A stretch of DNA of 64,000 nt from Escherichia phage PhaxI. The notes under the pieces are model-generated. The model worked only from the letters and a program-made list of their open reading frames with translations. It made no database searches and was not told the DNA's origin. Positions within the stretch are counted from its first letter, which is position 1. The number at the start of each line of letters is the position of its first letter. The position numbers and the translations under genes were made by a program. The stretch lies in the sequence record JN673056. The stretch is one strand, 5' to 3'. This document shows, piece after piece, positions 1 through 64,000 of the stretch.

Positions 1-45
1 TTTGGATCTCAGACATCACTAATTTCCCCCAATATTATGGAGTAT

Positions 46-819
46 TTAGCGATCCGCCCAGATTCCTTTCTGTTCTTTATCCATTTTGTGATACAGGCGA
101 ACACGATCAAACATTTTAGAAATAACGTCTTTGCGATCGAATTCGATTATGGTGGGAACAAGGGCATTTTCGTTGGATATAATATTGATTAAACGCTCTA
201 TCTTAACATTAAACATCTGTTGAAACATGACTGAGTATAGGCACAATTGAATACTATAATCTTCTATCATGCTTCGAGTTTTCAGGGTGTTGGATGTTTT
301 GAAATCGATTATGCTAGGGATTCCCTCGTAAACGCCGATGAGGTCAACACGACCAGCAAGACCCAGGACTTCGCTATATAACGGAATCTCCTGTGCGTAT
401 ATCTTGCTCATTTTGTTCAGGTAGGGGAAGACCTGTTTAAACATAAACACGTATTCCCCTGCGGCTTCTAACACTTCCTTCATCGGCCTGTTTTTGAGAT
501 ACAACTCACAAGCCAAATGAAGTTTTTCCCCACGGTCTGCGCAACGATGTGTTTCTATATCAGCAGCTTCATGTCCCAACTTGTCCCGCCAGGCTTCTAA
601 CCATGTGTGGTCACCAGTACGCCCTAACATGGTCGTCACTGAAGTCAGTTTGACTCCAGTGGGAGAAACATAGTGACGACCATTTTCGGTAGTTACGCAA
701 GTCAGTTCCTTAAACGGCAAGGAATATTGCTGAAATGTATGATGACGATTTTCAAAGTCATTAAGTTTGCGCAAAGCCTGTAGAGAAACCATTACATCCC
801 ATCCAAATATTTTCGCCAA
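46..819 (-). CDS. PD-(D/E)xK nuclease-fold protein, possibly gp2-like DNA end protector
   Basis: 257-aa ORF; D...(I)DFK motif near C-terminus; overlaps the next gene as gp2/gp4 do in T4; position next to the head/tail module. Confidence 0.3.
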   Translation of the reverse strand: MAKIFGWDVMVSLQALRKLNDFENRHHTFQQYSLPFKELTCVTTENGRHYVSPTGVKLTSVTTMLGRTGDHTWLEAWRDKLGHEAADIETHRCADRGEKLHLACELYLKNRPMKEVLEAAGEYVFMFKQVFPYLNKMSKIYAQEIPLYSEVLGLAGRVDLIGVYEGIPSIIDFKTSNTLKTRSMIEDYSIQLCLYSVMFQQMFNVKIERLINIISNENALVPTIIEFDRKDVISKMFDRVRLYHKMDKEQKGIWADR

Positions 820-1247
820 TCAATAGCATTCTTCACTTCATATCCGAGTTTGTTCAAACGATCTAAGCAACTTTCGATAAACTTGACTTTGGCTTTCTGC
901 TCCTGAAGCATGCTAGACAATTCGATATAATCATTATCTGCCTTTACCCATACGTCTATATCAGATTTCAGGGGTTTAACTTTTAATGGGCGTTCAACAT
1001 AAACATTGGGCGGCAATTCCCCTGCATAAAATCGGCGTAAATAAAGATCTATTCGGCGGAATTTGCCAGTTAGATACTCAAGATATCTTCCTTCCCGAAT
1101 ATAATGGCGTTGCACAGTCATCCACGAACGACCAATTTTCAATGACATTTGGTCTAAGTTCATGTCTTCAGGATTTACCGAAATAAGAGGATCCAATTCT
1201 GCCATTATATCTTCGGTTTTCATCGTTTCAAGTTTTGTTTCGCTCAT
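792..1247 (-). CDS. hypothetical protein; size and position consistent with gp4-like head completion protein
   Basis: 151-aa ORF overlapping the upstream gene; T4 gp4 is about 150 aa; synteny only. Confidence 0.25.
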   Translation of the reverse strand: MSETKLETMKTEDIMAELDPLISVNPEDMNLDQMSLKIGRSWMTVQRHYIREGRYLEYLTGKFRRIDLYLRRFYAGELPPNVYVERPLKVKPLKSDIDVWVKADNDYIELSSMLQEQKAKVKFIESCLDRLNKLGYEVKNAIDWRKYLDGM

Positions 1248-1285
1248 GATTTATTCCCTGCTGTTTCAACTCTCTGTATTATAAC

Positions 1286-1783
1286 TTATTGTTTATCAAT
1301 TTCGCGGGTGACGCGAGTCGGAGTCAGTTTCAAATATTTGAACGTAACAGTCGTGACCAGTTGGGGAACCGCAGCATCCACATCCACCAATACGTTGTCC
1401 AAAGCTGTGGGACGGGCTTCTTCCAACAACAATTGTAGACCAATAGGTCGATTCATGTTATCAAGAAGGTCGATGGTGATGTCGCGGCTGACAGCTAAAT
1501 CAGATCCAGCATTGGACGCAATCCAATTGTAAATCTGTTCCCAGTTGTACCAACTCTCATCGATAACGAACGTAAATACGATGGGGTCATACGTGAGACG
1601 TTCTGAAGGTATAGAGTTTAGGACATCGCCAGGGGATGGGCCTTCGATACCTTCAGAATACACGCCAGGGATACTGAAGTCATGTATCGAACGGGTTAAC
1701 AGCACCAGGTCTCCGATAGTTAAGCGCCATTTATCGGAAGCCGCGAAATTAGGATTTTCGTTTTTGAATTGTACACCTGTCAT
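1286..1783 (-). CDS. hypothetical virion-associated protein
   Basis: 165-aa ORF in the minus-strand structural block. Confidence 0.35.
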   Translation of the reverse strand: MTGVQFKNENPNFAASDKWRLTIGDLVLLTRSIHDFSIPGVYSEGIEGPSPGDVLNSIPSERLTYDPIVFTFVIDESWYNWEQIYNWIASNAGSDLAVSRDITIDLLDNMNRPIGLQLLLEEARPTALDNVLVDVDAAVPQLVTTVTFKYLKLTPTRVTREIDKQ

Positions 1784-1846
1784 GTTAGCACCTTTGCTGT
1801 GGAGAACGTTTTAGTGTTCCTGATACGTGGATTCAGAAAATGGATC

Positions 1847-2467
1847 ATGACGATGATAATGGTTCTTGTACTTACAAGCTGCCGTATCTTTGTCACGTCC
1901 GTCATTTCTGTCACCGATCTTTGGGATCCTGAAATCAGAACTATACCAGTCAATATTTCTGCTGATGTCGACAAATGTAATAAAAAGTTACTGAATCAAG
2001 TTGTGGCAGACTTCCAGAATTTCCAAACCATACAAGTCGTCGGTTGTTTTTATGATAACAACCAGGCGTTGAGACCGTACTGGAAAACCACGATCCCTCT
2101 ATTGAGGAAAGGTGATGAGGGAAAAATCCCTTATCTGTCTGCCAGTATTTACTACTCACAAAACAACAGCATCATAGCCACATTCAATCCATCTTTCTTT
2201 GAAAAATTGAGGAGATATACAACAGCAAGAAATGTGGAATTGACAATGGATATCACGATATCTTTTCAGATAATTAACAACACAAAAACGCCTATTCGGA
2301 TTGCTACTCAAGGCGTTTTTGTGAATGGGTCTGCTGTTGGAAACGAGATGAACATCTATGAGATAAGGCCAGGGGGTAAGGTTTGGATTCGCCTGAGCGA
2401 TGTTGGAGTGGACTCCCTGATGATCGAAGGCATCGAACCAGTGGGAGTCCTCCCTGCTCGTCATTGA
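1847..2467 (+). CDS. hypothetical protein with N-terminal hydrophobic segment
   Basis: ORF track 1769-2467 starts at TTG; internal ATG at 1847 (residue 27) precedes a hydrophobic stretch MTMIMVLVLTSC; convergent with flanking minus genes. Confidence 0.4.
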   Translation: MTMIMVLVLTSCRIFVTSVISVTDLWDPEIRTIPVNISADVDKCNKKLLNQVVADFQNFQTIQVVGCFYDNNQALRPYWKTTIPLLRKGDEGKIPYLSASIYYSQNNSIIATFNPSFFEKLRRYTTARNVELTMDITISFQIINNTKTPIRIATQGVFVNGSAVGNEMNIYEIRPGGKVWIRLSDVGVDSLMIEGIEPVGVLPARH

Positions 2468-2468
2468 T

Positions 2469-3197
2469 TTATTTCAGGGATTCTTTTAATGCTGGAGTCC
2501 CTATTTTGTCAATAACACCTCCGGCGCACAGATCTTTAGCCCATTCCGCGAGCACGTTAGCAAAAGAGAAATTCAAGCACTCTTTGATCATACTTTCAAT
2601 ATGAGCAAGTTCTGCAGCTATCCCATCGGTGATATCGTTTATAACTCCATTGACGGCGGTTATTGCCTCATTGATATGTCCTGTTACTTCAGCAGCCAAT
2701 TGCTGTAGTTTTGCCATCCCTTCTGAGGCACCTTCCATAATCATGTCATACAATTCCGATATCTTGTTAGTCACAGTCTGGAGAGCGCCTTCCATAGCAT
2801 TCAGCCATTGGCGTCCTAAATCCTGAACAACACCAAAAGCCTTGTTGATCAGATCACAATTGTTTGGTTCCCGTGATATACTTTTCAAACCTGATTTATA
2901 TGAAACGGAAGTCCCAATTCTTGAATACGCTTCATTTACACTCTGGTCGCCATATGTGTTCAGTGTCGTTATCCCCGTGTTGGCAGAGCTATACATGTTT
3001 GTGGCTGCTGTAAGTTTATCTGGTGTTAATCCACCTGCTGACATAGCCACCTGCATCTCCGGAGTCGCGTTGGCAGTTATCAATGGTATATTGGTACTAC
3101 CACTGGTGATTAAATCCTGTGAGGGACCGGAGAGGGACGGAAGCGGGTTGCTAAATGCATTACCAGAGGAAAGGACATCGTAGATTTGTGCGTTCAT
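2469..3197 (-). CDS. hypothetical protein
   Basis: 242-aa ORF; ATG start; late-promoter-like palindrome immediately upstream (3198-3228). Confidence 0.5.
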   Translation of the reverse strand: MNAQIYDVLSSGNAFSNPLPSLSGPSQDLITSGSTNIPLITANATPEMQVAMSAGGLTPDKLTAATNMYSSANTGITTLNTYGDQSVNEAYSRIGTSVSYKSGLKSISREPNNCDLINKAFGVVQDLGRQWLNAMEGALQTVTNKISELYDMIMEGASEGMAKLQQLAAEVTGHINEAITAVNGVINDITDGIAAELAHIESMIKECLNFSFANVLAEWAKDLCAGGVIDKIGTPALKESLK

Positions 3198-3227
3198 AAA
3201 AATACCCCCAATTTTGGGGGTATTTAA

Positions 3228-3422
3228 TCATGGTAGATGATAAATAAAGTTTTCCGAGAACTTTTTGGCAAACTTCTTCAGAAAGATGAATTTGGGGTCA
3301 CGTGGGATACCCTTCATGTCATCTAAAGTAATAAAACAGATGCGCGCCATGAAGTACATGGTAAATGCGACACAAAGCACCAACAGTATTTGTAACATGG
3401 TATAACTCCTCATGGGTGGCAA
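3228..3422 (-). CDS. small hydrophobic protein
   Basis: 64-aa ORF with a predicted transmembrane stretch. Confidence 0.3.
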   Translation of the reverse strand: MPPMRSYTMLQILLVLCVAFTMYFMARICFITLDDMKGIPRDPKFIFLKKFAKKFSENFIYHLP

Positions 3423-3428
3423 ATTTAT

Positions 3429-3896
3429 TTATAACAATCGTTTGGTTTTGGGTTTGCCCATGAGAGTGATATTGACATTTATTCCCGCTTTCTTCATGCG
3501 CTTGATCATGTCTTGCGTCCCAGTAGACGAACCATCCCATAATGCAATTCCAAAGACCCTCAAGATCTTTTTGCTTTGCCACGATAGAGCATTGTCAGCA
3601 TATCTTGGGTTGCGTTGATTCCCTGCGCTTTCCCATAATAATGTATGGTAATTCTTAGGAATTGCCATCGGGGTGATATGGACATAATTGATTTCACACC
3701 AATCACGGGATATCAGGTCGACACCCACCGCTTCGCCTTCTATAAAAGTTTCGATCTCGTGCGGATCTAACAGTTCATCCAGTTTGGTGAATATTTTGTC
3801 CCGTTCGGTTATAGAACGGGAACCCGTTATAAGAACGATATACTTCTTCATAGAACTCACAGCGCCCCAAGATTGCTGATGACGTACAGGCTGCAT
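3429..3896 (-). CDS. Rossmann-like protein with DprA/SLOG-like motifs
   Basis: 155-aa ORF; motifs ITGSRS and WDGSSTGT resemble DprA/SLOG-family nucleotide-binding folds; assignment by motif only. Confidence 0.35.
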   Translation of the reverse strand: MQPVRHQQSWGAVSSMKKYIVLITGSRSITERDKIFTKLDELLDPHEIETFIEGEAVGVDLISRDWCEINYVHITPMAIPKNYHTLLWESAGNQRNPRYADNALSWQSKKILRVFGIALWDGSSTGTQDMIKRMKKAGINVNITLMGKPKTKRLL

Positions 3897-4216
3897 AGCG
3901 GGGTTCCTGACGAACGCGGTTCTATGTTCATCCCTGATAGGCGGATCAGTTCCAGCAAACCGTCGGTGGTCTGATACGCTCGAGTCGAACCGTTCGGACG
4001 ATATAGCTCCAACTCGGTTCGCCCTTCCTTTAATGCGTTGCGGATACGGGTAAAGACACTATGTTCTTGATATTTTTGGCGCAGAAGATCCAAGCGTGTG
4101 ATGACGTTGCGACTACGGGTGCGCCGCCGAGGTGAAGAAACAACCAATTTCATTTCCGGTGATTTACAAGCCATGTTGTAGTCCTCTATTTGTAGGGGAG
4201 GGTATGCGTTTAACAT
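3857..4216 (-). CDS. hypothetical protein
   Basis: 119-aa ORF; start uncertain. Confidence 0.3.
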   Translation of the reverse strand: MLNAYPPLQIEDYNMACKSPEMKLVVSSPRRRTRSRNVITRLDLLRQKYQEHSVFTRIRNALKEGRTELELYRPNGSTRAYQTTDGLLELIRLSGMNIEPRSSGTPLCSLYVISNLGAL

Positions 4217-4241
4217 ACCCCATTCAATGTTTTAGAACAAA

Positions 4242-4706
4242 TTACAGATCCTGACATTGATCACAATAATCGTCATATGTGAAAGTTTCATCACATAACC
4301 CGTCGCGGATCATATCCGCTTTGGCTTCACCAAACCTTTTTAACGTGATGACATTGCCGTCCAGATCGGTGCGCAGCGTCGTGGGCTTATTCTCAACGAA
4401 ATCAAATACAACGAAGAAACCGTCAGTAATATATTTCACGGTTTTATTGGCTAGTTTGCGCATTTGTCCGTTCTTTTTAAAGATTGAAATGCGTAAGTTT
4501 TCAAATTCAGAAATATTGTCATCATGGTTTTTCAGAGCGCTCAACATTTCGTCGAGTTCAACTTCAGGGCGAAACATCTTAACTTTGTCTTCACGGTCAT
4601 ATGAAATAGATGATTGTATATCAGAAATTCCAAATCCATTTTTAACGAATGCGTCGAATTTGCTGAAATTGTTGAATGCCCAGACGGAGATTTTTACGAT
4701 TGCCAT
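4242..4706 (-). CDS. hypothetical protein
   Basis: 154-aa ORF; preceded on minus strand by GTTTAC-N17-TATACT promoter-like element. Confidence 0.5.
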   Translation of the reverse strand: MAIVKISVWAFNNFSKFDAFVKNGFGISDIQSSISYDREDKVKMFRPEVELDEMLSALKNHDDNISEFENLRISIFKKNGQMRKLANKTVKYITDGFFVVFDFVENKPTTLRTDLDGNVITLKRFGEAKADMIRDGLCDETFTYDDYCDQCQDL

Positions 4707-4755
4707 GATGTATGTCCTTCATTTCAGAGTCAGTGTTGTGCTGCTTATGGAATGA

Positions 4756-4784
4756 AGTATACGGGGTTTATTGAAGAAGTAAAC
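4756..4784 (-). promoter_or_regulatory. sigma70/T4-early-like promoter GTTTAC-N17-TATACT
   Basis: On minus strand GTTTAC then 17 nt then TATACT, about 45 nt upstream of the ATG at 4706. Confidence 0.4.
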
Positions 4785-4820
4785 CCCGTTTATTGAAGAA
4801 GTAAACCCCGTTTATTGAAT
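4766..4820. repeat. tandem direct repeat, 22 bp x about 2.5 copies (GTTTATTGAAGAAGTAAACCCC)
   Basis: Two exact units at 4766-4787 and 4788-4809 plus a partial third; each unit is itself an imperfect palindrome and carries the GTTTAC -35-like hexamer on the minus strand. Confidence 0.7.
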
Positions 4821-4831
4821 AAATTTAAAAA

Positions 4832-5068
4832 TTATTTGAAGCGATCCGGAAGGGTGTCGTGAACCTCGGCGCTCAGCACCAGGAACTTGCCGTCTTTAGT
4901 AGGGAAGCAGTAATCTTTCTTGATATGAAGCATGTGTTCAGCTGTAGCTGCTACGCAGTCGTCAGTCACATCAGTCTTCTCACCGACCCACATGCTGGTC
5001 TTGGTGTTCAAAGTTCCCTGGAAGATTGTCCCCGTGAGGGGGCTTGCGCCGATCTTTTTGATCCTCAT
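4832..5068 (-). CDS. hypothetical small protein
   Basis: 78-aa ORF. Confidence 0.35.
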   Translation of the reverse strand: MRIKKIGASPLTGTIFQGTLNTKTSMWVGEKTDVTDDCVAATAEHMLHIKKDYCFPTKDGKFLVLSAEVHDTLPDRFK

Positions 5069-5076
5069 AATTGACC

Positions 5077-5517
5077 TCAGTTAATACGGAACAAATGTGG
5101 ATAGCCACCAGGATGACCCTGGCCAGTAACGAACACGTCGAATTTTGAACCCTTGATCAGGCCAGGCAGATTGCCGGAGTCCAGCAATTCACGGATCTGA
5201 TCCATCGCCAACATCCAGGTTTTGGCAGGTTCGGCTTCTGCTTCTCCTCGATTGAGTACGAGTTCACCTTCGGAATAGAACTTCCCGCTGTCCTTCATAT
5301 AGTACAACGTGATATGAATGTACTGAGGGGACGGAACTAAACGCCAACCGTCGTCGATCAGATCTTGGCGATCATTGTCCAGTGACTGATAATCAATATC
5401 ACCAGATGGCAAACCATAGCTGCGCATGTAGCGGAACTTCTCAACACGATCTTTCACGTCGGAGATGAAGAACTCCTTCGTAGCGGGGCTGATGAATATG
5501 TATTTTTCTTTTGACAT
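5077..5517 (-). CDS. hypothetical protein
   Basis: 146-aa ORF. Confidence 0.5.
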   Translation of the reverse strand: MSKEKYIFISPATKEFFISDVKDRVEKFRYMRSYGLPSGDIDYQSLDNDRQDLIDDGWRLVPSPQYIHITLYYMKDSGKFYSEGELVLNRGEAEAEPAKTWMLAMDQIRELLDSGNLPGLIKGSKFDVFVTGQGHPGGYPHLFRIN

Positions 5518-5577
5518 AATATAGATCTCTCAGTGATAGACAATATCATGATAGCACTGAGGGTAGATAAAGAAAAA

Positions 5578-5895
5578 CTACATGAAATCTTTTACCCATT
5601 CAGGGTCTTCCATAGGAACCCAATTTTCGTATTTGAACATTTTGTACATGTTATAGAACACTCGAATATTATTCCCGTCGTTCATCCGGTTACAAAATCG
5701 TTCATGCCCCCAACCTTCATTCTTCCATAATTGATAGAATTGGTCAGCCATAGCCCAAACGTGTTGTAATGGTTTGGCTCTATTCGTTTGCCAAATGCTC
5801 AGAGAAGAGTTTCTTACTTTATTGGTGGCTGATACCTTTTCCCCAAATCCAGCGGGCTTCTTACGTCCTCTCAGGGAATCTGAAATGGAAGCCAA
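5578..5895 (-). CDS. hypothetical protein; possible C-terminal part of a disrupted homing endonuclease
   Basis: 105-aa ORF; GRKKPAGFGEK segment resembles NUMOD-type DNA-binding motifs; different frame from the ORF at 6027-6425. Confidence 0.3.
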   Translation of the reverse strand: MASISDSLRGRKKPAGFGEKVSATNKVRNSSLSIWQTNRAKPLQHVWAMADQFYQLWKNEGWGHERFCNRMNDGNNIRVFYNMYKMFKYENWVPMEDPEWVKDFM

Positions 5896-6026
5896 CTCTT
5901 CGGGAGTTTTTGTTCTATTCTTATTGGTTGTATTGATTTTGTTTCTTAATTGTTGGTACGCTTCTGTTTGTTGGAAAGCCTTGACACCATCCCTTTGTGC
6001 TTCAGACCAAGTGGTTCCTGTTTTCC

Positions 6027-6425
6027 CTAATTTAATTCTTTCTCTTGTCTCCTTTGTCCTCTTTTTACCTTTGTTTGACGAAGAAATTTTCTGTCGTACC
6101 TTTTCAGAAGGAGTGCCGTATGTGCCCAGATGGACAGGCGTCCCATCTTTACGACAAAGGAAATTGATTCAAACAACCCAGGAAACTTATGAGTCTTTGA
6201 TATTAATAATCCTTCTACGCGTAGAGCATCTTCAGGAGTTTCACATACCATAACAATCTTGGTTTCAAAGAATTCTAACCCATTTTCTTCTATCAAAGAT
6301 TTAACTGGGAAGGAAGAAGTGAAATATGTTGCCCACAAATCATCAGGATGGCAATCTTTGGAATAACGACATCCGTAATAGAAATGTCCTTGTTTAGATT
6401 TTATTCTGTACACATATGGGGTCAT
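6027..6425 (-). CDS. hypothetical protein; possible degenerate GIY-YIG-like N-terminal domain
   Basis: 132-aa ORF; N-terminus YVYRIKSKQGHFYYG loosely resembles the GIY...YIG motif; SD AAAGGAGA upstream. Confidence 0.35.
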   Translation of the reverse strand: MTPYVYRIKSKQGHFYYGCRYSKDCHPDDLWATYFTSSFPVKSLIEENGLEFFETKIVMVCETPEDALRVEGLLISKTHKFPGLFESISFVVKMGRLSIWAHTALLLKRYDRKFLRQTKVKRGQRRQEKELN

Positions 6426-6460
6426 AATGATCTCCTTTCTGAGTAATATAACCCCATATC

Positions 6461-6490
6461 TTAGAAAAGAAAACCCCGCACATGGCGGGG
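6461..6490 (-). terminator. rho-independent terminator downstream of the capsid gene
   Basis: GC hairpin CCCCGC-ACATG-GCGGGG followed on the minus strand by TTTTCTTTTC. Confidence 0.6.
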
Positions 6491-6522
6491 TTTGATTATA
6501 GCGTAAGTCTTTGTTTTAGCTA

Positions 6523-7845
6523 TTAAAACAGCGACTTTATCAGCCCCTTCCTGAAATACGGGTTGCTGTCTTGAGCAATACCGTCAGCAGTCACGTAAAC
6601 CTGCGGGTCTTGGTTAGCCGGAATCTGAACGAACGGGTTAGCACAGATGCCGTAACGGGTTTTGAACGCCATACGCGGAGCGAAGGTGGTTTCACCCTGG
6701 GTGCGGTACATTTCCAGCGGCACATACGGCGCGAAGAAGATACCGGCATCCAGCGCAGTTGCGCCTTTGTATGCCAGAGTGATATATTCTGCTACAGCAT
6801 ACGGGTCAACATAGACGCACATACCGTTGGACAGAACACCAGCGAAGGTCTGGCCAGTCGGGTCAACAGCCAGTTTAGTGTTTTCCTGCAGAACCGGAGC
6901 ATAGTCCAGCATGCCAGACATCGCCAGAGCGGATGCCACGTTCGGAGAACACAGAACACGGTTGCCTTTACCACGACGGGTGTCAACACCGATACCGTTC
7001 GCTTCAACTTCCAGCATGAAAGTCAGGAACTTCCATTTTTCCAGCGCCCAACGACCAGAGATGTCCTGCGCGATATCAACAACACCGTTGGTGCCGAATT
7101 TTTTGAAGCGAACAGCACTGAAGTTCATGGTACGGATGAATTCACGGTTCATTTCCGCCTGAATTTCAGTTACCATCACGTCAGACAGGATATTGTCCAC
7201 GTCTTCGCCGTGAATTGCCATCATATCCTGACGCAGTTCATGGCTGTAATCAGCATACAGGCCGCGAGACTTGGCAGTAACGGTCGCTTTCTGAACGGTG
7301 ATACCAACACGCGCCCACGGATTGGTGGTAGTACCCAGCAGTTCCGCGTCGGTTGACGGCATACCTTTACCGATAGTGGTCACGACAGAGCCGGAACCTT
7401 CGATCTCAGCCTGACTGAAGCCTGACGGGTCGCCAGCCTGCACAGTGCCATCACCAGAGTAGCCGGAATCGGCTTCCTGCATGAACAGTTCTTTACGCGC
7501 CTGAGCGGTAGTAGAACCGTCGCCAACGCCTTGGCGAGCACGCAGTGCGAAGATCTGACCATCAGGACCAGACAGCGGCTGAACGCCGAAGAAGTCCATC
7601 GCGATGTTGATCGGCGCCAGACGTTTTGCCATGTCGATCAGGACTGGCTGCCATTTACCGACAGTGCTGTTTACAGAACCAGGAGCGTCGGATTCGCCCA
7701 GGTTTTTAGCGTTCCACTCGGCCTGGTTTTGCATCAGACGGATGGTTACGTTTTCGGCAGACAGAGGTTGGATGGCTTCAGATTCTTTTTGGAGAACTGG
7801 CAGCCACTGTTTGCGCATTTCTTCGGTTACAAGTTTCTTAGTCAT
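6523..7845 (-). CDS. gp23: major capsid protein, T4 gp23-like
   Basis: 440 aa; IAMDFFGVQPLSGPDGQIFALRARQG matches the conserved T4 gp23 segment IAFDICGVQPMNSPTGQVFALRAV; C-terminal NPYFRKGLIKSLF also gp23-like; strong SD; terminator downstream. Confidence 0.85.
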   Translation of the reverse strand: MTKKLVTEEMRKQWLPVLQKESEAIQPLSAENVTIRLMQNQAEWNAKNLGESDAPGSVNSTVGKWQPVLIDMAKRLAPINIAMDFFGVQPLSGPDGQIFALRARQGVGDGSTTAQARKELFMQEADSGYSGDGTVQAGDPSGFSQAEIEGSGSVVTTIGKGMPSTDAELLGTTTNPWARVGITVQKATVTAKSRGLYADYSHELRQDMMAIHGEDVDNILSDVMVTEIQAEMNREFIRTMNFSAVRFKKFGTNGVVDIAQDISGRWALEKWKFLTFMLEVEANGIGVDTRRGKGNRVLCSPNVASALAMSGMLDYAPVLQENTKLAVDPTGQTFAGVLSNGMCVYVDPYAVAEYITLAYKGATALDAGIFFAPYVPLEMYRTQGETTFAPRMAFKTRYGICANPFVQIPANQDPQVYVTADGIAQDSNPYFRKGLIKSLF

Positions 7846-7936
7846 GATGCTCGTTCCTTACATTGATATTCAGTTAAGTTGAAATTACTTAGTAGTTCAA
7901 AATCAAGCCCCCTTTCGAGGGCTGTGGCTGCTAAAA

Positions 7937-8776
7937 TTAGCCGTTCAGCAAGGCGCTGATCTGGCGACGGACGGCTTCGTTGACTTCTTTGCCAACTTCG
8001 TCTTTGTCGTCGTCGTCTTTGTCGTCGCCAACATCATCACCTTCTTTTTTCTGTTTCTTACCTTCTTTGATGTCTTTTTCAGCCTTGTCACCATCCGGCT
8101 TACCCTTTTCATTGTCTTTACCGACTTTGTCAGAGAAGTCATCTTTACCTTCTACCAGATTACGGAAGGTGCGAACACGCGATTCGAATTCAGACTCGGT
8201 CTGGAATTCAATACCTTCCAGCAGGTTGACAACAGTGTCTTTCTTGGTGTCAACCATGCCTTCACAAATGCGATCAATTACGTCGGTGCGCTGGCGTTTA
8301 GTCTCGCTTTCTTTGAGTTGGCTCAACTCTGTATTAGCCATATTGGCGCGTTGTTCTGCTTCAGCAAGGCGACTGGTGAGGGCGGCAATCTGACCGTCTG
8401 GGTCAGTAGCGAAACTCACACCTGCTTCTTTCAGCACGTTGGAGAAACCAGTGAGGAAGCGTTCAGCAGCTTCAGTTTTGATCTGAGCGTCAATAGCTGG
8501 GGCATTTTTGTTAGCCCATTCTTCAACCACCGCGTTGAGGAATGAGTCAACTTTCCCAGCCAATTGCAGAATGAAATTTTCTTTCAGGTCGGCGATTTCT
8601 TTCTGGTGAGATTCTACCAAATTCAGGCGCTCGACGTTGCCAGCTGCTTCGGTTTCTTGGATAGCTTTCAGACGAGCCGCTTCAACTTTCGATTCCAGCA
8701 AATTGGATACTTTATCCAGGAAATCTGGGCTGATGCCGTTAACGCCTTCAAACAGATTTTGCAATTCAGGTTTCAT
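7937..8776 (-). CDS. prohead scaffold protein (gp22-like)
   Basis: 279 aa; highly charged, helix-rich, lysine/aspartate-rich tail; lies between protease and capsid genes as in T4. Confidence 0.55.
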   Translation of the reverse strand: MKPELQNLFEGVNGISPDFLDKVSNLLESKVEAARLKAIQETEAAGNVERLNLVESHQKEIADLKENFILQLAGKVDSFLNAVVEEWANKNAPAIDAQIKTEAAERFLTGFSNVLKEAGVSFATDPDGQIAALTSRLAEAEQRANMANTELSQLKESETKRQRTDVIDRICEGMVDTKKDTVVNLLEGIEFQTESEFESRVRTFRNLVEGKDDFSDKVGKDNEKGKPDGDKAEKDIKEGKKQKKEGDDVGDDKDDDDKDEVGKEVNEAVRRQISALLNG

Positions 8777-8804
8777 GATAGTTTCCTTCTGAACGATTTT
8801 TCAG

Positions 8805-8811
8805 TATTTAG
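8805..8811 (-). promoter_or_regulatory. late-promoter-like motif CTAAATAC
   Basis: About 30 nt upstream of the scaffold gene ATG. Confidence 0.4.
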
Positions 8812-8822
8812 TGAGCTGAAAT

Positions 8823-9491
8823 TCAGCCCAGATGATTCAATGCTGCATCAAGGCGGCGCAGGAAATCGTCTTCAACCTGGATATTGGTTTTCACCAACTG
8901 GTCTACAACTTTCCCTTTAACATCACGAGGCATCCAAATACCCGAAGCCTCATCAAGCTGCCATTCAACAGATTCACTCACAGCCTTAACATAACAAACT
9001 TGTCCAGAAGGACGGTCGACTGCATCAACAGCGGTGAGCATAAAGCCAGGTTGAACGTCATCATAACCGTTTACTGACTTGGTCTCACCCAGGCCACGTG
9101 TAGACACGGCCAGATTGAAGTCTGCTTCGGCCAATGCACGTATGATTTGGCCTTTTGGTGTATTTAAAATTCGCGCCCGACCGATGGCATTAGTGCCTTC
9201 CCAGCGAAGGGATTCGGTTTTGAGTGCAGCTTCCACCAGATTAGGGAAAGGATAGTCAGGATGTGTGACTTCACCGATTGCGCGACGATCTTGGATATAC
9301 TCTTTGTCGTATGCTTCGACAGCAGGAATACCCACTTTCTGCAGATCATAGTTACGCCCGTTACGGTTGACTTGGTTACACATCACAAACGGACCTTCGA
9401 TGAACATGGCCTTCCCACCAGTTGAGGTTGTGGCCTCACCGATTTGAAGATCCTTCCCTATCGCTGTGATCTCACGCAACAGTTTCATCAT
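8823..9491 (-). CDS. prohead protease (gp21-like)
   Basis: 222 aa; position between portal and scaffold genes (T4 order 20-21-22-23); synteny-based. Confidence 0.5.
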   Translation of the reverse strand: MMKLLREITAIGKDLQIGEATTSTGGKAMFIEGPFVMCNQVNRNGRNYDLQKVGIPAVEAYDKEYIQDRRAIGEVTHPDYPFPNLVEAALKTESLRWEGTNAIGRARILNTPKGQIIRALAEADFNLAVSTRGLGETKSVNGYDDVQPGFMLTAVDAVDRPSGQVCYVKAVSESVEWQLDEASGIWMPRDVKGKVVDQLVKTNIQVEDDFLRRLDAALNHLG

Positions 9492-9498
9492 AAACTCC

Positions 9499-9816
9499 TT
9501 ACTTGTTCTTACTCAGTCCCATCATTTTGCGGAACTTCATAGCCTTTTTCTTGCGGCGCTCGATTTTACGTTGATAGCCCATTCCCATACGCTTTTTAGA
9601 GCGGAGGGCTTTGCGGTTGCCGATCTTGCGAACACGACGTTCGCTGGCGTCCATAACTTCACAACGTGAACCATCAGCCGACAATTTGAACCCAGGGGCA
9701 CATTTCAAGCGGCGGCGGCGTTTACCACGAGCGTTCACTTTATCGATGACTCGCTGCTCGTCCATACGAGAGGCCAGGAAATCAGCGAACGTGGCGATCT
9801 CTGTGATTTCCATCAT
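9499..9816 (-). CDS. small basic protein, prohead core/internal-protein-like
   Basis: 105 aa, very Arg/Lys-rich; SD AAGGAG upstream; position as T4 genes 67/68. Confidence 0.4.
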   Translation of the reverse strand: MMEITEIATFADFLASRMDEQRVIDKVNARGKRRRRLKCAPGFKLSADGSRCEVMDASERRVRKIGNRKALRSKKRMGMGYQRKIERRKKKAMKFRKMMGLSKNK

Positions 9817-9824
9817 GCATCTCC

Positions 9825-9995
9825 TTACTGGCCGTTGTTGTTTGAATTCATATCGGCTGCGATAGAATCCAGAACATATGCTGTGCCTTGGTTTAATAGT
9901 TCTTGACTACGTGCATCAAGTTCCATGTTGCATTCTGCAACAGCAGTTTCAGTGTCACCGTCAATTACTGCACGAACGATATCAATTGCGCTCAT
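9825..9995 (-). CDS. small acidic protein (56 aa), not in ORF track
   Basis: ATG at 9995 with SD GGAGAT; stop TAA at 9825-9827; late-promoter-like CTAAATAT about 28 nt upstream. Confidence 0.45.
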   Translation of the reverse strand: MSAIDIVRAVIDGDTETAVAECNMELDARSQELLNQGTAYVLDSIAADMNSNNNGQ

Positions 9996-10036
9996 GATTT
10001 TGATCTCCGAATTAATTTTCTATATTTAGTTGAACT

Positions 10037-11719
10037 TTAAATACTATCGTCTGTTGAACCGGAGAATGGGATAGTCTCAGGTTTAAACTTCAACGGACTA
10101 ACATCTGAACCGCTATAATTGCCAGTTTCATCTGCTTGAACCTTCGGATAGAGACCTTTCTTCTTCTCTTCCGCGATCTTAGCCTGTTGTTCTTTAACTT
10201 CTTCGTCTGACATACGCAGAACATTCCGCATGACATAATCGATGGAGAATATAGAACCAACAAAAGGCTCAACAGTGTTCAGAGAAGCCAGGCGATCATT
10301 TAATATGGCGTTTTCTTGTTGCTCACGAATATAGCTATCAGAAGTGAATTCAAACTTAATAAACGGCTTGATTTTTTCATTCCAATCTTTTTCGTCAGTC
10401 ACGCCTTTCAAAATTAATTGGCGACGTAAAAACTCCATAAAGAAATGGGAGTAACGACGACGTAACCCAGCACAGAACTTGCTGAAACGCAGCTCTTCCT
10501 GTGTAATCTCCGCGAGGTTGGAACCCCCAATGTTAATAGATCCTTCCTCTTGGAGGCGGCTCTTAGGGATCATTAGAGCATCATAGAGTTTTTCACGGAA
10601 ATAGTTCACGTGATCCATTTCGCCCAATTGATTCCCACCCCCAACAGTCGCAATCTCTGTAGCATTCTGACCTTCGCGGCGCGGCAACCAATAATCCTCT
10701 GCAATACCCATAAGATGGGCATTACCTGTTATCTTACCAGTGGTGCGGTCATATGCGTTGCGGTTTTTGAATTTACCCATCATCATGGTCATGTATTCTT
10801 CAGCAGATTTCTTACCGAGAGTACCGACGTCAAGATAGAATGCGCGTTTCTCAGGGGCGCGAGTGATGGCATAAATTACTGTTGCGTCTTCAGTCGTAAC
10901 CAAGTTGTTCAACGGGCGGATTGCAGGATTTAAAAGCCCTGGGACAATACCGTTAGCCAATGGTTCTTCACCACTATCGATATAAACGATACTTTCGTCA
11001 TCAAACACGAGTTCTTGTTGTGAAGGTTGGAAGTTTTGAGAAGTACCTGATTGACCAGTGAATTGGTTCCGATTATAATTCGGATTGTAATAGTATTTCA
11101 GCGTTACAGATTCGATCGCTTCTATACCACCTTCACGCATTGCCTTTTCAACGATGTACACAGGACGAATACAACGAGAATCCAGCATGACCAATTTCTT
11201 GATCCCGCCCTTCTTATTCGTTGGGTCAACAATCACATGATACGCTTGTCGACCATCTACATACCATTTCCGAATCTTTTGATACGCCGTATTTTCAAAA
11301 TCCATCAAATGAATCACTTCTTTGAAACATTCGGTGATAGATTCTTTGACTGATTCAGAAATACCATCAACTTTGTCAAGATTGACTGTCACCGGAGTTT
11401 CGTCTTCCTCACATGTGACAACGTCATTAACAATGATGTCCACAGCTTTGCGGATTTCTGGCTGCTGGGCCATGGACTGATATTCTTCCACAACTGTTTT
11501 AACGCTGAGAAGTTCACTCTCAACGCCAACATAGTTGTAGGTGTTTGCACCGCCCTGAAGGATTATAGAACCGTCTTGAGCATCGTCCAGAGCAACAACT
11601 GTCGCCTTGGTGAGCAACAATTCATCTTGTTTTTGGGCTAACTTATCGGTGTCGACTTTGGCATTGACTAAACCGCCGCCACCAAACAAACCGAAGAACC
11701 CCATGCCGTATCCAGCCAT
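10037..11719 (-). CDS. portal protein (gp20-like)
   Basis: 560 aa; glycine-rich N-terminus; position between the tail tube and prohead genes; SD GAGGA. Confidence 0.65.
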   Translation of the reverse strand: MAGYGMGFFGLFGGGGLVNAKVDTDKLAQKQDELLLTKATVVALDDAQDGSIILQGGANTYNYVGVESELLSVKTVVEEYQSMAQQPEIRKAVDIIVNDVVTCEEDETPVTVNLDKVDGISESVKESITECFKEVIHLMDFENTAYQKIRKWYVDGRQAYHVIVDPTNKKGGIKKLVMLDSRCIRPVYIVEKAMREGGIEAIESVTLKYYYNPNYNRNQFTGQSGTSQNFQPSQQELVFDDESIVYIDSGEEPLANGIVPGLLNPAIRPLNNLVTTEDATVIYAITRAPEKRAFYLDVGTLGKKSAEEYMTMMMGKFKNRNAYDRTTGKITGNAHLMGIAEDYWLPRREGQNATEIATVGGGNQLGEMDHVNYFREKLYDALMIPKSRLQEEGSINIGGSNLAEITQEELRFSKFCAGLRRRYSHFFMEFLRRQLILKGVTDEKDWNEKIKPFIKFEFTSDSYIREQQENAILNDRLASLNTVEPFVGSIFSIDYVMRNVLRMSDEEVKEQQAKIAEEKKKGLYPKVQADETGNYSGSDVSPLKFKPETIPFSGSTDDSI

Positions 11720-11786
11720 GATCTAAGTCCTCAACGTTTTCTTGTAATTAGTGAGGGGGAATAACATTCCCCCAGCACCGAGGACA

Positions 11787-12320
11787 TTACAAAGACTTGT
11801 CAGAAACGGCTTGGAAATAACGCAAGTCGACAGTGAACTGTGTGTAAGAGTCCATTGCCGACATATCGAGTTCCAGTTGGCCGAGGTTTTGAGGCCAGCC
11901 GCCCTGTAAAGTCCATGTCTTAGTCACGTTGTCATTCGCGTCCAGAAGTTCCATGATGATATCACGGAAATAATCATCTGGATTCGCGCTGGCGCGGTTG
12001 TTTTCACTACCGTTGATGAATTGCTGCCACACTTCAAAAGCATTGTATGGAGCGTTGTTCACCACGTTAATGAACGTCACAGGAAGCGCTTCGAAACGAC
12101 GATCCCCTGGGAACGGAAGTTCACGTCCACCCCAGGGCACCAGAATTTCGCCCAGCTGACCTGTTGGGGTGTTGGTGGTTACAGCCAGCAAGGACACGTC
12201 ACGAATTGTGTCGGAACCAGCAACAAAAGAAGGAAAGTTTACAGTCACACGCCAGCGGTGTTGGCGTTGTACGCCGCCCCCTCGTGACATGGCTGCGCGA
12301 AACTCATTGACTGTCGCCAT
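11787..12320 (-). CDS. tail tube protein (gp19-like)
   Basis: 177 aa; directly downstream of the sheath gene region as in T4; SD GGAGAT. Confidence 0.6.
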   Translation of the reverse strand: MATVNEFRAAMSRGGGVQRQHRWRVTVNFPSFVAGSDTIRDVSLLAVTTNTPTGQLGEILVPWGGRELPFPGDRRFEALPVTFINVVNNAPYNAFEVWQQFINGSENNRASANPDDYFRDIIMELLDANDNVTKTWTLQGGWPQNLGQLELDMSAMDSYTQFTVDLRYFQAVSDKSL

Positions 12321-12350
12321 TTTTATATCTCCAAATAAGAGTACACAATT

Positions 12351-12809
12351 CTAATTAGTCGTCAATCTTTTAATCTTCATGGAAGAAAAATCAAATCCGT
12401 GGTCAACATTGCTTAAAACGGGTTCTATTTCACACAATTCCCAACGGGGATCTATGAGAGAAACAAGACCAATGTGTTCACCTGTGGATGTCAATTTTGC
12501 TGCAGTTTTACCCAGCATATGACTTCCATCATTACCGCCTTTATTCATGTTGTAACCCATCTCATAAGAATTATATTGAGCGATGAGTTGCTTCTCTAAT
12601 TCCCATTTATGGACTTCATCGGTCTGAGCAATTACAACGAAAGTAAATCCAGATGTTCCATACTTACGCATGGCATCATACAATTCACTTTGGACTCCAT
12701 GATGAAAAGCATTCGCAAAATGCTGATCATATCTTCGTTGTGGGTTATTGGTTACACCGATGTAGACCTTTCCATTAGTTATCGTTTCAATTTTGTATGC
12801 GTATATCAT
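12351..12809 (-). CDS. GIY-YIG homing endonuclease
   Basis: 152 aa; N-terminus IYAYKIETITNGKVYIGVTNNPQRRYDQH is a clear GIY-YIG catalytic motif. Confidence 0.8.
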   Translation of the reverse strand: MIYAYKIETITNGKVYIGVTNNPQRRYDQHFANAFHHGVQSELYDAMRKYGTSGFTFVVIAQTDEVHKWELEKQLIAQYNSYEMGYNMNKGGNDGSHMLGKTAAKLTSTGEHIGLVSLIDPRWELCEIEPVLSNVDHGFDFSSMKIKRLTTN

Positions 12810-12876
12810 TTCAAATTCACCTCTATTTTATTTAGTGTTGAACAATTTCGGGGTATTATGCTCTTGGAGGTGTTAT

Positions 12877-13665
12877 ATGATCGGTCATATCTACATGTTA
12901 ACCGTCGGTAAAAAGAAGTATATCGGACAAACTAGAAACGGCGTTGAGTATCGAGTAAATGAACATTTGGGTGAAGCAAGAAGAGGGAATAAAACTATCC
13001 TCTACAACTATATCCGAAAGTATGGAATTACCAGCCAAGAAATATTGCTAGAATGCCATGTCGATGACCTAAACTCTAACGAAATTGAACTCATAAAATT
13101 GCATAAGACTCATATCTCTGAAGGTGGGCTGAATATCAGCCGTGGCGGTCAGATAGACATATCTGGTATGGCCGCAGCATATGATATAGAAAGCAGGGAA
13201 TTCATCGGAATGAAACCAGTTAATGATGCTGGTTGGAATGTTTTGTTTGTGGCAAAACAATACGGTTTAGTACATAAAGAAGAAAGTAAAACAAAAATGT
13301 CCCAATCCCAAGCGGTCGTGTGGACAGAAGAAAAGAAAGAATTGCAATCCCGGCGAATTACAAAGGCATACGAGAATCCAAAATGTAAAGAAAATCTTCG
13401 TATCGCTATGAACAAAGTGCGTATGAATCCTGAATTTCAAGAGAAAATAAATCGATCTCTCGGGAGATGGTTTACACTTCTTTCACCAGCTGGTGAAGAA
13501 TATGAAATCAAGAATCTAAACAAATTTTGTCAAGAACAATGTTTGTGTATAGAATCTTTCAACATGGCATTAGCTGGAAGGATGCAGAATCCCATCCCTA
13601 AACCTTACAGGAAATCTTCATTGAAGAGAACAAATACCACAGGATGGCATATCAGTAGGAAATAA
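12877..13665 (+). CDS. GIY-YIG homing endonuclease with NUMOD-like DNA-binding repeats
   Basis: ATG at 12877 with SD GGAGG (track start 12793 is further upstream); GHIYMLTVGKKKYIGQTRNGVEYRVNEH motif; C-terminal lysine-rich helix-turn-helix-like repeats. Confidence 0.8.
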   Translation: MIGHIYMLTVGKKKYIGQTRNGVEYRVNEHLGEARRGNKTILYNYIRKYGITSQEILLECHVDDLNSNEIELIKLHKTHISEGGLNISRGGQIDISGMAAAYDIESREFIGMKPVNDAGWNVLFVAKQYGLVHKEESKTKMSQSQAVVWTEEKKELQSRRITKAYENPKCKENLRIAMNKVRMNPEFQEKINRSLGRWFTLLSPAGEEYEIKNLNKFCQEQCLCIESFNMALAGRMQNPIPKPYRKSSLKRTNTTGWHISRK

Positions 13666-13690
13666 AAACCCCGCCGAAGCGGGGTTGTTG
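13661..13690. terminator. bidirectional hairpin terminator between convergent genes
   Basis: CCCCGC-CGAA-GCGGGG hairpin flanked by A-run and T-rich stretch. Confidence 0.5.
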
Positions 13691-13692
13691 TC

Positions 13693-15588
13693 TTAGGATG
13701 CAGCAACGATGCCGCCGCCTGATTCGATCTCGGAGAATTCCATATCTGGTCGAACTGCAGCAAAATCCAAATATACCCAATTAATGCTGTACTCAGGCTT
13801 CAACCAAATGCCTGCAACCATGGTGTTGGCTGCGATAACATCAGCAGTGTTGTTATCTTCGTCACACTTGACTTTACCATCGTAGATCGCACCCATATTT
13901 GCCAGTTGGCGAATATAAGGACGAACAGCGTTGCTGAACAGGCTGCGAGTGAACGCATCATTGTTCTCACCAAGGTAATATTTGGCGATTGCAGCGATGT
14001 TCTGTTCTGCCATAATGAACAAGCCACGAACATTGATACGATCGAAAGCAGACGGACGAGTCAGGCCAGTTTTGTCACCATACAACACGATACCTTCATT
14101 GGAGAAGGTTACGATGCTGTTAATCTGGTTGCGGTACAACACGGCACGTTCATCGGAAGACGCAGACCACGCCATTCGATTGTAGTTGTTGTATTTGCCA
14201 CGGTTGTGGAACGCAGGAGATTTGTAGATACCCGCGATTTCAATGCTTCGCGCCCAAACACCTGCGGTGCCACCACAAGCCGGAATCCAACGCATTTTGT
14301 CGTTGTACTTGTCGTACACATATGCCCAGTTATCATCCATGAAGAAATAAGAAGAGTCGCGAACAAGGCTTTCACGCCAAGCAACGACATCATCCATTTC
14401 ACGACCACGGTTGCCAACAACCGTATCACGGAGCGGGGATACGAAAGATACCGTATCTTTTCGCTCAGTAGATAAGTCGATCAATGCTTGTTGCTCAATC
14501 AGTTCTTCACAGTACGCAAATACTGGCTTCGCATCATATGCTTCAGCATTGTTCAAGACTTGGATAGCTGCCACGCGGTTGATGTTATAATCGTCTACGC
14601 CGCCTTCTAATTCAACAACACCTGCGGACAGAGCGGTAGCGAAGGTGTACACCCAATTTGATGTATCATTGATGACATCTTTGAAGTACGCATTCGCGCC
14701 ATCGGACTTTTTGGAACCCTGTGTGTTCTGCATGAGTTCGTATTTTTCGATAATAGAACCAGATGCGCCAACAGTGGTAATCACGGCGGTTGCAGTCAGC
14801 CCCTTATCATCTGGAACAATAGCAGTAACTGTCTGGGGACCAATAGCTTTATGGGTCACGATGACAGTGTTGGACTTCACGACAACAGAAGAATAAACAC
14901 TTGTCAGGGAAGTTAGTGCTGTACCGATTTTGGTTGCCAAATCGGCTGGAGTATCAGTATCCAGATATGCGATATCTTCACCTGCCACACTGATGGTGCC
15001 AGCAGCAGTAGCCGTACCAGAAACGGAGATACGGTCAACCTGACCGACCGCGCCAGCAGAGTCGGTAATGCGACCAACTTTGTCTACGACAACTACATGG
15101 AATTCACCAGACTGAGGTGCGTATGCAAAGTTATTACGGAATTCCCAAGTTGAGAATCCAGCAGCATCACAAACATTGATAGCAATATCATTACCCAGGG
15201 AACCTGGATAACGACCAGTCCAAGTGATGGACGCCGAAGGACTTGCTGTTTCAAAATCCAGTTTGTTTTTGATCGCAATCGCTGTCTGACCTTTGGTAAC
15301 AGAGTTCTTGGCCAGAGGACCAACAACACGGGTCACCCATGCCATAGAGCTGTAAGACAAAAAGTCCGCGATTACGAGAAAATCGGTCGCAGTACTGTCG
15401 TTGGGTTTGAAGAATTTCTTCACCAAACCTGTCTCACCACCAGTCACCAGCACTGGAAGTTCAACTTCACCCCATTGAAATTTGCCGACGGTCGCGCCCT
15501 GAACAACAACGGACGGGGACGTCTGAAGCGTGGCATCACGCTCAGTCCACTGAACGGACGGCGCAACGCTGAAGCTTTGAGTTGCCAT
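13693..15588 (-). CDS. tail sheath protein (gp18-like)
   Basis: about 631 aa from ATG at 15588 with SD AAGGAA (track start 15621 is TTG); size and position match T4 gp18; CTAAATAT motif about 45 nt upstream. Confidence 0.7.
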   Translation of the reverse strand: MATQSFSVAPSVQWTERDATLQTSPSVVVQGATVGKFQWGEVELPVLVTGGETGLVKKFFKPNDSTATDFLVIADFLSYSSMAWVTRVVGPLAKNSVTKGQTAIAIKNKLDFETASPSASITWTGRYPGSLGNDIAINVCDAAGFSTWEFRNNFAYAPQSGEFHVVVVDKVGRITDSAGAVGQVDRISVSGTATAAGTISVAGEDIAYLDTDTPADLATKIGTALTSLTSVYSSVVVKSNTVIVTHKAIGPQTVTAIVPDDKGLTATAVITTVGASGSIIEKYELMQNTQGSKKSDGANAYFKDVINDTSNWVYTFATALSAGVVELEGGVDDYNINRVAAIQVLNNAEAYDAKPVFAYCEELIEQQALIDLSTERKDTVSFVSPLRDTVVGNRGREMDDVVAWRESLVRDSSYFFMDDNWAYVYDKYNDKMRWIPACGGTAGVWARSIEIAGIYKSPAFHNRGKYNNYNRMAWSASSDERAVLYRNQINSIVTFSNEGIVLYGDKTGLTRPSAFDRINVRGLFIMAEQNIAAIAKYYLGENNDAFTRSLFSNAVRPYIRQLANMGAIYDGKVKCDEDNNTADVIAANTMVAGIWLKPEYSINWVYLDFAAVRPDMEFSEIESGGGIVAAS

Positions 15589-15630
15589 AATATCATTCCT
15601 TCTCGGTAGAGTTTCGCTCAATTTGAAAGA

Positions 15631-15637
15631 TATTTAG
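15631..15637 (-). promoter_or_regulatory. late-promoter-like motif CTAAATAT
   Basis: About 45 nt upstream of the tail sheath ATG. Confidence 0.4.
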
Positions 15638-15640
15638 TGA

Positions 15641-17851
15641 TCAATTCTTAAACCACTCATCCATGGTCATCCCTGACATTTCGTTGAAAACTTGAATACC
15701 CCCGAAACCAGGCAAATGCTCAGTTTCGGATGGGGTGTCTCCAACGACTAAACCGCCAAATGGGAATACCTGCTGGGATTCAGTTGAAGACATTCGGTTT
15801 CTCATGTCCTGAGAAATACTTGTAGATGTCAAGTCACTGAACCATTCTTGTTTTACCGCCCATGAATATAAGACCAACGGCATGACACAGTCATCGTGAC
15901 AACCGTCATCGGCTTCATACCGAGCGCCTTTGAACACAAATGTACTGAGTTCATCTATCGTGTCCTGGTCTTCTATCACCAACATTTCTTTCTCAATGAG
16001 CGCTTTCAGGTTAGCACAACCGATAGATCGGACTTTTCTGTTGGTATTGATACCAGGTTCCGGTTTACGTCCACCAATCCGTTTCCCCGTCCCTTTGTTA
16101 TCTGTTGATGTGAATATGATTTCTGGATATTCTATCTCTTGATAAAGAATTGTAATAACCTGACCGCCGACGTCGTTGTTTGTTTCAACAAGGACAGGAC
16201 ATTCCCCGTATTCGGTGCACATATCAGCTATCGTGTATGCATACATCATAGGAGGTATCGTATTATTCCTGTACTTGGCTGCTATGACATGCGGATATTC
16301 AGTTATATCCAGAATTGTTAAGACGGAATAATCTCCTTCCACCCCCTTCCCAGTGTCCGCAATCCCAAAGTAGAGACGTTGTGGGTCGTATTCCTTATAA
16401 ATCTTGGTGAATTCATTAGGTTCCCGATACAACTTGGACGTCATTTTATCTAAGCATTTGGCCGGAATCAATGAACCCACGGAACCACGGAACTTAATGC
16501 CAAATTCTTGATCGAAACGAGCATCCCCCAGACGGGCACGTTGTTTGGTTTCCCAATCTGGATCTTTGGTATATGCCGGAACCTTATACCATGGGACTTC
16601 AGTTAGGTGGAAGTCGTTGTATGGTGGATGGCGTGGATCTGCTTTGGTGACAATATCATAGAACAACCCTCGCTGGCCTTTCGGAGTACTTGTCAAAATA
16701 CAGCGTGATGTATCGGCAGATGCAATGGCTGGGAAAGTTGATTCCCAAAATTCAAAGTCGTTTTCGATAAACGCGACTTCGTCAACATACAGGAGCGATC
16801 GACGACCACGGATGGAGTTCCGAAGACTCGTGGCATAAGCGTATATCTTAGAACCATTCTCAAACTCTATCAGGGTAGAACCAAACTTCTCACAACCCTG
16901 CTGAAGGAAGAATGGAAGGTCTTGGTATGCCTTTCTGATACGGTCAAGAATTTCTATCGCTTGTTTCTCTTTGTTTGCCAGTACTGCGATTTCCTTATCA
17001 GAATGGAACATCGCGTACCAAAGAAGAAACGCCGCCACCACGGTCGTGTTATGACTGAGAAAGCCATTCGTGTAATAACGTTGATCACTAGATTTGACCT
17101 GCAGATCGTACATATGGTGATATTCACCAGTCTGCCAAATCTCACGGATTTCTTCTGGACCTTCGGTCGTCATGATGTATGACCCAGCATTCAGGTCTTT
17201 GGCAAATATCTCCTTCATGTCCGGAGTGAAGAACATATGTTCATCGGCCACGTTAATTCGCCTTCCGGTAACGGTGACAATAACGAATTCCGCATATTTC
17301 TTCGTCTTATGCGCTGCGATAACCGGAACCCAGCCACTATCGGATTGTACAAAGTAACGTTTGCCGAAGCGGCTGTCCACGAACTTGTCATGGTTGCCAA
17401 TGGTATTCAGCGGCACAGCGTGGTTGACGTCCTCGAAGCGGCTGTGAAGCTCCCCTATAGTCAGGAGCAACTCCTCTTGGCTGAGAGTATCGTAAACTGT
17501 GACAAGCGTGTCGCCTTTTACACATTTTCCGGACTGACGAGCCTGGACGACCGCATTAAATCGATAGTCCTGAAAGTCGTGGAACAACTGCTTCTGATAA
17601 TCATGCATATCGAAAAGGATAAAGCCCTTATCGATCGTGGTTATCTTGTAATAGTTGGCGGCGAAGTAGTGTGCATCCATAGAACATTCAACGAATTCGT
17701 CTTCTTGTTCATCTGTCAGCATTAACTCGACTCGAGGAGCACGCACAGAAAGTTTGCGCATGAACGTTTGGTCCATACGCAATTTTACATCGTCTATTTT
17801 GAACCCCGTTTTAATTGGGGCATATTCTATATCACGCTTCTGATACGCCAT
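15641..17851 (-). CDS. gp17: terminase large subunit (gp17-like) containing a mini-intein
   Basis: 736 aa; Walker A QARQSGK is interrupted and resumes with TTVVAAF; overlaps the small terminase gene at its 5' end; SD GAAGGAAG. Confidence 0.85.
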   Translation of the reverse strand: MAYQKRDIEYAPIKTGFKIDDVKLRMDQTFMRKLSVRAPRVELMLTDEQEDEFVECSMDAHYFAANYYKITTIDKGFILFDMHDYQKQLFHDFQDYRFNAVVQARQSGKCVKGDTLVTVYDTLSQEELLLTIGELHSRFEDVNHAVPLNTIGNHDKFVDSRFGKRYFVQSDSGWVPVIAAHKTKKYAEFVIVTVTGRRINVADEHMFFTPDMKEIFAKDLNAGSYIMTTEGPEEIREIWQTGEYHHMYDLQVKSSDQRYYTNGFLSHNTTVVAAFLLWYAMFHSDKEIAVLANKEKQAIEILDRIRKAYQDLPFFLQQGCEKFGSTLIEFENGSKIYAYATSLRNSIRGRRSLLYVDEVAFIENDFEFWESTFPAIASADTSRCILTSTPKGQRGLFYDIVTKADPRHPPYNDFHLTEVPWYKVPAYTKDPDWETKQRARLGDARFDQEFGIKFRGSVGSLIPAKCLDKMTSKLYREPNEFTKIYKEYDPQRLYFGIADTGKGVEGDYSVLTILDITEYPHVIAAKYRNNTIPPMMYAYTIADMCTEYGECPVLVETNNDVGGQVITILYQEIEYPEIIFTSTDNKGTGKRIGGRKPEPGINTNRKVRSIGCANLKALIEKEMLVIEDQDTIDELSTFVFKGARYEADDGCHDDCVMPLVLYSWAVKQEWFSDLTSTSISQDMRNRMSSTESQQVFPFGGLVVGDTPSETEHLPGFGGIQVFNEMSGMTMDEWFKN
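17048..17524 (-). mobile_element. mini-intein (159 aa) inserted in the terminase P-loop
   Basis: Begins CVKGDTLV (intein block A) directly after GK of the Walker A motif; ends YDLQVKSSDQRYYTNGFLSHN followed by extein T; excision would restore QARQSGKTT. Confidence 0.75.
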
Positions 17852-18512
17852 CGTCTTCTTCCTTCACATCAACTGTTTCACCATCAATGATTTCATCTTC
17901 TGGTTGTTGTGCGGCCTTTGCTTGTGCTCTTTCTTCAGCGCGACGGCGGGCATCTTCAATCGTCTTCAATAAATCGCGAGAAGATCGCGCCTTTTTCCCA
18001 ACCGATACTGTTGTTGTTCCGTCTGGTGAAGTTGTAACATCCACTGTCGTGTCATCAACAGGTGGTTCTTTATCACCTGTTACTGCCTTGATGGTTTTCT
18101 GGTTTTCCATCAAGTCTTTATTCAGACCGCGCATGAGTTCACCCAATTCACGGAAAACAGAAAATGCTCGCGGAGCTTCTGTGGATGCAGCCAATTTAGC
18201 GGCTTGTCCCATCATGAACATTGTGGCTTCTTGCATAGCATATGTTGTGTCGCGTATCCGTTTGTAATCCGTTGTAGCATCAGTGTCCGCAAACTCAGGT
18301 ACTTTGGATTCCTTGGAAGCAATATCCTCCAATGAAGGCGGTTCAGGAATCGGCTGATACCCTTCCGGACGTTCACCAAACCATTCACCTGTATTTTCAT
18401 CGAAGTCAATACCTGGACGAGGGGCGACAGCCTCCATCGCCTCCTTCCCGACTTCGTCTCGGGCAGTCACTGCATCAAGCGTGGCGAGTAACCTTTCTGA
18501 CATATTGCTCAT
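17832..18512 (-). CDS. terminase small subunit (gp16-like)
   Basis: 226 aa from ATG at 18512 with SD GGAGGA; acidic; immediately upstream of and overlapping the large terminase gene. Confidence 0.5.
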   Translation of the reverse strand: MSNMSERLLATLDAVTARDEVGKEAMEAVAPRPGIDFDENTGEWFGERPEGYQPIPEPPSLEDIASKESKVPEFADTDATTDYKRIRDTTYAMQEATMFMMGQAAKLAASTEAPRAFSVFRELGELMRGLNKDLMENQKTIKAVTGDKEPPVDDTTVDVTTSPDGTTTVSVGKKARSSRDLLKTIEDARRRAEERAQAKAAQQPEDEIIDGETVDVKEEDDGVSEA

Positions 18513-18514
18513 GA

Positions 18515-19213
18515 TCAATCCTCCGGATGATGTATGCCGTCTTTATCAACTCGGAACCACTCAGGAAGTTCCGACCATGGCATGTTCAAATCATTAGACA
18601 TTTCAATAATTATCTCTTTGATGACGTTTGGGTCCCCACCGCCCGAACCATCATCAACCCAATAATCTTCTCCATAGATGTGACCATGTAATTGAAAATT
18701 GAATGAACAATCTATGTGTGGTGATTCTGTTGCGTCTCCTTCCCAGTTGTCAGAAATCGTGTGATTTACCAACATTATCTTCACGTTCTGATCTTGAGAT
18801 AGCGTATCCGTGTCTTTTATCTGACAATCAATAGAAGGAGTGAACACAGAATAAATTTGTTCTAATACTTGCAACATTTCGACCAATTTTTTAGTTCTGA
18901 TATTGTATTCAAAATCTATAATGATCGGAATGCGTTGTTTGGACCGTGCCGTAGCGGTCGATATTTGGTTGTGGTATGACTTCGTCACCTGTTTATTGAT
19001 TTCGAACTGACCAAAGGACATTGTTGCAAATGGCAGCATATTGGCTGGCACGTTCCTGTTGAGGTCATTACGGCGGCCAATGGCCATATGCAGCGGGATT
19101 TCCATCAAGCCACGTTCGGTTTTGACTTTTAAATCTGACATGATAGCGTTGAACACATGTATGTATTTCAACAATGATTCATGATAGAAATATTTTTCAA
19201 ATGGTCTGGCCAT
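18515..19213 (-). CDS. tail completion/sheath stabilizer (gp15-like)
   Basis: 232 aa; position in the T4 13-14-15-16-17-18 order; synteny-based. Confidence 0.45.
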   Translation of the reverse strand: MARPFEKYFYHESLLKYIHVFNAIMSDLKVKTERGLMEIPLHMAIGRRNDLNRNVPANMLPFATMSFGQFEINKQVTKSYHNQISTATARSKQRIPIIIDFEYNIRTKKLVEMLQVLEQIYSVFTPSIDCQIKDTDTLSQDQNVKIMLVNHTISDNWEGDATESPHIDCSFNFQLHGHIYGEDYWVDDGSGGGDPNVIKEIIIEMSNDLNMPWSELPEWFRVDKDGIHHPED

Positions 19214-19215
19214 GA

Positions 19216-19857
19216 TTATTCCCCGAAGTCTATCTTCATTTTATTGGGCGAAAGATCTTTCTCTATTTCGTCCGCAAATTGGTTATCCGTTTGCAGGCTG
19301 GCGTCTTTGTACACACCGTCTCCTTCCAGATCCTGCAATCGTTTATCGATATCGTCTATTTCAGATACACCTGTATCGAAATCTTCGTTACCGTATTGGA
19401 ACAACGTACATGGTAGGGAATATGTGTACCATTTCCCAAATTGCATGAATTCTTCATCGTTATTCGGGTTATTCACTTTAAATATTTTGTTAGCCATAGG
19501 CAGATATATCAAATCACCTTCTTGAGGCATTTGTTCAAGGCCTGGACCATTACCAATAACTTCTGAAAAACGACGACGAGCAATAGTGAATGTCACTTCA
19601 TCTTGTAATTGGATACCGCCGAACTTTTCCCACATCTGTGTGTTGAAGCCTTGATAATCCTGCATATAAACTTCGATGTCAAACGCTTGGTCGAATTTGT
19701 GTTCGGCCTCGTTTAAAATTGGGTATTTTTCAACAATAGAACGTGGGATATACTTGACGTCAATCCCACGCAATTGTATCATCTCGACCACCAAGTCATC
19801 AATTAATTTTTGAGTACCTTGGTGTGAAGTGTAATTAAAGTATCGAGAAGTAGCCAT
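19216..19857 (-). CDS. neck protein (gp14-like)
   Basis: 213 aa; synteny; SD GAGGAAAA; CTAAATAT motif about 26 nt upstream. Confidence 0.45.
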   Translation of the reverse strand: MATSRYFNYTSHQGTQKLIDDLVVEMIQLRGIDVKYIPRSIVEKYPILNEAEHKFDQAFDIEVYMQDYQGFNTQMWEKFGGIQLQDEVTFTIARRRFSEVIGNGPGLEQMPQEGDLIYLPMANKIFKVNNPNNDEEFMQFGKWYTYSLPCTLFQYGNEDFDTGVSEIDDIDKRLQDLEGDGVYKDASLQTDNQFADEIEKDLSPNKMKIDFGE

Positions 19858-19915
19858 AATATTTTCCTCAAGATTTAAATATATTTAGTTGAATTTGTTT
19901 TTAAGGTGAATCAAT

Positions 19916-20626
19916 ATGATCGTCCTGACAGAAGGAATTGCTTCTAAAAGAATCAAATCATATGCTTCTTCTAGAGGTGGAATATTTCACGGATTTGTCG
20001 GTGGTAAATTTGTCACCAACCAAACTAAGTGCATTTTGTCTTGCGAATTTGGTCATGAATGGAACTCAGCAACTTATGCGAATTTGATAAATAAAGGAAG
20101 TTGGTGTCCTTCGTGTCGTGGAAACAAGAAGATCTCAAATGAAGAAGCTAAAATCAGGATATCGGAGTACGCCGTAAGCAACGGTGGTAAATTCATAAAT
20201 TTCATTGGCGGGAAGTACAAAGACAACGTGACAATTTGTGTCATGGAATGTTCTGAAACGCACAGGTGGGAATCCAGGTACGGTAATTTAGTCAACAGCC
20301 GAAGTTGGTGTCCGTATTGCGCAGAATCGGGTTACAATTATTCTAAGGAAGGTTTCTTATATATTCTAGTCAACGACGAAGGTTGTATGAAAGTGGGAAT
20401 AACCAACTCGCCTAAGAAACGTATAAATTGTTTGAGAAGCACCACCCCGTTTTACTTCAACGTTCTAGAAATATTTAATTCAACTGACGGATTATTTGTT
20501 TCCAGGTTGGAAAGAATTGCCCATAGAATGTGTAAGAGCGCGGGGTATAAGGATTTTGACGGTGCTACCGAATGGTTTGTATACGATGGATCAGTCGTAG
20601 ATTTTATCAGAAATATTTTGAAGTAG
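19916..20626 (+). CDS. T5orf172-type (GIY-YIG superfamily) endonuclease-like protein with tandem zinc-ribbon repeats
   Basis: 236 aa; two repeats of C..C.(FGH/ETH).W......WCP.C; C-terminal GFLYILVNDEGCMKVGITNSPKKR ... EWF matches the T5orf172 pattern; opposite strand to the flanking neck genes. Confidence 0.6.
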   Translation: MIVLTEGIASKRIKSYASSRGGIFHGFVGGKFVTNQTKCILSCEFGHEWNSATYANLINKGSWCPSCRGNKKISNEEAKIRISEYAVSNGGKFINFIGGKYKDNVTICVMECSETHRWESRYGNLVNSRSWCPYCAESGYNYSKEGFLYILVNDEGCMKVGITNSPKKRINCLRSTTPFYFNVLEIFNSTDGLFVSRLERIAHRMCKSAGYKDFDGATEWFVYDGSVVDFIRNILK

Positions 20627-20688
20627 CCATGACTTTACCTCAATTTTGAAGGTATTTAGTCAATCATTAATTCTTTTGAGAATGATAA

Positions 20689-20901
20689 ATGATGGTGGAA
20701 GATATTAAAGAAACTCGTGACGGAAGGCGTGTGAGAATTATCTGTGTAGACGCTAAATCCGCCGATGGTTCATATAACATTGTGGGTCTTATCAAAGACG
20801 AAAAGGGAAATGATTTTATTGAATGGTGGGATGAAAAGAACTTGGTTGATGGTTATATTCTAGCAAATTCAAATCCTTCCGACCGCGACATCAAGTTATA
20901 A
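20689..20901 (+). CDS. hypothetical small protein
   Basis: 70-aa ORF downstream of the endonuclease-like gene; ends at a bidirectional terminator. Confidence 0.4.
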   Translation: MMVEDIKETRDGRRVRIICVDAKSADGSYNIVGLIKDEKGNDFIEWWDEKNLVDGYILANSNPSDRDIKL

Positions 20902-20903
20902 AA

Positions 20904-20927
20904 GAAAGGCGGGATAACCCGCCTTTC
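20904..20927. terminator. bidirectional hairpin terminator
   Basis: AAAGGCGGG-ATAA-CCCGCCTTT perfect 9-bp hairpin between convergent genes. Confidence 0.6.
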
Positions 20928-20929
20928 TC

Positions 20930-21682
20930 TTATCCCATCATAAAATCGATAGGGTATTGCTGGCCAGTACGCAATTCTTCCTCCAACCGCTCTATCTCGG
21001 TCTCGGCCTCACTGAACATACTATCACCATCCAGTTCGATACCACCAGGGAGACGGATGCCTCTTGCCTTCTTAAGCACCTCTGCCCAACGGCGCTTGAC
21101 CAATGCAGTCGCATACGCTTTCAACCACATATCATTCCATGCTTCAGCGTTTTCTTCCGATTCGGGGTCGATATTTTGATAACAACGAAAAGCCAGGGTT
21201 TCATCAACAATGGCAGCAAACTGCGGGTAAAGGCGTCGCTGGAACTTCTTGTACACAAAATTACGGCGAACATTTAAGACGCTTGTGATATCCGACAGGC
21301 GTTGTTGCATGGAAACATAATCAATGAGACGAATAGAAACCAGCGCTGCTTTGGGGACAAGCATTGCTTGAGCCATTTGCCATTGAGGAGTTGCCCAGTT
21401 TCCGATTGACTCAATAGGAGGTCCAGGGATAACTTCAATCACATCGTCAATATCATCGGGAAATTCTATATATCCCTTGTCGATATCTTCTTGTTTAACT
21501 TGGTACAGGAAGAACGCATCTTGGCTACCATCACGATGATATTCCCAAAATTTCTGCAGAGCATCATCGACTGCATCTTCGACTTGTGAACTGTCAAGGT
21601 TAATTTGGATCACAGGAGCGCCCAATTTACGCAAGACATAATTCATAAAAGATTTTTTGTCTCGAATCTTATTGACGGCCAT
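20930..21682 (-). CDS. neck protein (gp13-like)
   Basis: 250 aa from ATG at 21682 with SD AAAGGGGA (track start 21739 is further upstream); synteny. Confidence 0.45.
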   Translation of the reverse strand: MAVNKIRDKKSFMNYVLRKLGAPVIQINLDSSQVEDAVDDALQKFWEYHRDGSQDAFFLYQVKQEDIDKGYIEFPDDIDDVIEVIPGPPIESIGNWATPQWQMAQAMLVPKAALVSIRLIDYVSMQQRLSDITSVLNVRRNFVYKKFQRRLYPQFAAIVDETLAFRCYQNIDPESEENAEAWNDMWLKAYATALVKRRWAEVLKKARGIRLPGGIELDGDSMFSEAETEIERLEEELRTGQQYPIDFMMG

Positions 21683-22010
21683 TGTTATTCCCCTTTTGCT
21701 GCAAATCAGATACAGTAATCCGCAGTGTGCGAACATCATCTGAAAGACTGCTGCTATTGAGTTTTAACTCAGCCATGTTTTGTTTGACATATGCGAGGTC
21801 AGTATTCATGATCGCCATACGTTCACTCATGTCATTCACTTTCTGAAGAACTTGATCCATCTTGTTGGAATCTCGTTCCAATACATTCACGCGCGTTTCC
21901 ATCCCGCCCATGAACCAAAGGAACGATGCTGCCGAGACCAATGCAGAAGCCACGACGGCAGTTAAGATACCACGGATGTCAAGCCCCGTTCTTTCAGCTT
22001 GCGTCGCCAT
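21669..22010 (-). CDS. membrane-anchored coiled-coil protein
   Basis: 113 aa; N-terminal hydrophobic helix then heptad-like region. Confidence 0.4.
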   Translation of the reverse strand: MATQAERTGLDIRGILTAVVASALVSAASFLWFMGGMETRVNVLERDSNKMDQVLQKVNDMSERMAIMNTDLAYVKQNMAELKLNSSSLSDDVRTLRITVSDLQQKGNNNGRQ

Positions 22011-22281
22011 TCTGACCTCCTTCGGGGATTTCGATCCCCAACTTTTCGGCCATCATTTTGATTGTCGCCTCCAGATTAGATATCTGGTTTGATTGTTCAA
22101 CAATGGTGGCTTCACGAGTTTCATTGCGTTGACGGGCTTGCAATGCAGCCATGCCAGCAGCGTGATCGGTGCAAATAATCGCGCCAGGGCAAGAACTGCT
22201 TCTCAACATGGATGCGTGCCCCTGTACTTTCATTCCACGCATATTTTTATCCTCTATTGGTTTGGTGGGCGTAAAGCCCAC
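21994..22281 (-). CDS. hypothetical small protein
   Basis: 95-aa ORF; start uncertain. Confidence 0.3.
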   Translation of the reverse strand: MGFTPTKPIEDKNMRGMKVQGHASMLRSSSCPGAIICTDHAAGMAALQARQRNETREATIVEQSNQISNLEATIKMMAEKLGIEIPEGGQNGDAS

Positions 22282-22295
22282 CTTTCAACATTATT

Positions 22296-25200
22296 TCATG
22301 CCAGAGCAATAAGACGGAAGTCTTTGAATGAAGGAGGAGCAACTCGGTTCCCCCTTACAAGTGCTCTGACTTTCAGTCCAACGAACGGATTGTTGCTTGC
22401 CACAGTCTTATCATACTCATATTCAAAGAATGTAGAACCGTCGTTAACCAGAGGCGAAGTTGGAGTAACGTCTTCCCAATCCACGCTATCCATCTCTTGA
22501 CCTGCTCGGAGCAGTTTTACCTGCACCTTCATGGAGGATTGAGAAGGCAGCATCGCCCCGAAGAACAACTTCACAGTAGAACACGGATTATCAAATCCGA
22601 TGTCCTTTGTCACGTATTTGAAGACATCTTCAAATGGATCCACACCGTATGAGTTGAAGATTACGCTCAGGTCATCGCCATCAATCATTGGAGCAGTGTA
22701 CACGTTGTTTTCACTACGCGTCATGGTGGCTCGGATTTGGAAATCCCCGACCTGACGATAGATACCTTCAGTCGGCAATGCCACGTCAGTGTCAGTTTCA
22801 AACTCAGCCCAATCAGACATAGAATTTGAAGTGGCATCGCGATAACGGTATTCCAATTTCAGAATTGAACCTTCCAGAGCCGAATTGGTAACGCTGGCAT
22901 AGAACATATCAACCAGATAATTGCCCAAGAAAGAAGCATTATCTCCACCGATTTGTCCATTGCTGTCTGCTGCCGTACCGACGTCAATCTTGAATGAAGT
23001 ATAGCTCGCATCTGTCACAGTAAACGTTTTGTTAAGTTGTTCAGGAGTAAAGCCACAACCGCCTGTCAATTCAGAAAGAGTGACATTGTTCCCAGCAACC
23101 AAACCATGACCAGGTGCAAACACAGTCACAACAGAAGACCCGCTTACGCAGTTCAGAGTATTCAATCCCAACGGACGTTGTTTTGGCCCGAGCTTCGGAT
23201 CAAATGTTACAACGTTCTGCCCCGCAGCGAAGTTACAACGATATATGCGGAATTTCATATCAGCCATTTGGTTTGGAGACCATGTAGAACCGTTTGAAGA
23301 AGTGAAGAACACCCCTGTATACGGTTGTTTGGCGATATATTCGTTGGACAGAAGGTTTTTCTTGCCCATTTCCGCGATATACGCGTTGTAATCCTGAGTA
23401 TTCGCCAACAAAACGATAGCAAACTCAGTCGATGCTTGCAGATACACCGGATAATCAAAGGTGAACTTCGTACCGCCGGAAGAGTCTGTAGAGATCGTCA
23501 CTTCAGACGGGTTCAAAGTTTTACGAGTAATGACTGTATGAGAAGGTAAGCCATTCTCCATCTCGCGAATTTCCAGAGTGATCGGAACATCACGTGACTT
23601 GGTAGAGAAGAATACTTCCACGCCTTCAATATACTCGCCGCCATTCTTAGTCGCTACCATAAACGATTGGGCAATCGGATCACGCCATTGGTCGACCACA
23701 ACTTCAGAAGTGCTGGTTTCGGTGCGAGTACTAGCAGTGTAACCCAGGACACGAGTGTTGACAAAGGTCTTTTGAATACCTTGTTTCTTACCGAAAGATT
23801 TATGAACAATTTCTGCATTGGTCAGTGTATCATCCGCAGATTTACTGTCAACAGGGCTATCCGTTAAGCGGAACACGTTGTCGCCTGTGTTGAACTTGAT
23901 TGTATCGTTCTGTGGAACGCGGAATATACCTTTAACAGCACCATTGGCATCAGTGGTGATTGGGTCACCGAAATTACCACCATTCGGTTTGCAATACAGA
24001 TTGACGTCACGACCAGAGAAGAACGCATACATACGAGTGAAAGGTCGCAGCCCAGATGCGTCGAAAGAAATATCGATCTCGCGCATGTATGGGATAACTT
24101 GCGTCTCCACAATCTGTTCACCAGTCATGGTCGTGGTTGTTTTGTCCGTGTATGTATATGCGGTGACATCACGGGCAGAAACAGTCGTGCGGTAAGGATA
24201 TCCCCCCCACACACCACCAGCGCCATGCGGTTCCCAAACACGATCAGAAACAGAAACAGTATGCCATGTTCCGTACACTGAACCTTCTTGTACAGTACCA
24301 CGGGTGTTGATCGTTTCATTGATAATACGCGGCGCAACATAATAGTTTTCGAACCAGTAGTCTGTGGTCGGGTTAATCTTCAAGAAACCTTCCCAATTGA
24401 ATACTGCATACGGGTTAACGTTGATCGTCGTCGTCGCATATTCTTGGTTCACTGAGATTTCAGGCGTGTAATTACAAACCACCATCCCATCCATCACTTT
24501 GTTCCAGCCAACAGGAGTCATGTCAACAACGTTCTGTTGTACAAACGGGCGTAGACGTCCGTTTTCGGTATCGATAGAACCCATCCAATCTTCAGACAAG
24601 TCATCAATCAACCGGAAGTCTTTGAACGGATCAGCTGCAATACCATTTTTGAAACGGGGATTGCCCGTGATGGGGTCGAACACTTGCTGTGTCATCGCTG
24701 AAGATTCCAACTGTGACAGAGAGGTATAGTATTCAACATTGGAAATACGGGTTTCCAGTTTACCGATATCGCGCATTGTATACCGACGATTATCAATAGT
24801 TCGAATTTGGATATCATCAATATTCGGCGTATACGGCGGGATCAACAGTTCATACAAACGCATGGCGTTCGCTGGGATTGCTGGAGAAGCCAGGTTGTTA
24901 GAACTGATGCCACGAGCCACTCCGAACACGCCGTTGTCTGCCAGATAAATCGCGTCGATGCGCGGCAGATAATATTCTGTGTCCAGAATAACTGCAGTGT
25001 TTGGACGAACCATATCTGTGTCAGAAGTTCCGTTGGTGATTTTCGGACGGAAATCCAAACTATCTGCCAGGCCGTACACCGCGCCTGATGTAGAAGATGT
25101 ATAATTCGGGATATCTTTATAATCCATCGAAGTATACGAATCAGCAGAGAAGAAATCACCGGAACTGTGGGCGAAGTATTGATACACCACTGTATACGTC

Positions 25201-27134
25201 CCTGAGATTGCTCCAGCGCTGGATAACAAGTTAGACTTGTAATACCCTGCATCACGCTGTCCGCCGTCTAGGACGAAGCTGGAGGTCACGTCTGCGCCAG
25301 TATCGTTTTTTACCGACACCAATTTCCAACCATCGTGATTCGCCAAAGGACGGCTAGTCTGCGAGGTGAACGTCACTGTTTCAGTTGTTTCAGTGATGGT
25401 CTTCGTTTTGATTGTGGCCGTGGTACGAATCATCAGCGCCAGCAAATTGATTGACTGGTTAGCATTACCACTGCCTAGAGAAATCTGCAGCGCCGAACCG
25501 ACCGGAGAACCAGTCAAAGACAAAGAACCAGAGATATCGAACTGCGCTTCAGAACCATCAGATTTCGCTGCAGAGTACAACGAAAATTCTGGGGAAAAAC
25601 TATATCCCAATGGAGCAGAAATAGAACCCGCGCCGCTGTTGTCCAACGTCACTTTATACGTTCTGAGAACAGTGTAGTTGATATCCACGGAGCCAGTTGG
25701 TGCTAAAGTCTTGACACCGAATACCGGAAGAGAGAAGATCAGATCTATCATAGAACTCTGGTTAAACTGATTGGATTCCAGTTCAGCAGAGAACATGGTG
25801 ATACCGCTTTCTTCGTAAGACACTTTGGTGATAGTGGACGCGTCCCCAGTCACAACTAAATCACGCATGTACAGGCGGAATTCAGTTGAATTGCGTTCAG
25901 CGGATATACACAACGCCGTGGCTTGAGTAGCGCCGGATGCATTCAATAACTTGTATCGCACAGTGCGAGATATTACTGGAACACCTTTGGAGTTCTTGGT
26001 GACCAGATAATTCCCTGTAGCAACTGCGACAGGCGTGTTATTCAGGACATCGGTATCCCGTGCCTTGTCAACGATCACCAACTCTTCCCCGACGTTTTCG
26101 ATACGACGACCGCGAACATAGGAAATACCTGGTTTCATTACAGACACGAATTTACTTTCGTCGCCGCCATCAGCAGCATTGAATACACCACCATTGTTAT
26201 TGACTTTCAGGTGTTCGCGGATGTCGATCTGGTGCGTTGAAACGTTGTAATCGCCGTTGGTTTCATACGTCCGTTGGGCCAACGTGTCTTCCAGAATATT
26301 ATAGGTGGACTGAGTCACCATAGACTGGATTTTACCATCACGAACTTTGGCCAGTTCAACAAAGTCTTCAACCACAGCATCATAATCAAATCGAGATAAG
26401 ACCAGATCTATTCGAAGACGATGAGCGCCTGGGGCTTTGGAGTTAATCGTTCCCTGAGCATTTGAATAAAGGGATTCGTCTTCAGATTCAGTCACGATGG
26501 TTTCAGTGACTTTAAATCCGACGCGGTGGGAAGACGTGTTCGAAGTTTTATCAACGATAAGAGTTGCGTCATCAACGTCTAGGAACATCCCACGAATGAA
26601 GTAAACGCCTTTCGTCATACGAGCAACGATAGAACCAGTCACAGCAGCCGCGATACCATAACCAATACGAATGAAATTATCATTCACGTCGTAAGTCTGG
26701 AAATACAGATTATCGTTAACATGGAATCCGTCAGCATTACCCGCTTCAGTCATCTCAAGGATAGCCAGCATTGTATCAGGAGCAGACAGATCACGTTCAA
26801 GAGACAACACACGCGCTTTGGCGTTATTGTCTTTCCCCAAAACGTAGAGTTCAGAAATACCTTCCAGATCAGTGAATTCAGTACCACCAGCCAAAGTGAA
26901 TTTCAAAGAGACTGCGGCATTGGTAATCGTCAGACCACCAGGGATAACCATAGAACCATCTTTGAACAAATGGTTGCCCAGTTTTTCAATTTGATCCTGA
27001 AGAATAGTCTGCATCTGGTTCAGTTCGCGAGTCTGAACCTTGATAGGCATCGGACGAAAAAGAATCCGTGAAAAACGTTTCCCAGGATTCCAGTCATCCC
27101 AATACGGGCGACGGTTTAAATTTGTAGATTGCAT
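22296..27134 (-). CDS. very large virion structural protein (1612 aa), putative tail fiber/baseplate-associated
   Basis: Single uninterrupted ORF; Thr/Ser/Asn/Gly-rich beta-type composition; CTAAATAT motif about 34 nt upstream; terminator upstream at 27201-27226. Confidence 0.6.
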   Translation of the reverse strand: MQSTNLNRRPYWDDWNPGKRFSRILFRPMPIKVQTRELNQMQTILQDQIEKLGNHLFKDGSMVIPGGLTITNAAVSLKFTLAGGTEFTDLEGISELYVLGKDNNAKARVLSLERDLSAPDTMLAILEMTEAGNADGFHVNDNLYFQTYDVNDNFIRIGYGIAAAVTGSIVARMTKGVYFIRGMFLDVDDATLIVDKTSNTSSHRVGFKVTETIVTESEDESLYSNAQGTINSKAPGAHRLRIDLVLSRFDYDAVVEDFVELAKVRDGKIQSMVTQSTYNILEDTLAQRTYETNGDYNVSTHQIDIREHLKVNNNGGVFNAADGGDESKFVSVMKPGISYVRGRRIENVGEELVIVDKARDTDVLNNTPVAVATGNYLVTKNSKGVPVISRTVRYKLLNASGATQATALCISAERNSTEFRLYMRDLVVTGDASTITKVSYEESGITMFSAELESNQFNQSSMIDLIFSLPVFGVKTLAPTGSVDINYTVLRTYKVTLDNSGAGSISAPLGYSFSPEFSLYSAAKSDGSEAQFDISGSLSLTGSPVGSALQISLGSGNANQSINLLALMIRTTATIKTKTITETTETVTFTSQTSRPLANHDGWKLVSVKNDTGADVTSSFVLDGGQRDAGYYKSNLLSSAGAISGTYTVVYQYFAHSSGDFFSADSYTSMDYKDIPNYTSSTSGAVYGLADSLDFRPKITNGTSDTDMVRPNTAVILDTEYYLPRIDAIYLADNGVFGVARGISSNNLASPAIPANAMRLYELLIPPYTPNIDDIQIRTIDNRRYTMRDIGKLETRISNVEYYTSLSQLESSAMTQQVFDPITGNPRFKNGIAADPFKDFRLIDDLSEDWMGSIDTENGRLRPFVQQNVVDMTPVGWNKVMDGMVVCNYTPEISVNQEYATTTINVNPYAVFNWEGFLKINPTTDYWFENYYVAPRIINETINTRGTVQEGSVYGTWHTVSVSDRVWEPHGAGGVWGGYPYRTTVSARDVTAYTYTDKTTTTMTGEQIVETQVIPYMREIDISFDASGLRPFTRMYAFFSGRDVNLYCKPNGGNFGDPITTDANGAVKGIFRVPQNDTIKFNTGDNVFRLTDSPVDSKSADDTLTNAEIVHKSFGKKQGIQKTFVNTRVLGYTASTRTETSTSEVVVDQWRDPIAQSFMVATKNGGEYIEGVEVFFSTKSRDVPITLEIREMENGLPSHTVITRKTLNPSEVTISTDSSGGTKFTFDYPVYLQASTEFAIVLLANTQDYNAYIAEMGKKNLLSNEYIAKQPYTGVFFTSSNGSTWSPNQMADMKFRIYRCNFAAGQNVVTFDPKLGPKQRPLGLNTLNCVSGSSVVTVFAPGHGLVAGNNVTLSELTGGCGFTPEQLNKTFTVTDASYTSFKIDVGTAADSNGQIGGDNASFLGNYLVDMFYASVTNSALEGSILKLEYRYRDATSNSMSDWAEFETDTDVALPTEGIYRQVGDFQIRATMTRSENNVYTAPMIDGDDLSVIFNSYGVDPFEDVFKYVTKDIGFDNPCSTVKLFFGAMLPSQSSMKVQVKLLRAGQEMDSVDWEDVTPTSPLVNDGSTFFEYEYDKTVASNNPFVGLKVRALVRGNRVAPPSFKDFRLIALA

Positions 27135-27167
27135 TTTGATGCTCCATCGATTGCCATTTTATAGAGA

Positions 27168-27174
27168 TATTTAG
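27168..27174 (-). promoter_or_regulatory. late-promoter-like motif CTAAATAT
   Basis: About 34 nt upstream of the 1612-aa gene, downstream of a terminator hairpin. Confidence 0.4.
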
Positions 27175-27200
27175 TATACAGCCAATAAACAGATAGAAAT

Positions 27201-27226
27201 AAAAACCCCGCCTAAGCGGGGGTTTT
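27201..27226. terminator. hairpin terminator
   Basis: CCCCGC-CTAA-GCGGGG hairpin flanked by A-run and TTTTG. Confidence 0.55.
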
Positions 27227-27291
27227 GTTAAACAGTTACGTTATAATGTTTACTACATCATTAAAATATTGATTAATTTACTACTATGCTG

Positions 27292-29535
27292 TTAATCAGT
27301 ATACGCCATCAAGAACATAATAAGCTCATCATAGCGTACTCCGTACCTTACTCCTGCTGGTTTAACTATTACAACTTCTTCTAACGTTTCTGGATTAATG
27401 ATTATTTCAGAAGACGCTTCCCATTCGTCCTTGCACCAGAATGCGTAATCCTCTGGTTTAAGTCCGTGCTTTGTCAGGATAGAACCAACAGTTTGCGCAC
27501 CAACGCCGAAGTGGACTCGTGCAGACTCTTCTCCCTTAATTTCTATAGCGTCAGTAAACTTATAGCGAATAATATTATTGCGAATTTCATTAGCCGCTTC
27601 CCTTTCCGCACTCTCGTTTGTTGCTGGGGTTTTTACCTTCAGTGTTTCATCGGAGGTGCTTATTGTTCCCGTTGCAGCATAGACAACAGACCATCTATGT
27701 GATGTATATCCTAATACGGTCGTATTGTCTGTATCAGGCATAAATCCATTGTATCCACCAATCTTAAGGTCGCCATTTGGGTTTCCGGATGACGTTTTAC
27801 CATCATAACTTCTCAGAGTTACTCCTTTCGTTCCGGCAGTGGTATCTACCAAGATACCAGCGTTGGTAGAACCTAGAAGCTGAATTCCACTATTATCATT
27901 ACGCAAATCCTGCACAGGTGCTTCAAGTACAGTTGCTGTAAATTTCCATTTTGTATCGGAATAAAATTCAGCAGGTGAAGTATCATCACTTTGTATGATT
28001 ACCGCTTGTTTGCCAGATTCTCTTCTACGACACCAGCAATATTTTTCTGGGTTGGATCCCAGTTACTAGAGACAAGCACCCCATCAAATTCTACTAATGA
28101 TTCAAAAGGTTTACCTACTGCACGCGTTGGGGTTTGGGACAAAAATACCCCAGTTCCAATCAAAGAAATTGTTATACGTACCAACATTATCATCTATCTG
28201 ATACCCACGAGTGCATAATTCGCCAAAATAACCATAGAATCGCAAGTTACCAGCAACTTGGGTGTCACTGCTCACCCTTTTAACAACACGTACCGCACAA
28301 GGTACATCAGCAGGCCAAGTGCCTTGTGTGATGTTCTCTGAATGTCCACCGAATACGCGAAGGCTATCTGTACTTTCAATCCAGAAGCTACAGTTACCGG
28401 TTGCATGGTGCGGGTCGTATATATGAATGCGGGTATTATTATTATCGCCACTCTCTGATCGTTCGAAGAAGAAACCACAGTCAACACGTTCGAAGTTAGG
28501 ATTCATAATGGAATGGTAATAAGCACCACTATTGCTACCACCTACAGTTGGGCCAGGTTTGAACTTGATACCAATCTTAACACCACGTGCTCGTGGGTTC
28601 TCCATTACACAGAACTGCTGAGATACACGCACTGTTGTTTGAGTTTCATTTTCTGGTGCAATAGCATAGGCGATAACGTCAGTGTGGTTACTTGGGTTAA
28701 TTACTGTTGGATTTATAACGTGGCAGAAATCATGACTCATGCGAATACAGGTAATGTTATTGGCACCTGCCACAATCACTGTCCCAGTGAAATCCAGATA
28801 GCGAGTTGACATTACATCCTGGGTATATGAACCGTCAAATTTCATTACGAGGCTATTCGTAATGAGATACTTAGCCCCAGGTCTGCCAACCAACTTACCG
28901 AAAGGTATCCCCTCTAGCCACACTAATGCTTCCAACATTGAGGCAGTGTCATTAGTAACCCCATCTCCAATCGCACCAAACTCTTCAAATGATTTTATTG
29001 TAGTAACCCGATGGGCAATTTGGTCAATTGTTGGACCATACTTTGTTAGGTCAGTTATAAGAGACGTAGCCCCAACACTAACCCAAGCACCCACGCCAAT
29101 CCCGCCAGATTCTTCTGGTGTTGAACTGGCAGGTACACTTTTAGGCAATGCCCCATCCCAACGGTATCTACCATCTGTAAAAGTAACCAATTCATTCTTG
29201 GTATTAACAGTTACACCAGTAGAGAATGAACCAGGTAGAGTTACATACTCTTCACGAGTAACAGCTAATGCACCAAGGTCTACATTACCTCCAGAATGAA
29301 CCAATACACCAGCAGTATTAAGACTGACGGCAGTAGTACCAGCACCAAGGTCAGTAGGTAAGGAATAAGCTCTCTGTGTTACTTTATCATAGATGACTTT
29401 ATAGCCACTTAATACAGCACCGATAGAGAAGTAAACAACCTCAGATTGCTTAACTCCAAAGTGACGAGCTACTGCTTGCTTGTTGGTTAAGATTCCAGTT
29501 GAACCTTTTCCACCTTGTGAGAACAGTTCGTTCAT
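27292..29535 (-). pseudogene. tailspike/tail fiber gene with C-terminal intramolecular chaperone-like domain, apparently interrupted by two frameshifts
   Basis: Three ORF pieces: frame A 28111-29535, frame B 27999-28193, frame A again open from 28062 to 27292 with no ATG (track start is GTG at 27915); C-terminal piece has SDETLK and YGVRYDELIMFL, typical of autocleaving chaperone domains. Confidence 0.5.
28111..29535 (-). CDS. tailspike N-terminal/central portion (474-aa ORF)
   Basis: N-terminal domain VYFSIGAVLSGYKVIYDKVTQRAYSLP...YRWDG shared with the 1036-aa tailspike; beta-helix-like repeats. Confidence 0.6.
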   Translation of the reverse strand: MNELFSQGGKGSTGILTNKQAVARHFGVKQSEVVYFSIGAVLSGYKVIYDKVTQRAYSLPTDLGAGTTAVSLNTAGVLVHSGGNVDLGALAVTREEYVTLPGSFSTGVTVNTKNELVTFTDGRYRWDGALPKSVPASSTPEESGGIGVGAWVSVGATSLITDLTKYGPTIDQIAHRVTTIKSFEEFGAIGDGVTNDTASMLEALVWLEGIPFGKLVGRPGAKYLITNSLVMKFDGSYTQDVMSTRYLDFTGTVIVAGANNITCIRMSHDFCHVINPTVINPSNHTDVIAYAIAPENETQTTVRVSQQFCVMENPRARGVKIGIKFKPGPTVGGSNSGAYYHSIMNPNFERVDCGFFFERSESGDNNNTRIHIYDPHHATGNCSFWIESTDSLRVFGGHSENITQGTWPADVPCAVRVVKRVSSDTQVAGNLRFYGYFGELCTRGYQIDDNVGTYNNFFDWNWGIFVPNPNACSR

Positions 29536-29585
29536 ACATACCTCTTTGTTTTTCTAGTGATATCCCTCCGAAGAGGGGTATATTT

Positions 29586-32369
29586 TTAAATAGAAGAATC
29601 CAATATACGGTAACTAATTAACTTAGTAGGGTCTACAGGATTAATCAGGTTGTAGTACCGTGAAGATACATAATCATTCTCAGAAGAGAACATACCAACA
29701 TACACTTTAGCACCTACACCAGAACAGGCATCCCCACCAGCATTGCTATCCGAGAAGAATGTTAATGAGGAAGTTAATCCGAATATAGAATTAAATGGTA
29801 CGGCTAAATAAGCGCCTCGGAATGACCGTCTGATTCTCTTACCCGTCTGAATATTAAGAATACTCCACCAGAAATATCCAGGTTTAGCACCAATAGCTAT
29901 ATGATATGGTACACCACTTTGTAGTTTAAGGTCGTTAGGTAAATCCCCAGATAAAATTTGGGTTGTACCATCGCCCCCCAATAGCAAAGCAATTGTTTGT
30001 TTTCCAGAAGCGTCTATAACTAATTGAAGATGAAGACTGTTGGATGTATCACTAAACCCTGAACCAATGGCCATGAAGTTAAATACTTCAGCTCCAGATA
30101 TGGTAGGTACTACAACAGCAGCCATGGTAATACCTTCTGGACCTGCTGTTCTTGAATACAGTAATTTATCTTTGTTGGCTTGTGATAGTCTCAGACCATT
30201 TACTTGCCCTACAGAAGATGGGACACTTACATAAACAGGTGTAGTGCTAACACCATCAAATGTAGGGGTCTCGTTCATGGTTTGCAAACCAGTCTTGGAA
30301 TAATTAACCAATCCGTTAATGCTCAGGTCGGAATTGGTGGGGTTGATAATATTGTTATCACCAATAAAGTTAATGCCCATATAACCAGTCTCAACCACAC
30401 CATTAATGGTGACACTACAATCATTAGACAGGAACTGAAAATTGCCTGCACTAGAGTTAGCACCTGAACCACTATTCGCGGCATAATTGAGTCCTACGAA
30501 TCCGTTGATAACTGCATCGCTTTTGTTAAATACGATGTTGTAGAAAGTGTTGTTAGCATTGATGCCGTTACGATTGGTGTTCAATCCGTTCATGGAAATT
30601 GAATATGAATCGCTAATCTCAATGCCATTCCCGCCACAATCTTGTACCTCAATACCATTAATAACCATATTCTGGCTGTTATTAATAGTAATGCCTGGGA
30701 ACTGTCCTACTGTACCATAAGGTTGCCAGTTAGCCCAAATGAATTTACCGCCCAATAAATACGAACCATTACCACAACCATCAAGAACCAGACATTGTTT
30801 ACCGCAGGTATTAACCTGGATATTTGTCCAAGTCCAATCAGTAGTAGCACAACGGACACCCACCTGATTGATGTGGTTGACTAAAAGAGAATCTGTAGTA
30901 ACACTAAAGTTACCACTATCAATATTTAACCCATATTCATCAAAACCTGCTATATGGACCTTAGAAATACACAAGTCGCGTCTTGGGTCTGCGGTAGTGT
31001 GGAACGGATAATCGGCTGAGAGACCTGAAGGAGTTTCTACATAGATACCTGTTGTGCCCGCAGTAAATGGCATGCCTTGTTGTGCACCTGTGCCATATAC
31101 CCCAAAGGCGTCTAATACAATAAGGGAGCATGTATCTTTTATGGTAATACAATTCCCAGTAGCAGAAGGCAACTGATGCAACCTTGAGTAATGTAATCCA
31201 GACCCATAAATAGACGACGTATTATATTTTAACTGGATATTGCTAACGTAATGTGCATCAGTTAATTGTGTGGCCTTACCACTATCCACACAAGATTGTA
31301 CTGGAATAGTATCATCATTAGAACCACCCAAAGCACCAAACATGAATGGGTTAACTCTATCAGCATTAACACGTAACCATGCCGCGCCGCCAACAGTTTT
31401 GATCACAGTACCGTTATTATCAGTCTTTCCTGTACCATCAATTAACGCACGGAATACCCCTCCACCAAGAAGAGTACCCGCAGTGTGTTGCTTAAGAATA
31501 ATGCGTTGTCCATCCATAGTGGGTTCAGTATTCCTGAGATCAGCAACAGAATGGCATTCTCCAATATACTTGGCACCATCATTGCGCCCCAGAGTGTTTA
31601 TCACATTAATAAATGAATCCTCTAAAGGCAACAAATCAACCTGCACATCACCTGGGTTGTAATTCAATTTCCCAGCAGATACAGAAGAAATGACAGAACC
31701 ATCAGGAATGGTTGGTAAACCATAACTGGTTTGCGTCGCTATATCATAAACAACTTTCTTCCCATCCAACAAAGATATGGTGTCCGTACTAACGATGACT
31801 TCAGAGTCTTTTACATTAGCAGAACGGGCGATTTCTTGAATACTTCGGTCAAACGCCGGACTGATATTCGGTTGTTTAACAGACATTTCAGCGACTACCC
31901 AAACGCCTGCAGTCAGTGCAGTTTGCAAAGACACTTTCCCTGTCGTGCTGTTATAGGAATATTCAATTTCGGGTGTTTTGTACTCGCCACCGATATAAAG
32001 AGATTGGACACCATAGGATGTGAAATCAGGAGTGAACTCGGTTTCACCTCCCACGGCCTGAAATTTGTATATGCGGATACCTTTGGCTGTATCTTCTGGC
32101 GAAAGAATTTTATCGAATAAGCAATACACAACATCGCCTTTGGACAATGCGCGCCCGAGATTCAACGTATTTCCTTCGATTTCAAAGTTGTCTAACGGAA
32201 CTTGCATACCACCGTTGATTGTGACTACGCCAGTGACAGGATAGAACGGCAAGGAAAGGAAAGTTTCTCCACCAACATTTGATTTATACGTGAAAGGAAT
32301 CTGGTGGGGAGCTGTGATTACGCCGCCGAATAATTCTTCTACATTTCTGGTCATTTGAAAATACCCCAT
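29586..32369 (-). CDS. tailspike protein with right-handed beta-helix-like domain (927 aa)
   Basis: Asn/Gly/Ser-rich repeats such as NGIEISDSYSISMNGLNTNRNGINANN; related anchor segment near residue 170; CTAAATACCCC motif upstream. Confidence 0.65.
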   Translation of the reverse strand: MGYFQMTRNVEELFGGVITAPHQIPFTYKSNVGGETFLSLPFYPVTGVVTINGGMQVPLDNFEIEGNTLNLGRALSKGDVVYCLFDKILSPEDTAKGIRIYKFQAVGGETEFTPDFTSYGVQSLYIGGEYKTPEIEYSYNSTTGKVSLQTALTAGVWVVAEMSVKQPNISPAFDRSIQEIARSANVKDSEVIVSTDTISLLDGKKVVYDIATQTSYGLPTIPDGSVISSVSAGKLNYNPGDVQVDLLPLEDSFINVINTLGRNDGAKYIGECHSVADLRNTEPTMDGQRIILKQHTAGTLLGGGVFRALIDGTGKTDNNGTVIKTVGGAAWLRVNADRVNPFMFGALGGSNDDTIPVQSCVDSGKATQLTDAHYVSNIQLKYNTSSIYGSGLHYSRLHQLPSATGNCITIKDTCSLIVLDAFGVYGTGAQQGMPFTAGTTGIYVETPSGLSADYPFHTTADPRRDLCISKVHIAGFDEYGLNIDSGNFSVTTDSLLVNHINQVGVRCATTDWTWTNIQVNTCGKQCLVLDGCGNGSYLLGGKFIWANWQPYGTVGQFPGITINNSQNMVINGIEVQDCGGNGIEISDSYSISMNGLNTNRNGINANNTFYNIVFNKSDAVINGFVGLNYAANSGSGANSSAGNFQFLSNDCSVTINGVVETGYMGINFIGDNNIINPTNSDLSINGLVNYSKTGLQTMNETPTFDGVSTTPVYVSVPSSVGQVNGLRLSQANKDKLLYSRTAGPEGITMAAVVVPTISGAEVFNFMAIGSGFSDTSNSLHLQLVIDASGKQTIALLLGGDGTTQILSGDLPNDLKLQSGVPYHIAIGAKPGYFWWSILNIQTGKRIRRSFRGAYLAVPFNSIFGLTSSLTFFSDSNAGGDACSGVGAKVYVGMFSSENDYVSSRYYNLINPVDPTKLISYRILDSSI

Positions 32370-32386
32370 AAAGGATTTGCCAATAT

Positions 32387-32397
32387 GGGGTATTTAG
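32387..32397 (-). promoter_or_regulatory. late-promoter-like motif CTAAATACCCC
   Basis: Minus-strand CTAAATACCCC upstream of the 927-aa tailspike gene; embedded in inverted repeat AAATACCCCAT...ATGGGGTATTT. Confidence 0.45.
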
Positions 32398-32459
32398 GCT
32401 GAACTAATAAAATTTATAATAAGATCCCCCCGCTTTTGGCGAGGAGGGATGGTTGTTAA

Positions 32460-35400
32460 TCATATCAATCCGTAAATGACATTGTGTATTGCAATACCAC
32501 CAACAATAGAGGAAACATTGAAATTAATTTCAGCTTTGTAAGCTCCTGGCGGAACGCAATCCACCAAAGCATAAAAGTTGAACGTGTTTCCTACTGGGAT
32601 GTTATATCCTATGGAATCCGCGACAGCATTTCCTTGCTGGTCCAGGAATCTAATTGATGCCAGGGTGGTTGTTGTATTTTTAGCCCAAAAACCAAGTTGA
32701 AAATAACGCCCAGGCTCACAGTCAATGATTGTCTGGGTGAAATTAGCCGCTGCACCCACTGATGGTACGGATAAGACAAAAGAAGTTGAAAACATTAAAT
32801 CATTAGGGACATCATTTCCTACAGTAGCGGTGACAACGCCGGATCCAGTTTGTGACAGCGCCCAGTTAGATATATTATTAAACTGTCCTGAACCGTTACT
32901 AATACTGTTTATATGAGGGCTTACAATGCATCCTAAATCCCAGTTACTTGTGATAAATCCTGCGCGTGGATAGCAACCTCTAGACATTACTTTTTTACTT
33001 AATCCGCCTATCAACTGCCTTGTGGCAAATCCAGTAGCAATCGTTGTATTCCCATAGAGTGGTAGCGAACAATTATTTAGAATAACAACCCCATCCCCGT
33101 TGTTTACAATAGGTACTGTAGAATAATCATTTGGCAACAGTATCGTCGAATCACTGATGCTTAATCGTGAACTACCATCCACAGTAAACCCAACGAAACT
33201 CTGACCTGGTTGATACTCAATGTTACCGTTTGTGAAAACCATAGTTGCGTTATCAGATAACGCGACAACAGGGTCAAAATATCGTGATTTTTTTACTGCT
33301 GGCAGAGAGCAGCTATCGAATATAAATTGACCATTAACAAACGTGAAAGGTCCACCGTTGTCAACCATCCAACAATGATTAAATTTTATAACCTCACCGG
33401 AATTCGCTGGTGAATTGAAAATAACAGAATTTGTAAAACTTCTGGACAACGTACATTTATCAAAAAGAATACGATATGCATTATCAAGAAACTCAATTCC
33501 GGCAGTTGAGATAAACCCGCAATTAGATATTCTTAACTCTGAGACTTCTCCACTGGTAGAACCACCGATCGCCAATTTCCTGGTCCCTTTTCCAACAAAT
33601 GACACTCCAGTCATTAACGCAGTTGCGTTAATTACATCTCTATTGGTGTAATCCGTGTCTGTATTAACAATGGTTAGATAGTAGCCGCCCGTTGCAGATG
33701 CAGATTCTATTAGAGTACATTTATTTTTTCCAATAAGTGCACCTTTTGCTATATCAAAAATAATCGGTGTTGTTATCTCACCAGAAACAGGGACTACACA
33801 GTCAAATCCGACGGCATTTATTTTATTGATGAATATAGCCAAATCTCCGGTTCCTGTATAACCAGCTTCGTACACATCCACCACACCGTTGAATAATTTC
33901 CTTTTCCAAACGACACCATTGCCTTGGAAAGTAACGATATTATCTACCACAGTATCTGAGTTAACAGCCACCATAACACCGCCACCAAGATTAAACCCGT
34001 CAACATACGAATCAAGAATTATAGAATCACCAATTAATCCTGCTATTGATGATAATTCAGAAACTGATGATACGGTTCCTATATAAGATAAGCCATTCGG
34101 TTTATTTAAATTACTTTTCAGAGATGCAACACCAACACTCAACCATGCACCTAAACCAACGCCACCAGATGTTTCAGGTGTTGAGCCAGCATCGACAGTT
34201 TTAGGAAGTGAACCATCCCAGCGATACTTACCGTTCGTATGGGTGAGTAATTCATTTTTAGTATTGATGACAGCACCAGAATCAAATGTCCCAGACAAGG
34301 TAACATACTCTTCACGAGATACAGCTAATGCGCCCAGATCAACACTACCAGCAGAATGCACAAGCACAGCCGAAGAACTAAGGCTGACCGCCGTGGTTCC
34401 AGTCGGTAGCTCTGGAATAAAATATGATCTCTGTGTTACTTTATCATAGATAACTTTATACCCGCTTAACACTGCACCAACACTAAAATAAACAACCTCT
34501 GTATCTTTAACATTGGTTACACGAGCCACTTCCCGCAAAGTATAATCAATTTGATTATAGATGTTTGGCGTTCCATTGATAATTACAACAACTTCATCCT
34601 CTGCATCCAGTTCTTGCGCAAGAGTGATTTTACTGGTTAATGGATCGAATGTGAACCCCAGGTTTTTATACTGGCGACTTCCGTTTATATCAATGGCTGG
34701 AACATCATCGACAACGATGTCTAACGTGATTTCGGTTTCACCACCAATCGCAGAACCACCATTATAGACCCAGGTAATCGTAGAAGAACTAGAACCACCG
34801 CCATTACCCAATTGAATAGGAGTATATTCTATTACCTGCAATTCAGTGCTGGCTGGCAAAGAAGGACTGAAAGTGATTACATTCCCATCTAATGAATATT
34901 TGGATTCCGCAAGACGTTTTCCGTCAGCATACACGTCCACAATTGTTGGTGGAGTATTGAGAGTGACAGCACTTGTTTCAGACGCCAAAATTTGTGTAAA
35001 GATTTCACGACTGTAGACACGGCCTTGACCAAGACCGACGCCGGATGTGATAACCCAACCTTGTTCATGTCCAGACCAAGTGAACGTTGCTGAAACATTA
35101 TCAGTTGTTATAGCCATGTCTTCAGTGGAACCATACAAATTATTTCCAGAAGGAGACACGGTCAATGGGTAAGTGGCAAATTTCCCATAAGCATCACAAA
35201 TAGTAACGGAATCCCCAATACGCGTAGGGGAAGGGAGAACCACTGTAGATGTCCCTGTGGTATTATTAATGAGATATCCACGACCTTCTAACAAATTGCT
35301 AGAGGGAGCGTGAGGGAGCGTTTCCCAGCGTATTCCACCACCCCCCAAAGACAACCAACCACCGTTTTCGTAATAACCTTCAAATTCATCACTATCAGGA

Positions 35401-35570
35401 TTGTAACGCACAGAAGATGGAAGACCTGTAACTTCAGTATCTTCAGGAAATGTCATTACGGCACCAGGGGAATGCTCAATAGTGCCGGAGTTGTTGAAGC
35501 CTTTTATGTTCGAAGACTCAGAAGTTTCTAAACCCAAAGGGAAAAGAGGCTGTGTTGGTTTGTTGGCCAT
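32460..35570 (-). CDS. tailspike protein (1036 aa)
   Basis: Internal domain VYFSVGAVLSGYKVIYDKVTQRSYFIP...YRWDG nearly identical to the N-terminus of the 474-aa ORF; beta-helix-like repeats; CTAAATACCCC motif upstream. Confidence 0.65.
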   Translation of the reverse strand: MANKPTQPLFPLGLETSESSNIKGFNNSGTIEHSPGAVMTFPEDTEVTGLPSSVRYNPDSDEFEGYYENGGWLSLGGGGIRWETLPHAPSSNLLEGRGYLINNTTGTSTVVLPSPTRIGDSVTICDAYGKFATYPLTVSPSGNNLYGSTEDMAITTDNVSATFTWSGHEQGWVITSGVGLGQGRVYSREIFTQILASETSAVTLNTPPTIVDVYADGKRLAESKYSLDGNVITFSPSLPASTELQVIEYTPIQLGNGGGSSSSTITWVYNGGSAIGGETEITLDIVVDDVPAIDINGSRQYKNLGFTFDPLTSKITLAQELDAEDEVVVIINGTPNIYNQIDYTLREVARVTNVKDTEVVYFSVGAVLSGYKVIYDKVTQRSYFIPELPTGTTAVSLSSSAVLVHSAGSVDLGALAVSREEYVTLSGTFDSGAVINTKNELLTHTNGKYRWDGSLPKTVDAGSTPETSGGVGLGAWLSVGVASLKSNLNKPNGLSYIGTVSSVSELSSIAGLIGDSIILDSYVDGFNLGGGVMVAVNSDTVVDNIVTFQGNGVVWKRKLFNGVVDVYEAGYTGTGDLAIFINKINAVGFDCVVPVSGEITTPIIFDIAKGALIGKNKCTLIESASATGGYYLTIVNTDTDYTNRDVINATALMTGVSFVGKGTRKLAIGGSTSGEVSELRISNCGFISTAGIEFLDNAYRILFDKCTLSRSFTNSVIFNSPANSGEVIKFNHCWMVDNGGPFTFVNGQFIFDSCSLPAVKKSRYFDPVVALSDNATMVFTNGNIEYQPGQSFVGFTVDGSSRLSISDSTILLPNDYSTVPIVNNGDGVVILNNCSLPLYGNTTIATGFATRQLIGGLSKKVMSRGCYPRAGFITSNWDLGCIVSPHINSISNGSGQFNNISNWALSQTGSGVVTATVGNDVPNDLMFSTSFVLSVPSVGAAANFTQTIIDCEPGRYFQLGFWAKNTTTTLASIRFLDQQGNAVADSIGYNIPVGNTFNFYALVDCVPPGAYKAEINFNVSSIVGGIAIHNVIYGLI

Positions 35571-35603
35571 TTGTAATACCCCTAAATGTATTCATGTCAT
35601 CTA

Positions 35604-35614
35604 GGGGTATTTAG
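35604..35614 (-). promoter_or_regulatory. late-promoter-like motif CTAAATACCCC
   Basis: Minus-strand CTAAATACCCC upstream of the 1036-aa tailspike gene; inverted repeat with TAATACCCCTA at 35574-35584. Confidence 0.45.
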
Positions 35615-35616
35615 TT

Positions 35617-36807
35617 TTAGAAAGAAGCTGCAATAGAATAGTCGACAGAACAAGCAGTTGTCGTGTTTGCATTAACAACGGAAATTCTCAATTTACCACC
35701 CACCACAGCCCCTGTGAACGTCACTGTACCGCTCGTACTTTTCTGAACCAACAACTCTGTTTTGATCGTTCCGTCACGAGTTATGGTTACTCGATATGTG
35801 TCAACAACGTTACCTGTCCCCCATTGCGCAGTTACCAGTATTTGACAAAGGTTCACCAAATCAAAATCTGGAAGAGCCGTCGTTCCAGAAGCCGAAACCG
35901 TGTATGACGACAAATTCGTTTTGGTACGATAAACGGCGTTCCCCAAACTATTGTCGATAGAGGTCATCTTGGCATTATACGTTGATACACTAACTTTATC
36001 ACTGGAAAGAGAACTGATGCTGTTATCCAGAGATGTCATCTTCGTGTTGTACGTGCTAACCTCGACTTTATTACCCAGAGACGTATTGATATTGGAGATA
36101 CTCAAATCCAATGACGCCATCTTAGTGTTGTAAGTCGAGGTGTTGACTTTCCCGTTCAACGACGTGTTGATGTTATTAATCTGGGACTCTAAACTCAGCA
36201 TATCTGCATCATACGCTGTCGTTGTCACATATCCATTAAATCGGTTATCTGCAAACAACGCATCAAAAAATGCAGTCATTGTCCAATAATGCGCTCCAGA
36301 ATCTGTTTGTACTGGAACTGAAGTCGGCAACGTTGGTCCGGTATACGCAGACAATCTGGTGAAATCCAAATTGAATTTGTAATATCCGGATGTCAACAAC
36401 TCCCCAGCCAAACCAGAACCAGGCGGGGTAGTGTCTTCACTGACGCCATGCTTTCTCAACATGCTCAGGTTAACACCATCTGTTGAGTTCGTTGGTTCAT
36501 CTGTTATTGAAACAGATTTTCCGGCGGGAACTTGTATGCCCCCATTGGTCACCAACAACGCATTGAAAGTCTTTTTACCATTGATCGTTTGCTCGCCACT
36601 ATCTGTCCGAATAACTTTGTTAGCCAGAGTATCGTTGATTGTGTCAACAGATCTTTTCAACTCATAAGTCAGACGAGCAGAAGGCGGAAACAATGGGTCA
36701 CTAACTTCAAAATCATCAATGACGTCGTTTTTACTTACTTTGTCGTCAACAGAACCCAATATCTGATCTATCTGCTGACCTGTATATTGACTCAGAAATC
36801 GGGCCAT
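35617..36807 (-). CDS. tail fiber-like protein with tandem coiled-coil repeats (396 aa)
   Basis: Four repeats of about 24 aa of the form VxxSTYNTKMxSLDxSISN; SD AAGGAG. Confidence 0.55.
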   Translation of the reverse strand: MARFLSQYTGQQIDQILGSVDDKVSKNDVIDDFEVSDPLFPPSARLTYELKRSVDTINDTLANKVIRTDSGEQTINGKKTFNALLVTNGGIQVPAGKSVSITDEPTNSTDGVNLSMLRKHGVSEDTTPPGSGLAGELLTSGYYKFNLDFTRLSAYTGPTLPTSVPVQTDSGAHYWTMTAFFDALFADNRFNGYVTTTAYDADMLSLESQINNINTSLNGKVNTSTYNTKMASLDLSISNINTSLGNKVEVSTYNTKMTSLDNSISSLSSDKVSVSTYNAKMTSIDNSLGNAVYRTKTNLSSYTVSASGTTALPDFDLVNLCQILVTAQWGTGNVVDTYRVTITRDGTIKTELLVQKSTSGTVTFTGAVVGGKLRISVVNANTTTACSVDYSIAASF

Positions 36808-36810
36808 TTT

Positions 36811-37638
36811 TTAGCTCCTTGTGCTTTCTAGGAATACAGTAAATCCAGCGGGATGAAAATGCTGACGGAAGACGCGCTCAAACACACCTTCAAAATCAGA
36901 TACGTCGCCTGGGACTCCTATAACATAAGTGTATTCATCATAATAGTAATCATCACGCATCCCTGTCGTGCCGTCACATTCAAAATTTCCGTCCAGACCG
37001 CCTATGTCTTCTTTCGTAAAATAGACGCTGACTGGACAACCAAAATATATCCAAAAGAACAATTCAATCGCTTTCTTTGTTCCACGTATTTTATAGATGT
37101 GTTTCAACAATTTCAACCAACGCGGATGATCCAGAGTTCTCCGTTTCGTTCCTTCGATATAAACAGAGAACGTATCGCCCGTGGCCGTCAATAAAGAATC
37201 CGAACCGACTGGGATAAAATGTCCAAATTCTTGAAATGATTTATCAACAGTTCGTTGGAAACCAAAATCATTATACCAGTCATCTATCTGTTTGTTCTTA
37301 TCTTCTATTGACAGTAGCGGCCTTCCGTCGGAATCTAAAAGTTCTTCGGCATCCAGAGCCATCATGTTCTCAAAGGTACGAACCAAGAATTTATCAGACA
37401 AATAATCCTTGGCCTCTGAGCCTGGCTGCTTAACTGGAGAATCTTCACTCTCAGGATTCATCCAACTAGACGTATCTGCCAGATATGCCAAGATCTCTTC
37501 TTGAGTGAACCCCTGCTGTCTATACAACCAATTGAAGAACGTGTCCATAAATTCTATGAACAGAGGGAAATCATTCTGGTAGAACAACGGAGTTTCATAC
37601 TTAACCCCGTTGTGTCCATTATTAAGATCTTTGGACAT
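36811..37638 (-). CDS. baseplate wedge-associated protein (start uncertain)
   Basis: Directly downstream of and overlapping gp6-like gene; ATG at 37638 with SD AGAGGTG chosen over track start 37671 (TTG). Confidence 0.4.
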   Translation of the reverse strand: MSKDLNNGHNGVKYETPLFYQNDFPLFIEFMDTFFNWLYRQQGFTQEEILAYLADTSSWMNPESEDSPVKQPGSEAKDYLSDKFLVRTFENMMALDAEELLDSDGRPLLSIEDKNKQIDDWYNDFGFQRTVDKSFQEFGHFIPVGSDSLLTATGDTFSVYIEGTKRRTLDHPRWLKLLKHIYKIRGTKKAIELFFWIYFGCPVSVYFTKEDIGGLDGNFECDGTTGMRDDYYYDEYTYVIGVPGDVSDFEGVFERVFRQHFHPAGFTVFLESTRS

Positions 37639-39403
37639 AGCGCACCTCTGGCGTAACAACCACATCACCAATCTTGAATACTTGGTTTTGTGTAGCCTGT
37701 ATGTTCTGGTTCAGTCCATCCGGTAACACGACTATGGTCACCCCTTCAGGGTTATAGTTAGAGACCGTGATCTGCTGAAGGTCTACAACCCCATTTGCAT
37801 AATCCACAACCCCTGTTTTTTGAACTAAAAACTCTTTTGTCGTGTCATTGTTATTCACTTTATACATGTTCAGATCGCCATTATCGTCGCGCATGTAGTA
37901 AGTGAAATCCACCTCGGCAGGAAGCGGTTTGAACCCCGTTATTTTCACAGAACCAGGTTTGATACTTCGTCCATAACTGAATGTGAAACTGTCTAAGGCT
38001 CCATAATCAGGTTTGAAATGGCGTTTATAACCAACTGAAGTAATATTCGAGTTGATAGAACGTTCCATTTTTGTAATTGCTTCCTGCAATATTTCTTTGT
38101 CAAACAATTGGTCAAATCCGCCGAGATTATTTTCACCCCATTTAACGATACTGTTTCCAACAACAACTTTCATCTGTTCTTCAACGTAGACTGTAGAAGT
38201 AGGATCCCAAAATATAGTCGTTGAGACTTGGATATATGTGATCTCGGAATCTACCACTTTGGGGGTGATAGATCCCACATTATACTTGTCCAGAGCAGCA
38301 ACGATATCGGCCTTCTCAGCGTCCGAAAGTGTCTCACCAACAGAAGGTATAACAGCGATGTAAACATAGCCAGAATCAGGAGGAGACAGCGTGTCACCAC
38401 CATATGATTTAGCTCGGGAGACGTTGGAGAATAACCTTTCAGTCAATACACCATAATCTGTTTCTGTAACCGCAGCACCATCAGCCTGATAAGCTAAAGG
38501 AGCCAACCGTTTAGTGTCCTCAATAGATTCCGGATCGTCCCCACCTGCGCTACGTTCGGAAACCAATTCTACATCGACCTGGTTAAACCCGCCTATGGAT
38601 GACGCTGATGACAGGCTTGTGATATCATTCCCATCAGCACCAGAAGTTTCTAAGTATTGAAGGAATATGACGTTCCCATCTTCTACTCGACGCGAAAGAT
38701 AACCATCTCCAAATTCAAACACATACAGACCGTCAATACCCAATTCTACGAAATACAGGTAGGCATATTGGCTCAGATCAAATGGAATGTTGTAACGTTG
38801 ATATGTCGTCGAAACGTCGGAAGACTCTGATTCTTGTACTTGCACGACCATATGATTGATATCGACATTCCCAGAAGGAATCGTGTATGTTGAAATCGCG
38901 CTTCCTTCAACATCATATGTCTTGTACAACCAATTCCCCTGTATCAACTTTACATTATTGAACATGTAATAACCGTCTGCGGTCAACGTTGCCGACACTG
39001 GTTTCTCAACAGTAAAGTTGTAGGAACTGCCGTCTTTTGCCCCAACGAACATCACACGCCGATCCATGATGATCTCATTGGGGGCTGTGCTGGCGTCATA
39101 AGGCGTAACTTTGATGTTGACATACATGTATGCTGCCCGATAGTTGTCAGGCGTGTAGGAAAGAAATGCAGCAGATAAACCGACGTTTGAACGTTGATTT
39201 GCTGTCTTCAAATGGCCTTCACCATTAAGCATGTTTTGCATAAAGGCTATGGCGTTCGCGTCAGATGCCAACAAACGAATAATCGCACTAAGACCAGAAC
39301 CTTCAAAGTCATAATCTTTAAAGGTGGGATCAGCTTTCATTCGCTGTTTAATAATGTATTCAAATGCTCTGACGTCGAGTGAAGGAACTGTTTGCGTGGC
39401 CAT
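37622..39403 (-). CDS. gp6: baseplate wedge protein, T4 gp6-like
   Basis: FKDYDFEGSGLSAIIRLLA matches T4 gp6 FLDYDFEGSRLNVLCDLLA; GGDDPESIEDTKRLAP matches GGGDPEDIERIRELGT; ATG at 39403 with SD GGAG (track start 39454 is TTG). Confidence 0.8.
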   Translation of the reverse strand: MATQTVPSLDVRAFEYIIKQRMKADPTFKDYDFEGSGLSAIIRLLASDANAIAFMQNMLNGEGHLKTANQRSNVGLSAAFLSYTPDNYRAAYMYVNIKVTPYDASTAPNEIIMDRRVMFVGAKDGSSYNFTVEKPVSATLTADGYYMFNNVKLIQGNWLYKTYDVEGSAISTYTIPSGNVDINHMVVQVQESESSDVSTTYQRYNIPFDLSQYAYLYFVELGIDGLYVFEFGDGYLSRRVEDGNVIFLQYLETSGADGNDITSLSSASSIGGFNQVDVELVSERSAGGDDPESIEDTKRLAPLAYQADGAAVTETDYGVLTERLFSNVSRAKSYGGDTLSPPDSGYVYIAVIPSVGETLSDAEKADIVAALDKYNVGSITPKVVDSEITYIQVSTTIFWDPTSTVYVEEQMKVVVGNSIVKWGENNLGGFDQLFDKEILQEAITKMERSINSNITSVGYKRHFKPDYGALDSFTFSYGRSIKPGSVKITGFKPLPAEVDFTYYMRDDNGDLNMYKVNNNDTTKEFLVQKTGVVDYANGVVDLQQITVSNYNPEGVTIVVLPDGLNQNIQATQNQVFKIGDVVVTPEVRYVQRS

Positions 39404-39443
39404 GATAATCTCCATCACCTGAGTTTGAATATGGTGTTGAAGA

Positions 39444-39450
39444 TATTTAG
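39444..39450 (-). promoter_or_regulatory. late-promoter-like motif CTAAATAT
   Basis: About 41 nt upstream of the gp6-like ATG at 39403. Confidence 0.4.
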
Positions 39451-39766
39451 CCAACGGGAATCAAAACGCTCGCGCGCGTTTAATTTATTCGAATATACTC
39501 GCGAGGGGGCTGACGCCCTCGCTCGTAACACCGCCTTGACAGGCAGTCCCATTCCGCAGCCATGGAGGCTGCTTCTCGTTGTTCGTTAACACTCACAACT
39601 CGAAGGGCACCGCGTTAAGATACAGTTTCTTGATGTTGTAGAAAAGTAGTTTTTACCTATTAATAATCACTGTCATTATTTTATTGGCCATTCCTGCGTT
39701 TATATTCAATAAACGTATCCCCAATATAATAATGGAGACATTTAATCAATTCGGTGAGGCTCCGGA

Positions 39767-40336
39767 ATGCACATTAACACAGCAATCATGAAACACATTA
39801 TTCCTTTATTGGCAAAATACGAAGGGGAACGTGCCACGAAAATCCCTTTTGGAACAATCACAGATGAAGTGAAACGCCTGACGGGTAAAAGTATCAATTT
39901 CCGTCGCGTTGTTGAATCTGCGTTAGAGTTGGCCCGTTCTGATTTACAAAATCCAACATTTTCATTTAATATTGACGTAACTTCTTCACTTCGACAAGAA
40001 TTGGAAGAATCATCACAAGCGCGGCGCGATCGTTTCCGTCATTTATATGTTCGTAACGAATTTTCCGAAGGTCGTGTTGGTATGAAACTGGAGTCTATTC
40101 GTTCTGATATTTGCTTCACTGTCAACTATGTTTTAGAGCCAGAGAGCCAGCGCATTTATTTTGGCGCGATTATCGGTTTCTATGGGAACTATATTAATGG
40201 TTGGGCAGAACGTGTTGGAATAAAAGAAACCCAGAACAATCATTCCACACCTTCTACCCATTATATGACGCATGAAGCTGCTGGCGAATATGTTTACCTT
40301 CTGCGTCGTGTTGTGAAGTTAGAAGTGTTAAAATAA
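39767..40336 (+). CDS. hypothetical protein
   Basis: 189-aa ORF diverging from the structural block. Confidence 0.5.
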   Translation: MHINTAIMKHIIPLLAKYEGERATKIPFGTITDEVKRLTGKSINFRRVVESALELARSDLQNPTFSFNIDVTSSLRQELEESSQARRDRFRHLYVRNEFSEGRVGMKLESIRSDICFTVNYVLEPESQRIYFGAIIGFYGNYINGWAERVGIKETQNNHSTPSTHYMTHEAAGEYVYLLRRVVKLEVLK

Positions 40337-40393
40337 CGCTTTATTCAATAAATAATTGTAGTAAAGTTAGTTGCATGGAAGGGAGGGAACACT

Positions 40394-40540
40394 ATGTTTT
40401 ACATGATGTTACTCCTCATCCTCCTGATCGGGATTACCTGCTCTCTCCTGGGTCTACCCGATCAGTCCGGTAAACAGTTGCCCACTTCGGCGCATCCGGT
40501 TTTGAGTGAAGGTTCGTCCGCACTGCTGTGGGCAGTGTAG
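40394..40540 (+). CDS. small hydrophobic peptide (48 aa), not in ORF track
   Basis: ATG at 40394 preceded by strong SD GGAGGG; MFYMMLLLILLIGITCSLLG signal-like N-terminus; sits at the start of the RNA island. Confidence 0.3.
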   Translation: MFYMMLLLILLIGITCSLLGLPDQSGKQLPTSAHPVLSEGSSALLWAV

Positions 40541-42811
40541 CTCAAAGGGGAGAGGACTTTTCAAATTAGCTGGGCTGCGGTAAAGTATTAAACACGAGGG
40601 AAATAACACAGTGGGAGTCGGGTTTGCAGCCCAAAACCAGTTAACCCTATTCTCAGGGCTGTTGATAGAGCGTAATAGCACCCTCGCTGGTGTCAGTGGA
40701 CGCACTGACGTCGAGACGAAACTCCTGTGTAGCGTGATAGCTCAGAAAACGAGAGCACCCGTGCAGTCGACACACATATAAGGGAGTCGGGGCGCTAATC
40801 TCCATCACGCGACAACATTATGAATCTCATAGAGGGTTCATAATGTTGCGTCAAAGGGCAACAAGAGGATTCCTGTTGGTTGAATTAACTTGATTCATAG
40901 TTCTGCTGATCTTCCCGGATTCAGAAGAACACCGACAGGACGAGGCCGGATGCGTAAGTTCCGGCAAATCGATGGTGAGGTGGTGCATTGATGACACGGG
41001 GTAGCGCTCAGAAGTGTGGTTCGATTCCGCACCCTCGCCAACAAAAATAAAAGGTTTTATCAATAACGGGTTACAAAGTATAGTTAACTCACTGAACGGC
41101 AAGCTGTTTGAGTCCTGGCCACTCATAGCGATGTGAGACCAAGACAGGTAGGTTTAGGACTCAAACAGGTTTTCGTTCTCGTTGCTTGCGACTTTGCGGG
41201 TTTTTAGAAACTGACCAAGCAAATAACTGCTAATGATTCCGAAGTTCTGATGGCGGCGTAATAGCCTATAAGTCAGTGAGGTCTTCCGATTCCTCATAAC
41301 AAAATTCGGCGCACTAAAATAGGCGGGAGGGTGTGATTAATAAGCTCCCGCCGAACAATGAGCGGAGCGTGTACTTAATAGGTCGATGGGAGCAGACTAC
41401 TTCTGAGAAATCAGGAGCGTACATGAGAAGGTTCGAGTCCTTCCTCCAATCCCAAAGCCGTTATATCTGACTGTCCAAAGGGGATAAGCTCCTGAGTAAG
41501 CAGAGGTGGGTTGCCTAAGTCAGATGGGATGTAAGGTCAGCGCTGGCTAAGCATTTGGGTTCGACTCCCTAAAGCGGCTCCACATCTTTGAGGGCATTCC
41601 GCGTCAGACGCGAGACTGTATGGAGTTTCAGGAGAAAGGCAACTTAAATCCGAGGCAGTAATGCCCTATGAAATATCGGAGCCTGTTGTACACTGAGTGC
41701 CCTCAAAGATGTGTCTCACAGCGCATCAGTTTGCAGTTATGCAAGCTTCAATAAGTTAAAACGCGCCTCGGGCGTTATGGGATAAAGCCTTAAACAGTGG
41801 AATCCCCAGGGCTAGCAATCCCTGTCAAAGAAGTAGCCGTGTGGGGGTTTGCCCCCACAACGCAAATCGAAGTTCTTTGGGTATATCTTTTAACCCTCAA
41901 GGTCTGTACACAGAAGTGGCCGTCCCATGAGTAAGTTAGGCGATATACAACATGTTGGGTCGAACCTGTTAAGCCCAGAGAACTTCGATTTGCGTACTTG
42001 AGAGAGCGTTGTATGAAATAGGGCAATGCCTTGCAGACCTCGACGCCTACACATTCTAGACACTGGTGGGCGCTGGCGAAGATCTCAATATAAGCTGGTC
42101 ATCAAGGGTAGCTCCCTGACCGGACGAACAATGAGAGGCCGAACTAAGGGGAAACCCGAGACAGGCGCAGTATTTTCAAGTTCGCAAAATGAAGAGCATT
42201 AAAGAACTCGCAAAGGACCTGAAAATTGGTATCCCTGGCTTGTACCACTGAGTGTTCTTCATCTTTGGGTGATTCTATGTTGTCGGGCTATCAACCCATG
42301 CTTGCTGGAGCAACCAGCGGCTCTGAATCAACCAGCCAGCCTCGTTTGGTCCGAGCGTTAGAGGACAAGTTGCTTCTGTATGGAAGCTGCGAGTTGTAAC
42401 ATTTGGTTGCAACTTTGATGGCTCTGGATTTTATAAACCATGTCTATGGGTGACGCGGGATCTTTAGTACCAGAGCCATCAAAGTTGTGTCCAACCCGAT
42501 CTTGCAAGCCCGTATCCCTGTATGGTCAAGACTTGCAAGTGGAAAGCCCTGGAAAAATAAACGCCTGTGGTGAGGCTACGGTGCAAGCCAAAGACCCACA
42601 GAAGCGCGTTGCCGTGAGGCGCACAAACAGGCATGCATGAACTGATCATGCACAAACGGGATAAATGGTTGAGAGACCTTGGTTGGTCACACAATAAATT
42701 ATGGGGCGATAGTTTAAGGGACAGCTGTCCGGACAGCGAGTCCCCAGAGAGAACAGGCTGGCGGCCAAACCAGCAAGGAGAGGTGAAAATCCTCAGACCC
42801 CGCCAAATTTT
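40541..42811 (+). ncRNA. ORF-poor structured region with tRNA 3'-half-like modules and long hairpins; candidate large structured RNA(s) or degenerate tRNA-like genes
   Basis: No credible ORF on either strand for about 2.3 kb; T-arm+acceptor+CCA modules near 41015-41040, 41427-41454, 41555-41582, 42779-42805; GAAA-capped 7-bp helix at 41400-41417; 12-18 bp perfect inverted repeats. Confidence 0.35.
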
Positions 42812-42837
42812 GGCCCCGTAGCTCAGTGGTTAGAGCA
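42812..42837 (+). other. tRNA 5' fragment (acceptor strand plus D-arm) without a matching 3' half
   Basis: GGCCCCG-TA-GCTC-AGTGGTTA-GAGC is a canonical acceptor/D-arm, but no anticodon arm or complementary 3' acceptor strand follows; abuts the endonuclease gene. Confidence 0.5.
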
Positions 42838-42874
42838 GACTAAGTAATACCATGTGTGTTGATTGGTATTACTT

Positions 42875-43516
42875 ATGAAAACTTGTGAATTTTGCTCAAG
42901 GGATTTTGGGACCGTACAAGCATTTTGTTCTCATGTGCGACAGTGTAAACAAAATCCAGACAGAATAATAAGAAACAGGTCTGGGGTTAATAATCCCATG
43001 TATGGTAGGAAGGGTAGTAATCAATTCACCAAAGCTATAAAGTTGGGTTTGGAACCACCTAAAGTTAGGGAAGAAACTTCCCGCGCTATATCCGAAAAAT
43101 TAAAAGGAAAGGCGTGGACACAGGAAAGAAGAGAATCCTTTTCTATGAGGATGAAGGAAATCGTAAAAGAAAATCCTGATTCCTATAGTAGCCACAATGT
43201 GTGTGGTAGGTCAAAAAAGTTTGTGATAGACGGGGTTTTATTTCATTCTTCTTGGGAAGTGGTCTTTGCCAATTATTTGAATAAAAGGTCTTTGGCCTGG
43301 GTGAGAGAAGTAGAATCGATACCTTATATTTGGAAAGGTAAACAGCATTTATACTTTCCTGATTTTTACATACCGGAGTTGGATATGTATGTAGAAGTCA
43401 AGGGGTATGAAACGGAAAGAGATCATGCTAAATGGAGTTGCATTGATAATTTGATAATAATCAGGGAAACTGAGATAAATAAAATTATCTCTGGTGAAAT
43501 TATTTCGGGTCTGTAG
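42875..43516 (+). CDS. homing endonuclease-like protein (zinc finger, NUMOD-like motifs, PD-(D/E)xK-like C-terminus)
   Basis: ATG at 42875; CEFCSRDFG...CSHVRQC finger; NPMYGRKGSNQ and ETSRAISEKLKGK motifs; C-terminal FPDF...ELDMYVEVKG nuclease-like motif; stop overlaps the 5' end of tRNA-Met. Confidence 0.55.
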   Translation: MKTCEFCSRDFGTVQAFCSHVRQCKQNPDRIIRNRSGVNNPMYGRKGSNQFTKAIKLGLEPPKVREETSRAISEKLKGKAWTQERRESFSMRMKEIVKENPDSYSSHNVCGRSKKFVIDGVLFHSSWEVVFANYLNKRSLAWVREVESIPYIWKGKQHLYFPDFYIPELDMYVEVKGYETERDHAKWSCIDNLIIIRETEINKIISGEIISGL

Positions 43517-43583
43517 TTTAATAGGTTAGAACAACGGACTCATAATCCGTCAGGTCTCAGTTCAAATCTGGGTGGACCCACCA
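43507..43583 (+). tRNA. tRNA-Met (anticodon CAT); could equally be initiator or lysidine-modified Ile type
   Basis: Hand-folded cloverleaf: acceptor GGGTCTG/TGGACCC, D-stem GTTT/GAAC, anticodon stem ACGGA/TCCGT with loop CTCATAA, T-arm CTCAG-TTCAAAT-CTGGG, discriminator A, encoded CCA. Confidence 0.85.
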
Positions 43584-43689
43584 AACACAATGAGAGAAAC
43601 TGAAGTGAGAAAGCTCGGTTAAACGAGGGAGTAATTCAGGAGTATCTCACCACTAAATAAACCAGTTGTTCAATAAACAATTGGTGAGT

Positions 43690-43890
43690 ATGATGAAAAC
43701 GTTCGGTGATTTTCTTACTGAGTGGGATGGTCTCGCTACCGACAACAAAGAGATTGTTGAGTTTGTTGAAAAGCGAGGCGATAAGTGGGTTGTCCTTGAC
43801 CACACCAAGACTAAAGTTCTTGGGACACATGACACCAAAGCTGACGCGGACGCCCAATTAAGGGCGATCGAAGCGAATAAACATAGTTGA
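43690..43890 (+). CDS. hypothetical small protein (66 aa)
   Basis: ATG at 43690 with SD GGTGAG; CTAAATA motif about 35 nt upstream; sits inside the RNA island. Confidence 0.4.
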   Translation: MMKTFGDFLTEWDGLATDNKEIVEFVEKRGDKWVVLDHTKTKVLGTHDTKADADAQLRAIEANKHS

Positions 43891-44064
43891 AGGGTTCTAT
43901 ATTATGAAGAATATTTGGGCGGTGATTTCCAACAGAATTCGCGCTAGTTGGGAAGGTCGGATGGTGAGCATCAAGAACGGGTCTCATCCAAAAACTTACG
44001 ATCGTTATGATCCTGCCCTGGATCTTCATGCAGAATAAAGAGTGTTTACGAAAGTAAGAATAGA

Positions 44065-44140
44065 GACGATGTAGTTCAGTCGGTAGAACGGTGGACTGTT
44101 AATCCATATGTCGCAGGTTCAAGTCCTGCCATCGTCGCCA
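44065..44140 (+). tRNA. tRNA-Asn (anticodon GTT)
   Basis: Perfect 7-bp acceptor GACGATG/CATCGTC; D-arm GTTC-AGTCGGTA-GAAC; anticodon loop CTGTTAA; T-arm GCAGG-TTCAAGT-CCTGC; discriminator G; encoded CCA. Confidence 0.9.
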
Positions 44141-44824
44141 AATTGAAGTAGAGTATCTCGAAGCGCCTTCGGAAGTGCGAATCGCGCGATAGCTGCCAAT
44201 GTAAGGCTGCAGGATACAGATACCCAGGGGAGTGAGACCTACTTCATACAATTTCAGAAGTGTAGAGGCTACAGTAGTGCGCACCTCACGGAAAGCTACA
44301 CCGGACACTCTGATACAAATCTACCACCGCGTGGATTAGCTGAGGAAGGATGGCCGATGTCCTCAAGCGTGGCCCAGCACGTGGTGGTAGACCAAACACA
44401 GTAAGCGTTGCAGCCAGCTGTGTATAAAATGGGGTGACTCCACATCGGAAACGATGCCCCAACTTCCAGAAATGGTCGGGCGCGAAGCCTGTAAAGTTCC
44501 AGGAGATCTAACCAGAAGGCACTGGTGCCAGTTAACCAATCGGCGCTGATAAGCGCGGGGAGTTGGGCTACGGCAGATCAAATGCACAATCGGGTGTGAA
44601 GCCCGTCCAAATTACGCTCGGTCAAGCAGTCTGTTTGTAGACGGTCGGTGCGGGTTTTGCAAGACCCAAATTGACCATCAAATAGATGAGGCGCGACTCT
44701 CTGGGTTGATCACCAGGGTGCTGAGGTTCAACCCCTCTAACGGACACCAATAAGTCGTTTCGGTCAGGTCAAGAACCCAGATTTAGGTCATGGCTTGGAA
44801 ATTCTTGACCGAAGCGCAGTATAC

Positions 44825-44913
44825 GGAAGGTTGCCCGAGAGGTTTAAGGGACTCGACTGCTAATCGAGTGGGGCTTTTAGCCCCCGAAGGTTCGAATCCT
44901 TCACCTTCCGCCA
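44825..44913 (+). tRNA. tRNA-Ser (anticodon GCT), type II with long variable arm
   Basis: Perfect acceptor GGAAGGT/ACCTTCC; anticodon stem CTCGA/TCGAG with loop CTGCTAA; long variable arm GGGGCTTTTAGCCCCC; T-arm GAAGG-TTCGAAT-CCTTC; discriminator G; CCA. Confidence 0.9.
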
Positions 44914-44916
44914 AAT

Positions 44917-45002
44917 TGCTTCATAGCTCGAGTGGTAGAGCGCAGGAAAGTTTCGAGAGAACAAGGTGCCTGAGGTCACTGGTTCGAATCCAGTTGAAGC
45001 AA
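44917..45002 (+). ncRNA. tRNA-like RNA lacking a foldable anticodon arm (possible Y RNA-like/tRNA-mimic or tRNA pseudogene)
   Basis: Perfect 7-bp acceptor TGCTTCA/TGAAGCA, canonical D-arm GCTC-GAGTGGTA-GAGC and T-arm ACTGG-TTCGAAT-CCAGT, but 35 nt between them contain no 5-bp stem/7-nt loop; no encoded CCA. Confidence 0.5.
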
Positions 45003-45230
45003 TCAGAATAATGAGTGTGACTTCCTGAAGATGAAGAAGGTGTGCATGCCGACTTCATAACAATCTGGGGTTAAAGGAAGTTAAGAAAGCCGGAGGATAT
45101 GCAAAGGTGAAATGCAATAGCTTTTCATTGTCCTGACGGTTTCGGGTTCGATTCCCGACGCACTCTCCCAAACGCCCATTATCAGAAATTGCTGTGAGTA
45201 GTCTTTCCATCCCCACGATGGTTTAACATA

Positions 45231-45258
45231 GCCCGATCAGAAGATCGGGCTTCTTTTG
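45231..45258 (+). terminator. rho-independent terminator closing the RNA island
   Basis: 8-bp hairpin GCCCGATC-AGAA-GATCGGGC followed by TTCTTTTGT. Confidence 0.65.
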
Positions 45259-45297
45259 TCTATAATAAATAGATCTGACTTGTAAAGGAGGTCTATT

Positions 45298-45531
45298 ATG
45301 GCAACTGCTAAGATCACACCAAACGCAAGTACATGGACGCAAGTCTCAGACGGCACATCTTTGAAAACTCTTCAAGTGACTCACGGTTCTGTGTATCTGT
45401 GTGATAGCCCCAGCGCTCCAACGGGTAACAACGCGCATATCATATATCAAGGAAATATGGTCGTTTTAACCCCGCCGACGGTGGGATGGGTTAAGGCAAT
45501 TAATTCTGATGCGACGGTTATCGTTTCTTAA
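45298..45531 (+). CDS. hypothetical small beta-rich protein
   Basis: 77 aa; SD AAAGGAGG; TATAAT-like element upstream. Confidence 0.5.
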   Translation: MATAKITPNASTWTQVSDGTSLKTLQVTHGSVYLCDSPSAPTGNNAHIIYQGNMVVLTPPTVGWVKAINSDATVIVS

Positions 45532-45540
45532 GGAGGGAGT

Positions 45541-46059
45541 ATGGCCATTTTGACATCTCCCTATTTGGGGAATATGCTTCAGACCCATCGCATCAAAACA
45601 GAAGTCAGATTTTCCGGTTTGTCACAACTTCTAACTTCTGGGGCAACTGGAATAGATTTGTTAACTGTGTTGGATGGGAAGACTCCGAACCCTTCTTCTC
45701 CTACTGGTTTGGCTCCGTTCTTTAAATTATCAGATCACAAATTTCACGCGTTTCCTTATGATTCTATTCTTCCGGTGAAGGTCAATATCGTCGGTTCATG
45801 GTCTGGATCCACTTCAAACAGAACCATGATTGTTGACTTTGTTGGCTCTGTTGGGAACCAGTTATCAAGAAGTCGTGATGCTAGCGTACCGCCGCCGGAC
45901 ACCCTGTCTTTCATTACGTTCTTCAGTGTTGACAAGGATGGGAATCTGGCGACAAACGGGGCGCAAATCAAACTGTACTCTTATGGCGGTGACTTCACTA
46001 TTACTGAGGTCGTGTTGATTGCCGAGCAGGTTGTCCCACTCTATATGACCAGTATTTGA
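45541..46059 (+). CDS. hypothetical protein
   Basis: 172-aa ORF. Confidence 0.55.
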   Translation: MAILTSPYLGNMLQTHRIKTEVRFSGLSQLLTSGATGIDLLTVLDGKTPNPSSPTGLAPFFKLSDHKFHAFPYDSILPVKVNIVGSWSGSTSNRTMIVDFVGSVGNQLSRSRDASVPPPDTLSFITFFSVDKDGNLATNGAQIKLYSYGGDFTITEVVLIAEQVVPLYMTSI

Positions 46060-46130
46060 TTTGTTCAATGACAATAAGGGGTTTAAAATTTAACCGTTTA
46101 TAAACCCCTTCATTGATTTGAGGAAACACC

Positions 46131-46814
46131 ATGCGCAATGTAACAATCTGGGATTACAATGATGTTGTTTGTGATCTGCCTCCATTTGCTCGTCTGTACA
46201 CATATAAAGGCAACAAGCGCACTCTGAATGAGTTCTTGTATCCGGCTTACATTTACAGAGACGGGCACCTCGCACCGCGTTCCCTAGATGATACGGGCGT
46301 CTGCACCCCATTTGATCTGAACAAGAAAGGCCAAGCGGTGTTCATCGGTTATTCCAGCGAAGACGATATGGTCAACGGGCGGCGCGGCCTGTATATGGTA
46401 TTCAATTCATTTGAGCAAGCAGTGAATTGGATGTTCAAAAATGGATATGACTTTTATGGTGAAGAGAGTTCTACTGCTCGCCGCCGTAAAGTTAAGAACG
46501 TCGATTTCTACGCTGAGCGCAAGAAATATCTAGATATCGCTCATCAGTATGAGCAGTCCAAGAAATCTGTTTTAATCAAGCCGTGTGTTTCTGTGGCTGA
46601 AGAAGCGAGTGTTGTGGACAATTCCGATCTGAATCAGGCGATCAAATCTTTGAAGCCGACTCCACCGACTCCGCCAGCCAGTCGTGTTCTGAACGATCAG
46701 GGAGCGCCTGTTGGTGTGGATCCTGAACTTCCACCCATCCTTCAGTATCCTCCGAAGGTGAGCGACTCACGCAAATCGTTTTTCCGCCGCCTGATGGATT
46801 TTCTGACCAAGTAA
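46131..46814 (+). CDS. hypothetical protein
   Basis: 227-aa ORF with Pro-rich C-terminal region. Confidence 0.55.
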   Translation: MRNVTIWDYNDVVCDLPPFARLYTYKGNKRTLNEFLYPAYIYRDGHLAPRSLDDTGVCTPFDLNKKGQAVFIGYSSEDDMVNGRRGLYMVFNSFEQAVNWMFKNGYDFYGEESSTARRRKVKNVDFYAERKKYLDIAHQYEQSKKSVLIKPCVSVAEEASVVDNSDLNQAIKSLKPTPPTPPASRVLNDQGAPVGVDPELPPILQYPPKVSDSRKSFFRRLMDFLTK

Positions 46815-46883
46815 CCCGAGATTCTCCTTTTCTATACTCCTGTAGATACGCTATGATAAGCCAATGTCTACAGGAGAAATAGA

Positions 46884-48179
46884 ATGAACGAGAAAGCTCA
46901 GAAACTCTTAGAACACACCAAGCAGATGATAGAAGAAAATGCATCGCCTATCATCTTTGCCCCATACGTCCCTGTTGTCCTTATGGGTGATCGGAAAACA
47001 ATCTTCAATGCTCTCTCACTTGATAGAAATATCATCCATTGGGAAGACTATCTCTACAAACACACCCCGTGCGAACTCGTTGCCAACCCTGAAACTAATC
47101 AGCAGGTCTGGTTCAAACGTGAAGATTACTTCGCGCCGCTGTCTTGTTATATGAATGGTAAGCAGGGGATCAATGGTAGTAAATTGCGTCAGGCCATCTG
47201 GCTGATGGTTGAGCATTTAAAAGCCGGAGGCTCCCCAGACCTTATCCATGGTACAGTTGTTGGTAGTCCGCAGTCCCCTATGGCGACGGCAGTCTCTCGG
47301 CATTTCGGCGGCAAGACAACTACAGTCCTGGGCGCGACCAAACCAACCACCTGTATGAACCACGATATGGTTAAGATGAGCGCCTGGTTCGGCAGCGAAT
47401 TCAACTTTGTCGGTTCGGGTTACAACAGCACTATCCAGCCGCGCTGCAAGAAATTGATTGAGCATCAGAATCCAAAAGCATATTATCTAGAGTATGGGAT
47501 CACTCTGGATCATACGTTGCATTCTCCGGAGAGGATTGCAGGATTTCATATGCTGGGCGGCGAGCAGGTTGCTAACATTCCGGACCATATCACAGATCTG
47601 ATCATTCCTGCTGGTTCATGTAATTCTTGTACCAGCATTTTGACAGGTCTGGCAATGCACCCGAAACCGAATCTGAAAAATGTATATCTGATCGGGATTG
47701 GTCCCAACCGTCTGGACTTTATTGAAAGCCGTTTGCGTATTATTGAAACAGCTAATCTTCCGCACATAACGGATTTCACTCGTTGCTATCACGACACCCA
47801 TTATTATGTGTATGGTAAGAAGGATCTTCAGCATGCCTCTAAGAGCGTTTCGCTGGCTGGCCTCCTGATGGGTATCCGCGAGAAGGGAGAGCCGGAGATA
47901 ACGCTCCCACGCTTTGCAGTACACCATTGGGATTTGCATACAACGAATTGGGTTCGCTATAATGACCTGATGGATTACCAGTGGGGCGATATTGAGTTGC
48001 ATCCTCGCTATGAAGGCAAGGTCATGACCTGGATCCAACAGCATAAGCCAGAACTGCTCAACGAAAACGCTCTGTTCTGGATTGTTGGTAGCAAGCCGTA
48101 TATTGAGCCAATGAAGGCAGCATGCCCCGAATTGTCTATGCCGGAACAAGTTCCCGTGAACGAGTTTACCCCTGATTGA
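46884..48179 (+). CDS. PLP-dependent enzyme-like protein (tryptophan synthase beta-like fold), candidate DNA-modification enzyme
   Basis: 431 aa; GINGSKLRQA resembles the PLP-lysine motif of fold-type II enzymes; SD AGGAGAAA; function inferred. Confidence 0.45.
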   Translation: MNEKAQKLLEHTKQMIEENASPIIFAPYVPVVLMGDRKTIFNALSLDRNIIHWEDYLYKHTPCELVANPETNQQVWFKREDYFAPLSCYMNGKQGINGSKLRQAIWLMVEHLKAGGSPDLIHGTVVGSPQSPMATAVSRHFGGKTTTVLGATKPTTCMNHDMVKMSAWFGSEFNFVGSGYNSTIQPRCKKLIEHQNPKAYYLEYGITLDHTLHSPERIAGFHMLGGEQVANIPDHITDLIIPAGSCNSCTSILTGLAMHPKPNLKNVYLIGIGPNRLDFIESRLRIIETANLPHITDFTRCYHDTHYYVYGKKDLQHASKSVSLAGLLMGIREKGEPEITLPRFAVHHWDLHTTNWVRYNDLMDYQWGDIELHPRYEGKVMTWIQQHKPELLNENALFWIVGSKPYIEPMKAACPELSMPEQVPVNEFTPD

Positions 48180-48185
48180 TCCCTC

Positions 48186-48196
48186 CTAAATACCCC
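48186..48196 (+). promoter_or_regulatory. late-promoter-like motif CTAAATACCCC
   Basis: Exact CTAAATACCCC about 23 nt upstream of the ATG at 48219; part of inverted repeat ATACCCCA...TGGGGTAT. Confidence 0.45.
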
Positions 48197-48218
48197 ATAC
48201 GACCAGTGTGGGGTATCT

Positions 48219-48668
48219 ATGAAAACCTTTCTAGAATTTTATCGCGAATCAACGTTACCTGATTTTACGAATATCGTTTTGTATCATGGGTCTAATGTTG
48301 AATTCGATATATTTGATTTTGAAAAATTTGGCCAGACTGACTCTGGTACGATGGGTGCTGGATTTTACCTGACAGGGGATCCAGAAAAGGCACAGATCTA
48401 CGCAGAAAATGCCGTGCGCTATCGTCAATCTGGTGAACCTGTTGTCATGGCATTTCGTGTTAAGGCCAAGAAGACTCTTGTAATAGATTCCAACAATGTT
48501 TCGGTGTGGGAAAATAAAATGCGAGAGTTGGGGATAAAGCCTGGTAAGATACATGATAATGTGAAAGAACTTGTCAACAAAGGGTTCGATTCTATAGCCT
48601 CTATGAGTGCCAATAACGTTGAGGAAATGGTGGTGTTTAAGCCAGGGCTGGCGACCAGAGAAGCCTAA
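48219..48668 (+). CDS. hypothetical protein with ADP-ribosyltransferase-like motif arrangement (speculative)
   Basis: 149 aa; LYHGS ... GAGFYLT ... VEEMVVF spacing resembles H-Y-E class ADP-ribosyltransferases; CTAAATACCCC motif upstream. Confidence 0.35.
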   Translation: MKTFLEFYRESTLPDFTNIVLYHGSNVEFDIFDFEKFGQTDSGTMGAGFYLTGDPEKAQIYAENAVRYRQSGEPVVMAFRVKAKKTLVIDSNNVSVWENKMRELGIKPGKIHDNVKELVNKGFDSIASMSANNVEEMVVFKPGLATREA

Positions 48669-48703
48669 ATAGTCCAAAGCGGTTTATTCAAGAGGACATT
48701 ACC

Positions 48704-49162
48704 ATGCCAATTTCGAAATTATTTGAAGCGGATTCCCCAGCAGATATGCCTATCTGGACTGGTGTTCAAGACGGGACAACGATTGAATTCTTTGAGCGCG
48801 GGGAAACAGGCGCTGAAGAGATTTATGCTTCCGTACAAGGGACAGACGTCGTCCGCGCCGCCGTAGCTCTTGCTACATTTTTAGAGGACGCCCCGATTGA
48901 CGGTATCCCGTTTGAAGCCCATGTGGACCCAGAAGACCCGACGTCTATCATCATTACAGTCCAGGGTTCTGAATATACATCTTACAGTATTGAGCACGAT
49001 GAAGAAACAGGAGCGCTGTTTATAGCCACGGATCTTCAATTGGAAGATGACGAAATTGAATATCTGAAACAGAATGGTCGTCTTCCAGAGTACTCTGACG
49101 AAGAATTGGATTCAGCGTTTGACAACGTAGACGATGAAGACGACTTTTGGGATGGGAAATAA
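48704..49162 (+). CDS. highly acidic hypothetical protein
   Basis: 152 aa with Asp/Glu-rich C-terminus; SD AGAGGA. Confidence 0.5.
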   Translation: MPISKLFEADSPADMPIWTGVQDGTTIEFFERGETGAEEIYASVQGTDVVRAAVALATFLEDAPIDGIPFEAHVDPEDPTSIIITVQGSEYTSYSIEHDEETGALFIATDLQLEDDEIEYLKQNGRLPEYSDEELDSAFDNVDDEDDFWDGK

Positions 49163-49190
49163 ACAAAGGGGCATTAAGCCCCTTTGTTTT
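49161..49190. terminator. bidirectional hairpin terminator between convergent genes
   Basis: AAAGGGGC-ATTAA-GCCCCTTT hairpin followed by GTTTT. Confidence 0.55.
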
Positions 49191-49563
49191 AGATATCGTT
49201 TGTGTGTACTGTGAATCTCATTGTTACGACATCTGTTCTTTCATCCTTGTGTAATTCGAACTTCAAACCTTCCTTCAGAAGACTCGCCGCCAACAATGTT
49301 TTGAACTTTTCGACTTGCTTGTCTGTTGGGTATTTTTGAGACTTATATGCCTGTTGAAATGCTGTTAATATTTCGTCAAACCTGTTGCCACCAACAGCGT
49401 ACACCATGTCATCAATTTCAACTCCGCGATTTGCTTGGGAAACGAGTTGCTTCTTCATTTTGCAAACAAAGATATCAACGGCTTTTTCAACTATCCCCAT
49501 GGCTTCCCAAATCTGAGCCTGGTCAATCGTAGTCTGTAATTCTTGTGCGAAGTTTTTCATCAT
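49189..49563 (-). CDS. hypothetical protein
   Basis: 124-aa ORF. Confidence 0.5.
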   Translation of the reverse strand: MMKNFAQELQTTIDQAQIWEAMGIVEKAVDIFVCKMKKQLVSQANRGVEIDDMVYAVGGNRFDEILTAFQQAYKSQKYPTDKQVEKFKTLLAASLLKEGLKFELHKDERTDVVTMRFTVHTNDI

Positions 49564-50102
49564 TTCACCTTCCTCGTTGGATATTGGTTAAAGAGTTTGC
49601 CCAGCTTGGACACATTGATAATCGTCTGAGTCTTCCAGCGCTCGATCCCCTCTGGTGTAGTCACGGTTAGGATTGAATAACCCCATATATGGGAACCATT
49701 CAGCACAGCCGCGCTGTGCCCACCAATTTTGTCTTCTAGTTTACAAATGAAAGACTCATATTGCATCGCAGCGTTTCGACGTGCTTCTTTGACAAACAGA
49801 GCATGGCGCTCAGGATCAGCTTTGACAATATCCGGCTTCCCAGGTATGTAAGAAGGATTCACTGCCTGGGTCAAAGAACGGTAGAGCGCATGTTTTGATT
49901 TCATTCTTTGGTAATCTGGATCACCAAACTTGACACCAACCGAAGATGGCCACGGAGCGCACTTCTCGACGTCCCAGCCGTTGGATGCCAGATCGTCCAT
50001 TATGTTCTTGATGACTTTGTTCGCGTACTGCTCAGCAGCATTCTCAGCATCAACCAGCAGAGGCTCAACTGCGATACGGACAGGAGTTTTTGGCATATTC
50101 AT
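49560..50102 (-). CDS. hypothetical protein
   Basis: 180-aa ORF overlapping downstream gene by 4 nt. Confidence 0.5.
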   Translation of the reverse strand: MNMPKTPVRIAVEPLLVDAENAAEQYANKVIKNIMDDLASNGWDVEKCAPWPSSVGVKFGDPDYQRMKSKHALYRSLTQAVNPSYIPGKPDIVKADPERHALFVKEARRNAAMQYESFICKLEDKIGGHSAAVLNGSHIWGYSILTVTTPEGIERWKTQTIINVSKLGKLFNQYPTRKVK

Positions 50103-50150
50103 GATATAGTCCTTCAGTTCAAAGTAAGCCCCCGAAGGGGCTTTGTCATA

Positions 50151-50708
50151 TTAGAGGCGGGAATCCAACCATGCGTTCTTTTCATTCTGCCATTCCCAAG
50201 CGGCCTGACCACCAGCCATAATCACTTCCAGAGAAGGAGTATTGTCATCCTCGCCGCCGTGAAGATCTGGATCAAATCCATCATCTTCCGGATCATCTTC
50301 ACATTCGTTCTGATATGCGGAATATTCAATATAATGCGCTTCGGCTTCGCAATCCATGTCTCCCAGAGCAGTCTCAAGAGTCATTTTACCTTCGGCAATC
50401 AGCTCAGCCGTTGCGTCGTCCAGACCTGCGTCTTTCGCTTCAACAAAGAGTTCATGACGTTTCTGGAAGAGAAAGAATTGCATGGCGGCAGAACGTGAAT
50501 CAAAGAATTCTTGACGAGGAGCGGTGATATCACGCCCATCAATTTTACTTACCATCACGACACGAGAACCGTACTCAACCAGGAAGCGACCGCCTTTTAC
50601 GGGGTTGCTGCCGTCAACTGTGCCCAAAGTGGTGATTACACGGCCTTCTTCGGTGCCGAACAATACAGTTTTGCCGGATTTAGATTGAGCGATAATTTCG
50701 ATTGCCAT
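50151..50708 (-). CDS. hypothetical acidic protein
   Basis: 185 aa from ATG at 50708 with SD AAGGAAAT; GTTTAC-N17-TATACT element upstream. Confidence 0.5.
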   Translation of the reverse strand: MAIEIIAQSKSGKTVLFGTEEGRVITTLGTVDGSNPVKGGRFLVEYGSRVVMVSKIDGRDITAPRQEFFDSRSAAMQFFLFQKRHELFVEAKDAGLDDATAELIAEGKMTLETALGDMDCEAEAHYIEYSAYQNECEDDPEDDGFDPDLHGGEDDNTPSLEVIMAGGQAAWEWQNEKNAWLDSRL

Positions 50709-50756
50709 GATGTATTTCCTTCTCTTCAAATTGTTGTTTGTTCGTACTACAATTAG

Positions 50757-50785
50757 AAGTATACGCCAGTTATTGAAGAAGTAAA
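50757..50785 (-). promoter_or_regulatory. sigma70/T4-early-like promoter GTTTAC-N17-TATACT
   Basis: Same architecture and same TTCTTCAATAA spacer core as 4756-4784; upstream of the ATG at 50708. Confidence 0.4.
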
Positions 50786-50803
50786 CTTTATTCAATAAAT
50801 ATT

Positions 50804-51016
50804 TTAATAAATTTTGAACTCTGCTCCTTTGTACACTGCTGTCCCTCGTTCTATGAGGCCGTCGGGGACAACCACCTTTGTGGGCCATCCACCGTCCGGT
50901 GCCTTGACAGTCAGGCGTGTCTTATGATCACCCAGCTGAATCTGTTCGTAAATCCTTCCTCTTACTATCGTCGCCCCGCCTTGGGTGACGAGCAATCTCT
51001 TGTTTACCACTTTCAT
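50804..51016 (-). CDS. hypothetical small protein
   Basis: 70-aa ORF with ATG start. Confidence 0.3.
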   Translation of the reverse strand: MKVVNKRLLVTQGGATIVRGRIYEQIQLGDHKTRLTVKAPDGGWPTKVVVPDGLIERGTAVYKGAEFKIY

Positions 51017-51057
51017 TCCTTAACACCAAAAGAAAGGGGAGTTTCCTCCCCTCTAAC

Positions 51058-51690
51058 TTATTTCTTCAGATCAGGCCACGCACCAGAGGTCGCAGTAGAC
51101 CCAGCTGGGGGAGCAGACTCAAGATCGGGAGAACCCGACTGAGTAACAACAGTGGGATCTTTGTTAACCACTTTGACCCCAAACTGCTTGAGAGCATCCA
51201 CAGCTTGCGCCTTCCGGCTGTTGCTTTTGTAATGGTTATAACCCTTGATACCGAATGATGCACTAATTGCTGTCAATAACGAATAGGTATACCATTCAGG
51301 TGCGGTATCGAGCGCCTGGAGGCCGCCGATTACTGCTTTGATGAAATCCCCTTTATGATACTCATCAGGGAACAGAATTAGTTCCACAACCGGAGCAGTC
51401 ATGACGAGGATAGCGGGTACGGCCAACACGATAGTCCAGAATTCGTCTTTCCAAGACCCGCCGACTTCGGTGATCTTAGACAGCTCCCAATCTGAGGAGG
51501 ACTTGATAGCCTCTAGCTTGACATCGTGTTTGGCCTGAACAACTTCCCGCTTGTATTGGATCAAATCAGTCCCGAGGTTCCAGAGTTGCTTGAGCGCCCC
51601 TGGGATCATACTCACAAAGGGGATTGCCATAATAAACTCCTTGGTCATTGAACGTTCCTCGGCTAAATTACGGGGACGTGCTAACGGCAC
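51058..51690 (-). CDS. membrane protein (start uncertain)
   Basis: 210-aa ORF with hydrophobic segments. Confidence 0.45.
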   Translation of the reverse strand: MPLARPRNLAEERSMTKEFIMAIPFVSMIPGALKQLWNLGTDLIQYKREVVQAKHDVKLEAIKSSSDWELSKITEVGGSWKDEFWTIVLAVPAILVMTAPVVELILFPDEYHKGDFIKAVIGGLQALDTAPEWYTYSLLTAISASFGIKGYNHYKSNSRKAQAVDALKQFGVKVVNKDPTVVTQSGSPDLESAPPAGSTATSGAWPDLKK

Positions 51691-51709
51691 GGTTAACCGG
51701 AGACAAACA

Positions 51710-54706
51710 ATGACTGTTTTCTATACGAACGTTGCCCGACAGGGTAACGACCTTCTGATTCGTATTGCAGACGACAACGGCAATCGCCGTATGTTGCGTA
51801 AGAAATTCGAACCCACCTTGTATTTACCCACAGCCGATTATTCCAAAGTTGAAAAGATTGGCCTCCTCAATGAACCGTTGGTGTCTAAAAAATTTGCGTC
51901 AATGCGTGACGCCGACAACTATCTGGAGGAATATAAGGAGGTCGAAGGCGCTGCCGTTTACGGACAAACGGATTATGCATATCAATTCATAGCGCATAGT
52001 TTTCCTGGGATGATTACCCCCGATTACTCAAATATTCACATCGCCAACGTGGATATCGAAGTTTTCTCGGCTGGGTGGCGCGATGGAGAAATGACTAAAG
52101 GCCCATTTCCTCACGCGACGATTGAATCCCACACGTTTAAGGGGAGTGAGGCGCGTGTTCGCCGATTCCATAAGCAAGTGTTGGCCAACCATGATTTCGT
52201 TCGAGAGCATTTCCCAGGTTCCTTTATTTCCAACAACGTGACTGACCAGTTCCCTATCATTGATAGTAATGGTAAGATCACACAGAACATGAATGCCGCC
52301 TTCCCTATTACGCTCATCCAGCTTCAAGACATGAACACCAACAAGTTCTATGTCTGGGGTATGCCGTGTTCTAAGGATCGCCATAAATTCAAATATGATC
52401 CAAATGATGAAGAGATAGGTGGTCTTGAGGTTGAATACAAAGAATACACGACTGAACAAGAACTTCTTCGCGCCTTCTTAGATTATTGGTCTGAACGTCA
52501 ATTTGATGGTTGGACTGGCTGGAACATCGAAACGTTTGATAGCCCGTACTTGGTTGAACGTATTACGCAGGTTCTCGGCGAAACCCAGGCAGAGCGCCTC
52601 AGTCCTTGGGGCAAACTCAAGAAACGTTTCATCAAAGACCGTAAAGGCGACGTGACTTCTTATCAATTCGTGGGTTGTCCTATGATGGACTACATGCAAG
52701 TTTACAAGAAACACACGTACACAACCCGCGAAAAATACTCACTGGATTGGATCGCTTATTGTGAACTCGGTGAGAAGAAGTTGGATTATAGTGAAAGCAA
52801 GTCATTGTATGATCTATATTTTAATGATTATTGCAAACACACCCGATATGGTATCAAAGACGTCAAACTCGTGTGGCGTTTAGAACAAAAGCTGCGTTTG
52901 ATACAGCTGATGTTCGTATTGGCGTATCGCACCAAATCTAACTATGAAGACGGTCTTGGGACTGTAGCACCATGGCTGGCGATGTGTTACTATCGTCTTT
53001 ATGAAAAGGGGATTGTCCCTAAAATACAGCGTGTGTATGATGGTCCAACGGACTTTGAAGGCGCATATGTCATGGAGGTTGCACCAGGGATATATTTCTG
53101 GGTATTCTCTGAGGACTTAAACTCCCTGTATCCCCACATCATACAGCAATACAACCTTGGTCCTGAGACTATCGTATCTGACAAGCACACACGTCGCGAT
53201 ATCATTGAGTCCATGTGTGAGGAATTAACCAAAGCGATGAATGATATGACAACGCCTATGAACAAGCGCCGTCATCTCAAAAATCTTCACGACAAGCTGC
53301 AGCGTGCTATTGATGAACGCATACAAGTTGTTGATGAATTGGTCGCGCTGGGTGAATTCCATTTTGAAACATTACGTCGATATAACGTTTCGTTTACCCC
53401 GAACGTTCAGTTCTTCAGTAATGAGAAGATGTCTTTCCTTTCCGAAATTATGCGAGGCATATACGCTGACCGTAAAGGAGAGAAAGCAACTGGCCTGAAG
53501 TATGAGCAATGGGCTGGTTGGTGTAAGGAAATGTCTAAAGGTGATTTCCACCTTGAATCTGCCATGAAGTCTCGTTTCTACGATCCTGAATGGTATGAAG
53601 AACACAAGCATATCGACCTTGATCACCTGACTGAAGTCATGCACAAGTGGGAAGATTTGGGAGTTGCCCAAGATACGTTACAACAAGGTCTGAAGATCTT
53701 GATGAACGCAGGATATGGTGCAATTTCTAACGTCTGGTTTAAAGAATACTTCAACATCAACATCGCTGAAGCAATTACCACTTCCGGCCAGCTGATCAAT
53801 AAATGGAACAAACGCCACACTGATGATTATCTGAACAAACTTTGTGGTACTACTGGTCAGGATTTTGTTATCGCAGGTGATACAGACTCCAACTACATTT
53901 GCATTGAACGCCTGGTCAAGCAATTGTGGCCTGAAGAAAAGGACCATCACAAACTCGTTGATAACATTGACCAATGGATCAAAGAGAATTACCAGCCAAA
54001 AACCAGTGAATGGGCGCAGTTGTTGTGTAATACCATGAACGGGTTTGAGCAGCGCATGGTCTGGGAACGTGAGGTCATCGCATCGTCTGCTGTATGGCGA
54101 GCCAAGAAGATGTATTGCATGGCAGTATACGATAGCGAAGGCATCAAGTATGAGAAACCAAAGATCAAATTCAAAGGTCTGGAAGCGCGTAAATCTACAA
54201 CGCCGGAATGGTGTCGTGAGCGTCTTGTCAAATGTTATGAGAAAGTCCTGCTCGGTACTGAGGCGGAGGTTCAGGAATTAATCGCTGGATACAAAAAGGA
54301 ATATATGGAACTCACCGTGGATGATATCGCTCAGGCATCTGGTGTGAGCGATATTGAGAAGTGGTTAGACGCGAACGGGAATTACATCAGCGGTACGCAC
54401 TTTGCTGCCAAGGCTTGTATTATGTACAACAAGCTGATCGATAAGCACGAAGATCTCGGTCTTCCGCCTATCGAATCCGGTGATAAGGTTAAAATCATCA
54501 ACCTGAAACCTGGCAATCCTGTGGGGAATGATCGCATAGCCTTCCCTGACTTCCTTCCTCCAGAATTGGGATTGGATAAATGGGTGGATTACCACACCAC
54601 GTTTGAAAAGACCTTTATAGAGCCAATTCAGTCTATCTTGGATGTGGTTGGTTGGTCTCATAAACGTCGAGTTAATCTGTTGTCCATGATGGGCAAGAAA
54701 GGTTGA
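51710..54706 (+). CDS. gp43: DNA polymerase, family B, T4 gp43-like
   Basis: 998 aa from ATG at 51710 with SD GGAG; N-terminus MTVFYTNVARQGNDLLIRIADDNGNRRM...KKFASMRDADNYL parallels T4 gp43 MKEFYISIETVGNNIVERYIDENGKER...QKFPSMKDARDWM. Confidence 0.9.
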   Translation: MTVFYTNVARQGNDLLIRIADDNGNRRMLRKKFEPTLYLPTADYSKVEKIGLLNEPLVSKKFASMRDADNYLEEYKEVEGAAVYGQTDYAYQFIAHSFPGMITPDYSNIHIANVDIEVFSAGWRDGEMTKGPFPHATIESHTFKGSEARVRRFHKQVLANHDFVREHFPGSFISNNVTDQFPIIDSNGKITQNMNAAFPITLIQLQDMNTNKFYVWGMPCSKDRHKFKYDPNDEEIGGLEVEYKEYTTEQELLRAFLDYWSERQFDGWTGWNIETFDSPYLVERITQVLGETQAERLSPWGKLKKRFIKDRKGDVTSYQFVGCPMMDYMQVYKKHTYTTREKYSLDWIAYCELGEKKLDYSESKSLYDLYFNDYCKHTRYGIKDVKLVWRLEQKLRLIQLMFVLAYRTKSNYEDGLGTVAPWLAMCYYRLYEKGIVPKIQRVYDGPTDFEGAYVMEVAPGIYFWVFSEDLNSLYPHIIQQYNLGPETIVSDKHTRRDIIESMCEELTKAMNDMTTPMNKRRHLKNLHDKLQRAIDERIQVVDELVALGEFHFETLRRYNVSFTPNVQFFSNEKMSFLSEIMRGIYADRKGEKATGLKYEQWAGWCKEMSKGDFHLESAMKSRFYDPEWYEEHKHIDLDHLTEVMHKWEDLGVAQDTLQQGLKILMNAGYGAISNVWFKEYFNINIAEAITTSGQLINKWNKRHTDDYLNKLCGTTGQDFVIAGDTDSNYICIERLVKQLWPEEKDHHKLVDNIDQWIKENYQPKTSEWAQLLCNTMNGFEQRMVWEREVIASSAVWRAKKMYCMAVYDSEGIKYEKPKIKFKGLEARKSTTPEWCRERLVKCYEKVLLGTEAEVQELIAGYKKEYMELTVDDIAQASGVSDIEKWLDANGNYISGTHFAAKACIMYNKLIDKHEDLGLPPIESGDKVKIINLKPGNPVGNDRIAFPDFLPPELGLDKWVDYHTTFEKTFIEPIQSILDVVGWSHKRRVNLLSMMGKKG

Positions 54707-54766
54707 TTCAATAAACCAAAGGGGGATATAATTCCCCCTGTTATCCCTTTGACAACAGGTATTGTT

Positions 54767-55108
54767 ATGAAACTCAATAAGATTCTTCTGGTGTGTGCTC
54801 TGGCTTTCTCTACCACTGCATGCTCTACCCTTCTGGACGTTGCGTCTACTGTTGACCTCGATGCGCCGACGTTCACCAATCAGCAAGCGGTGAATAAGAT
54901 GGAAGACACCATCAAAGCACATGCAGCTTTGGACAACACCACTCCTGGTCCGTTGCAAACTGTTTGCAATTATGATGATTCCATCCAGGAAGATGAAACC
55001 TATCACTGCACCACTTACGTGAAGGAATCTTCTGTGGTTCTGTATGCAGATTGCACAGAGAGCATGCACGCAACTGGTTATGATCAAGTGGAGAAGTCTG
55101 ATGAATAA
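54767..55108 (+). CDS. putative secreted/lipoprotein
   Basis: MKLNKILLVCALAFSTTACS signal-like N-terminus from ATG at 54767. Confidence 0.45.
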   Translation: MKLNKILLVCALAFSTTACSTLLDVASTVDLDAPTFTNQQAVNKMEDTIKAHAALDNTTPGPLQTVCNYDDSIQEDETYHCTTYVKESSVVLYADCTESMHATGYDQVEKSDE

Positions 55109-55883
55109 TCATGTTGGTCTGTATGATGCCAATTCTAAAATCGGTGGAATGTATCGTATCCTGGTAGACGTAGACTTGACTTTGGTTGATAGCCTCTCCC
55201 CTTGGGTGGATTGGTTTAATATTTCCAATTCAAAAGCTGCTGCGGAAAACATGGGTTGTCACGACTACCCATCTGAATTTCAACCAATCACCAAAGAGTG
55301 CTATATGTCACACGCTGGTGATCTGGCGATCCTCATGCGGGAACGCGCTCACCCAGCATGGTTGACACGCCGTGTGTTTGTTGCTGGTCAATGGATGGAT
55401 TCACCTACAGGACGTGATCCTATGGATTGGTGGCGCATGCCGGACCTGTATGCCAAGATGAACCCGCTTCCAGGCGCTTACGAGTTCCTGGTGAATCTGA
55501 AGAAGATCCTACTCGAAGACTTTGAAAATGTTGAATTGATCGCAGTATCTAAGTGTGAGCCAGAACACGAGCGCAGCAAGCGCCAGTTTGTCTATGACAA
55601 GTTCCCTGGCATCTTCAACGGGTTTGTCAGCACCGACGAAAAGCATCTTTTGGCAGGTGATGTTTTAATTGATGATAACCCGAAATACGTTGAACCCTGT
55701 GCGATGAACAATATTTTTGTCATCTTTGTTCCTCAGGGAAATTATGAAAAACTGGATCTTTCGAACTCGGAAGATATGCTTTATATTAAACCAGTAGAAG
55801 GCCAGAACCACTTCGACTTCCTGAACCGCAATATTGTCGAAGTGGTGAATCGCCTGATTGGCCATTATCAATACGTCCGTTGA
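55101..55883 (+). CDS. HAD-superfamily phosphatase-like protein
   Basis: ATG at 55101 overlapping upstream stop; YRILVDVDLTLVD contains the HAD DxDxT motif. Confidence 0.5.
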   Translation: MNNHVGLYDANSKIGGMYRILVDVDLTLVDSLSPWVDWFNISNSKAAAENMGCHDYPSEFQPITKECYMSHAGDLAILMRERAHPAWLTRRVFVAGQWMDSPTGRDPMDWWRMPDLYAKMNPLPGAYEFLVNLKKILLEDFENVELIAVSKCEPEHERSKRQFVYDKFPGIFNGFVSTDEKHLLAGDVLIDDNPKYVEPCAMNNIFVIFVPQGNYEKLDLSNSEDMLYIKPVEGQNHFDFLNRNIVEVVNRLIGHYQYVR

Positions 55884-56196
55884 GGAGGACATCGTGCAAG
55901 AACAATCCAAGTTTGGGAACCCAGACAAGCGTTCAGGTGATAGCGATATGGATGGCGTTATTATCCATGTGAACAACTTCATTCGTAAACAAACCACACC
56001 CACTTCCGTTGGTGCGGCGCTGGAGTTAAAGCGTGTTCTGATAGAGAACGGTATGGCACCAGATGACGATGAAATTTTCTATAACTTTGAAGACCAGTAT
56101 AAAGTGAAGTTTGTAGAAAACGAACGTCCACAGGTTGCTGTTTTCTGGTCTCCCTGGTTGGGCGGTGTGAGCTGGCGTATTGAGGAAGATGCATAA
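55858..56196 (+). CDS. hypothetical protein
   Basis: 112-aa ORF; start uncertain. Confidence 0.35.
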   Translation: MAIINTSVEEDIVQEQSKFGNPDKRSGDSDMDGVIIHVNNFIRKQTTPTSVGAALELKRVLIENGMAPDDDEIFYNFEDQYKVKFVENERPQVAVFWSPWLGGVSWRIEEDA

Positions 56197-57101
56197 TGGC
56201 TAAAATAATTGTAGTGAAAGGAACATCTGGCACGGGTAAAGGCACCCGTGTTGTTCAGTTCATCGAATGGCTCCGCACTAAGCTGGAGCCTACTGAACTC
56301 ACCTACACCATTGGTGACAAGACGCGCCCATTCGGCCTGAAATTCGAAGAGCTGAAGTTAATCTTCGTTGGCCAGTATACTGTGTCCAACAAATCCGGTC
56401 TGGCTTCCTGGACTTCCATGGATGCTATTCATGCTGCCACAGGCTCGGGTGATATCGCCCGTGATCTGGTCAAAGGCTGGCTGGCTCAGGGTTACACTTT
56501 GGTGTGCGAGGGTGAACCCCTCATGCTATCGGATAAATGGCGTCCTGAATGGATGTTCAAGAACTATCCGATTGAATCTCTGGCGTTGCTTTATTTTGCA
56601 TACCCAGACCGCTATCAGTATGATGCACGCATCCGTGGTCGCTCTGGTAAGGAAGCAGGGGACTCCGGCTGGTCACGCAACGAATCTTACTCCAAGGAGT
56701 TTGAGAAGTCGAAGACTGAAATGCTGGTGCTGGGTTGGGAAGTGGTGGTCAATGACTACAGCGGGCAAGACGTGTTGTATCGTCAATCGCCTACAAACAC
56801 TCAAGAATTCAAAACAGGAAATGATAGCGAATTAGCCATGATGCCGTTTGATGCACCTTTGTGGGTGATTGGCAACGCTATTCATCATCAAATGCGTGGT
56901 GAGTTTCACGCCATGGGTCTGGACATCAAAGATTTCTACGGATTCTGTGAAACTGACCCAATGACGCGTGAAGTCGGTGGGGATGATCCTCTAGCGCATC
57001 GAGTCCCTGAGAAGGCGACCAAATCTAAAACCAAGGCGAGCGCCAAGGGAGAGGTAACAAAGTCCTCTGTATCCCTTCTCGGCCTGTTGAGTAAGGGTTA
57101 G
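56196..57101 (+). CDS. P-loop kinase-like protein, candidate DNA/nucleotide kinase
   Basis: 301 aa; N-terminal Walker A VVKGTSGTGKGT; SD GAGGAAGA. Confidence 0.5.
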   Translation: MAKIIVVKGTSGTGKGTRVVQFIEWLRTKLEPTELTYTIGDKTRPFGLKFEELKLIFVGQYTVSNKSGLASWTSMDAIHAATGSGDIARDLVKGWLAQGYTLVCEGEPLMLSDKWRPEWMFKNYPIESLALLYFAYPDRYQYDARIRGRSGKEAGDSGWSRNESYSKEFEKSKTEMLVLGWEVVVNDYSGQDVLYRQSPTNTQEFKTGNDSELAMMPFDAPLWVIGNAIHHQMRGEFHAMGLDIKDFYGFCETDPMTREVGGDDPLAHRVPEKATKSKTKASAKGEVTKSSVSLLGLLSKG

Positions 57102-57103
57102 AA

Positions 57104-57307
57104 ATGAAACAGATGTCTAAATATTTTGTGTTCGTCGGATTGGTGATGTGTATCACAGCTGTGCTTGTCGGTGTCATGAAATATTTGGGCATCGTTGAGT
57201 TGGATTCAACCGAAATATTGAACGTTTACGCGTTATATTATTTGGGGGGTGCTATCTTATTAACGCCTTTCGTCTATAACATAATTCAGAGTTTCAAAAG
57301 GAATTAA
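57104..57307 (+). CDS. small membrane protein
   Basis: 67 aa, two hydrophobic helices. Confidence 0.4.
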   Translation: MKQMSKYFVFVGLVMCITAVLVGVMKYLGIVELDSTEILNVYALYYLGGAILLTPFVYNIIQSFKRN

Positions 57308-57308
57308 A

Positions 57309-57695
57309 ATGAAAATCCTCATTCCACGCAACGTTGTCGCTGTTGCTATTGATTACCGTGGTGATGCGAAGATGATTAACGCTGTCCGTTATTATCCGGA
57401 ACAGAATAAAATCGTCCCACAATTTCAACTGAATACCAATCCTTCTTCTAAGGATTTCGGTTCTTGGCGTCAAGTGGGTTTGGCTCGTACTCAGGTCAAT
57501 GCCCAGCATTTTATTTCCGAAAAGACGAAAACCGCCAAGCAAATTTGGTGGGTGACGAATGATCGTCGTTTCCTGCCTATCTGGTCTCTGGGACAGCCCG
57601 TAGTAAGCCCCGAAGAAATTCAGCTGGCTCCCGAAGCTGAGCCTGAAGTTGTTTCTCCTGTAGAGGAAGTGAAAGATGAAAATCAAGCATGTTGA
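57309..57695 (+). CDS. hypothetical protein
   Basis: 128-aa ORF. Confidence 0.45.
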   Translation: MKILIPRNVVAVAIDYRGDAKMINAVRYYPEQNKIVPQFQLNTNPSSKDFGSWRQVGLARTQVNAQHFISEKTKTAKQIWWVTNDRRFLPIWSLGQPVVSPEEIQLAPEAEPEVVSPVEEVKDENQAC

Positions 57696-57861
57696 TTTTA
57701 TCTTCATGATGCTGATGTTCGTTATCTTTACGGTTTCGCTGGTCGGCGTCATGGTCACAGAAGGGGTGCAACAGCGCCCATTCTTGGTGATCTGTCCAGT
57801 ATCGATCGCCACTTTCTTCTATCTGGCGTTCCGTGTTGAACTCGGGAGTAAAATCGGATGA
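57676..57861 (+). CDS. small membrane protein
   Basis: 61 aa, hydrophobic. Confidence 0.35.
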   Translation: MKIKHVDFIFMMLMFVIFTVSLVGVMVTEGVQQRPFLVICPVSIATFFYLAFRVELGSKIG

Positions 57862-59093
57862 TACACATTTCTAAAATGCCGCAGGGGTATAAAGCCCCTG
57901 AAAAATGGAAATACCCGATTGATCTGGCAGTAGATTATCGTAAGCCAGAAAATCGCATGTACCTGCTCAAGGCATGGGTGGAGGCGCTATCCTACACTGA
58001 AGAGCATAACCAGCAAGTCCGTCTGATGGATTATGCCATCGAGGTTACAGAAGGCATCACACAGCTCGAGAAGATCGAGCGCAAGATTTGGATGGCCTTT
58101 TTGTGGGGTTGTTGCTATAATGGGATTGGACCATGGACAATTTACAGTGAATTTCCTGTACCCCCACAATCTCCGAAAGAGTTTCAGCGATTTTCTGATT
58201 GGTATAACCTGAACTTTGATCGTATGCGCTTCGATACAGATTGTCGTTATCGTAAGTCGAAGATGATTCCGTGCGTTCAGTCCTATATCGATTGGTTGGG
58301 TGGTAAAACCCAAATGGATTCTTTTCGTTGGATGTTGGAATGCACTACCAAGGAAGACCAGTTCACCGAACTGTGGAATACGGCGATGTCATGGAAATAC
58401 TTTGGCCGCCTGAGCGCATGGAACTTCCTGGAAGCCCTGAACATGGTCTTCGGTAACATATGGGATATAGACGTCCCTGGCTTCATGTTGCGTGACCGCG
58501 ATGGCAGCGAGTCCAACCGCAACGGCGCGGCATTCTTGTCAAACCGTGACGACTGGGTGACCAAGCACGGGAAGAAAAAGATCAACGGTTGTCCTATTAC
58601 AGACGAAGAATGTGATATACTCGAAACCGACCTTGAGAAAGCATTTCAGGAATGCGTTGAAGAGTTCGGCCACATCACGTTTATCAATCGTCTGAACTTT
58701 GAGACCTCCGGTGCTTGTTGGCTGAAGAAATTCTTCCGACTGAAGAATACCCGTTACATCGGGTGGGACGCCGAGCGTACATGGGACGAGATCGATTATA
58801 TGGAGCGTATTTGGCCTGAATACTCCTGTGCGCCTCTCTGGGAAGCCCGTTCCCTCTGGCTACCAGATACCCTGTTGTGCGAAAAAGCTCCTACAGGGCA
58901 CGTTCCTGGCGTCCAGAAGTGGAAGATGCCTGTGTTCTTTGAGACGGGTGTTCCTCTACATATATGGCACCTGCAGCAGGGTACGCGTTGGGAACCATCT
59001 GAGGTTTACACTAATCTGAAAATGCCCGTCCGAAAGATAGAGGACAATCCGAAGTCGACCAGTGTAAACCTCATGTCTTTGTTGAAGCGCTGA
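57858..59093 (+). CDS. hypothetical protein (411 aa), candidate DNA base-modification transferase
   Basis: Large Trp/Cys-rich ORF in the same block as the kinase and PLP enzyme; SD GGGAG; function is inference only. Confidence 0.5.
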   Translation: MIHISKMPQGYKAPEKWKYPIDLAVDYRKPENRMYLLKAWVEALSYTEEHNQQVRLMDYAIEVTEGITQLEKIERKIWMAFLWGCCYNGIGPWTIYSEFPVPPQSPKEFQRFSDWYNLNFDRMRFDTDCRYRKSKMIPCVQSYIDWLGGKTQMDSFRWMLECTTKEDQFTELWNTAMSWKYFGRLSAWNFLEALNMVFGNIWDIDVPGFMLRDRDGSESNRNGAAFLSNRDDWVTKHGKKKINGCPITDEECDILETDLEKAFQECVEEFGHITFINRLNFETSGACWLKKFFRLKNTRYIGWDAERTWDEIDYMERIWPEYSCAPLWEARSLWLPDTLLCEKAPTGHVPGVQKWKMPVFFETGVPLHIWHLQQGTRWEPSEVYTNLKMPVRKIEDNPKSTSVNLMSLLKR

Positions 59094-59129
59094 TATAAAT
59101 ATCCTCACCTATAAAGTGAGGATATTATC

Positions 59130-59297
59130 ATGTTACAAGATCTGTTGGTGTACGCGCTTCCTGGCGTTGTTGTCGGCTTCGTAGCTGGCGCTCTGGTCTT
59201 CCGTAAACACGCGCAAGACGGTGAAGTGATTGTTCAGAAGGGTAAAGACATCCTGGAACAAATCGAAGCCAAACTGGACGAGCTGAAGAAAAAGTAA
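59130..59297 (+). CDS. small membrane protein (55 aa), not in ORF track
   Basis: ATG at 59130 with SD GAGGA; LVYALPGVVVGFVAGALVF hydrophobic helix; terminator downstream. Confidence 0.4.
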   Translation: MLQDLLVYALPGVVVGFVAGALVFRKHAQDGEVIVQKGKDILEQIEAKLDELKKK

Positions 59298-59322
59298 TCT
59301 GATTGCGATTGCGTTCTTCAAT

Positions 59323-59365
59323 AAAGGGGAATGGGTTATTATTAGCCCGTTCCCCTTTCTTTTTG
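59323..59365 (+). terminator. rho-independent terminator
   Basis: AAAGGGGAATGGG...CCCGTTCCCCTTT hairpin followed by CTTTCTTTTT. Confidence 0.55.
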
Positions 59366-59378
59366 CAAGGATTGATTT

Positions 59379-59570
59379 ATGACACCTCAATACAAAATAT
59401 TGGTCACCAGCCGTTGTTATGCTTATGGACAGGGTGAAGCAATATCAGTACACACAGTTGTAGTTGATTTTGAAAACAAAGAACAAGCAGATTTGGCATT
59501 CTATAATATGCAGCAGAGCACAGCTCCTGCCGATATTGGCGTTAAACAAGTTTATACGAAATTATACTGA
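59379..59570 (+). CDS. hypothetical small protein
   Basis: 63-aa ORF. Confidence 0.4.
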   Translation: MTPQYKILVTSRCYAYGQGEAISVHTVVVDFENKEQADLAFYNMQQSTAPADIGVKQVYTKLY

Positions 59571-59581
59571 GGTCCTATATC

Positions 59582-59794
59582 ATGGCAATGCAACGAATTG
59601 AAGACATGTCTGTGCTCGATATGGAAGCGACATTTGGCGACTATTTTGAATCTACCCCGAAACAAAAAGACTCTCGAGTTGGCCGTCTGGTAGTTTCTGA
59701 AGCGTTCACACAGAAGGTTCGCGAAGGTCTTCCACCCGAATATGGATGCTTCCGTAATGGCGCTTCCGTTATCGTCATGGGAGAATCTAAATGA
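59582..59794 (+). CDS. hypothetical small protein
   Basis: 70-aa ORF. Confidence 0.4.
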   Translation: MAMQRIEDMSVLDMEATFGDYFESTPKQKDSRVGRLVVSEAFTQKVREGLPPEYGCFRNGASVIVMGESK

Positions 59795-60177
59795 CGCAGT
59801 CAGGATACAAACAATATTTGTACGATCTGTTCATGAAAGAAACAGACGGCGCATTACATCCTAAGAAAGCGACTATTGTTAAATTGCATTCTGAAGGTGA
59901 TTTGTCTATAGCATATATCCGAAAAGAACTCGATTTGATGGGAATCGAATACGAAGACCACATCACGGATACACGTGCTTTAAAAAGAGCAACAGCAATC
60001 GTTCTTCACACCGTTGCAACAATTATGCATCGCCACCATGTTTCTTTTGACGATGCAATAACTCCACAGTATCATGAAGAACGCTGGGAATTGCTCAAAT
60101 TGAACGGGGCGCACAGTTCTCACAAAAATCAACTCCTTGGTATGACGAAGGAACAACTCGTGGATGGTGTGTTATGA
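59791..60177 (+). CDS. hypothetical protein
   Basis: 128-aa ORF overlapping neighbours by 4 nt. Confidence 0.45.
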   Translation: MTQSGYKQYLYDLFMKETDGALHPKKATIVKLHSEGDLSIAYIRKELDLMGIEYEDHITDTRALKRATAIVLHTVATIMHRHHVSFDDAITPQYHEERWELLKLNGAHSSHKNQLLGMTKEQLVDGVL

Positions 60178-61283
60178 TTTACCTTCTGTTTGTGGTTCCT
60201 GTAATTTTGGCCATCTTGTTTGTGATATATCACCGCAAGACTCATGAGCCAAAGGAGACTTTGATCGCCACGGCCATTGTTATCGTATTGTCTTGCCTTA
60301 TCCAGTCGGGATTATATGCTGCTTTCTCCCTTGGTAGTTCTGGGGACGTGGAAATTTTGAATGGATATGTAACTGATAAGCAACGGAATAAGGTGGGTTG
60401 TGAACATTCTTATGAATGTATGTGCTATTACACAACATCTTGCTCTGGTTCAGGAAATAACCGATCTTGTACACAAACGCGTCATTGCAGCACATGCTAT
60501 GAGCACTCTTATGACGTTGATTGGGACGTATTAACAACCGTCGGTGATCTGAGCATTGACCGTATTGATCGTCAGGGTACTACAGAGCCTCCGCGTTGGG
60601 CACAAGTTAAAATCGGGGAACCTGCGGCACGTGAACATTCATATATGAATTATGTGCTGGGCAACAAAGATTCATTATTCTCTAAATCTGACCAGCAATT
60701 CGCTGAGAATTTCAAAGAGCATATCCCTTCATATCCAAGGGTGTATGATTATTACCGAGTAACCCGTGTTCTGAATATGTCAGGGATGGACATTCCTGTT
60801 GATTACTGGAATGATTATCTGAACGACACTCTGAAAACATTAGGTGCTTCACGTCAGGTTAATATCGTTTGGGTTGTGACTTCTGGCCAGCCTGTTGAAT
60901 ATTTTCAGGGACTTCTATATGCATGGTCCGGCGGTAAAAAGAACGATGTTATTGTAGTCACCGATATTTCAAAGGATATGAAAATTAATTGGGGTAAGTC
61001 TACGTCATTTGCCGACGGCATGAACAACATGGAACTCCATTCTCGTAACGGACTTTCATTGACTGGGAAACCAATGGGTATATCCGTGTTCCAAGAAGTT
61101 GCGGTCAATATCAGTAAGGGATACAACCGAGTTGAGATGAAGGAAATGGAATATCTGAAATGGCGAGATCTTAAAACTTGGGAAGTGATTATCGTCGTGC
61201 TGTTTGGATGTATCCCTTTTACCGCAGTTTTCATATTAGGCCGCATGCAGTACAATGGTCGAACTTATAAACGTTTGTTTTAA
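60174..61283 (+). CDS. membrane protein with Cys-rich extracytoplasmic region
   Basis: 369 aa; N- and C-terminal transmembrane helices; cluster CEHSYECMCYYTTSCSGSGNNRSCTQTRHCSTC. Confidence 0.5.
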   Translation: MIYLLFVVPVILAILFVIYHRKTHEPKETLIATAIVIVLSCLIQSGLYAAFSLGSSGDVEILNGYVTDKQRNKVGCEHSYECMCYYTTSCSGSGNNRSCTQTRHCSTCYEHSYDVDWDVLTTVGDLSIDRIDRQGTTEPPRWAQVKIGEPAAREHSYMNYVLGNKDSLFSKSDQQFAENFKEHIPSYPRVYDYYRVTRVLNMSGMDIPVDYWNDYLNDTLKTLGASRQVNIVWVVTSGQPVEYFQGLLYAWSGGKKNDVIVVTDISKDMKINWGKSTSFADGMNNMELHSRNGLSLTGKPMGISVFQEVAVNISKGYNRVEMKEMEYLKWRDLKTWEVIIVVLFGCIPFTAVFILGRMQYNGRTYKRLF

Positions 61284-61298
61284 CAAGAGGAAGTAAAG

Positions 61299-61868
61299 AT
61301 GTCACAACGTAAAGGTATTTCAATTGGTTGGATTGTTGGGTTGGCGATTCTAGCATTTGCTGTAATTGGGATTGGCAGTGTGGTTAGCTATTTCAATGAC
61401 TTCAACCGCATTGAACAACAGGTCAAAAAGTTCAACAAAGATTCTGAAAACCACCTGAGCAACTACACGCTCAAAGTTCAGGAGACGGCGCAGATTCCTG
61501 ACATGTACAAAAACGGTTTGAAGGAAGTGATCAAAGATACTTTCCAAGGCCGTTATGGCGCGGACGGTTCCAAAGCAGTAATGCAATGGATTCAGGAACA
61601 GAATATTCAGTTTGATTCATCTTTGTACAAAGAGATTCAGGTTGTTATCAGCTCAGGTCGGGATGAATTCCGCATTAGCCAAACTAAAAAATTGGACGCA
61701 TGTGCGATCTATGAAACTAAACTTGGCCAGTTCCCTGGTTCTCTGATAGCAGGAATCTTTGGATATCCGCGTATCGATCTTGACAAGACATGTCAGGTGG
61801 TGAGTGACACCCGCACCCAGGCCGCATTTGACTCCGGTGTCCAGACTCCGATTAACTTCAAAGGCTGA
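61299..61868 (+). CDS. LemA-like membrane-anchored protein
   Basis: 189 aa; N-terminal transmembrane helix then helical domain, size and layout typical of LemA-family proteins; motif-level only. Confidence 0.4.
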   Translation: MSQRKGISIGWIVGLAILAFAVIGIGSVVSYFNDFNRIEQQVKKFNKDSENHLSNYTLKVQETAQIPDMYKNGLKEVIKDTFQGRYGADGSKAVMQWIQEQNIQFDSSLYKEIQVVISSGRDEFRISQTKKLDACAIYETKLGQFPGSLIAGIFGYPRIDLDKTCQVVSDTRTQAAFDSGVQTPINFKG

Positions 61869-61872
61869 TCTT

Positions 61873-62295
61873 ATGAGCGTGAAACTAACCGAATCTCTGA
61901 CGCTGGAACAGCAACAGGCGTTACTGGATGAAGTGGTAATCTCTGCCATCAAGCAGGGCATTATCAAAGACGACACGTTGTTGACGCGCCCCGAAATGAT
62001 CCATCATCTGGTGGTGTGCCTGGGTGAAGCCAATAATCCTCGCAAAAAGATTGTAATGTTCAAAGAAGGCATTATTTATCCCAATGGAAGATTCGCTTGG
62101 TTAACCCTATCGGGAAGTCATCCGGATTTGAAGGATGAACAGAAAGAAATCAAAACTTCTGTTCCGGTAACGCCATACACCGAAGGAGTTGATTTATTGT
62201 CTTGGTTTGAGACTATCAATACCATCTATGTCATGGCACCTGATGGTAAGCCAGCACAGGATCTGCGTGGTGGGGTTGTAGGTTCGGAAGACTAA
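61873..62295 (+). CDS. hypothetical protein
   Basis: 140 aa from ATG at 61873 (track start 61804 overlaps previous gene). Confidence 0.45.
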   Translation: MSVKLTESLTLEQQQALLDEVVISAIKQGIIKDDTLLTRPEMIHHLVVCLGEANNPRKKIVMFKEGIIYPNGRFAWLTLSGSHPDLKDEQKEIKTSVPVTPYTEGVDLLSWFETINTIYVMAPDGKPAQDLRGGVVGSED

Positions 62296-62311
62296 TAGTT
62301 CTTCAATAAAT

Positions 62312-62345
62312 GGGGATAGGGTATTATTGCTCTATCCCCTTTTCA
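62312..62345 (+). terminator. rho-independent terminator
   Basis: GGGGATAG...CTATCCCC hairpin followed by TTTTCA. Confidence 0.5.
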
Positions 62346-62356
62346 TGGGCAAGAAC

Positions 62357-62728
62357 ATGACAGACAAGCCAAGAAAGATAGCGATTATTGGAGGAGGAAT
62401 CGGCGCTCGGACTATGGCCATTATCCTTCAAGAAAAGTTGAAAGGTGTTGAAGTAGAATGTATCAGTGTAGACGATATTCCTAAACGTCGTTGTGAACCA
62501 GGTGAACGCATGATAATTTGTGATGATCTGGTAGAAAGCGAACGCAAAACCTTGGTATCTCAAGCGGTGGCTCAGTTACGGAAGTCAGATATTTCGTATT
62601 GTGAAGCAGAAGCCGATGACAGAGACATAATTGCGTCACAACGTTATCAAAAGCCGCCGCGCCTATATGGAGCCGCCCAACATAAACGTCAGGCTAAGAA
62701 ATATAAAAATCGGAGTAAACGAAAATGA
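62357..62728 (+). CDS. hypothetical protein with glycine-rich Rossmann-like motif
   Basis: ATG at 62357; IAIIGGGIGARTMAIIL motif; basic C-terminus. Confidence 0.4.
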   Translation: MTDKPRKIAIIGGGIGARTMAIILQEKLKGVEVECISVDDIPKRRCEPGERMIICDDLVESERKTLVSQAVAQLRKSDISYCEAEADDRDIIASQRYQKPPRLYGAAQHKRQAKKYKNRSKRK

Positions 62729-63171
62729 CTACTCAAAAACCAACTTATGAGGAATTGGCCACTGCATTGATCCACATGGATGATGCCTTCCAAGATCTCT
62801 TTGGCCAAGTATGCTCTAATCCAGTGATGAATGCTTGGGGCAAGCCCGTTAACTTTGCTGTTATGAACAAACACCGCGAACAGGCAAGTTCAACTATTAG
62901 CAATTTGCGTCAAACGATGGATGTAAAACAACCAAGCATCCAACGGTATCTTGAAAACTTCGATGAGTATTCTTTCAAAGACCTTCTGTTCAAAGATCTA
63001 GTCGAGCAAGAGCAACGCAGACAGAGTAAGAACTGCTCTGAAGTACAATCTTCTGATGAAATTCGTCAGAACATAGAACAAGAATTCGACAATGCATACG
63101 ATCCTATCGGTTTGGCTGTTATGATCGTAAAAGCTCTGTCGTATGCAGCAAAAGGTGAAACAAATGTCTAA
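62725..63171 (+). CDS. hypothetical protein
   Basis: 148-aa ORF. Confidence 0.45.
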   Translation: MTTQKPTYEELATALIHMDDAFQDLFGQVCSNPVMNAWGKPVNFAVMNKHREQASSTISNLRQTMDVKQPSIQRYLENFDEYSFKDLLFKDLVEQEQRRQSKNCSEVQSSDEIRQNIEQEFDNAYDPIGLAVMIVKALSYAAKGETNV

Positions 63172-63370
63172 ACCATTATCTGCTGTGGCTGTAGCAACCC
63201 TTGCTTTGTCCGCCATGGCTGAAGATATGACGCATAATGGTCGTCTCTGGGATGATCATCGTTATGCACAAGGGTGTACCCCTGGGGAACCTGGGCATGC
63301 TCGTCCTTCCGTCAGTCGTCCTAAAAAGGCCAAGACCCATGGAAAGAACAAAAAGAAACGCCGTAAATGA
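63143..63370 (+). CDS. small secreted basic protein
   Basis: 75 aa; signal-peptide-like LSAVAVATLALSAMA; Lys/Arg-rich C-terminus. Confidence 0.4.
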   Translation: MQQKVKQMSKPLSAVAVATLALSAMAEDMTHNGRLWDDHRYAQGCTPGEPGHARPSVSRPKKAKTHGKNKKKRRK

Positions 63371-63539
63371 CGTCATCCCCGAATATCGCCTTCACGCATT
63401 ATCGGAAGGTGAACCCAGATCATCACGATGTCATGTTATGTTTCAAGAAGGTAAAATGATGGCCGATGAAATCCTCTTCCTTCGAGCAGAGGTGATCCGT
63501 TTAAGTAACAATAAACCCCCAAAGAAATGAGGATATGTC

Positions 63540-63893
63540 ATGAGTTCTATTGAACAGCTGATCACACCACAATATGTTTACAGCAATATTGTAGAGCACC
63601 TCCGCTCTCAATTGAATGTGAAGCAGTTGAACACTTCTGAATTGAGTGGTTTAGAAATCACAGAAGTTGAAGTTGCGGCCTTCGGTAGTCGTTATCATTT
63701 TGTTGTCAATCACACTCAGGTTGAACAAGTCACTTCGAGCATTATTGACCTCGGCGCAACGAAGCCTTCCCGCGCAGAGCCGAAATCTGTGACACGCAAT
63801 ATTGTGGGTTATCTGGAAGAGACGTTAGAGCCAGGTGCCACCCACCCGATATTCAATTTCAACGCCACCGTTGTAAACGTTCAGGGAAGTTAA
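63540..63893 (+). CDS. hypothetical protein
   Basis: 117-aa ORF. Confidence 0.45.
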   Translation: MSSIEQLITPQYVYSNIVEHLRSQLNVKQLNTSELSGLEITEVEVAAFGSRYHFVVNHTQVEQVTSSIIDLGATKPSRAEPKSVTRNIVGYLEETLEPGATHPIFNFNATVVNVQGS

Positions 63894-64000
63894 TCCTGAT
63901 TAAAGCCTCCGATCGGAGGCTTTTCTATTGAACCACCCGCCAGTATCATAACCTTACCCAATAATGTGTTCTTCTTTGATCTGAACAGGAATTCTATACT

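Follow-up and report, generated by a model that had tools for sequence, protein, structure and literature searches.

A long RNA hairpin with selected pairing and a dispensable loop belongs to a paralogous family in an untranslated RNA cluster of Ackermannviridae phages

The inverted repeat I1 of Escherichia phage PhaxI (sequence record JN673056) was analyzed within a window of 64,000 nucleotides, the whole stretch of DNA under study. Comparative analysis showed that the repeat encodes a predicted + strand RNA helix of 20–23 bp, the pairing of which has evidently been kept by selection, and that the loop of the hairpin is dispensable. I1 is real, non-random, and under selection. Furthermore, I1 was shown to be a member of a paralogous family of long hairpins that punctuates an untranslated cluster of ~2.3 kb in all Ackermannviridae genera examined. 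The explanation that we favor, tentatively and at a little less than even confidence, is that the I1 duplex has a processing or insulating role as a double-stranded part of a long precursor, where it would probably be cut by RNase III.

The arms of the repeat, CAACTTTGATGGCTCTGG (42410–42427) and CCAGAGCCATCAAAGTTG (42470–42487), are exact reverse complements with 42 nt between them, as the original prediction had stated, and the two further stems that it named were exact as well (12 bp at 40813–40824/40837–40848 and 13 bp at 41104–41116/41156–41168). A perfect stem of this length had been held improbable by chance, and the shuffle control agreed. In 300 dinucleotide-preserving shuffles of the island (40350–42820), perfect inverted repeats whose loops did not exceed 100 nt had a maximum length of 7–13 bp, compared with 18 bp in the phage, and 14 bp was reached in 0 of the 300. 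Across the 64-kb window, the 18-bp repeat was the longest perfect hairpin, and the runners-up had 13 bp. With wobble pairs included, the I1 helix comprises 20 bp (42408–42427/42470–42489), and an outer UGG/CCA pairing (42404–42406/42491–42493) is possible across a small internal loop. The calculated folding energy of the hairpin RNA was −46.3 kcal/mol, with a z score of −8.2 relative to shuffled sequences.

The I1 alignment covered four genera (Kuttervirus, Taipeivirus, Agtrevirus, and Limestonevirus) with 15 distinct sequences, in which the stem was 99.1% paired and helix 1 was 98.5% paired. Both-side changes were found at seven stem pairs, such as U-A to C-G, U-A to G-C, G-C to A-U, and U-A to A-U. 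The covariation score was matched in 0 of 500 column shuffles, and pairing fell to 31–44% when the partner strand was slid by 1–3 columns. Comparative alignment had been proposed as the check on the repeat, with loss of complementarity in relatives as the adverse outcome; complementarity was instead kept via compensatory changes in the four genera, and the same changes bear out the reading of the repeat as structured RNA. Many I1 pairs are G·U on the + strand only and would be A·C on the opposite strand, and the I1 covariance model scored 98 bits on the + strand and 55 bits on the − strand. These results indicate that the I1 RNA has the same direction as the tRNAs, and they leave a DNA recombination site, which the original reading had offered as another option, unsupported. 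The processing role offered alongside it is plausible.

Conservation was distributed unevenly along the hairpin. The loop, which has 42 nt here, was 35–37 nt long in Taipeivirus and Agtrevirus, 52 nt long at two other loci, and only 4 nt long, of GAAA type, in Dickeya phage LIMEstone1. Within it, the motif UAUGGGUGAC was semi-conserved in three genera; a long-range partner for this motif was sought, and none was found. The base of the stem was invariant in sequence, beyond mere pairing (CAACU.UGA/UCA.AGUUG). The positions of I1 and of the features around it are collected in Table 1.

Table 1 Features of the untranslated RNA cluster, with positions given in the 64,000-nt window
Feature	Position	Strand	Description
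Untranslated RNA cluster	40541–42810	+	Between 48-aa ORF (phrog_8415) and tRNA genes; mosaic between genera
I5, long hairpin	41094–41178	+	17–23 bp; immediately upstream of tmRNA-tag-like module
I4, I1 paralogue	41581–41713	+	20–21 bp stem CACAUCUUUGAGGGCA.../...UGCCCUCAAAGAUGUG; begins at CCA end of tRNA-like module
I2, long hairpin	41860–41995	+	25 of 26 positions paired; 84-nt loop
Left anchor, conserved 5′ segment CAGCCUCGUUUGGUCCGAGCGUUAGAGGACAAGU	42335–42370	+	36 nt; present even in Erwinia phage Bue1
P0, small hairpin	42372–42387	+	Lineage-variable sequence; 4–8 bp fold in 10 of 10 distinct versions
X–Y alternative hairpin	42391–42415	+	X GAGUUGUAAC (42391–42400) pairs with Y GUUGCAACUU (42406–42415)
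I1 5′ strand	42408–42427	+	Perfect 18 nt at 42410–42427; U42408 and G42409 give two wobble pairs
I1 loop, 42 nt	42428–42469	+	Dispensable, length-variable; partly conserved UAUGGGUGAC
I1 3′ strand	42470–42489	+	Perfect 18 nt at 42470–42487; terminal family motif AGUUGUG
D2, closed multi-helix RNA domain	42490–42687	+	~200 nt; directly 3′ of I1
D2 P1	42491–42496/42681–42686	+	Closing helix CCAACC/GGUUGG
D2 P2	42501–42508/42532–42539	+	
D2 P3	42548–42551/42657–42660	+	
D2 P4	42560–42570/42596–42610	+	
D2 P7	42634–42640/42646–42652	+	

PhaxI belongs to the genus Kuttervirus (Ackermannviridae), and the region is 96% identical to that of Salmonella phage PST-D24. The "2 kb RNA island" in which the repeat had been placed held up: no ORF of at least 100 aa was present between 40541 and 42862, and the region was conserved in 280–410 phage records. 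A conserved 189-aa protein with no function assigned and the 48-aa ORF lie upstream of the cluster, and the genes for tRNA Met, Asn, and Ser lie downstream. A gap of ~1.7–2.5 kb occupies the equivalent place in Kuttervirus, Taipeivirus, Agtrevirus, Limestonevirus, Miltonvirus, and Nezavisimistyvirus, and in the records it is either left blank or annotated with short "hypothetical proteins." Along the island, long hairpins and conserved modules alternate, with conserved modules on both sides of I1, and endonuclease genes have been inserted at differing places in different phages. Wider scans yielded 19 loci in IMG/VR, almost all of them known isolates, and two close relatives in metagenomes, and the I1–D2 region had 0 matches in 5,426 complete E. 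coli genomes. In the literature searched, no description of RNAs from this region was found.

The scan detected no terminator-like site on the + strand between the island and position 45230, and the promoter-like matches were weak (15 compared with 8.8 ± 3.0 expected) and not clearly above chance. These observations make a single precursor spanning the island and the tRNAs plausible. In the explanation that we favor, the cluster and the tRNAs would be transcribed as this one long precursor, and the I1 duplex of about two turns would serve in it for processing and insulation as a double-stranded module; host RNase III would most likely cut it, or it would be used as a terminal clamp. I1 would thereby keep the upstream sRNA-like modules apart from the 200-nt D2 domain and tRNA-Met and would block mispairing of neighbors. 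Substrates of RNase III have ~20 bp or more of largely uninterrupted double-stranded RNA, and all I1 variants provided 18–22 stacked pairs, or approximately two helical turns, interrupted in LIMEstone1 by a single internal mismatch. The other long hairpins of the island behaved like I1, in that stems were kept and loops replaced.

The immediate surroundings of I1 are also structured. STnc100-like modules of some phages form an insertion just 3′ of the left anchor; Klebsiella phage P01 and Shigella phage ChubbyThor carry an extra module between the left anchor and P0, and that of P01 passed the threshold set by Rfam for STnc100, a prophage sRNA. On the other side, D2 had 52 predicted pairs, 13 of which showed both-side changes, including pairs of the closing helix. 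D2 was conserved in Serratia phage 3M, where its end lies 13 nt before tRNA-Met. No match to D2 was found in Rfam, and its core motif was absent from 185,579 species-representative genomes (GTDB) save one 526-bp contig. Two other arrangements were rejected. The single-sequence minimum-energy fold proposed a long-range helix (42262–42348 with 42653–42750) closing a domain of ~500 nt, of which the 5′ segment is missing in CBA120 and most relatives and the two halves are separated by tRNA-Met in several phages. Replacement of the hairpin by a tRNA-like 3′ end in Serratia phage 3M was likewise ruled out, as an I1-like hairpin is present ~240 nt farther upstream.

The proximity of I1 to D2 bears on a second explanation, which we consider unlikely. 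I1 might be an uncut structural arm of a larger noncoding RNA comprising the left anchor, P0, I1, and D2 (~350 nt, 42335–42687), in which it would stack on P1 as a scaffold or protein-binding arm, and the function of this RNA would be linked to tRNA-Met. I1 ends 1 nt before P1, D2 is a closed domain well supported by its 13 covarying pairs, and the left anchor, I1, and D2 co-occur in four genera; the sequence conservation of the stem base would suit such an arm, and the ROOL and GOLLD RNAs are precedents for large, ornate RNAs beside phage tRNA genes. However, other observations count against this explanation. In Serratia phage 3M, the I1-like hairpin (L008, 3148–3250) and D2 (from ~3492) are ~240 nt apart with the tRNA-like 3′ end between them, the left anchor and a family hairpin are present in Bue1 without D2, and hairpins of this type recur beside unrelated modules. 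These three observations suggest that I1 is a self-contained unit.

The recurrence of the hairpin type was analyzed with one scan, which found four long hairpins in the island of this window (17–25 paired positions; loops of 35–91 nt) and two to eight in each relative examined. In the long hairpins that were checked, stems were kept through compensatory change and loops were swapped wholesale. The I4 stem covaried and was perfect in SeF3a and EspM4VN despite many substitutions, and the length of its loop ranged from 4 nt in Klebsiella phage P01 to 91 nt here. The I2 hairpin of Agtrevirus differed at many positions on both strands and retained its pairing; the I2 loop in the window ends with a degenerate T-arm-like GGGUCGAACC. 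I1 and I4 have stem sequence in common (CAACUUUGAUGGC compared with CAUCUUUGAGGGC), and Taipeivirus I1 was identical to SeF3a I4 at 16 of 19 positions. Furthermore, a model built solely from I1 sequences recovered additional hairpins (3M, E = 1.7e-5; EspM4VN I4a, 7e-5; SeF3a I4, 9e-4), and unrelated long hairpins were not recovered by it. When eight family hairpins from five genera were aligned, invariant positions were present in both strands, and the consensus was 5′ CAYAWCU..GAGGrCAyUG ... CAGUGyCCUC..AGWURUG 3′.

Some members of the family carry features of tRNA. A canonical T-arm (GGTTCRAnTCC) was located 4–7 nt before the 3′ strand in four members (one in L005, two in L007, and one in L009), and the predicted fold of these members was a cloverleaf-like body on a stem of ~20 bp; ARAGORN at default settings called none of them as tRNAs. 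The body of the T-arm-bearing Bue1 hairpin aligned with the I1 loop, which has a GCGGG-AUCUUUAG stretch resembling a decayed T-arm at the expected place. We infer that each family stem represents an extended acceptor-type (leader/trailer) stem from a tRNA-like cassette and that the I1 loop is a tRNA-like body that has decayed to 42 nt here and to a tetraloop in LIMEstone1. Decay of this kind would make the duplex itself the functional part. A more far-reaching proposal, which we regard as doubtful, is that I1 is a unit of a phage stable-RNA cassette array. Long-stem tRNA-like elements, each with an acceptor-type stem of ~20 bp and the base motif CAYAWC/GWURUG, with or without a cloverleaf-like body, would bracket exchangeable tmRNA-tag-like, tRNA-like, STnc100-like, and D2 cassettes; the stems would be read by a dedicated sequence-specific phage or host factor, and the array would manipulate host translation, RNA surveillance, or tRNA-targeting defenses.

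The base of I1 has a competing partner immediately upstream. The X–Y pairing is incompatible with the bottom 8–10 bp of I1, was 98.6% paired in relatives with two pairs showing both-side changes, and in LIMEstone1 is closed by a cUUCGg tetraloop. The calculated energies of the two conformations, X–Y and I1, were nearly equal in the window (−30.8 compared with −30.9 kcal/mol) and close in LIMEstone1 (−27.0 compared with −24.2 kcal/mol). This pairing may be a switch, an intermediate of folding, or a by-product. A conformational switch, in which 42406–42415 would pair with either X (42391–42400) or the 3′ strand (42480–42489) and so control how D2 and tRNA-Met fold or are processed, for instance through release of AGUUGUGU for extension of P1, seems improbable to us. 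Conservation exceeds 98% for both pairings, and each includes pairs changed on both sides, but X resembles the I1 3′ strand, and the X–Y complementarity could be a mere consequence of this resemblance; support for X–Y that is independent of I1 amounts essentially to a single change within one clade (columns 13/21, four Agtrevirus-type sequences). The equal energies in the window, the close ones in LIMEstone1, and the tetraloop of the latter would suit a switch, whereas L011 has no X and no ligand or effector is evident.

These features also bear on the favored explanation, I1 as a processing or insulating stem. The equal-energy, covarying upstream pairing is less easily reconciled with a simple cleavage site than with a switch or a folding pathway. 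The semi-conservation of the loop motif UAUGGGUGAC in three genera is a further point against the favored explanation. Together, the invariant base, the motif shared with paralogues, and the X–Y competitor are points against a pure RNase III site and would fit a sequence-specific partner or a switch. Such a partner of I1 is possible because the invariant stem base is not needed by RNase III alone.

The number of hairpins per genome has a bearing on a decoy or sponge role, which we judge quite improbable. Abundant stable double-stranded or tRNA-like RNAs would act by titrating a host factor, for example RNase III, a tRNA-targeting defense nuclease, or a tRNA-modifying or tRNA-binding protein. 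Several long duplexes per genome lie in one putative transcription unit with tRNA-like, tmRNA-tag-like, and sRNA-like modules, and the motif common to the hairpins suggests one shared binding partner. Nevertheless, this role is conjectural, and the frequent loss of tRNA-like bodies while stems persist argues against tRNA mimicry as the selected feature of I1. An element acting at the DNA level, be it a recombination site in cruciform or single-strand hairpin form, a target for a homing endonuclease, or a pair of terminal inverted repeats bounding a small mobile element, would accord with the mosaic island, the endonuclease genes at varying places, and the sequence swaps in long-hairpin loops, but it is very improbable given that G·U (G·T) pairs are confined to one strand with A·C on the other, that the I1 arms are not homology breakpoints, that the 5,426 E. 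coli genomes contain no copies and the rest of the window none besides I4, that no presence/absence polymorphism of the whole element was seen in the four genera with an alignable site, and that direct reading of the sequence shows no attC-type boxes (RYYYAAC/GTTRRRY).

I1 was also compared with known families and classes. Rfam at gathering thresholds identified the three tRNAs only. At E ≤ 10 over 40300–43000, Rfam microRNA models matched I1 on both strands, which is a palindrome effect; the best match, mir-3119, scored 28.8 bits against a gathering threshold of 80 bits and likewise matched both strands. I1 itself was not a tRNA or tRNA-like RNA, as no T-loop (GTTCRANYC on a 5-bp stem) was found in its loop and ARAGORN reported nothing even at the relaxed -ps80 setting. 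An intrinsic terminator was ruled out by the absence of I1 from the terminator scan and by UGUCCAACCCGAUC, which follows the 3′ arm. A REP-, ERIC-, or MITE-type repeat was rejected on the basis of 0 matches in 5,426 E. coli genomes and the same site in all four alignable genera; within the window, matches to the hairpin arms with at most two mismatches were confined to I1 and I4. The base of I1 (UUGCAAC/GUUGUGU) misfits the integron attC boxes RYYYAAC/GTTRRRY, and no integrase was present among the neighbors scanned. Some records list the overlapping ORFs at 42440–42640 (+) and 42358–42507 (−) as "hypothetical proteins." CBA120 lacks the ATG (CCAAGTC), the frame over I1 is broken by loop indels of −38, −7, −5, and +10 nt, and the substitutions are compensatory for pairing; because the indels are not multiples of three and the ATG is lost, coding by these ORFs was ruled out.

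By analogy, the closest functional counterpart of I1 would be a processing stem for RNase III or an intervening sequence of the rRNA type. RNase III cuts stems of ~20 bp that flank the 16S and 23S rRNAs, and it also cuts T7 early RNAs and the species I RNA of the T4 tRNA cluster. Like these stems, I1 has about two turns of double-stranded RNA between stable RNAs in what would be a long precursor, with selected pairing and an irrelevant loop. Unlike them, it has a conserved base sequence shared with paralogues, some of which have tRNA-like bodies, as well as a competing pairing, and its cleavage is a proposal. The intervening sequences of enterobacterial 23S rRNA similarly show either a tetraloop, as in LIMEstone1, or a variable insert on a conserved helix and are sporadic in occurrence; the host RNA of I1 is not rRNA, and excision is only an analogy here.

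The cluster as a whole is most similar to the stable-RNA/tRNA clusters found in T4-like phages or to the combined tRNA-like and hairpin units known from murine gammaherpesvirus 68. The stable RNAs of the T4 tRNA cluster (species 1 and 2) are also small structured RNAs beside phage tRNA genes and are presumably co-processed with them, but no sequence or Rfam relationship was detected, and the present cluster is far larger (~2.3 kb), mosaic, and punctuated by hairpins. In the TMERs of murine gammaherpesvirus 68, tRNA-like units are followed by hairpins of ~20 bp, much as the module ending at 41582 directly precedes I4. The TMERs differ in belonging to a eukaryotic virus, in their transcription by polymerase III, and in their processing by tRNase Z and Dicer; we know of no small-RNA effector pathway of the TMER type in bacteria. 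YrlA and other bacterial Y RNAs, found in enterobacteria and phages, likewise combine a long terminal stem with a tRNA-like domain. However, no match to them was found in Rfam at E ≤ 10, no Ro/Rsr gene was seen nearby, and the topology differs: the T-arm here lies immediately before the long stem's 3′ strand, so that this stem is an extension of the acceptor stem, whereas the long stem of YrlA extends the anticodon stem. ROOL and GOLLD are also large noncoding RNA regions of phages beside tRNA genes with no function assigned, but no Rfam match to them was found, and the present region consists of exchangeable modules in a mosaic arrangement, without a single fixed architecture.

Phage therapy and biocontrol make wide use of Ackermannviridae phages (ViI, CBA120, LIMEstone, and relatives). 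The region described here accounts for ~1.5% of their genome and is conserved family-wide, yet in annotations it is either empty or populated by spurious "hypothetical proteins." I1 is the clearest marker of structured RNAs under selection in this region, and the surrounding cluster is of greater interest than I1 alone. The paralogous family, the dispensable loop, and the adjoining 200-nt domain go beyond the earlier observation, which was made from a single sequence. If the stems are processing sites, they would define the maturation of phage tRNA-like, tmRNA-tag-like, and sRNA-like molecules, and if a specific factor recognizes them, they would represent a new RNA–protein system.

Within the RNA cluster, the frame of the tmRNA-tag-like module reads gct aat gat tcc gaa gttt ctg atg gcg gcg taa tag and encodes ANDSEVLMAA followed by two stops. 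A stop in the same frame was found eight codons upstream of the tag, and no start codon (ATG, GTG, or TTG) was present between this stop and the tag frame. A permuted tmRNA at 40878-41352 was called by ARAGORN only at the relaxed -ps80 threshold, and the Rfam tmRNA_permuted model scored 20.9 bits on the module, below the threshold of 47. The tag module, approximately 130 nt long, was also found without annotation in unrelated phage groups at 71-84% identity (loci L029-L034), the phages being Deseoctovirus C1, Schitoviridae St11Ph5, Drexlerviridae ESP2949-1, Nonanavirus PJ16, and Klebsiella BUCT541. The tag peptide was preserved in those groups (ANDDVVLMAA and ANEERFLMAA, each with two stops; ANDDLMLMAA and ANEEMYLAVA, each with one), and four of the six loci had a TTGACA-type promoter upstream of the module. 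An alanine-type acceptor (G3·U70) matching the tag module was searched for and was not found.

Features in and around the RNA cluster (window positions unless a phage locus is named)
Feature	Location	Description
189-aa protein	39767-40336	phrog_3788; always precedes the RNA cluster
Conserved hydrophobic ORF, 48 aa	40394-40540	MFYMMLLLILLIGITCSLLG..., phrog_8415; start of the "non-coding" island
Mini tRNA-like element, 66 nt	40976-41041	GGUGAGG...GGUUCGAUUCCGCA CCUCGCC A
tmRNA-tag-like module	41179-41360	Tag frame 41230-41265; resembles the mRNA part of tmRNA
Second tRNA-like piece	41431-41455	T-arm plus CUCCAAUCCCA end
tRNA-like module, 126 nt	41457-41582	Acceptor stem, long internal helix, T-arm, encoded CCA end
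tRNA-Met gene fragment	42811 to ~42840	5' part: acceptor and D-arm
Perfect 12-bp inverted repeat	42841-42852/42864-42875	Directly after the tRNA-Met fragment
Endonuclease gene, 217 aa	42863-43516	phrog_15137; weak Phage_endo_I match
Intact tRNA-Met, different from the fragment	43507-43583	Overlaps the end of the endonuclease gene
Inserted module, Klebsiella phage P01	L002 3026-3240	After the conserved 5' segment, before the hairpin
Inserted module, Shigella phage ChubbyThor	L006 about 3030-3230	Same point; related to the P01 insert

Three tRNA-like pieces lie in the cluster. In the 126-nt module, the internal helix is formed by AUCUGACU/AGUCAGAU and the T-arm by GGGUUCGACUCCC; identity between Kuttervirus and Taipeivirus was 94-97% over the module and only 70-80% in its flanks. 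Its outermost acceptor pair covaries, being A-U in the window and U-A in phage P01, and no tRNA was called here by ARAGORN at default settings. The mini element contains U3·G70 and lacks CCA, and its acceptor in P01 and the related phage SeF3a has another sequence with the pairing kept (UGCGGUG/CACCGCA). For the second piece, no 5' partner of the T-arm was found.

At the upstream edge, the 48-aa ORF gave the only protein-family match within the RNA-cluster region. Homologues of the phrog_3788 protein were found in Ackermannviridae-like sequences only. Its AlphaFold model was confident (pLDDT 92), with no significant match to solved structures, and the protein carries an arginine-rich helix, QARRDRFRH.

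Downstream, the truncated tRNA-Met fragment was 96% identical to the intact gene in Serratia phage 3M. This arrangement looks like a homing-endonuclease insertion that would have disrupted one tRNA-Met gene and brought along its own copy. Between tRNA-Asn and tRNA-Ser, a conserved-looking hairpin was observed at 44320-44391 (14-nt arms, 93% complementary, 44-nt loop), and the long hairpins may therefore extend into the tRNA cluster.

Two database records (MN871475.1, OR844942.1), which bear the names "Pseudomonas phage Pa-sanjiao" and "Enterococcus phage Efm 3-10", shared 95-96% identity with this region of a Salmonella-type phage, and the motif of D2, the RNA domain directly 3' of the hairpin, also occurred on a 526-bp contig of a Flavobacterium poyangense assembly (L035). 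Mislabelling or contamination probably accounts for all three.

Upstream of the hairpin, UUGGUCCGAG (42345-42355) falls within the invariant segment. In animal Y RNAs, the Ro-binding helix has GGUCCGA as its conserved 5' strand. No Rfam Y RNA or YrlA model matched in the region, so the likeness of GGUCCGA in this segment may be due to chance. Between this segment and the hairpin, the P01 insert scored 53.6 bits with the Rfam model of the prophage sRNA STnc100, above its threshold of 47, and the ChubbyThor insert was not listed for it at the gathering threshold, although the two are related. The junction sequence (...GAGGACAAGU) was repeated at each insert end, suggesting that cassettes are exchanged here through recombination at the junctions.

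Follow-up and report, generated by a model that had tools for sequence, protein, structure and literature searches.

Organization of the locus

The 64,000-nt stretch of DNA analyzed here (hereafter the window; Escherichia phage PhaxI, JN673056) is a Kuttervirus (Ackermannviridae) genome in which a cassette stands in place of much of a resident tRNA(CAU) gene (Table 1). The cassette is made up of a leader hairpin, an ORF encoding a 213-aa protein, a different complete tRNA(CAU), and a 63-nt spacer, and its GC content is 0.378, compared with 0.49–0.50 in the flanks. To its left lies a short 5' remnant of the resident gene that is identical (27/27 nt) to the intact tRNA gene found at the same site in the ORF-less phages SJ3 and PLL1. 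The original prediction had recognized a tRNA 5' fragment here; the fragment is present and matches how the resident tRNA begins in these relatives, although it ends at 42838 rather than 42837 and is thus one base longer than proposed. If a 3-nt deletion is allowed, the remnant would end at nt 33 instead of nt 27, and many relatives end cleanly at C34. Most relatives have the resident tRNA(CAU) gene in intact form, and there it shares 92–93% identity with E. coli tRNA-Ile(CAU). Within the remnant is the 10-nt motif GGTTAGAGCA, of which the rest of the window contains only mismatched copies.

Table 1. Features of the cassette and its junctions in the window.
Feature	Position	Strand	Description
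Resident tRNA(CAU) remnant	42812..42838	+	nt 1-27, GGCCCCGTAGCTCAGTGGTTAGAGCAG; acceptor 5' strand, D-arm, and first anticodon-stem base; Ile2-like
Motif GGTTAGAGCA	42828-42837	+	inside the tRNA remnant
Inserted cassette, 808 nt	42839..43646	+	defined by alignment with empty sites; takes the place of resident tRNA nt 28-70
CTAAGTA	42840..42846	+	in hairpin 5' arm; one mismatch to CTAAATA
Leader hairpin	42841..42875	+	12-bp stem (42841-42852 with 42864-42875), 11-nt loop
Putative free-standing homing endonuclease gene, 213 aa	42875..43516	+	PHROG, Pfam, and PDB matches; invariant residues
Complete tRNA(CAU) of the cassette	43507..43583	+	ARAGORN; Rfam tRNA, 64.4 bits
Spacer module, right end of cassette in Kuttervirus	43584..43646	+	recurs without the ORF in SJ2 and SeF3a
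Right junction TCACCA	43647..43652	+	microhomology: spacer end matches resident tRNA 3' end; flank homology restarts
Resident CTAAATA motif	43653..43659	+	serves downstream small ORFs; outside the cassette, marks the intact right flank

The nuclease

We place the start codon at ATG 42875 because the N-termini of the family align at M-x-x-C, which agrees with the reading frame originally predicted. Three parts make up the protein: a C2HC zinc finger at the N-terminus, a helical linker resembling NUMOD3, and a PD-(D/E)xK nuclease domain at the C-terminus; these assignments, first made from the sequence alone, agree with weak Pfam matches to zf-C2H2, NUMOD3, and Phage_endo_I. Across 44 relatives, zinc finger residues C4, C7, H20, and C24 are invariant, as are P162-D163 and E174-V175-K176 of the nuclease motif (PDFY...EVKG in the window protein), while E128 is nearly so. 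Both the nuclease fold and the predicted catalytic residues are conserved, and dN/dS relative to the copy in cp19 is 0.085.

Searches with Pfam, PHROGs, and the PDB all led to a nuclease family. PHROG 15137 ("endonuclease," a generic annotation only) was matched by residues 1–213 across profile positions 3–231 of 236 (E = 7.4e-77). The match to Pfam Phage_endo_I (22.6 bits, E = 8.6e-5) covers residues 119–186 only and falls short of the gathering threshold of 29.1 bits, so the protein is related to this family without being filed as a member of it; 27/44 family members match the same model at E <= 0.01. In the PDB, T7 endonuclease I was recovered at E = 0.005 with the PDF and E-x-KG motifs aligned. 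Foldseek returned no significant match, and neither Pfam nor PHROGs gave a match to a GIY-YIG domain. The examined database records label such genes "hypothetical protein," "endonuclease I," or junction resolvase, and the adjoining tRNA remnants are annotated in none of them.

The closest sequence-level relative of the C-terminal domain is T7 endonuclease I (Phage_endo_I; PDB 1m0d, 1fzr, and 2pfj), and the best sequence matches as a whole are to phage endonuclease I and Holliday-junction-resolvase families, as might be expected of a resident, non-mobile nuclease, such as a T7-endonuclease-I-like junction resolvase for DNA maturation, that simply lies in a variable tRNA region. Unlike T7 endonuclease I, however, the window protein has an extra DNA-binding N-terminal half of ~115 aa, and the zinc finger and NUMOD3-like modules found there are typical of phage homing endonucleases (PMC3943268). 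Distribution also argues against a resident nuclease: ~98% of closely related genomes do not have the ORF, and the gene is sporadic and site-specific, unlike a core resolvase gene. Furthermore, the GC content is foreign, and the flanks are far less conserved than the cassette, which occupies one position in five backgrounds. We regard this reading as very improbable and, on distribution, largely refuted.

Empty sites and transfer of the cassette

Among 323 related phage records, seven carry the ORF, in the genera Kuttervirus, Agtrevirus, and Taipeivirus, and at least 89 records have an intact SJ3-type site (>= 95% identity). The Kuttervirus phages bearing the cassette include S115 and Se_EM1. 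Empty sites were found in SJ3, PLL1, Det7, and SKML-39, and in two genera the empty and occupied sites could be compared base for base (SJ3 and PLL1 against the window; SKML-39 against SW16-7). The original prediction of a homing-endonuclease insertion is supported by these comparisons, but the accompanying suggestion that a tRNA gene had been split or duplicated is not: the locus is better described as a replacement because 43 nt of the resident gene have been substituted by a cassette bringing its own, different tRNA(CAU).

The two cassette ends behave differently. The left junction (GAGCAG/A) is identical in five genome backgrounds, each of which retains its own polymorphisms in the 5' fragment, while the three right junctions compared, one per Ackermannviridae genus, are all different. 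The spacer is shortened at a TCAGGA microhomology in SW16-7 and absent from cp19. Relative to S115, the window has one mismatch in 835 nt, with 99.9% identity in the cassette, 92.0% in the left flank, and 97.4% in the right flank; relative to Agtrevirus, identity is 96.9% in the cassette, 100% in the tRNA plus spacer, and 82–86% in the flanks. The window's own flanks are closest to those of SJ3 (99.6% and 99.0%), an empty-site phage.

In KE27, the ORF is gone while the cassette tRNA and spacer are retained (140/140 nt identical). This state probably arose by a single deletion with endpoints in GGGGCGATAGTTTAA and GGGTCTGTAGTTTAA, two 5' ends of similar sequence, an event that we favor because the tRNA and spacer are fully identical and the junction lies within a direct repeat. 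The alternative that KE27 preserves an ancestral donor state is disfavored relative to deletion from a cassette-bearing ancestor.

The cassette tRNA

The last 10 nt of the ORF are also the first 10 nt of the cassette tRNA, and the TAG stop codon (43514–43516) corresponds to tRNA nt 8–10 (U8-A9-G10). The overlap of the stop codon with a complete downstream tRNA had been predicted and is borne out by ARAGORN and Rfam, and it physically ties the nuclease gene to the tRNA. RNase P processing may in this way be linked to expression of the nuclease.

Across the candidate target discussed below, the cassette and resident tRNAs are not alike: the cassette tRNA has GGTTAGAACA in its D-arm and ACGGA/TCCGT as its anticodon stem, the resident stem being GTCGA/TCGAT. 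Both have CTCATAA as anticodon loop. Nothing matching the cassette tRNA turned up in 5,426 E. coli genomes. SW16-7 (Agtrevirus) and KE27 carry it with 100% identity, and its counterpart in Kuja shares the acceptor 5' strand GGGTCTG. With respect to acceptor pairs U4-A69 and C5-G68, the cassette tRNA is intermediate between E. coli tRNA-Met and tRNA-Ile2. That the cassette tRNA is a functional replacement of the resident is only partly supported, since its isotype could be Met or Ile2.

The cassette might also have been co-opted, its main benefit to the phage then being to deliver or amplify a variant tRNA(CAU) that evades a tRNA-targeting host defense, a role that would add to homing rather than compete with it. 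SegB drives tRNA gene amplification that overcomes Septu immunity, as reported with tRNA-Tyr (PMC13096335), and the stems of the cassette tRNA differ from those of the host-like resident. Against this, no repeat amplification was seen at the locus and both tRNAs share the same anticodon loop. We consider co-option quite unlikely.

A protein family linked to tRNA genes

The association with tRNA genes extends well beyond the window. Among 38 non-redundant close relatives, a tRNA gene overlaps the ORF or lies <=60 nt downstream of it in 27, and 22 of these 27 are tRNA(CAU) (nominal P 6e-12); the same 10-nt overlap between ORF and tRNA recurs in nine close relatives. In 18 distant relatives, tRNA-Arg(UCU) is found 11–52 nt upstream in 11, ten of them within 11–19 nt (nominal P 9e-9; this P value and the preceding one are nominal because the survey loci are phylogenetically non-independent). 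Distant homologues with 23–47% amino acid identity share the same wiring: each is flanked by a remnant tRNA half that ends in the anticodon loop and, on the opposite side, by an intact variant tRNA, which is a tRNA(CAU) in one clade and a tRNA-Arg(UCU) in a second. Where relatives have 5' tRNA fragments upstream of the ATG, these end in ..ACTC or ..ACT, within the anticodon loop, and other relatives show a mirror layout in which an intact tRNA-Arg is followed by the ORF and then by a 3' tRNA remnant. Matches to the family number ~350 clusters (50% identity) at E <= 1e-30 and ~2,700 at E <= 1e-10. As judged from these comparisons, the arrangement is a recurrent design across the protein family and not a one-off accident. 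Full-text literature searches yielded work on SegB and general reviews, and among these results neither the family nor its link with tRNA(CAU) and tRNA-Arg is described.

The ORF of Acinetobacter phage Apostate interrupts an anticodon loop, with matching tRNA halves on both sides, and the equivalent position in ZZ1 holds an intact tRNA gene. Because the Apostate halves flank the ORF exactly, and because insertion in or near the anticodon loop is the classic site of bacterial tRNA introns, a tRNA-gene intron encoding the ORF (either a group I intron of the cyanobacterial tRNA kind or one of an unfamiliar splicing type) has to be considered. The flanking exons would jointly form one tRNA only at the Apostate homologue's locus, however, and not in the window, where the resident tRNA lacks its 3' half and the tRNA that follows is complete and different; there are, moreover, only ~36 nt of non-coding sequence before the ORF and none after it. 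Searches of Rfam at E <= 1 with window positions 41000–45300 and three homologue loci (L006, L017, and L020) found no group I, group II, or other intron family, the matches being tRNAs and noise only. The intron reading was rejected, its probability being negligible, in agreement with the original view that this is not a simple intron: no ribozyme was found, and the downstream tRNA is complete by itself.

Candidate target site

The recognized sequence is probably GGTTAGAGCA-N5-CTCATAA, a candidate site extending from the 3' strand of the D-arm to the anticodon loop. The exact 10-mer GGTTAGAGCA has 12 copies in the surveyed family loci, and all of them (12/12) lie outside called tRNAs, 26–58 nt upstream of the ATG; exact matches were used for this test instead of matches with <=2 mismatches, which gave a 7% background. 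The full motif occurs in 5 of 104 loci, all of them ORF-less, and is absent from ORF-bearing loci. Alternatively, this motif, deduced from the sequences surviving beside the gene, could mark a recombination-prone conserved segment of the tRNA.

A related alternative is that the protein is a real homing endonuclease with another target, which could be an intergenic site or, by the example of SegB, the T-arm, and that the half-fragments only mark where recombination between similar tRNA genes tends to resolve. The site of SegB, which recognizes the conserved T-psi-C motif, is in the tRNA intergenic region; SegG (cited in PMC2988022) shows that free-standing endonucleases can cut at some distance from where they are inserted; and the locus itself is a mosaic in which tRNA-sized modules have been shuffled at CCA-like ends. 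Yet independent junctions in very distant relatives, from both the CAU and UCU clades and in both orientations, cluster at tRNA nt 33–36. Furthermore, GGTTAGAGCA persists only as a truncated piece beside the gene, sometimes of ~18 nt, and is missing from every intact neighboring tRNA(CAU). We consider a different target unlikely and retain the D-arm-to-anticodon-loop site as the preferred candidate.

Leader hairpin and promoter-like motif

A hairpin sequestering the start region of the ORF had been predicted as a 7-bp structure (42845–42871); it is present, but with a 12-bp stem (42841–42875) whose 3' arm covers positions –11 to +1 of the start codon. Its folding energy is –13.6 kcal/mol (z = –4.2), and none of 200 shuffled sequences folded as well. 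Across six distinct versions of the hairpin, 94% of cells are paired and three pairs show compensatory double changes, compared with none when the structures were slid by 1–3 columns as a control. SW16-7 keeps the stem while the loop is inverted, and distant homologues are also preceded by equivalent hairpins. No Shine-Dalgarno sequence is evident before ATG 42875, and neither sigma-70 promoters nor terminators exceeded chance around the cassette.

The CTAAATA motif occurs 17 times in the window versus 7.6 expected; its strand tracks gene direction, it is positioned upstream of ATGs, and AATACCCC..GGGGTATT hairpins often come next. These features suggest that CTAAATA is the late-promoter core of this phage. 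Where the window has the near-match CTAAGTA, the cp19 and metagenome versions carry TTAAATA. Control by a hairpin and a late promoter is known for I-TevI, I-TevII, I-TevIII, segB, and mobE (PMC2988022). In I-TevI, an intron-encoded GIY-YIG enzyme and to that extent different, a hairpin likewise hides the ribosome-binding site and has a late promoter inside it (PMC2988022), the counterpart here being a putative promoter-like motif. The ORF would be transcribed within the tRNA cluster, and in read-through transcripts the 12-bp hairpin would mask the ribosome-binding region. Late transcripts starting at the near-consensus motif in the 5' arm would begin inside the hairpin and leave the start codon free, which would confine nuclease synthesis to late infection. 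In addition, a sequence resembling the homing site overlaps the I-TevI late promoter, and in the window the promoter-like motif is immediately preceded by a literal half of the presumed target; this retained half-site may double as an operator for autoregulation.

Proposed homing and tRNA replacement

Taken together, the locus very likely holds a homing-endonuclease cassette of the free-standing type, one that brings about gene replacement at a tRNA gene; its anatomy is observed, and cleavage and homing are inferred. The zinc finger and NUMOD3-like linker of the protein would bind DNA, and its PD-(D/E)xK domain would cut the resident-type tRNA(CAU) gene of co-infecting phages without the cassette, placing the break in or beside the anticodon loop. 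Repair off the cassette-bearing genome would then copy both the nuclease gene and the variant tRNA(CAU), using the retained 5' tRNA piece as left homology and, on the right, homologous or microhomologous sequence close to the tRNA 3' end. The variant tRNA would restore a tRNA with a CAU anticodon but without the target, so that the converted genome would escape cutting.

A broader possibility, about which we are close to evenly balanced but lean slightly toward doubt, is that the family forms a class of "tRNA allele drives": a large uncharacterized family of PD-(D/E)xK homing endonucleases that would cut tRNA(CAU) or tRNA-Arg(UCU) near the anticodon loop, each member always traveling with an intact, cut-resistant allele of the same tRNA. 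Conserved tRNA sequence would serve as portable homology arms, which could explain the spread across phage genera and families. If true, this would explain tRNA gene exchange and replacement among large phages, with an isotype-specific selfish element overwriting a host-like resident, and would bear on the variability of phage tRNA sets. Following the 2026 SegB study, it would also bear on how tRNA-cluster endonucleases shape resistance to tRNA-targeting host defenses. Should cleavage be confirmed, the combination of a zinc finger, a NUMOD3 linker, and a T7-endonuclease-I-like PD-(D/E)xK domain would represent a new architectural type. Since the sequence data predict the target, the cut region, and the changes conferring immunity, biochemical tests can be designed directly.

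Relationship to known systems

SegB of phage T4, a free-standing GIY-YIG homing endonuclease of the tRNA gene cluster and tRNA region (PMC2330249, PMC2988022, PMC13096335), offers a close parallel. Both genes are free-standing, intron-less, and located inside a phage tRNA cluster; SegB recognizes a conserved tRNA-gene motif and spreads with neighboring tRNA genes, and in its case as well the leader forms a hairpin and a late promoter is predicted. Moreover, the homologue of the window ORF in Tequatrovirus F25 lies between tRNA-Ile(CAU) and tRNA-Arg, the slot occupied by segB in T4, and the homologue in the T4-like phage IME341 is in the tRNA region, not at nrdA/nrdB, the reported location of hef, whose product is described as a "unique" endonuclease of phage U5. 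The catalytic domains are nevertheless unrelated (GIY-YIG versus PD-(D/E)xK), and the SegB motif lies in the T-psi-C arm and SegB shows no isotype preference, whereas the window family is tied to tRNA(CAU) or tRNA-Arg(UCU). In contrast to SegB, the window family also leaves behind half a tRNA, truncated in the anticodon loop, and carries an intact variant tRNA, which is often the source of the ORF stop codon.

I-Ssp6803I is encoded in a group I intron of the Synechocystis tRNA-fMet gene. It shares with the window protein the PD-(D/E)xK fold and an association with the anticodon loop of a CAU-anticodon tRNA gene, but the window locus is without an intron ribozyme, and the PDB search with the window protein gave no sequence match to I-Ssp6803I. 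The I-Ssp6803I family is listed among the PD-(D/E)xK homing endonucleases, which are compact multimers (PMC3943268), whereas members of the window family are modular, with zinc finger, NUMOD3, and nuclease parts. I-Bth0305I and the Vsr-like EDxHD enzymes (PMC3239194, PMC3943268) differ in their active site, the motif of the window protein being PD...EVK and not EDxHD. I-Bth0305I is intron-encoded in recA; its sequence identity to the window protein is 19%, and the resemblance to the EDxHD enzymes is one of fold only.

Replacement of a resident tRNA gene

The window instance is of an ordinary kind, a putative phage homing-endonuclease insertion, yet it exposes an apparently undescribed family that replaces tRNA genes isotype-specifically, with a clear, testable target model. 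The cassette sits in the tRNA cluster of Ackermannviridae: the region shares 99% identity with Salmonella phage Se_EM1, and 323 phage records match it, nearly all from this family (e.g., Kuttervirus). ARAGORN calls tRNA(CAU), tRNA-Asn and tRNA-Ser on the + strand; a fourth tRNA (44917-45002, Rfam 48.7 bits), immediately 3' of tRNA-Ser, is absent from its output. Every element of the original prediction, an endonuclease-like gene between a tRNA 5' fragment and a complete tRNA that overlaps its stop codon, was found with slightly shifted limits. The hairpin placed before the ATG is also present, although the predicted 7 bp was too short.

Table. Features of the endonuclease locus, and right junctions of the cassette in the window, SW16-7 (Agtrevirus) and cp19 (Taipeivirus)
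Feature	Position	Strand	Remarks
Resident tRNA 5' fragment	42812-42838	+	GGCCCCGTAGCTCAGTGGTTAGAGCAG
Leader hairpin	42841-42852 paired with 42864-42875	+	12 bp (ViennaRNA)
ORF	ATG 42875 to TAG 43514-43516	+	Stop is nt 8-10 of tRNA(CAU)
Complete cassette tRNA(CAU)	43507-43583	+	
Cassette	42839-43646		808 nt substituted for 43 nt of resident gene (alignment to SJ3, PLL1)
Resumed flank homology	43647-43652		TCACCA
Right junction, window			TCACCA microhomology
Right junction, SW16-7			TCAGGA, inside spacer
Right junction, cp19			End of cassette tRNA

The ORF is absent from most relatives. As anticipated, an empty site was found among these: SJ3 and PLL1 have an intact 76-nt tRNA(CAU) gene, GGCCCCGTAGCTCAGTGGTTAGAGCAGTCGACTCATAATCGATTGGTCGCTGGTTCAAGTCCAGCCAGGGTCACCA, between the same flanks, and the window fragment equals its nt 1-27. 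A second empty site occurs in Agtrevirus SKML-39, whose intact tRNA(CAU) has its own polymorphisms (GGTCCTG..TCGG); SW16-7 retains exactly the first 28 nt of this type, followed by the cassette. Because the resident tRNA is E. coli-like (92-93% identical over its full length to a gene annotated by RefSeq as tRNA-Ile with a CAU anticodon), no E. coli match was found for the cassette tRNA, and 43 nt were swapped, sequence comparison indicates that a host-like tRNA-Ile2-type gene was replaced by a foreign tRNA(CAU). The same differences in E. coli matching and the loss of 43 resident nt rule out duplication, which the original prediction had offered as an alternative to splitting; its proposal of a homing-endonuclease insertion at a tRNA gene is supported. 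An intron is also ruled out, as the prediction had held in rejecting a simple one, since the cassette replaces part of the resident gene and brings a complete foreign tRNA.

Mobility of the cassette

Taken as a whole, the distribution, composition, identity pattern and junctions of the cassette are the pattern that homing endonuclease genes classically leave in populations. The protein occurs at ≥87% identity in only seven records (tblastn): four Kuttervirus, two Agtrevirus (SW16-7, SP-9-14) and one Taipeivirus (cp19). Two metagenomic contigs encoding a 90% identical protein, each with its own 5' fragment, add two more backgrounds. GC content is 0.38 in the cassette versus 0.49-0.50 in the flanks. 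Within Kuttervirus, fragment plus cassette differ from S115 by one mismatch in 835 nt, while the left and right flanks are 92.0% and 97.4% identical; the nearest flanks (99.6% and 99.0%) are those of SJ3, an empty-site phage. In the comparison with Agtrevirus, identity is 96.9% for the cassette and 100% for its tRNA plus spacer, versus 82-86% for the flanks. The left junction is GAGCAG/A in all five backgrounds, and the three right junctions compared all differ (Table). In KE27 the cassette tRNA and spacer are present (140/140 identical), but the ORF, fragment and upstream element are missing, and the junction falls at the meeting point of two similar tRNA-like 5' ends; such a state fits loss of the endonuclease after invasion.

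A tRNA-linked endonuclease family

Distant homologues indicate that the tRNA-linked arrangement is the design of the whole family. In Vibrio phage Kuja (36% amino acid identity), the ORF follows a tRNA 5' fragment of 24 nt that matches E. coli tRNA-Ile(CAU) exactly, and its stop codon forms nt 8-10 of a full-length tRNA(CAU) starting GGGTCTGTAG; one metagenome locus (L017) has the same layout, and in another (L015) two complete tRNA(CAU) genes flank the ORF. The ORF of Acinetobacter phage Apostate lies within an anticodon loop whose flanking halves would make a perfect tRNA(CAU), and in phage ZZ1 the tRNA(CAU) gene at the corresponding position is uninterrupted. Just 5' of this site both phages carry a CUA-anticodon tRNA (Apostate L006 2342-2416, ZZ1 L104 457-527), annotated as tRNA-Pyl or 'possible suppressor'. 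In Tequatrovirus F25 (locus L007 2352-3191), the homologue occupies the segB slot of T4, between tRNA-Ile(CAU) and tRNA-Arg, overlapping tRNA-Arg(UCU) by 38 nt; the tRNA features of the F25 record are on the wrong strand and offset from ARAGORN calls.

Our IMG/VR survey yielded 38 non-redundant close relatives and 18 loci of a more distant clade. Among the former, 27 have a tRNA ≤60 nt downstream or overlapping, in 22 cases tRNA(CAU) (background 34 of 175 flanking tRNAs), and nine share the exact 10-nt ORF/tRNA overlap. In the distant clade (23-33% identity), tRNA-Arg(UCU) lies 11-52 nt 5' of the ATG at 11 of 18 loci, and the distance is 11-19 nt at ten of these. Nominal P values (6e-12 and 9e-9, respectively) are indicative only, because surveyed loci are not phylogenetically independent. 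The Arg clade occurs in two orientations. In one (L070, L073), a tRNA-Arg 5' fragment is followed by the ORF and then by an entire tRNA-Arg that overlaps the stop; in the other (L054, L065), an entire tRNA-Arg comes first, then the ORF, and last a 3' tRNA remnant made up of the T-arm, the acceptor and CCA. In L065, this remnant agrees with the acceptor stem seen in tRNA-Arg genes from related loci. Profile searches place 354 clusters (50% identity) in the family at E ≤ 1e-30 and 2,726 at E ≤ 1e-10.

Candidate target

Remnants 5' of the ATG end in ..ACTC or ..ACT, at position 33-34 inside the anticodon loop, except in Apostate, where the end follows CAT. Several loci keep only ~18 nt of tRNA: GGTTAGAGCA, four or five bases, and ACTC. 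All 12 exact copies of this 10-mer across the surveyed family loci lie outside called tRNAs, 26-58 nt 5' of an endonuclease ATG. Every intact tRNA(CAU) adjoining an endonuclease departs from it, reading GGTTAGAACA in the window and GGTAGAGCAG, GGTTAGTAGCA, GGTTAGCAGCA or GGTTAGTGCC elsewhere. The full motif, GGTTAGAGCA-N5-CTCATAA, is present in the E. coli tRNA-Ile(CAU) gene and in only five of 104 loci (SJ3, PLL1, SKML-39, Det7 and ZZ1), all without an ORF at the site. These patterns suggest that the enzyme would recognise a stretch reaching from the D-arm 3' strand to the anticodon loop and cut near the anticodon, and that D-arm and anticodon-stem changes would make the co-travelling tRNA immune. 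The window remnant reads GCAG/ACT/AAG; this may be an ..ACT-type junction that has lost 3 nt, or else the junction may follow nt 27. In SJ2, which has no endonuclease, tRNA(CAU) (L005 1323-1399) reads GGTAAGTAGCA in place of GGTTAGAGCA and could be a naturally resistant allele under this target model.

Protein and related enzymes

Protein searches returned nuclease families: PHROG 15137 ('endonuclease') matches end to end (E = 7e-77), and residues 123-186 align to T7 endonuclease I with the PDF and E-x-KG motifs in register (PDB sequence search, E = 0.005). Pfam matches to Phage_endo_I (residues 119-186), DUF7487, NUMOD3 and a C2H2 finger were all below threshold; among 44 relatives, Phage_endo_I was matched in 27 and DUF7487 in 29. 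C4, C7, H20, C24, P162, D163, E174, V175 and K176 are invariant in the family alignment and E128 nearly so, and these residues and sub-threshold matches agree with the finger, NUMOD-like and PD-(D/E)xK-like motifs originally predicted. A dN/dS of 0.085 against the cp19 copy (87% identical) indicates purifying selection.

The nearest functional counterpart is SegB, a free-standing enzyme that lies in a tRNA cluster, spreads with neighbouring tRNA genes and recognises a conserved tRNA-gene motif (PMC2330249, PMC2988022, PMC13096335). SegB differs in belonging to the GIY-YIG enzymes, in having the T-psi-C arm as its motif and in the lack of isotype preference reported by a 2026 survey (PMC13096335). 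PD-(D/E)xK is among the recognised folds of homing endonucleases, with I-Ssp6803I as its representative. That group is described as compact multimers, whereas the NUMOD-tethered architecture of the window protein is known from phage HNH, GIY-YIG and EDxHD enzymes (PMC3943268). A literature search of incomplete coverage turned up no account of this family or its tRNA(CAU)/tRNA-Arg wiring.

Leader hairpin and expression

The leader hairpin (-13.6 kcal/mol, z = -4.2; 0/200 shuffles as stable), whose 3' arm extends to the A of the ATG, is backed by three compensatory pair changes. In SW16-7 (L009 2467-2501), the whole 35-nt hairpin is inverted, 100% identical to 42841-42875 in reverse complement, which flips the loop and leaves the stem unchanged. 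CTAAATA occurs 17 times in the window versus 7.6 expected (0/100 shuffles reach 17), upstream of start codons and on the strand of the gene; this enrichment and the T4 consensus TATAAATA suggest a late promoter. Several sites are followed by AATACCCC...GGGGTATT hairpins ending just 5' of an ATG (48186, 35614(-), 32397(-)), in what looks like a general late-gene leader design in PhaxI; further sites include 20659(-) and 8811(-). The endonuclease leader has the same design, with CTAAGTA (one mismatch) in its 5' arm, TTAAATA in cp19 and metagenome versions, and, in distant homologues, (T)ATAAATA in the loop or 5' arm and GGAG in the 3' arm. By analogy, it matches the control known for I-TevI, I-TevII, I-TevIII, segB and mobE, in which early read-through RNA has its ribosome-binding site hidden by a hairpin, and a late promoter inside that hairpin yields RNA that can be translated (PMC2988022).

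Neighbouring non-coding elements

The ~1.7 kb upstream of the cassette (41100-42800) contains no ORF longer than ~90 aa on either strand and a long near-perfect hairpin (42395-42506); it is kept in relatives, whose records annotate nothing but tiny hypothetical ORFs there. A ~105-nt conserved non-coding element (42703-42808, GGGGCGATAGTTTAAGGGAC...GAGGTGAAAATCCTCAGACCCCGCCA), called by neither ARAGORN nor Rfam, has several helices, a T-arm-like hairpin and a tRNA-like CGCC-A end, and a few compensatory changes back its fold. It lies 5' of tRNA(CAU) in SJ3 and the window and 3' of it in SJ2, Det7 and cp19. The spacer sequence (43584-43652), ending in TCACCA, also occurs in SJ2 (L005 1501-1847) and SeF3a, without an endonuclease, and is followed there by a 270-nt module ending in a T-arm and ACCA. 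The cassette locus seems to undergo shuffling of such tRNA-sized modules, which have CCA-like ends and may be small stable RNAs.

Follow-up and report, generated by a model that had tools for sequence, protein, structure and literature searches.

Gene organization around the DNA polymerase

The window, that is, the whole 64,000-nt stretch of DNA analysed, represents the right-hand ~64 kb of the genome of a Kuttervirus, a ViI-like member of the Ackermannviridae. The 276 phage records that match its DNA are all Ackermannviridae, the top DNA identity being 97.5%, and the segment of Vi01 from 133002 to 157061 is colinear with it. ViI proteins gp226, gp243 and gp247 were mapped to the Vi01 genes by their orf00226, orf00243 and orf00247 notes and by YP accessions. 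The initial annotation had proposed four plus-strand ORFs flanking the DNA polymerase as candidates for thymidine hypermodification, and all four are indeed present. A PLP-dependent enzyme (46884-48179) is encoded ahead of the polymerase; an HAD enzyme (55101-55883), a kinase (56196-57101) and an amino acid:DNA transferase (57858-59093) are encoded after it. For the PLP enzyme, kinase and transferase the ORF boundaries were exactly those proposed; the HAD enzyme is listed as ORF 55044-55883, in which the internal ATG at 55101 gives a 260-aa form that agrees with the annotation of Vi01_194. Every one of the four shows a strong match to a family or an orthologue, and none is a chance reading frame.

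The family-B DNA polymerase (51710-54706, plus strand), an orthologue of Vi01_190, is the first gene of a string that also contains the kinase and the transferase. Its ORF spans 51551-54706, with a probable start at the ATG at 51710, yielding 998 aa as in Vi01; matches to the Pfam families DNA_pol_B_exo1 (E 6.8e-17) and DNA_pol_B (E 2e-14) were obtained. No gap exceeds 42 nt between the end of the polymerase gene and that of the transferase gene, and the larger genes are interspersed with small plus-strand ORFs. The first of these (54767-55108), conserved as Vi01_193 and phrog_3748 (E 1.4e-60) and termed a lipoprotein in some records, has a stop overlapping the HAD start by 8 nt. The second (55894-56196), conserved as Vi01_195 and phrog_3911 (E 4.2e-50), begins with a GTG after GAGGAGG, and its stop overlaps the kinase ATG. 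Three more (57104-57307, 57309-57695 and 57676-57861; phrog_4514, phrog_4163 and phrog_7943) occupy the interval between kinase and transferase, the successive gaps or overlaps from kinase to transferase being 2, 1, -20 and -4 nt. A strong terminator-like hairpin on the plus strand (59323-59358), whose 16-pair stem precedes a T run, closes the string.

The gene order around the polymerase is the same as in ViI (Vi01), whose 5-NeOmdU pathway has been characterised (Lee et al. PNAS 2018, NAR 2021). One difference is an extra ~230 bp directly before the transferase: DNA comparison found no counterpart in Vi01 for 57626-57855, and ORF 57676-57861, a 61-aa membrane protein, is not found in that phage. 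A minus-strand ORF at 49189-49563 is also extra relative to Vi01. Vibrio phage D533 also has the order PLP enzyme, polymerase, NT5C, kinase and transferase, with amino-acid identities of about 50%.

Predicted activities of the PLP enzyme, kinase and transferase

The PLP enzyme is a 431-aa protein whose ATG at 46884 is preceded by AGGAG, 7 nt upstream. It is the orthologue of ViI gp226 (Vi01_182, YP_004327553), to which it is 94% identical over 410 aa. Divergence from ViI is found at the N-terminus, in the first ~24 to 37 aa; the first ~37 aa are variable among relatives, and phrog_3650 covers the protein from residue 37 on (E 5.9e-236). The match to Pfam PF00291 PALP (E 3.7e-7, 30.2 bits) falls under the gathering cut-off of 35, and a PDB sequence search with the protein returned no match; gp226 itself was assigned to the PALP fold by Phyre2 (1j0a, 98.9% confidence; Lee et al., PMC8989533). 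K100, in the motif GSKLRQ, is the counterpart of ViI K92, the predicted internal-aldimine (Schiff-base) lysine of gp226 (PMC8989533). The proposed label of fold-type II PLP enzyme is probably correct, the PALP score being below cut-off but the identity to gp226 high. As ViI gp226 decarboxylates O-SerT in DNA to give 5-NeOmdU (PMC8989533), the window protein is predicted to be an O-serinyl-thymidine DNA decarboxylase with the same product.

The kinase (301 aa, plus strand) is a putative 5-hmdU DNA kinase (5-HMUDK, 'kinase 2'), orthologous to ViI gp243 (Vi01_196, YP_004327565) with 86% identity. Pfam PF18747 HMUD2 matches it over its full length, residues 1-300 corresponding to profile positions 1-298 of 298 (E 1.9e-150, 500.5 bits, cut-off 25). 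Its Walker A sequence GTSGTGKGT (residues 9-17) is identical in ViI gp243, and its description as a P-loop kinase was correct. ViI gp243 phosphorylates 5-hmdU in DNA in an ATP-dependent manner (PMC8989533). Because of the 86% identity and the synteny with gp243, the window protein is predicted to convert hmdU in DNA into 5-PmdU by ATP-dependent phosphorylation of its 5-hydroxymethyl group.

The transferase (411 aa, plus strand) had been described as a protein of unknown family. Its family is in fact defined: Pfam PF18724 ADDT, the amino acid:DNA transferases (aGPT-Pplase clade 2), matches with E 1.9e-57 and 195.1 bits (cut-off 26.2). The protein is the orthologue of ViI gp247 (Vi01_199, YP_004327568), with 91% identity across all 411 aa, and is 94.5% identical to the homologue of phage CBA120. 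The 39 positions that differ from gp247 include clusters at residues 106-180 and 255-268. When the protein is aligned with PaMx11 gp46, ViI gp247 and the homologue from Vibrio D533, E282, T283 and C287 are invariant and line up with the catalytic Glu243, Thr244 and Cys247 of PaMx11 gp46 (PMC11472151). Purified ViI gp247 moves L-serine, via its hydroxyl, onto 5-PmdU DNA, and its Cys and Glu mutants are inactive (PMC8989533). On the basis of the identities to gp247 and to the CBA120 protein, the window transferase is predicted to form O-SerT by exchanging the phosphate of 5-PmdU for the oxygen of the L-serine side chain.

A predicted pathway to 5-NeOmdU

Taken together, the sequence comparisons make it very probable that the PLP enzyme, kinase and transferase are ViI-type thymidine hypermodification enzymes producing 5-NeOmdU, 5-(2-aminoethoxy)methyl-2'-deoxyuridine. 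The proposed scheme, in which hydroxymethyl-pyrimidine DNA is activated by a kinase, receives an amino acid and is decarboxylated by a PLP enzyme, as in Vi01-like phages, is supported by the orthology to gp243, gp247 and gp226 (86%, 91% and 94%). The steps 5-hmdU to 5-PmdU to O-SerT to 5-NeOmdU, which act on replicated DNA, are inferred from these 86-94% identities together with synteny and conserved catalytic residues. Before replication, according to the ViI and CBA120 literature, a phage thymidylate-synthase homologue encoded outside the window would make 5-hmdUMP, which would be converted to 5-hmdUTP and built into DNA by the family-B polymerase. Acting on duplex DNA, the kinase would then move the ATP gamma-phosphate onto the hydroxymethyl group. 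Cys287 of the transferase would attack C6, the phosphate would leave and an exocyclic methylene would form, to which the side-chain hydroxyl of L-serine would add to give 5-O-serinylthymidine. Finally, the free alpha-amine of the attached serine would be bound by the PLP enzyme as a Schiff base through K100, and CO2 would be lost, leaving the aminoethoxy group. About 40% of the thymidines of the phage DNA would be expected to carry 5-NeOmdU, an extent taken from the ViI and CBA120 literature, and the DNA would be shielded from many restriction endonucleases.

Lysates of five ViI proteins (gp67, gp160, gp226, gp243 and gp247) reconstitute 5-NeOmdU; this nucleoside, of 301 Da, stands in for about 40% of T in the DNA of ViI, CBA120, CBA6 and Vibrio phage 1.255.O (PMC5889632). 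Neither the kinase nor the transferase has a paralogue, such as the second kinase gp67 or the clade-1 aGPT-Pplase gp160, in the 64-kb window, and queries with the phage D533 thymidylate-synthase homologue, HMUDK_hel and dUTPase_2 gave no match in it. In Vi01, gp160 is located at 87.4-88.6 kb, upstream of the segment colinear with the window. Counterparts of the dUMP hydroxymethyltransferase, gp67 and gp160 are expected to lie elsewhere in the genome.

Two other readings of the three genes were considered. The same families could yield another final base, for instance by transfer of a different amino acid: clade-2 transferases of other phages take glycine or putrescine (PMC8989533), and the differences from gp247, at 91% identity, are clustered. 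We regard this as very unlikely, since CBA120, whose transferase is 94.5% identical to that of the window, contains the same nucleoside as ViI, as does the ViI-like Vibrio phage 1.255.O, and since the catalytic motif of the transferase is conserved here, as is the partner PLP decarboxylase, an enzyme that requires the alpha-amine to be free. It is extremely improbable that the genes encode ordinary small-molecule enzymes (guanylate kinase, threonine ammonia-lyase, deoxyribonucleotidase, the names used in many GenBank records) unrelated to DNA modification. Such roles would be suggested by 'guanylate kinase', found both in deposited annotations and as the PHROGs name for the kinase family, and by the deposited 'putative threonine ammonia lyase', but the deposited labels stem from distant P-loop or PALP similarity, whereas the HMUD2 profile matches the whole kinase with a score of 500 bits and the orthologues act on DNA (PMC8989533).

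As the catalytic residues are identical to those of the ViI enzymes, the same product is expected. Two further systems can be compared. In the 5-NedU pathway of Pseudomonas phage M6 (gp54 kinase, gp51 glycine:DNA transferase, gp53 radical-SAM isomerase and gp52 PLP decarboxylase), a 5-PmdU intermediate, amino-acid transfer by a clade-2 aGPT-Pplase and a last step of PLP decarboxylation are likewise found. M6 differs in using glycine with an N-C linkage and in requiring a radical-SAM isomerase ahead of decarboxylation (PMC8989533); no radical-SAM gene would take part in the window pathway, as the serine is attached through oxygen and keeps a free alpha-amine (PMC8989533). Pseudomonas phage PaMx11 gp46 (PUGT), a glycinyltransferase with a crystal structure (PMC11472151), shares with the window transferase the Glu-Thr...Cys motif and several other invariant columns, but the two are only 19% identical, differ in length (292 and 411 aa) and would differ in amino acid, glycine for gp46 and serine for the window protein; after gp46 come an FAD oxidase and an acetyltransferase, in place of which the window has a putative PLP decarboxylase.

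The system has thus already been described, the window genes being close orthologues of characterised ViI enzymes, and the main value of the analysis is in annotation. In most Kuttervirus genomes on deposit the genes are still entered as 'hypothetical protein', 'guanylate kinase' or 'threonine ammonia lyase', despite the biochemical roles established for the orthologues. DNA modified in this manner withstands many type II restriction enzymes (PMC6449724, PMC11721090), a resistance that bears on how the DNA of this phage can be sequenced and cloned and on its use against Salmonella.

The HAD deoxyribonucleotidase homologue

Apart from the part played by the conserved HAD nucleotidase (plus strand), an orthologue of Vi01_194 with 88% identity, these genes raise no new biological question. 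The class assigned to the enzyme as an HAD phosphatase was correct. Pfam NT5C matches above cut-off (E 8.3e-8, 32.8 bits, cut-off 24.8) and the motifs are intact: motif I (D23-V-D25-L-T27) and motif IV (D191-D192) are invariant among the window, ViI and Vibrio phage D533 proteins. Weak PDB matches were to the deoxyribonucleotidases 3bwv and 4mwo. Its listing among the hypermodification enzymes, on the other hand, has gene context as its basis: it is a neighbour of the pathway, tied to hypermodification by context only. The ViI counterpart was absent from the five-protein set that reconstituted 5-NeOmdU (PMC5889632), and a nucleotidase is mentioned neither in PMC8989533 nor in PMC5889632. The pathway chemistry requires no phosphatase step, as the phosphate is the leaving group. 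Most likely, we infer, the enzyme is a deoxyribonucleoside-monophosphate phosphatase acting on the nucleotide pool (e.g. dTMP, dUMP) and not on DNA.

That it is a dedicated, unrecognised accessory of hypermodification seems rather unlikely. Its place between polymerase and kinase is retained from Salmonella phages through to Vibrio phages. Such an accessory would be either a dTMP/dUMP nucleotidase setting the hmdU:T ratio entering DNA or a 5-PmdU-DNA phosphatase erasing kinase marks, and either role, if true, could help to explain why only ~40% of thymidines become 5-NeOmdU. The second of these, a post-replicative component that would undo the phosphorylation by the kinase and so determine the partial (~40%) or sequence-selective pattern, is by itself decidedly improbable. 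It is consistent with the intact catalytic motifs, with the tightly packed string shared with kinase and transferase, with the retention of the order polymerase, NT5C, kinase and transferase in Vibrio phage D533 (identity about 30% for the HAD enzyme and 50% for the transferase), and with the HAD, ADDT and PLP genes occurring together almost without exception among the genera of the Ackermannviridae. Synteny kept inside one viral lineage is, however, weak functional evidence, and besides the reconstitution achieved without the enzyme, tblastn detected no HAD homologue in other hmdU-hypermodifying lineages; none was detected in Pseudomonas M6-like phages or in mycobacteriophages with ADDT-like and PLP-like genes. 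The top family, NT5C, consists of mononucleotide 5'(3')-deoxyribonucleotidases, which also argues against a DNA phosphatase. The window enzyme resembles members of that family (human mitochondrial dNT-2, PDB 1mh9/4mwo, and bacterial 3bwv) in its HAD core and in motifs I and IV. The Kuttervirus protein carries ~45 more cap-region residues than its Vibrio phage homologue.

Enzymes around the DNA polymerase and their ViI orthologues

All four plus-strand open reading frames that the initial annotation had put forward as thymidine-hypermodification enzymes were found: a PLP enzyme (46884-48179, 431 aa), a kinase (56196-57101, 301 aa), a 411-aa protein (57858-59093) and a HAD protein (55044-55883), the last containing an ATG at 55101 which yields the 260-aa form quoted in that annotation and also annotated in Salmonella phage Vi01 (ViI). 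As described, they flank the DNA polymerase, a family-B enzyme of 998 aa starting with an ATG at 51710. The classes proposed for three of them are right. In Pfam searches, the kinase matched PF18747 (HMUD2, 5-hmdU DNA kinase 2) over its full length (E 1.9e-150), the HAD protein matched PF06941 (NT5C) over the cut-off (E 8.3e-8), and the PLP enzyme matched PF00291 (PALP; E 3.7e-7) with 30.2 bits, slightly under the cut-off of 35. The 411-aa protein, listed initially as of unknown family, belongs to a defined one, PF18724 (Amino acid:DNA transferase; E 1.9e-57). Single-sequence searches of the PDB with the transferase or the PLP enzyme returned nothing useful.

The gp numbers of the ViI enzymes were assigned to Vi01 loci by the orf-number notes in the Vi01 record and by the YP accessions matching the table of Lee et al.; gp226 is Vi01_182 (orf00226, YP_004327553), gp243 is Vi01_196 (orf00243, YP_004327565) and gp247 is Vi01_199 (orf00247, YP_004327568). 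The PLP enzyme is 94% identical to gp226, the kinase 86% to gp243, the transferase 91% to gp247 and the HAD protein 88% to Vi01_194, and the order round the polymerase is unchanged. In ViI, a mixture of five lysates (gp67, gp160, gp226, gp243 and gp247) converted 5-hmdU DNA to 5-(2-aminoethoxy)methyl-dU (PMC5889632). The base 5-hmdU in DNA is phosphorylated by gp243, as it is by gp67; purified gp247 joins L-serine via its side-chain oxygen to the resulting 5-PmdU, and is inactive when its conserved Cys or Glu is replaced by alanine; the mature base arises by gp226 decarboxylation, with K92 as the predicted aldimine lysine (PMC8989533). In ViI, CBA120, CBA6 and the ViI-like Vibrio phage 1.255.O, a 301-Da nucleoside takes the place of approximately 40% of T (PMC5889632). 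A recent review describes the genes for the modification as conserved throughout the family (PMC11721090).

The catalytic residues are retained. Residues 9-17 of the kinase form a Walker A motif (GTSGTGKGT), and ViI K92 corresponds to K100 of the PLP enzyme, within GSKLRQ. PaMx11 gp46 was taken from its genome record and aligned directly, since the structure was too distant for phmmer; in the four-way alignment of the window transferase, ViI gp247, the homologue from Vibrio phage D533 and PaMx11 gp46, E282, T283 and C287 of the transferase are invariant and align with PaMx11 Glu243, Thr244 and Cys247, the metal-binding and nucleophile site in the crystal structure (PMC11472151). Judged by sequence, the system is the ViI 5-NeOmdU system itself, in a close ViI relative, and is already known; the window holds no departure from the published system. 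The proposed kinase activation, amino-acid transfer and PLP-dependent decarboxylation are supported, through orthology to gp243, gp247 and gp226; the part given to the HAD enzyme is putative.

Gene organisation and related systems

Between the stop codons of the polymerase (54706) and the transferase (59093), adjacent genes overlap or lie at most 42 nt apart, and a 16-bp hairpin with a T run behind it closes the string at 59323-59358. The PLP gene belongs to another plus-strand unit (45298-49162), with a bidirectional hairpin (49165-49185) at its end; a minus-strand block (49189-51690) lies between this unit and the polymerase-to-transferase string. No second kinase (gp67 equivalent), second transferase (gp160 equivalent) or thymidylate-synthase homologue was found in the window, and gp160 lies at 87.4-88.6 kb in Vi01, upstream of the stretch colinear with the window; the cluster thus makes up only a portion of the pathway. 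The PLP-gene unit also encodes, directly after the decarboxylase, a 149-aa protein (48219-48668) with an ART-PolyVal ADP-ribosyltransferase domain (PF18760, 42.2 bits vs a cut-off of 31.2), kept in Vi01 as Vi01_183. Two genes upstream of the decarboxylase, among non-structural plus-strand genes, lies a 172-aa protein (45541-46059) with an Sf6-type tail-needle-knob domain (PF16532, E 1.9e-28). The kinase has a further match in phrog_15209 ('endonuclease'; E 1.3e-76), spanning positions 203-497 of that family, so that in some phages a 5-HMUDK domain is fused to an N-terminal nuclease-like domain.

The M6 5-NedU and PaMx11 5-AcNmdU systems have in common with the window the logic of a kinase followed by a clade-2 transferase; the M6 system has a radical-SAM isomerase, which the window system lacks, and that of PaMx11 ends in an FAD oxidase and an acetyltransferase rather than in a PLP decarboxylase (PMC8989533). 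A compact version of the system was observed in Vibrio phage D533 (OZ195763.1, 113189-132370). Its gene order is the PLP orthologue, a 600-aa 'sigma factor' ORF, polymerase, NT5C-like protein, small ORF, homing endonuclease, HMUD2 kinase, ADDT transferase, two ORFs and an HMUDK_hel kinase, followed after more ORFs by a thymidylate-synthase homologue, a dNMP kinase and a dUTPase_2 protein; most of these genes are annotated as hypothetical in the record. The 369-aa ORF at 60174-61283 in the window was considered as a counterpart of HMUDK_hel, which stands two genes after the D533 transferase, and proved unrelated, with no Pfam family. PLP-like and ADDT-like genes were also seen in cluster-mates among the mycobacteriophages, Bane2 (KF279413.1, 1900-2739) and Vincenzo (NC_028934.1, 1508-2047); the PLP-like ('carboxylate deaminase') and ADDT-like genes, at 26-29% identity, are adjacent in position, close to the left end of the genome. 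Actinophages may therefore carry a DNA-modification module of a related kind.

Role of the HAD enzyme

With its motifs intact (DVDLT at residues 23-27, IDD at 190-192), the protein is, by sequence, a real NT5C-type HAD phosphatase, and its family membership suggests that it most likely acts as a dNMP phosphatase on the nucleotide pool before replication. Action on DNA, with 5-PmdU as substrate, is improbable. A dedicated role in the system for this conserved nucleotidase also appears quite unlikely to us, although several features link it to the pathway. The gene stands in the same string, between polymerase and kinase, and D533 keeps the order from polymerase through NT5C, small ORF and homing endonuclease to kinase and transferase, even though identity to the window is only 49% for the transferase and approximately 30% for the HAD protein; the remaining D533 genes, from the PLP orthologue to dUTPase_2, all lie within approximately 20 kb. 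Within Ackermannviridae, moreover, record counts of HAD, ADDT and PLP homologues are nearly equal per genus. Set against this co-occurrence, the enzyme was dispensable for the ViI reconstitution (PMC5889632), the chemistry has no phosphatase step, the phosphate being the leaving group (PMC8989533), and the NT5C family works on mononucleotides; by tblastn, no homologue was found in M6-like phages or in mycobacteriophages with ADDT-like and PLP-like genes. A search of the literature for a HAD enzyme or deoxyribonucleotidase in hmdU phages found nothing relevant, and neither paper of Lee et al. mentions a nucleotidase (PMC8989533, PMC5889632).

Relationship to other phages and inserted elements

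By megablast against phage genomes, 276 records match 46884-59093, nearly all of them Ackermannviridae (of Salmonella, Klebsiella, Escherichia, Dickeya, Serratia and Shigella), the top match being the Kuttervirus vB_STmST313_KE27 of Salmonella (97.5% identity over 99% of the query). In blastn, Vi01 (NC_015296) 133002-157061 is colinear with 38712-64000 of the window at 80-95% identity, with a few small insertions, and Vi01 structural genes from approximately 95 kb on follow the order of the ORFs at 1-46000; the window thus covers ∼64 kb at the right-hand end of a ViI-like phage genome. The region 46884-59093 is a mosaic, its closest matches falling in different phages (HAD protein, 100%, SPHG3; transferase, 100%, SJ3; PLP enzyme, 97.5%, BRM 13313; DNA overall, 97.5%, KE27), and none of the records in the phage collection matches it identically over its full length.

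Three segments, at 42838-43653, 49189-49563 and 57626-57855, are missing from Vi01 DNA. A 217-aa ORF that weakly matches endonuclease-I/DUF7487 lies in the first, adjoining tRNA-Met; the second is an extra minus-strand ORF of 124 aa (phrog_6044); and the third, immediately before the transferase, is a 230-bp insertion carrying an ORF for a 61-aa membrane protein (phrog_7943). The PLP-enzyme N-terminus (46884-46995) is variable: ViI and most Kutterviruses do not share its first ∼24-37 residues, most relatives become homologous only from residue 25, 31 or 38, and the full N-terminus is common to a few phages (BRM 13313, Gloob and Magnus). The pattern resembles a recombination boundary at the gene's 5' end. 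These differences from ViI at the modification genes, namely the last two segments and the N-terminus, are minor. M34 was considered as the true start, as the PHROG profile and most homologues begin at approximately residue 37, and was rejected because the ATG at 46884 has AGGAG in front of it, whereas M34 has no comparable sequence there.

Three plus-strand tRNAs, Met-CAT (43507-43583), Asn-GTT (44065-44140) and Ser-GCT (44825-44913), lie in a stretch with only tiny ORFs (40.5-45.3 kb), where minus-strand structural genes give way to plus-strand genes; the matching stretch of Vi01 has no annotated features. Two plus-strand ORFs lie within the minus-strand structural block. The product of one (12793-13665), 290 aa long, matches GIY-YIG weakly (E 0.003); at this site Vi01 has only ∼56 bp between its GIY-YIG endonuclease and the tail sheath gene. 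That of the other (19916-20626), 236 aa long, has CapR, T5orf172 and MUG113 domains, and a 213-nt ORF stands at the corresponding place in Vi01. Both are probably mobile nuclease insertions.

Follow-up and report, generated by a model that had tools for sequence, protein, structure and literature searches.

A recurrent nine-nucleotide box at a set distance from a -10-like hexamer in Escherichia phage PhaxI, and its candidate role in terminator/promoter cassettes

We report herein that the box TTCAATAAA recurs 13 times in a 64,000-nucleotide stretch of the genome of Escherichia phage PhaxI (sequence record JN673056; the whole of this stretch is called the window), where 1.2 copies are expected, and that none of 100 shuffled sequences reached this count. 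Exactly five copies in the window, all on the + strand (39705, 43669, 54707, 59317, and 62302), conform to TTCAATAAA-N11-TATNAT, and at three of them, elements A, B, and C, the hexamer at N11 is also the hexamer of a hairpin loop. The arrangement TTCAATAAA-N11-TAnnnT, which from its sequence has the look of a promoter rule, is in our opinion the most interesting part of this study. We consider it likely that the units are composite terminator/promoter cassettes, the Ackermannviridae counterpart of PeSL and PmSL elements, with termination, initiation, and the start site all predicted. A first-pass annotation of the same DNA had drawn attention to the recurrence, which indeed exceeds chance, and had suggested that one unit may serve as a terminator for the upstream gene and as a promoter for the next. 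Comparative evidence, i.e., the spacing rule, hairpin covariation, conservation, and prior annotation, supports such a putative dual function. The spacing rule from the box to TATNAT is an addition to that annotation.

The window is a segment of a Kuttervirus (ViI/CBA120-like, Ackermannviridae) genome, and its part from 58000 to 63000 shares 99.6% identity with Salmonella phage SJ3 and 96.5% with Escherichia phage CBA120. By the CBA120 annotation, elements A, B, and C lie past the DNA polymerase gene, inside a run of + strand genes of the early/middle type.

Elements A, B, and C

A sequence check recovered the three elements where the first-pass annotation had put them, letter for letter, and bore out its view that B and C are paralogues (78% identity over a mutual alignment of ~73 nt), which carry the two exact copies in the window of the 13-mer GTTCTTCAATAAA. 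The related element that it had seen at 54703, here A, comprises TTGATTCAATAAA (54703-54715) and a hairpin (54720-54739). The features are as follows.

54707..54715, + strand: box of A, TTCAATAAA, abutting (0 nt) the TGA stop codon (54704-54706) of the DNA polymerase gene
54720..54739, + strand: hairpin of A, AGGGGGA/TCCCCCT, with the 6-nt loop TATAAT (54727-54732) N11 past the box
59317..59325, + strand: box of B, TTCAATAAA, preceded by GTTC (59313-59316), the whole 13-mer spanning 59313-59325
59337..59342, + strand: -10-like hexamer of B, TATTAT, exactly N11 past the box, at the top of the hairpin
59323..59358, + strand: putative terminator hairpin of B, 16 pairs, loop UUAU, -26.5 kcal/mol
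62302..62310, + strand: box of C, TTCAATAAA, preceded by GTTC (62298-62301), the whole 13-mer spanning 62298-62310
62322..62327, + strand: -10-like hexamer of C, TATTAT, N11 past the box
62312..62339, + strand: putative terminator hairpin of C, 12 pairs, -21.6 kcal/mol with flanks, followed by TTTT (62340-62343)

In element B, the 13-mer is followed by GGGGAATGGGTTATTATTAGCCCGTTCCCC up to 59355 and by the T-run TTTCTTTTT up to 59364, past which come the SD sequence aagga (59367-59371) and an ATG (59379). Upstream lies a 55-aa membrane ORF (59130-59297), whose TAA stop codon (59295-59297) is 19 nt before the box. The hairpin is far more stable than its shuffled counterparts (z -6.7), and the same segment folds to only -17.9 kcal/mol on the - strand. 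A GC-rich hairpin followed by the U-run UUUCUUUUU, i.e., by at least four U, is what is expected of an intrinsic terminator. In an alignment of seven orthologues, 99.1% of the cells are paired, versus 37-66% in slid controls; double changes are seen at three pairs, and one-sided changes that are compatible with wobble pairing at seven. Because the elements are so conserved, real covariation comes only from the Miltonvirus copies, and the alignment effectively represents about three lineages. The terminator half of B is well supported, and its predicted effect is strong.

Element C follows a 140-aa-class ORF that ends at 62295, with its TAA stop codon (62293-62295) 6 nt before the box, and precedes an ATG at 62357, with an alternative in-frame ATG at 62345. 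Its hairpin is also stable relative to shuffles (z -5.4) and weaker on the - strand (-15.6 versus -21.6 kcal/mol). The T-run consists of only four Ts before CATGG, which still supplies the at least four U (UUUU) of an intrinsic terminator; the orthologues in Ag3 and in Dickeya phages have UUUUU. The terminator half of C is reasonably supported, and its predicted effect is moderate. In both B and C, several G·U pairs make the + strand RNA much more stable than the - strand RNA, and this argues for a hairpin formed as RNA in the sense transcript.

Element A, with its downstream ATG at 54767, has a weaker hairpin (-15.1 kcal/mol, z -2.0). It is a perfect DNA palindrome that folds equally on both strands, and it lacks a proper T-run (TGTTATCCCTTTG; in RNA, UGUUAUCC), so that it does not qualify as an intrinsic terminator. 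Since there is no good T-run, A is probably a promoter and at most a weak attenuator; its terminator half is poorly supported, being weak or absent. The first-pass annotation had credited every copy with a box, a hexamer inside a hairpin, and a T-run. The box and the enclosed hexamer hold for all three, and the T-run holds for B, shrinks to four Ts in C, and fails in A.

Two further hairpins were seen near these elements. Between A and the next start codon, a small hairpin CCTGTT...AACAGG (54745-54759, + strand) includes TTGACA without a mismatch (54749-54754), together with some of the SD region, and is conserved in Ag3 and in Dickeya, Klebsiella, and Serratia phages. Upstream of the 55-aa ORF that precedes B, a hairpin (59098-59126; -14.4 kcal/mol, z -4.9) shares part of its 5' arm with the exact T4 late-promoter consensus TATAAATA (59094-59101, + strand), and its 3' arm holds the SD (gagga) of that ORF, which starts at 59130. 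This device (59094-59132) is conserved in four genera, appears as a "putative late promoter" in the LIMEstone1 record, and resembles that of T4 gene e, soc, and I-TevI, in which the ribosome-binding site is free in late transcripts, these being initiated within the hairpin, and is sequestered in read-through transcripts. As the 55-aa ORF just upstream of B has its own late consensus, B probably separates a single-gene late unit from the following genes. A second TATAAATA (3426-3433, - strand) lies upstream of an ORF with the first codons ATGTTACAAATACTGTTGGTG, which resemble the start of the 55-aa ORF at 59130 (ATGTTACAAGATCTGTTGGTG); the two ORFs may encode paralogous small late membrane proteins.

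The box and its distance to the hexamer

Throughout, the box is mostly intergenic and co-directional with the genes, and its gap to a TAnnnT hexamer is 11 nt (range, 10-13), with no canonical -35 element. A genome-wide look at the copies, as the first-pass annotation had proposed, was taken in the assembled genome of CBA120 with its gene table, where intergenic DNA makes up 8.7% of the genome. Eighteen of the 24 exact boxes in CBA120 are intergenic (P=6e-15), and 15 of these 18 face a co-oriented downstream gene. Six of the 18 have a -10-like hexamer at exactly N11 (P=4e-9; background, 0.8% per position), and seven units have the nested box-hairpin form. In the more distant Serratia phage KNP4 (Miltonvirus, 48.8% GC), 15 exact boxes were found where 0.4 are expected. 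The offsets from box to hexamer peak at N11 (9 sites), 17 fall within N10-13, and each of these is then followed by SD and ATG; at some of them a hairpin surrounds the hexamer.

Not all N11 sites have a hairpin. The following two in the window belong to the N11 class, here taken as putative promoters, without a terminator hairpin.

39705..39730, + strand: TTCAATAAA-N11-TATAAT
43669..43694, + strand: TTCAATAAA-N11-TATGAT, in the tRNA/small-gene region

Hairpin-free sites also occur in CBA120 (26056, 27977, 85281, and 133395) and make up most of the KNP4 sites. The spacing of box-N11-TAnnnT is kept across copies with unrelated spacers, whether a hairpin is present or absent. The converse was approached by a census that was independent of the box and covered all terminator-like intergenic hairpins on both strands of CBA120 (n=86). 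Most of the loops are of the GAAA, TTCG, or CGAA type. Seven hairpins carry a -10-like hexamer in the loop on the sense strand, and all seven have the box 10-13 nt upstream. These are A, B, and C plus four with stems unrelated to them (CAGAGGC/GCCTCTG, GGCGGTT/AACCGCC, GGGGCTGC/GCAGCTCC, and GATCATAG/CTATGATC). Thus, the box and the hexamer travel together whatever the sequence of the stem.

Pooling 18 N11 sites from CBA120 and KNP4 gave the consensus ttnTTCAATAAa-N8-gg-n-TATnAT, with SD and ATG ~25-37 nt past the hexamer. Positions -35 to -33 were uninformative apart from a weak T, and there is only a weak G at -15/-14; neither a sigma-70 -35 hexamer nor a TGn extended -10 was found in this 18-site alignment. 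Host RNA polymerase alone may for that reason not use these sites. A generic sigma-70 promoter scan scored A alone among the elements, as TTGATT-N18-TATAAT. Reading TTCAAT or nnnTTC as the sigma-70 -35 was tried and rejected, as it would require a 14-nt spacer or an unconserved hexamer. A late-promoter role for the box was likewise discarded, since exact matches to the T4 late consensus are few here and form a class of their own. When the composite was scanned loosely, with as many as 2 mismatches allowed in the box and a gap of N10-13 to TAnnnT, the window gave 24 matches versus 13 in Markov controls; this was considered too noisy, and only boxes that were exact or had 1 mismatch were used. 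The virion DNA of ViI-like phages is said to contain hypermodified thymidines, which could alter the recognition of T-rich motifs.

The box also occurs in a second arrangement, GTTTAC-ttc-TTCAATAAn-N5-TATAMT, in which a T4-early-like -35/-10 pair at N17 encloses it in the spacer. Two instances were found in the window.

4756..4823, - strand: three tandem 22-bp units TTCAATAAAcggggtttacttc (4767-4823), ending in GTTTAC (4784-4779)-N17-TATACT (4761-4756)
50758..50786, - strand: GTTTAC-ttc-TTCAATAAC-tggcg-TATACT

At the first of these, the last box sits in the spacer, and a hairpin CGGGGTTTA/TAAACCCCG spans the -35 to the spacer. The 22-bp unit is present in three copies in the window and in two in CBA120; this difference within a close pair of phages suggests that the cassettes undergo slippage or recombination. 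The occurrence of the box at N5 within GTTTAC-N17-TATACT spacers means that it is not simply a core element at a fixed position. As a separate observation, CBA120 orf063, annotated as a "transcriptional regulator" with a weak DUF4078 Pfam match only, lies between box elements (30508-30532 and 31268, - strand), with a nested box-hairpin unit on its upstream side and, on its downstream side, two TTTACTTCAATAAAAC units that overlap; this setting might hint at autoregulation.

Conservation, earlier records, and related systems

A, B, and C show hardly any variation at their orthologous sites in Kuttervirus, Agtrevirus (Ag3), Limestonevirus (Kamild and LIMEstone1), and Taipeivirus (Magnus and IME250). 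Their flanks in those genera share only 72-78% identity, so that the elements are conserved far better than their surroundings. They were also found in 22 IMG/VR loci, and B extends to a fifth genus, Miltonvirus. The first-pass annotation had named a lack of conservation in related phages as the outcome that would speak against its proposal, and the five genera clearly show the opposite.

The Miltonvirus copies of B (phiMAM1-like; loci L028 and L029) retain a perfect box and N11, with the hexamer GATAAT, and A and C are gone there. Their stem differs at 7 of 11 core pairs as judged by eye, or at 9 of 16 in the fold, and still pairs, with four G·U pairs. The loop hexamer of the B orthologues reads TATTAT, TAATAT, TAACAT, TATATT, or GATAAT, retaining TAnnnT or, at the minimum, A(-11) and T(-7); at one locus, it is TAATAA and fits only with a one-base shift. 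Element B is also an island of homology with indels on both sides. The alignment of Taipeivirus with the window is confined to 59314-59383, with other genes on either side of B, and Ag3 and two further loci (L010 and L013) are without the 63-aa ORF, the breakpoint (59371/59576) lying immediately 3' of B. No indel boundary was seen at A or C in the genomes compared. Separately, relatives carry inserted homing-endonuclease genes and a small extra ORF (Ag3, 3555-4241 and 9701-9829 of locus L006; Dickeya phages, ~2666-5147 of L007/L032). Those insertions map to ~56186-56195 and 61875-61880 of the window, where the sequence is contiguous, and are not associated with box elements.

Parts of these elements have been annotated before. 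The LIMEstone1 record (HE600015) places a terminator at the B orthologue and, at the C orthologue, a terminator enclosing a "minus_10_signal, putative promoter" (loop TATTAT); the GenBank record of Marshall also annotates B as a terminator. Neither record annotates the box, and HE600015 shows a promoter at neither A nor B and makes no mention of a recurrent class or a spacing rule. Promoters in LIMEstone1 were called via similarity to T4 or host consensus sequences (Adriaenssens et al. 2012, PMC3296691). For CBA120, early and middle promoters were reported as not identifiable by informatics, and these phages were reported to have no MotA/AsiA (Kutter et al. 2011, PMC3184105). Among the 8 annotated regulator-type proteins of CBA120, Pfam returned HU, a gp33 co-activator, a zinc ribbon, and DUFs, and no MotA/AsiA or obvious reader of the box. 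Rfam gave a sub-threshold chance match only (P31, 25 bits versus a cut-off of 40). A search of the accessible literature by motif string and Kuttervirus promoters, a scope that did not extend to the 2012 Viunalikevirus paper, found no description of the box; nor were maps of 5' or 3' transcript ends of ViI-like phages found in that literature. The abstract of the Viunalikevirus genus paper (Arch Virol 2012) reportedly mentions "conserved regulatory sequences". Both the box and the factor that reads it appear to be undescribed.

The closest known systems are found in T4-type phages. The PeSLs (promoter-early stem-loops) of RB49/phi1, PST/T4, and nt-1/KVP40 are short, repeated intergenic elements that combine a promoter with a GC-rich terminator stem-loop. 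Each opens in AT-rich sequence at the stop codon of the preceding gene and closes with the SD and ATG of the following one, and the stem-loop is often located between -35 and -10 or overlaps -10 (Arbiol et al. 2010, PMC2839356; Comeau et al. 2014, PMC4122927). In lacZ constructs, PeSLs proved active both as promoters and as terminators, and they are located next to indels (PMC2839356, PMC4122927). The PmSL variant of nt-1 has a Mot box and TATTAT (PMC4122927). Like these, A, B, and C run from a stop codon (0, 19, and 6 nt before the box, respectively) to SD and ATG, enclose the -10-like hexamer in a stable hairpin (z below -5 for B and C), and repeat in the genome, with 24 boxes in CBA120 and 15 in KNP4, fewer than the dozens of PeSLs in RB49. 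An association with indels was seen at B, and not at A or C in the genomes compared. Where PeSLs have a -35 (TTGACA, TTTACW, or TTGYVH at N17), these elements have TTCAATAAA at -32 to -24, N11 from the hexamer, while GTTTAC-N17-TATACT is present at the copies in the second arrangement (4756-4823 and 50758-50786). Moreover, the host of the cassettes is a member of the Ackermannviridae and not of the T4-like subfamily, the nested form numbers three in the window and seven in CBA120, and cassette activity is here predicted from sequence.

With T4 middle promoters and PmSLs, the elements share an upstream box near -30 that replaces the -35, a distance of 11-13 nt to TAnnnT, and a combination with a stem-loop. 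They differ in the box itself, which is TTCAATAAA and not (a/t)(a/t)(a/t)TGCTTtA (MotA box, TGCTTtA), and in that no MotA/AsiA homologue is known in these phages (PMC3184105). B and C resemble intrinsic (Rho-independent) terminators in having a GC-rich hairpin and a U-run directly after a stop codon, but their loop is a conserved -10-like hexamer in place of a tetraloop, and a 9-mer precedes the stem. The sites do not look like host-type sigma-70 promoters, in which one would expect a TGn extended -10 or else a TATAAT-like -10 preceded, 16-18 nt upstream, by a TTGACA-like -35. What is new here is the 9-mer in place of a -35 or Mot box, in a different phage family; the cassette architecture is already known from T4-type phages.

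A candidate mechanism, its alternatives, and their meaning

In the mechanism that we favor, each unit would act twice. As RNA, at the end of the preceding gene's transcript, the GC-rich hairpin and U-run would halt transcripts arriving from upstream. In the DNA, the box (~-32 to -24) and TAnnnT 11 nt downstream, located in the loop of the same hairpin, would serve as a promoter from which transcription resumes into the next gene, with the box replacing the -35 element in the geometry of a T4 middle promoter. For B, the box is predicted at -32 to -24. Initiation ~7 nt past the hexamer would fall inside the 3' arm of the hairpin, at a predicted ~59349 in B and at about 62334 in C. A transcript starting there would be without the 5' arm and could not terminate itself, whereas read-through transcripts could form the terminator. 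The promoter half of this proposal draws on the spacing rule, orientation, distance to the start codon, and pattern of conservation, from which we infer it.

That the elements are terminators and nothing else, the AATAAA of the box being either the A-tract that is common ahead of intrinsic (bidirectional) terminators or a 3'-UTR signal (an RNase E or Hfq site beside a protective hairpin) and the TATAAT-like loop a product of chance, strikes us as improbable. Such a reading would suit the predicted fold of B, in which AAA of the box pairs with UUU of the tail, and the closeness of each box of A, B, and C to a stop codon; a scan also called A and C terminator-like on both strands, as the complement of the box provides a T-rich tail on the - strand. 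On the contrary, the 9-mer with N11 and TAnnnT occurs at many hairpin-free sites and SD and ATG follow at a constrained distance, an A-tract needs no invariant TTCAAT, and the other terminators of the genome have GNRA or UUCG-type loops and no box. Equally improbable is that units of 45-75 bp persist through modular gene shuffling (PeSL-type exchange, mini-circles), with transcription being secondary. The island of homology at B with its breakpoint, the paralogy of B and C, and the change from three to two copies of the 22-bp box unit between close relatives all fit such a mobile cassette, but among the genomes compared no indel boundary coincides with A or C, and recombination leaves the spacing rule at unrelated sequences and the strand-specific G·U pairs unexplained. 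A site acting as a DNA palindrome, be it a cruciform or the target of a dimeric protein, seems very unlikely indeed. It would describe A, which folds equally on both strands, but the G·U pairs of B and C, including the four in Miltonvirus B, become C·A mismatches on the other strand. On the strength of this strand specificity a cruciform was rejected, and the unrelated stems of the other family members offer no common protein site.

A different possibility, to which we assign a minor but appreciable chance, refines the promoter half of our proposal: the box may be the operator of a dedicated transcription factor, encoded by the phage or delivered with the virion, and not a core element for sigma-70. 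The factor would activate class I sites (box at -32 to -24, including A, B, and C) and repress class II sites (GTTTAC-N17-TATACT with the box in the spacer), yielding an early-to-middle switch analogous to sigma appropriation by MotA/AsiA in T4. The layout, a 9-nt box near -28 with a gap of 11 nt (10-13) and no -35, is that of T4 middle promoters and of the PmSL of nt-1, the box is invariant in five genera with different hosts and stands at two discrete registers, N11 and N5, and the signals for early/middle control were reported as unidentified by Kutter et al. (PMC3184105). Nonetheless, no MotA/AsiA homologue has been reported, none is among the annotated regulators, and class II sites are few (3-4 per genome), so that their box could be inherited spacer sequence. 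More tentatively still, TTCAATAAA might be the site of an Ackermannviridae factor unrelated to MotA/AsiA that redirects host RNA polymerase to promoters without a -35 and could shut off GTTTAC-N17-TATACT. If true, the early-to-middle switch of these phages would have evolved independently, and it would supply the promoter code that eluded Kutter et al. (2011).

Returning to the terminator/promoter cassette as the preferred reading, ViI-like (Ackermannviridae) phages are widely used in biocontrol and as chassis for engineering, and ttnTTCAATAAa-N11-TAnnnT gives them a testable promoter candidate that spans at least five genera and maps the boundaries of transcription units. Practical outputs would be compact part sequences for phage engineering and the box as bait for the factor that reads it. 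For the phages themselves, a nested hairpin would insulate neighboring genes from one another within ~45 bp, for example, a late-expressed single-gene unit beside early/middle genes, or the accessory genes inserted on either side of B.
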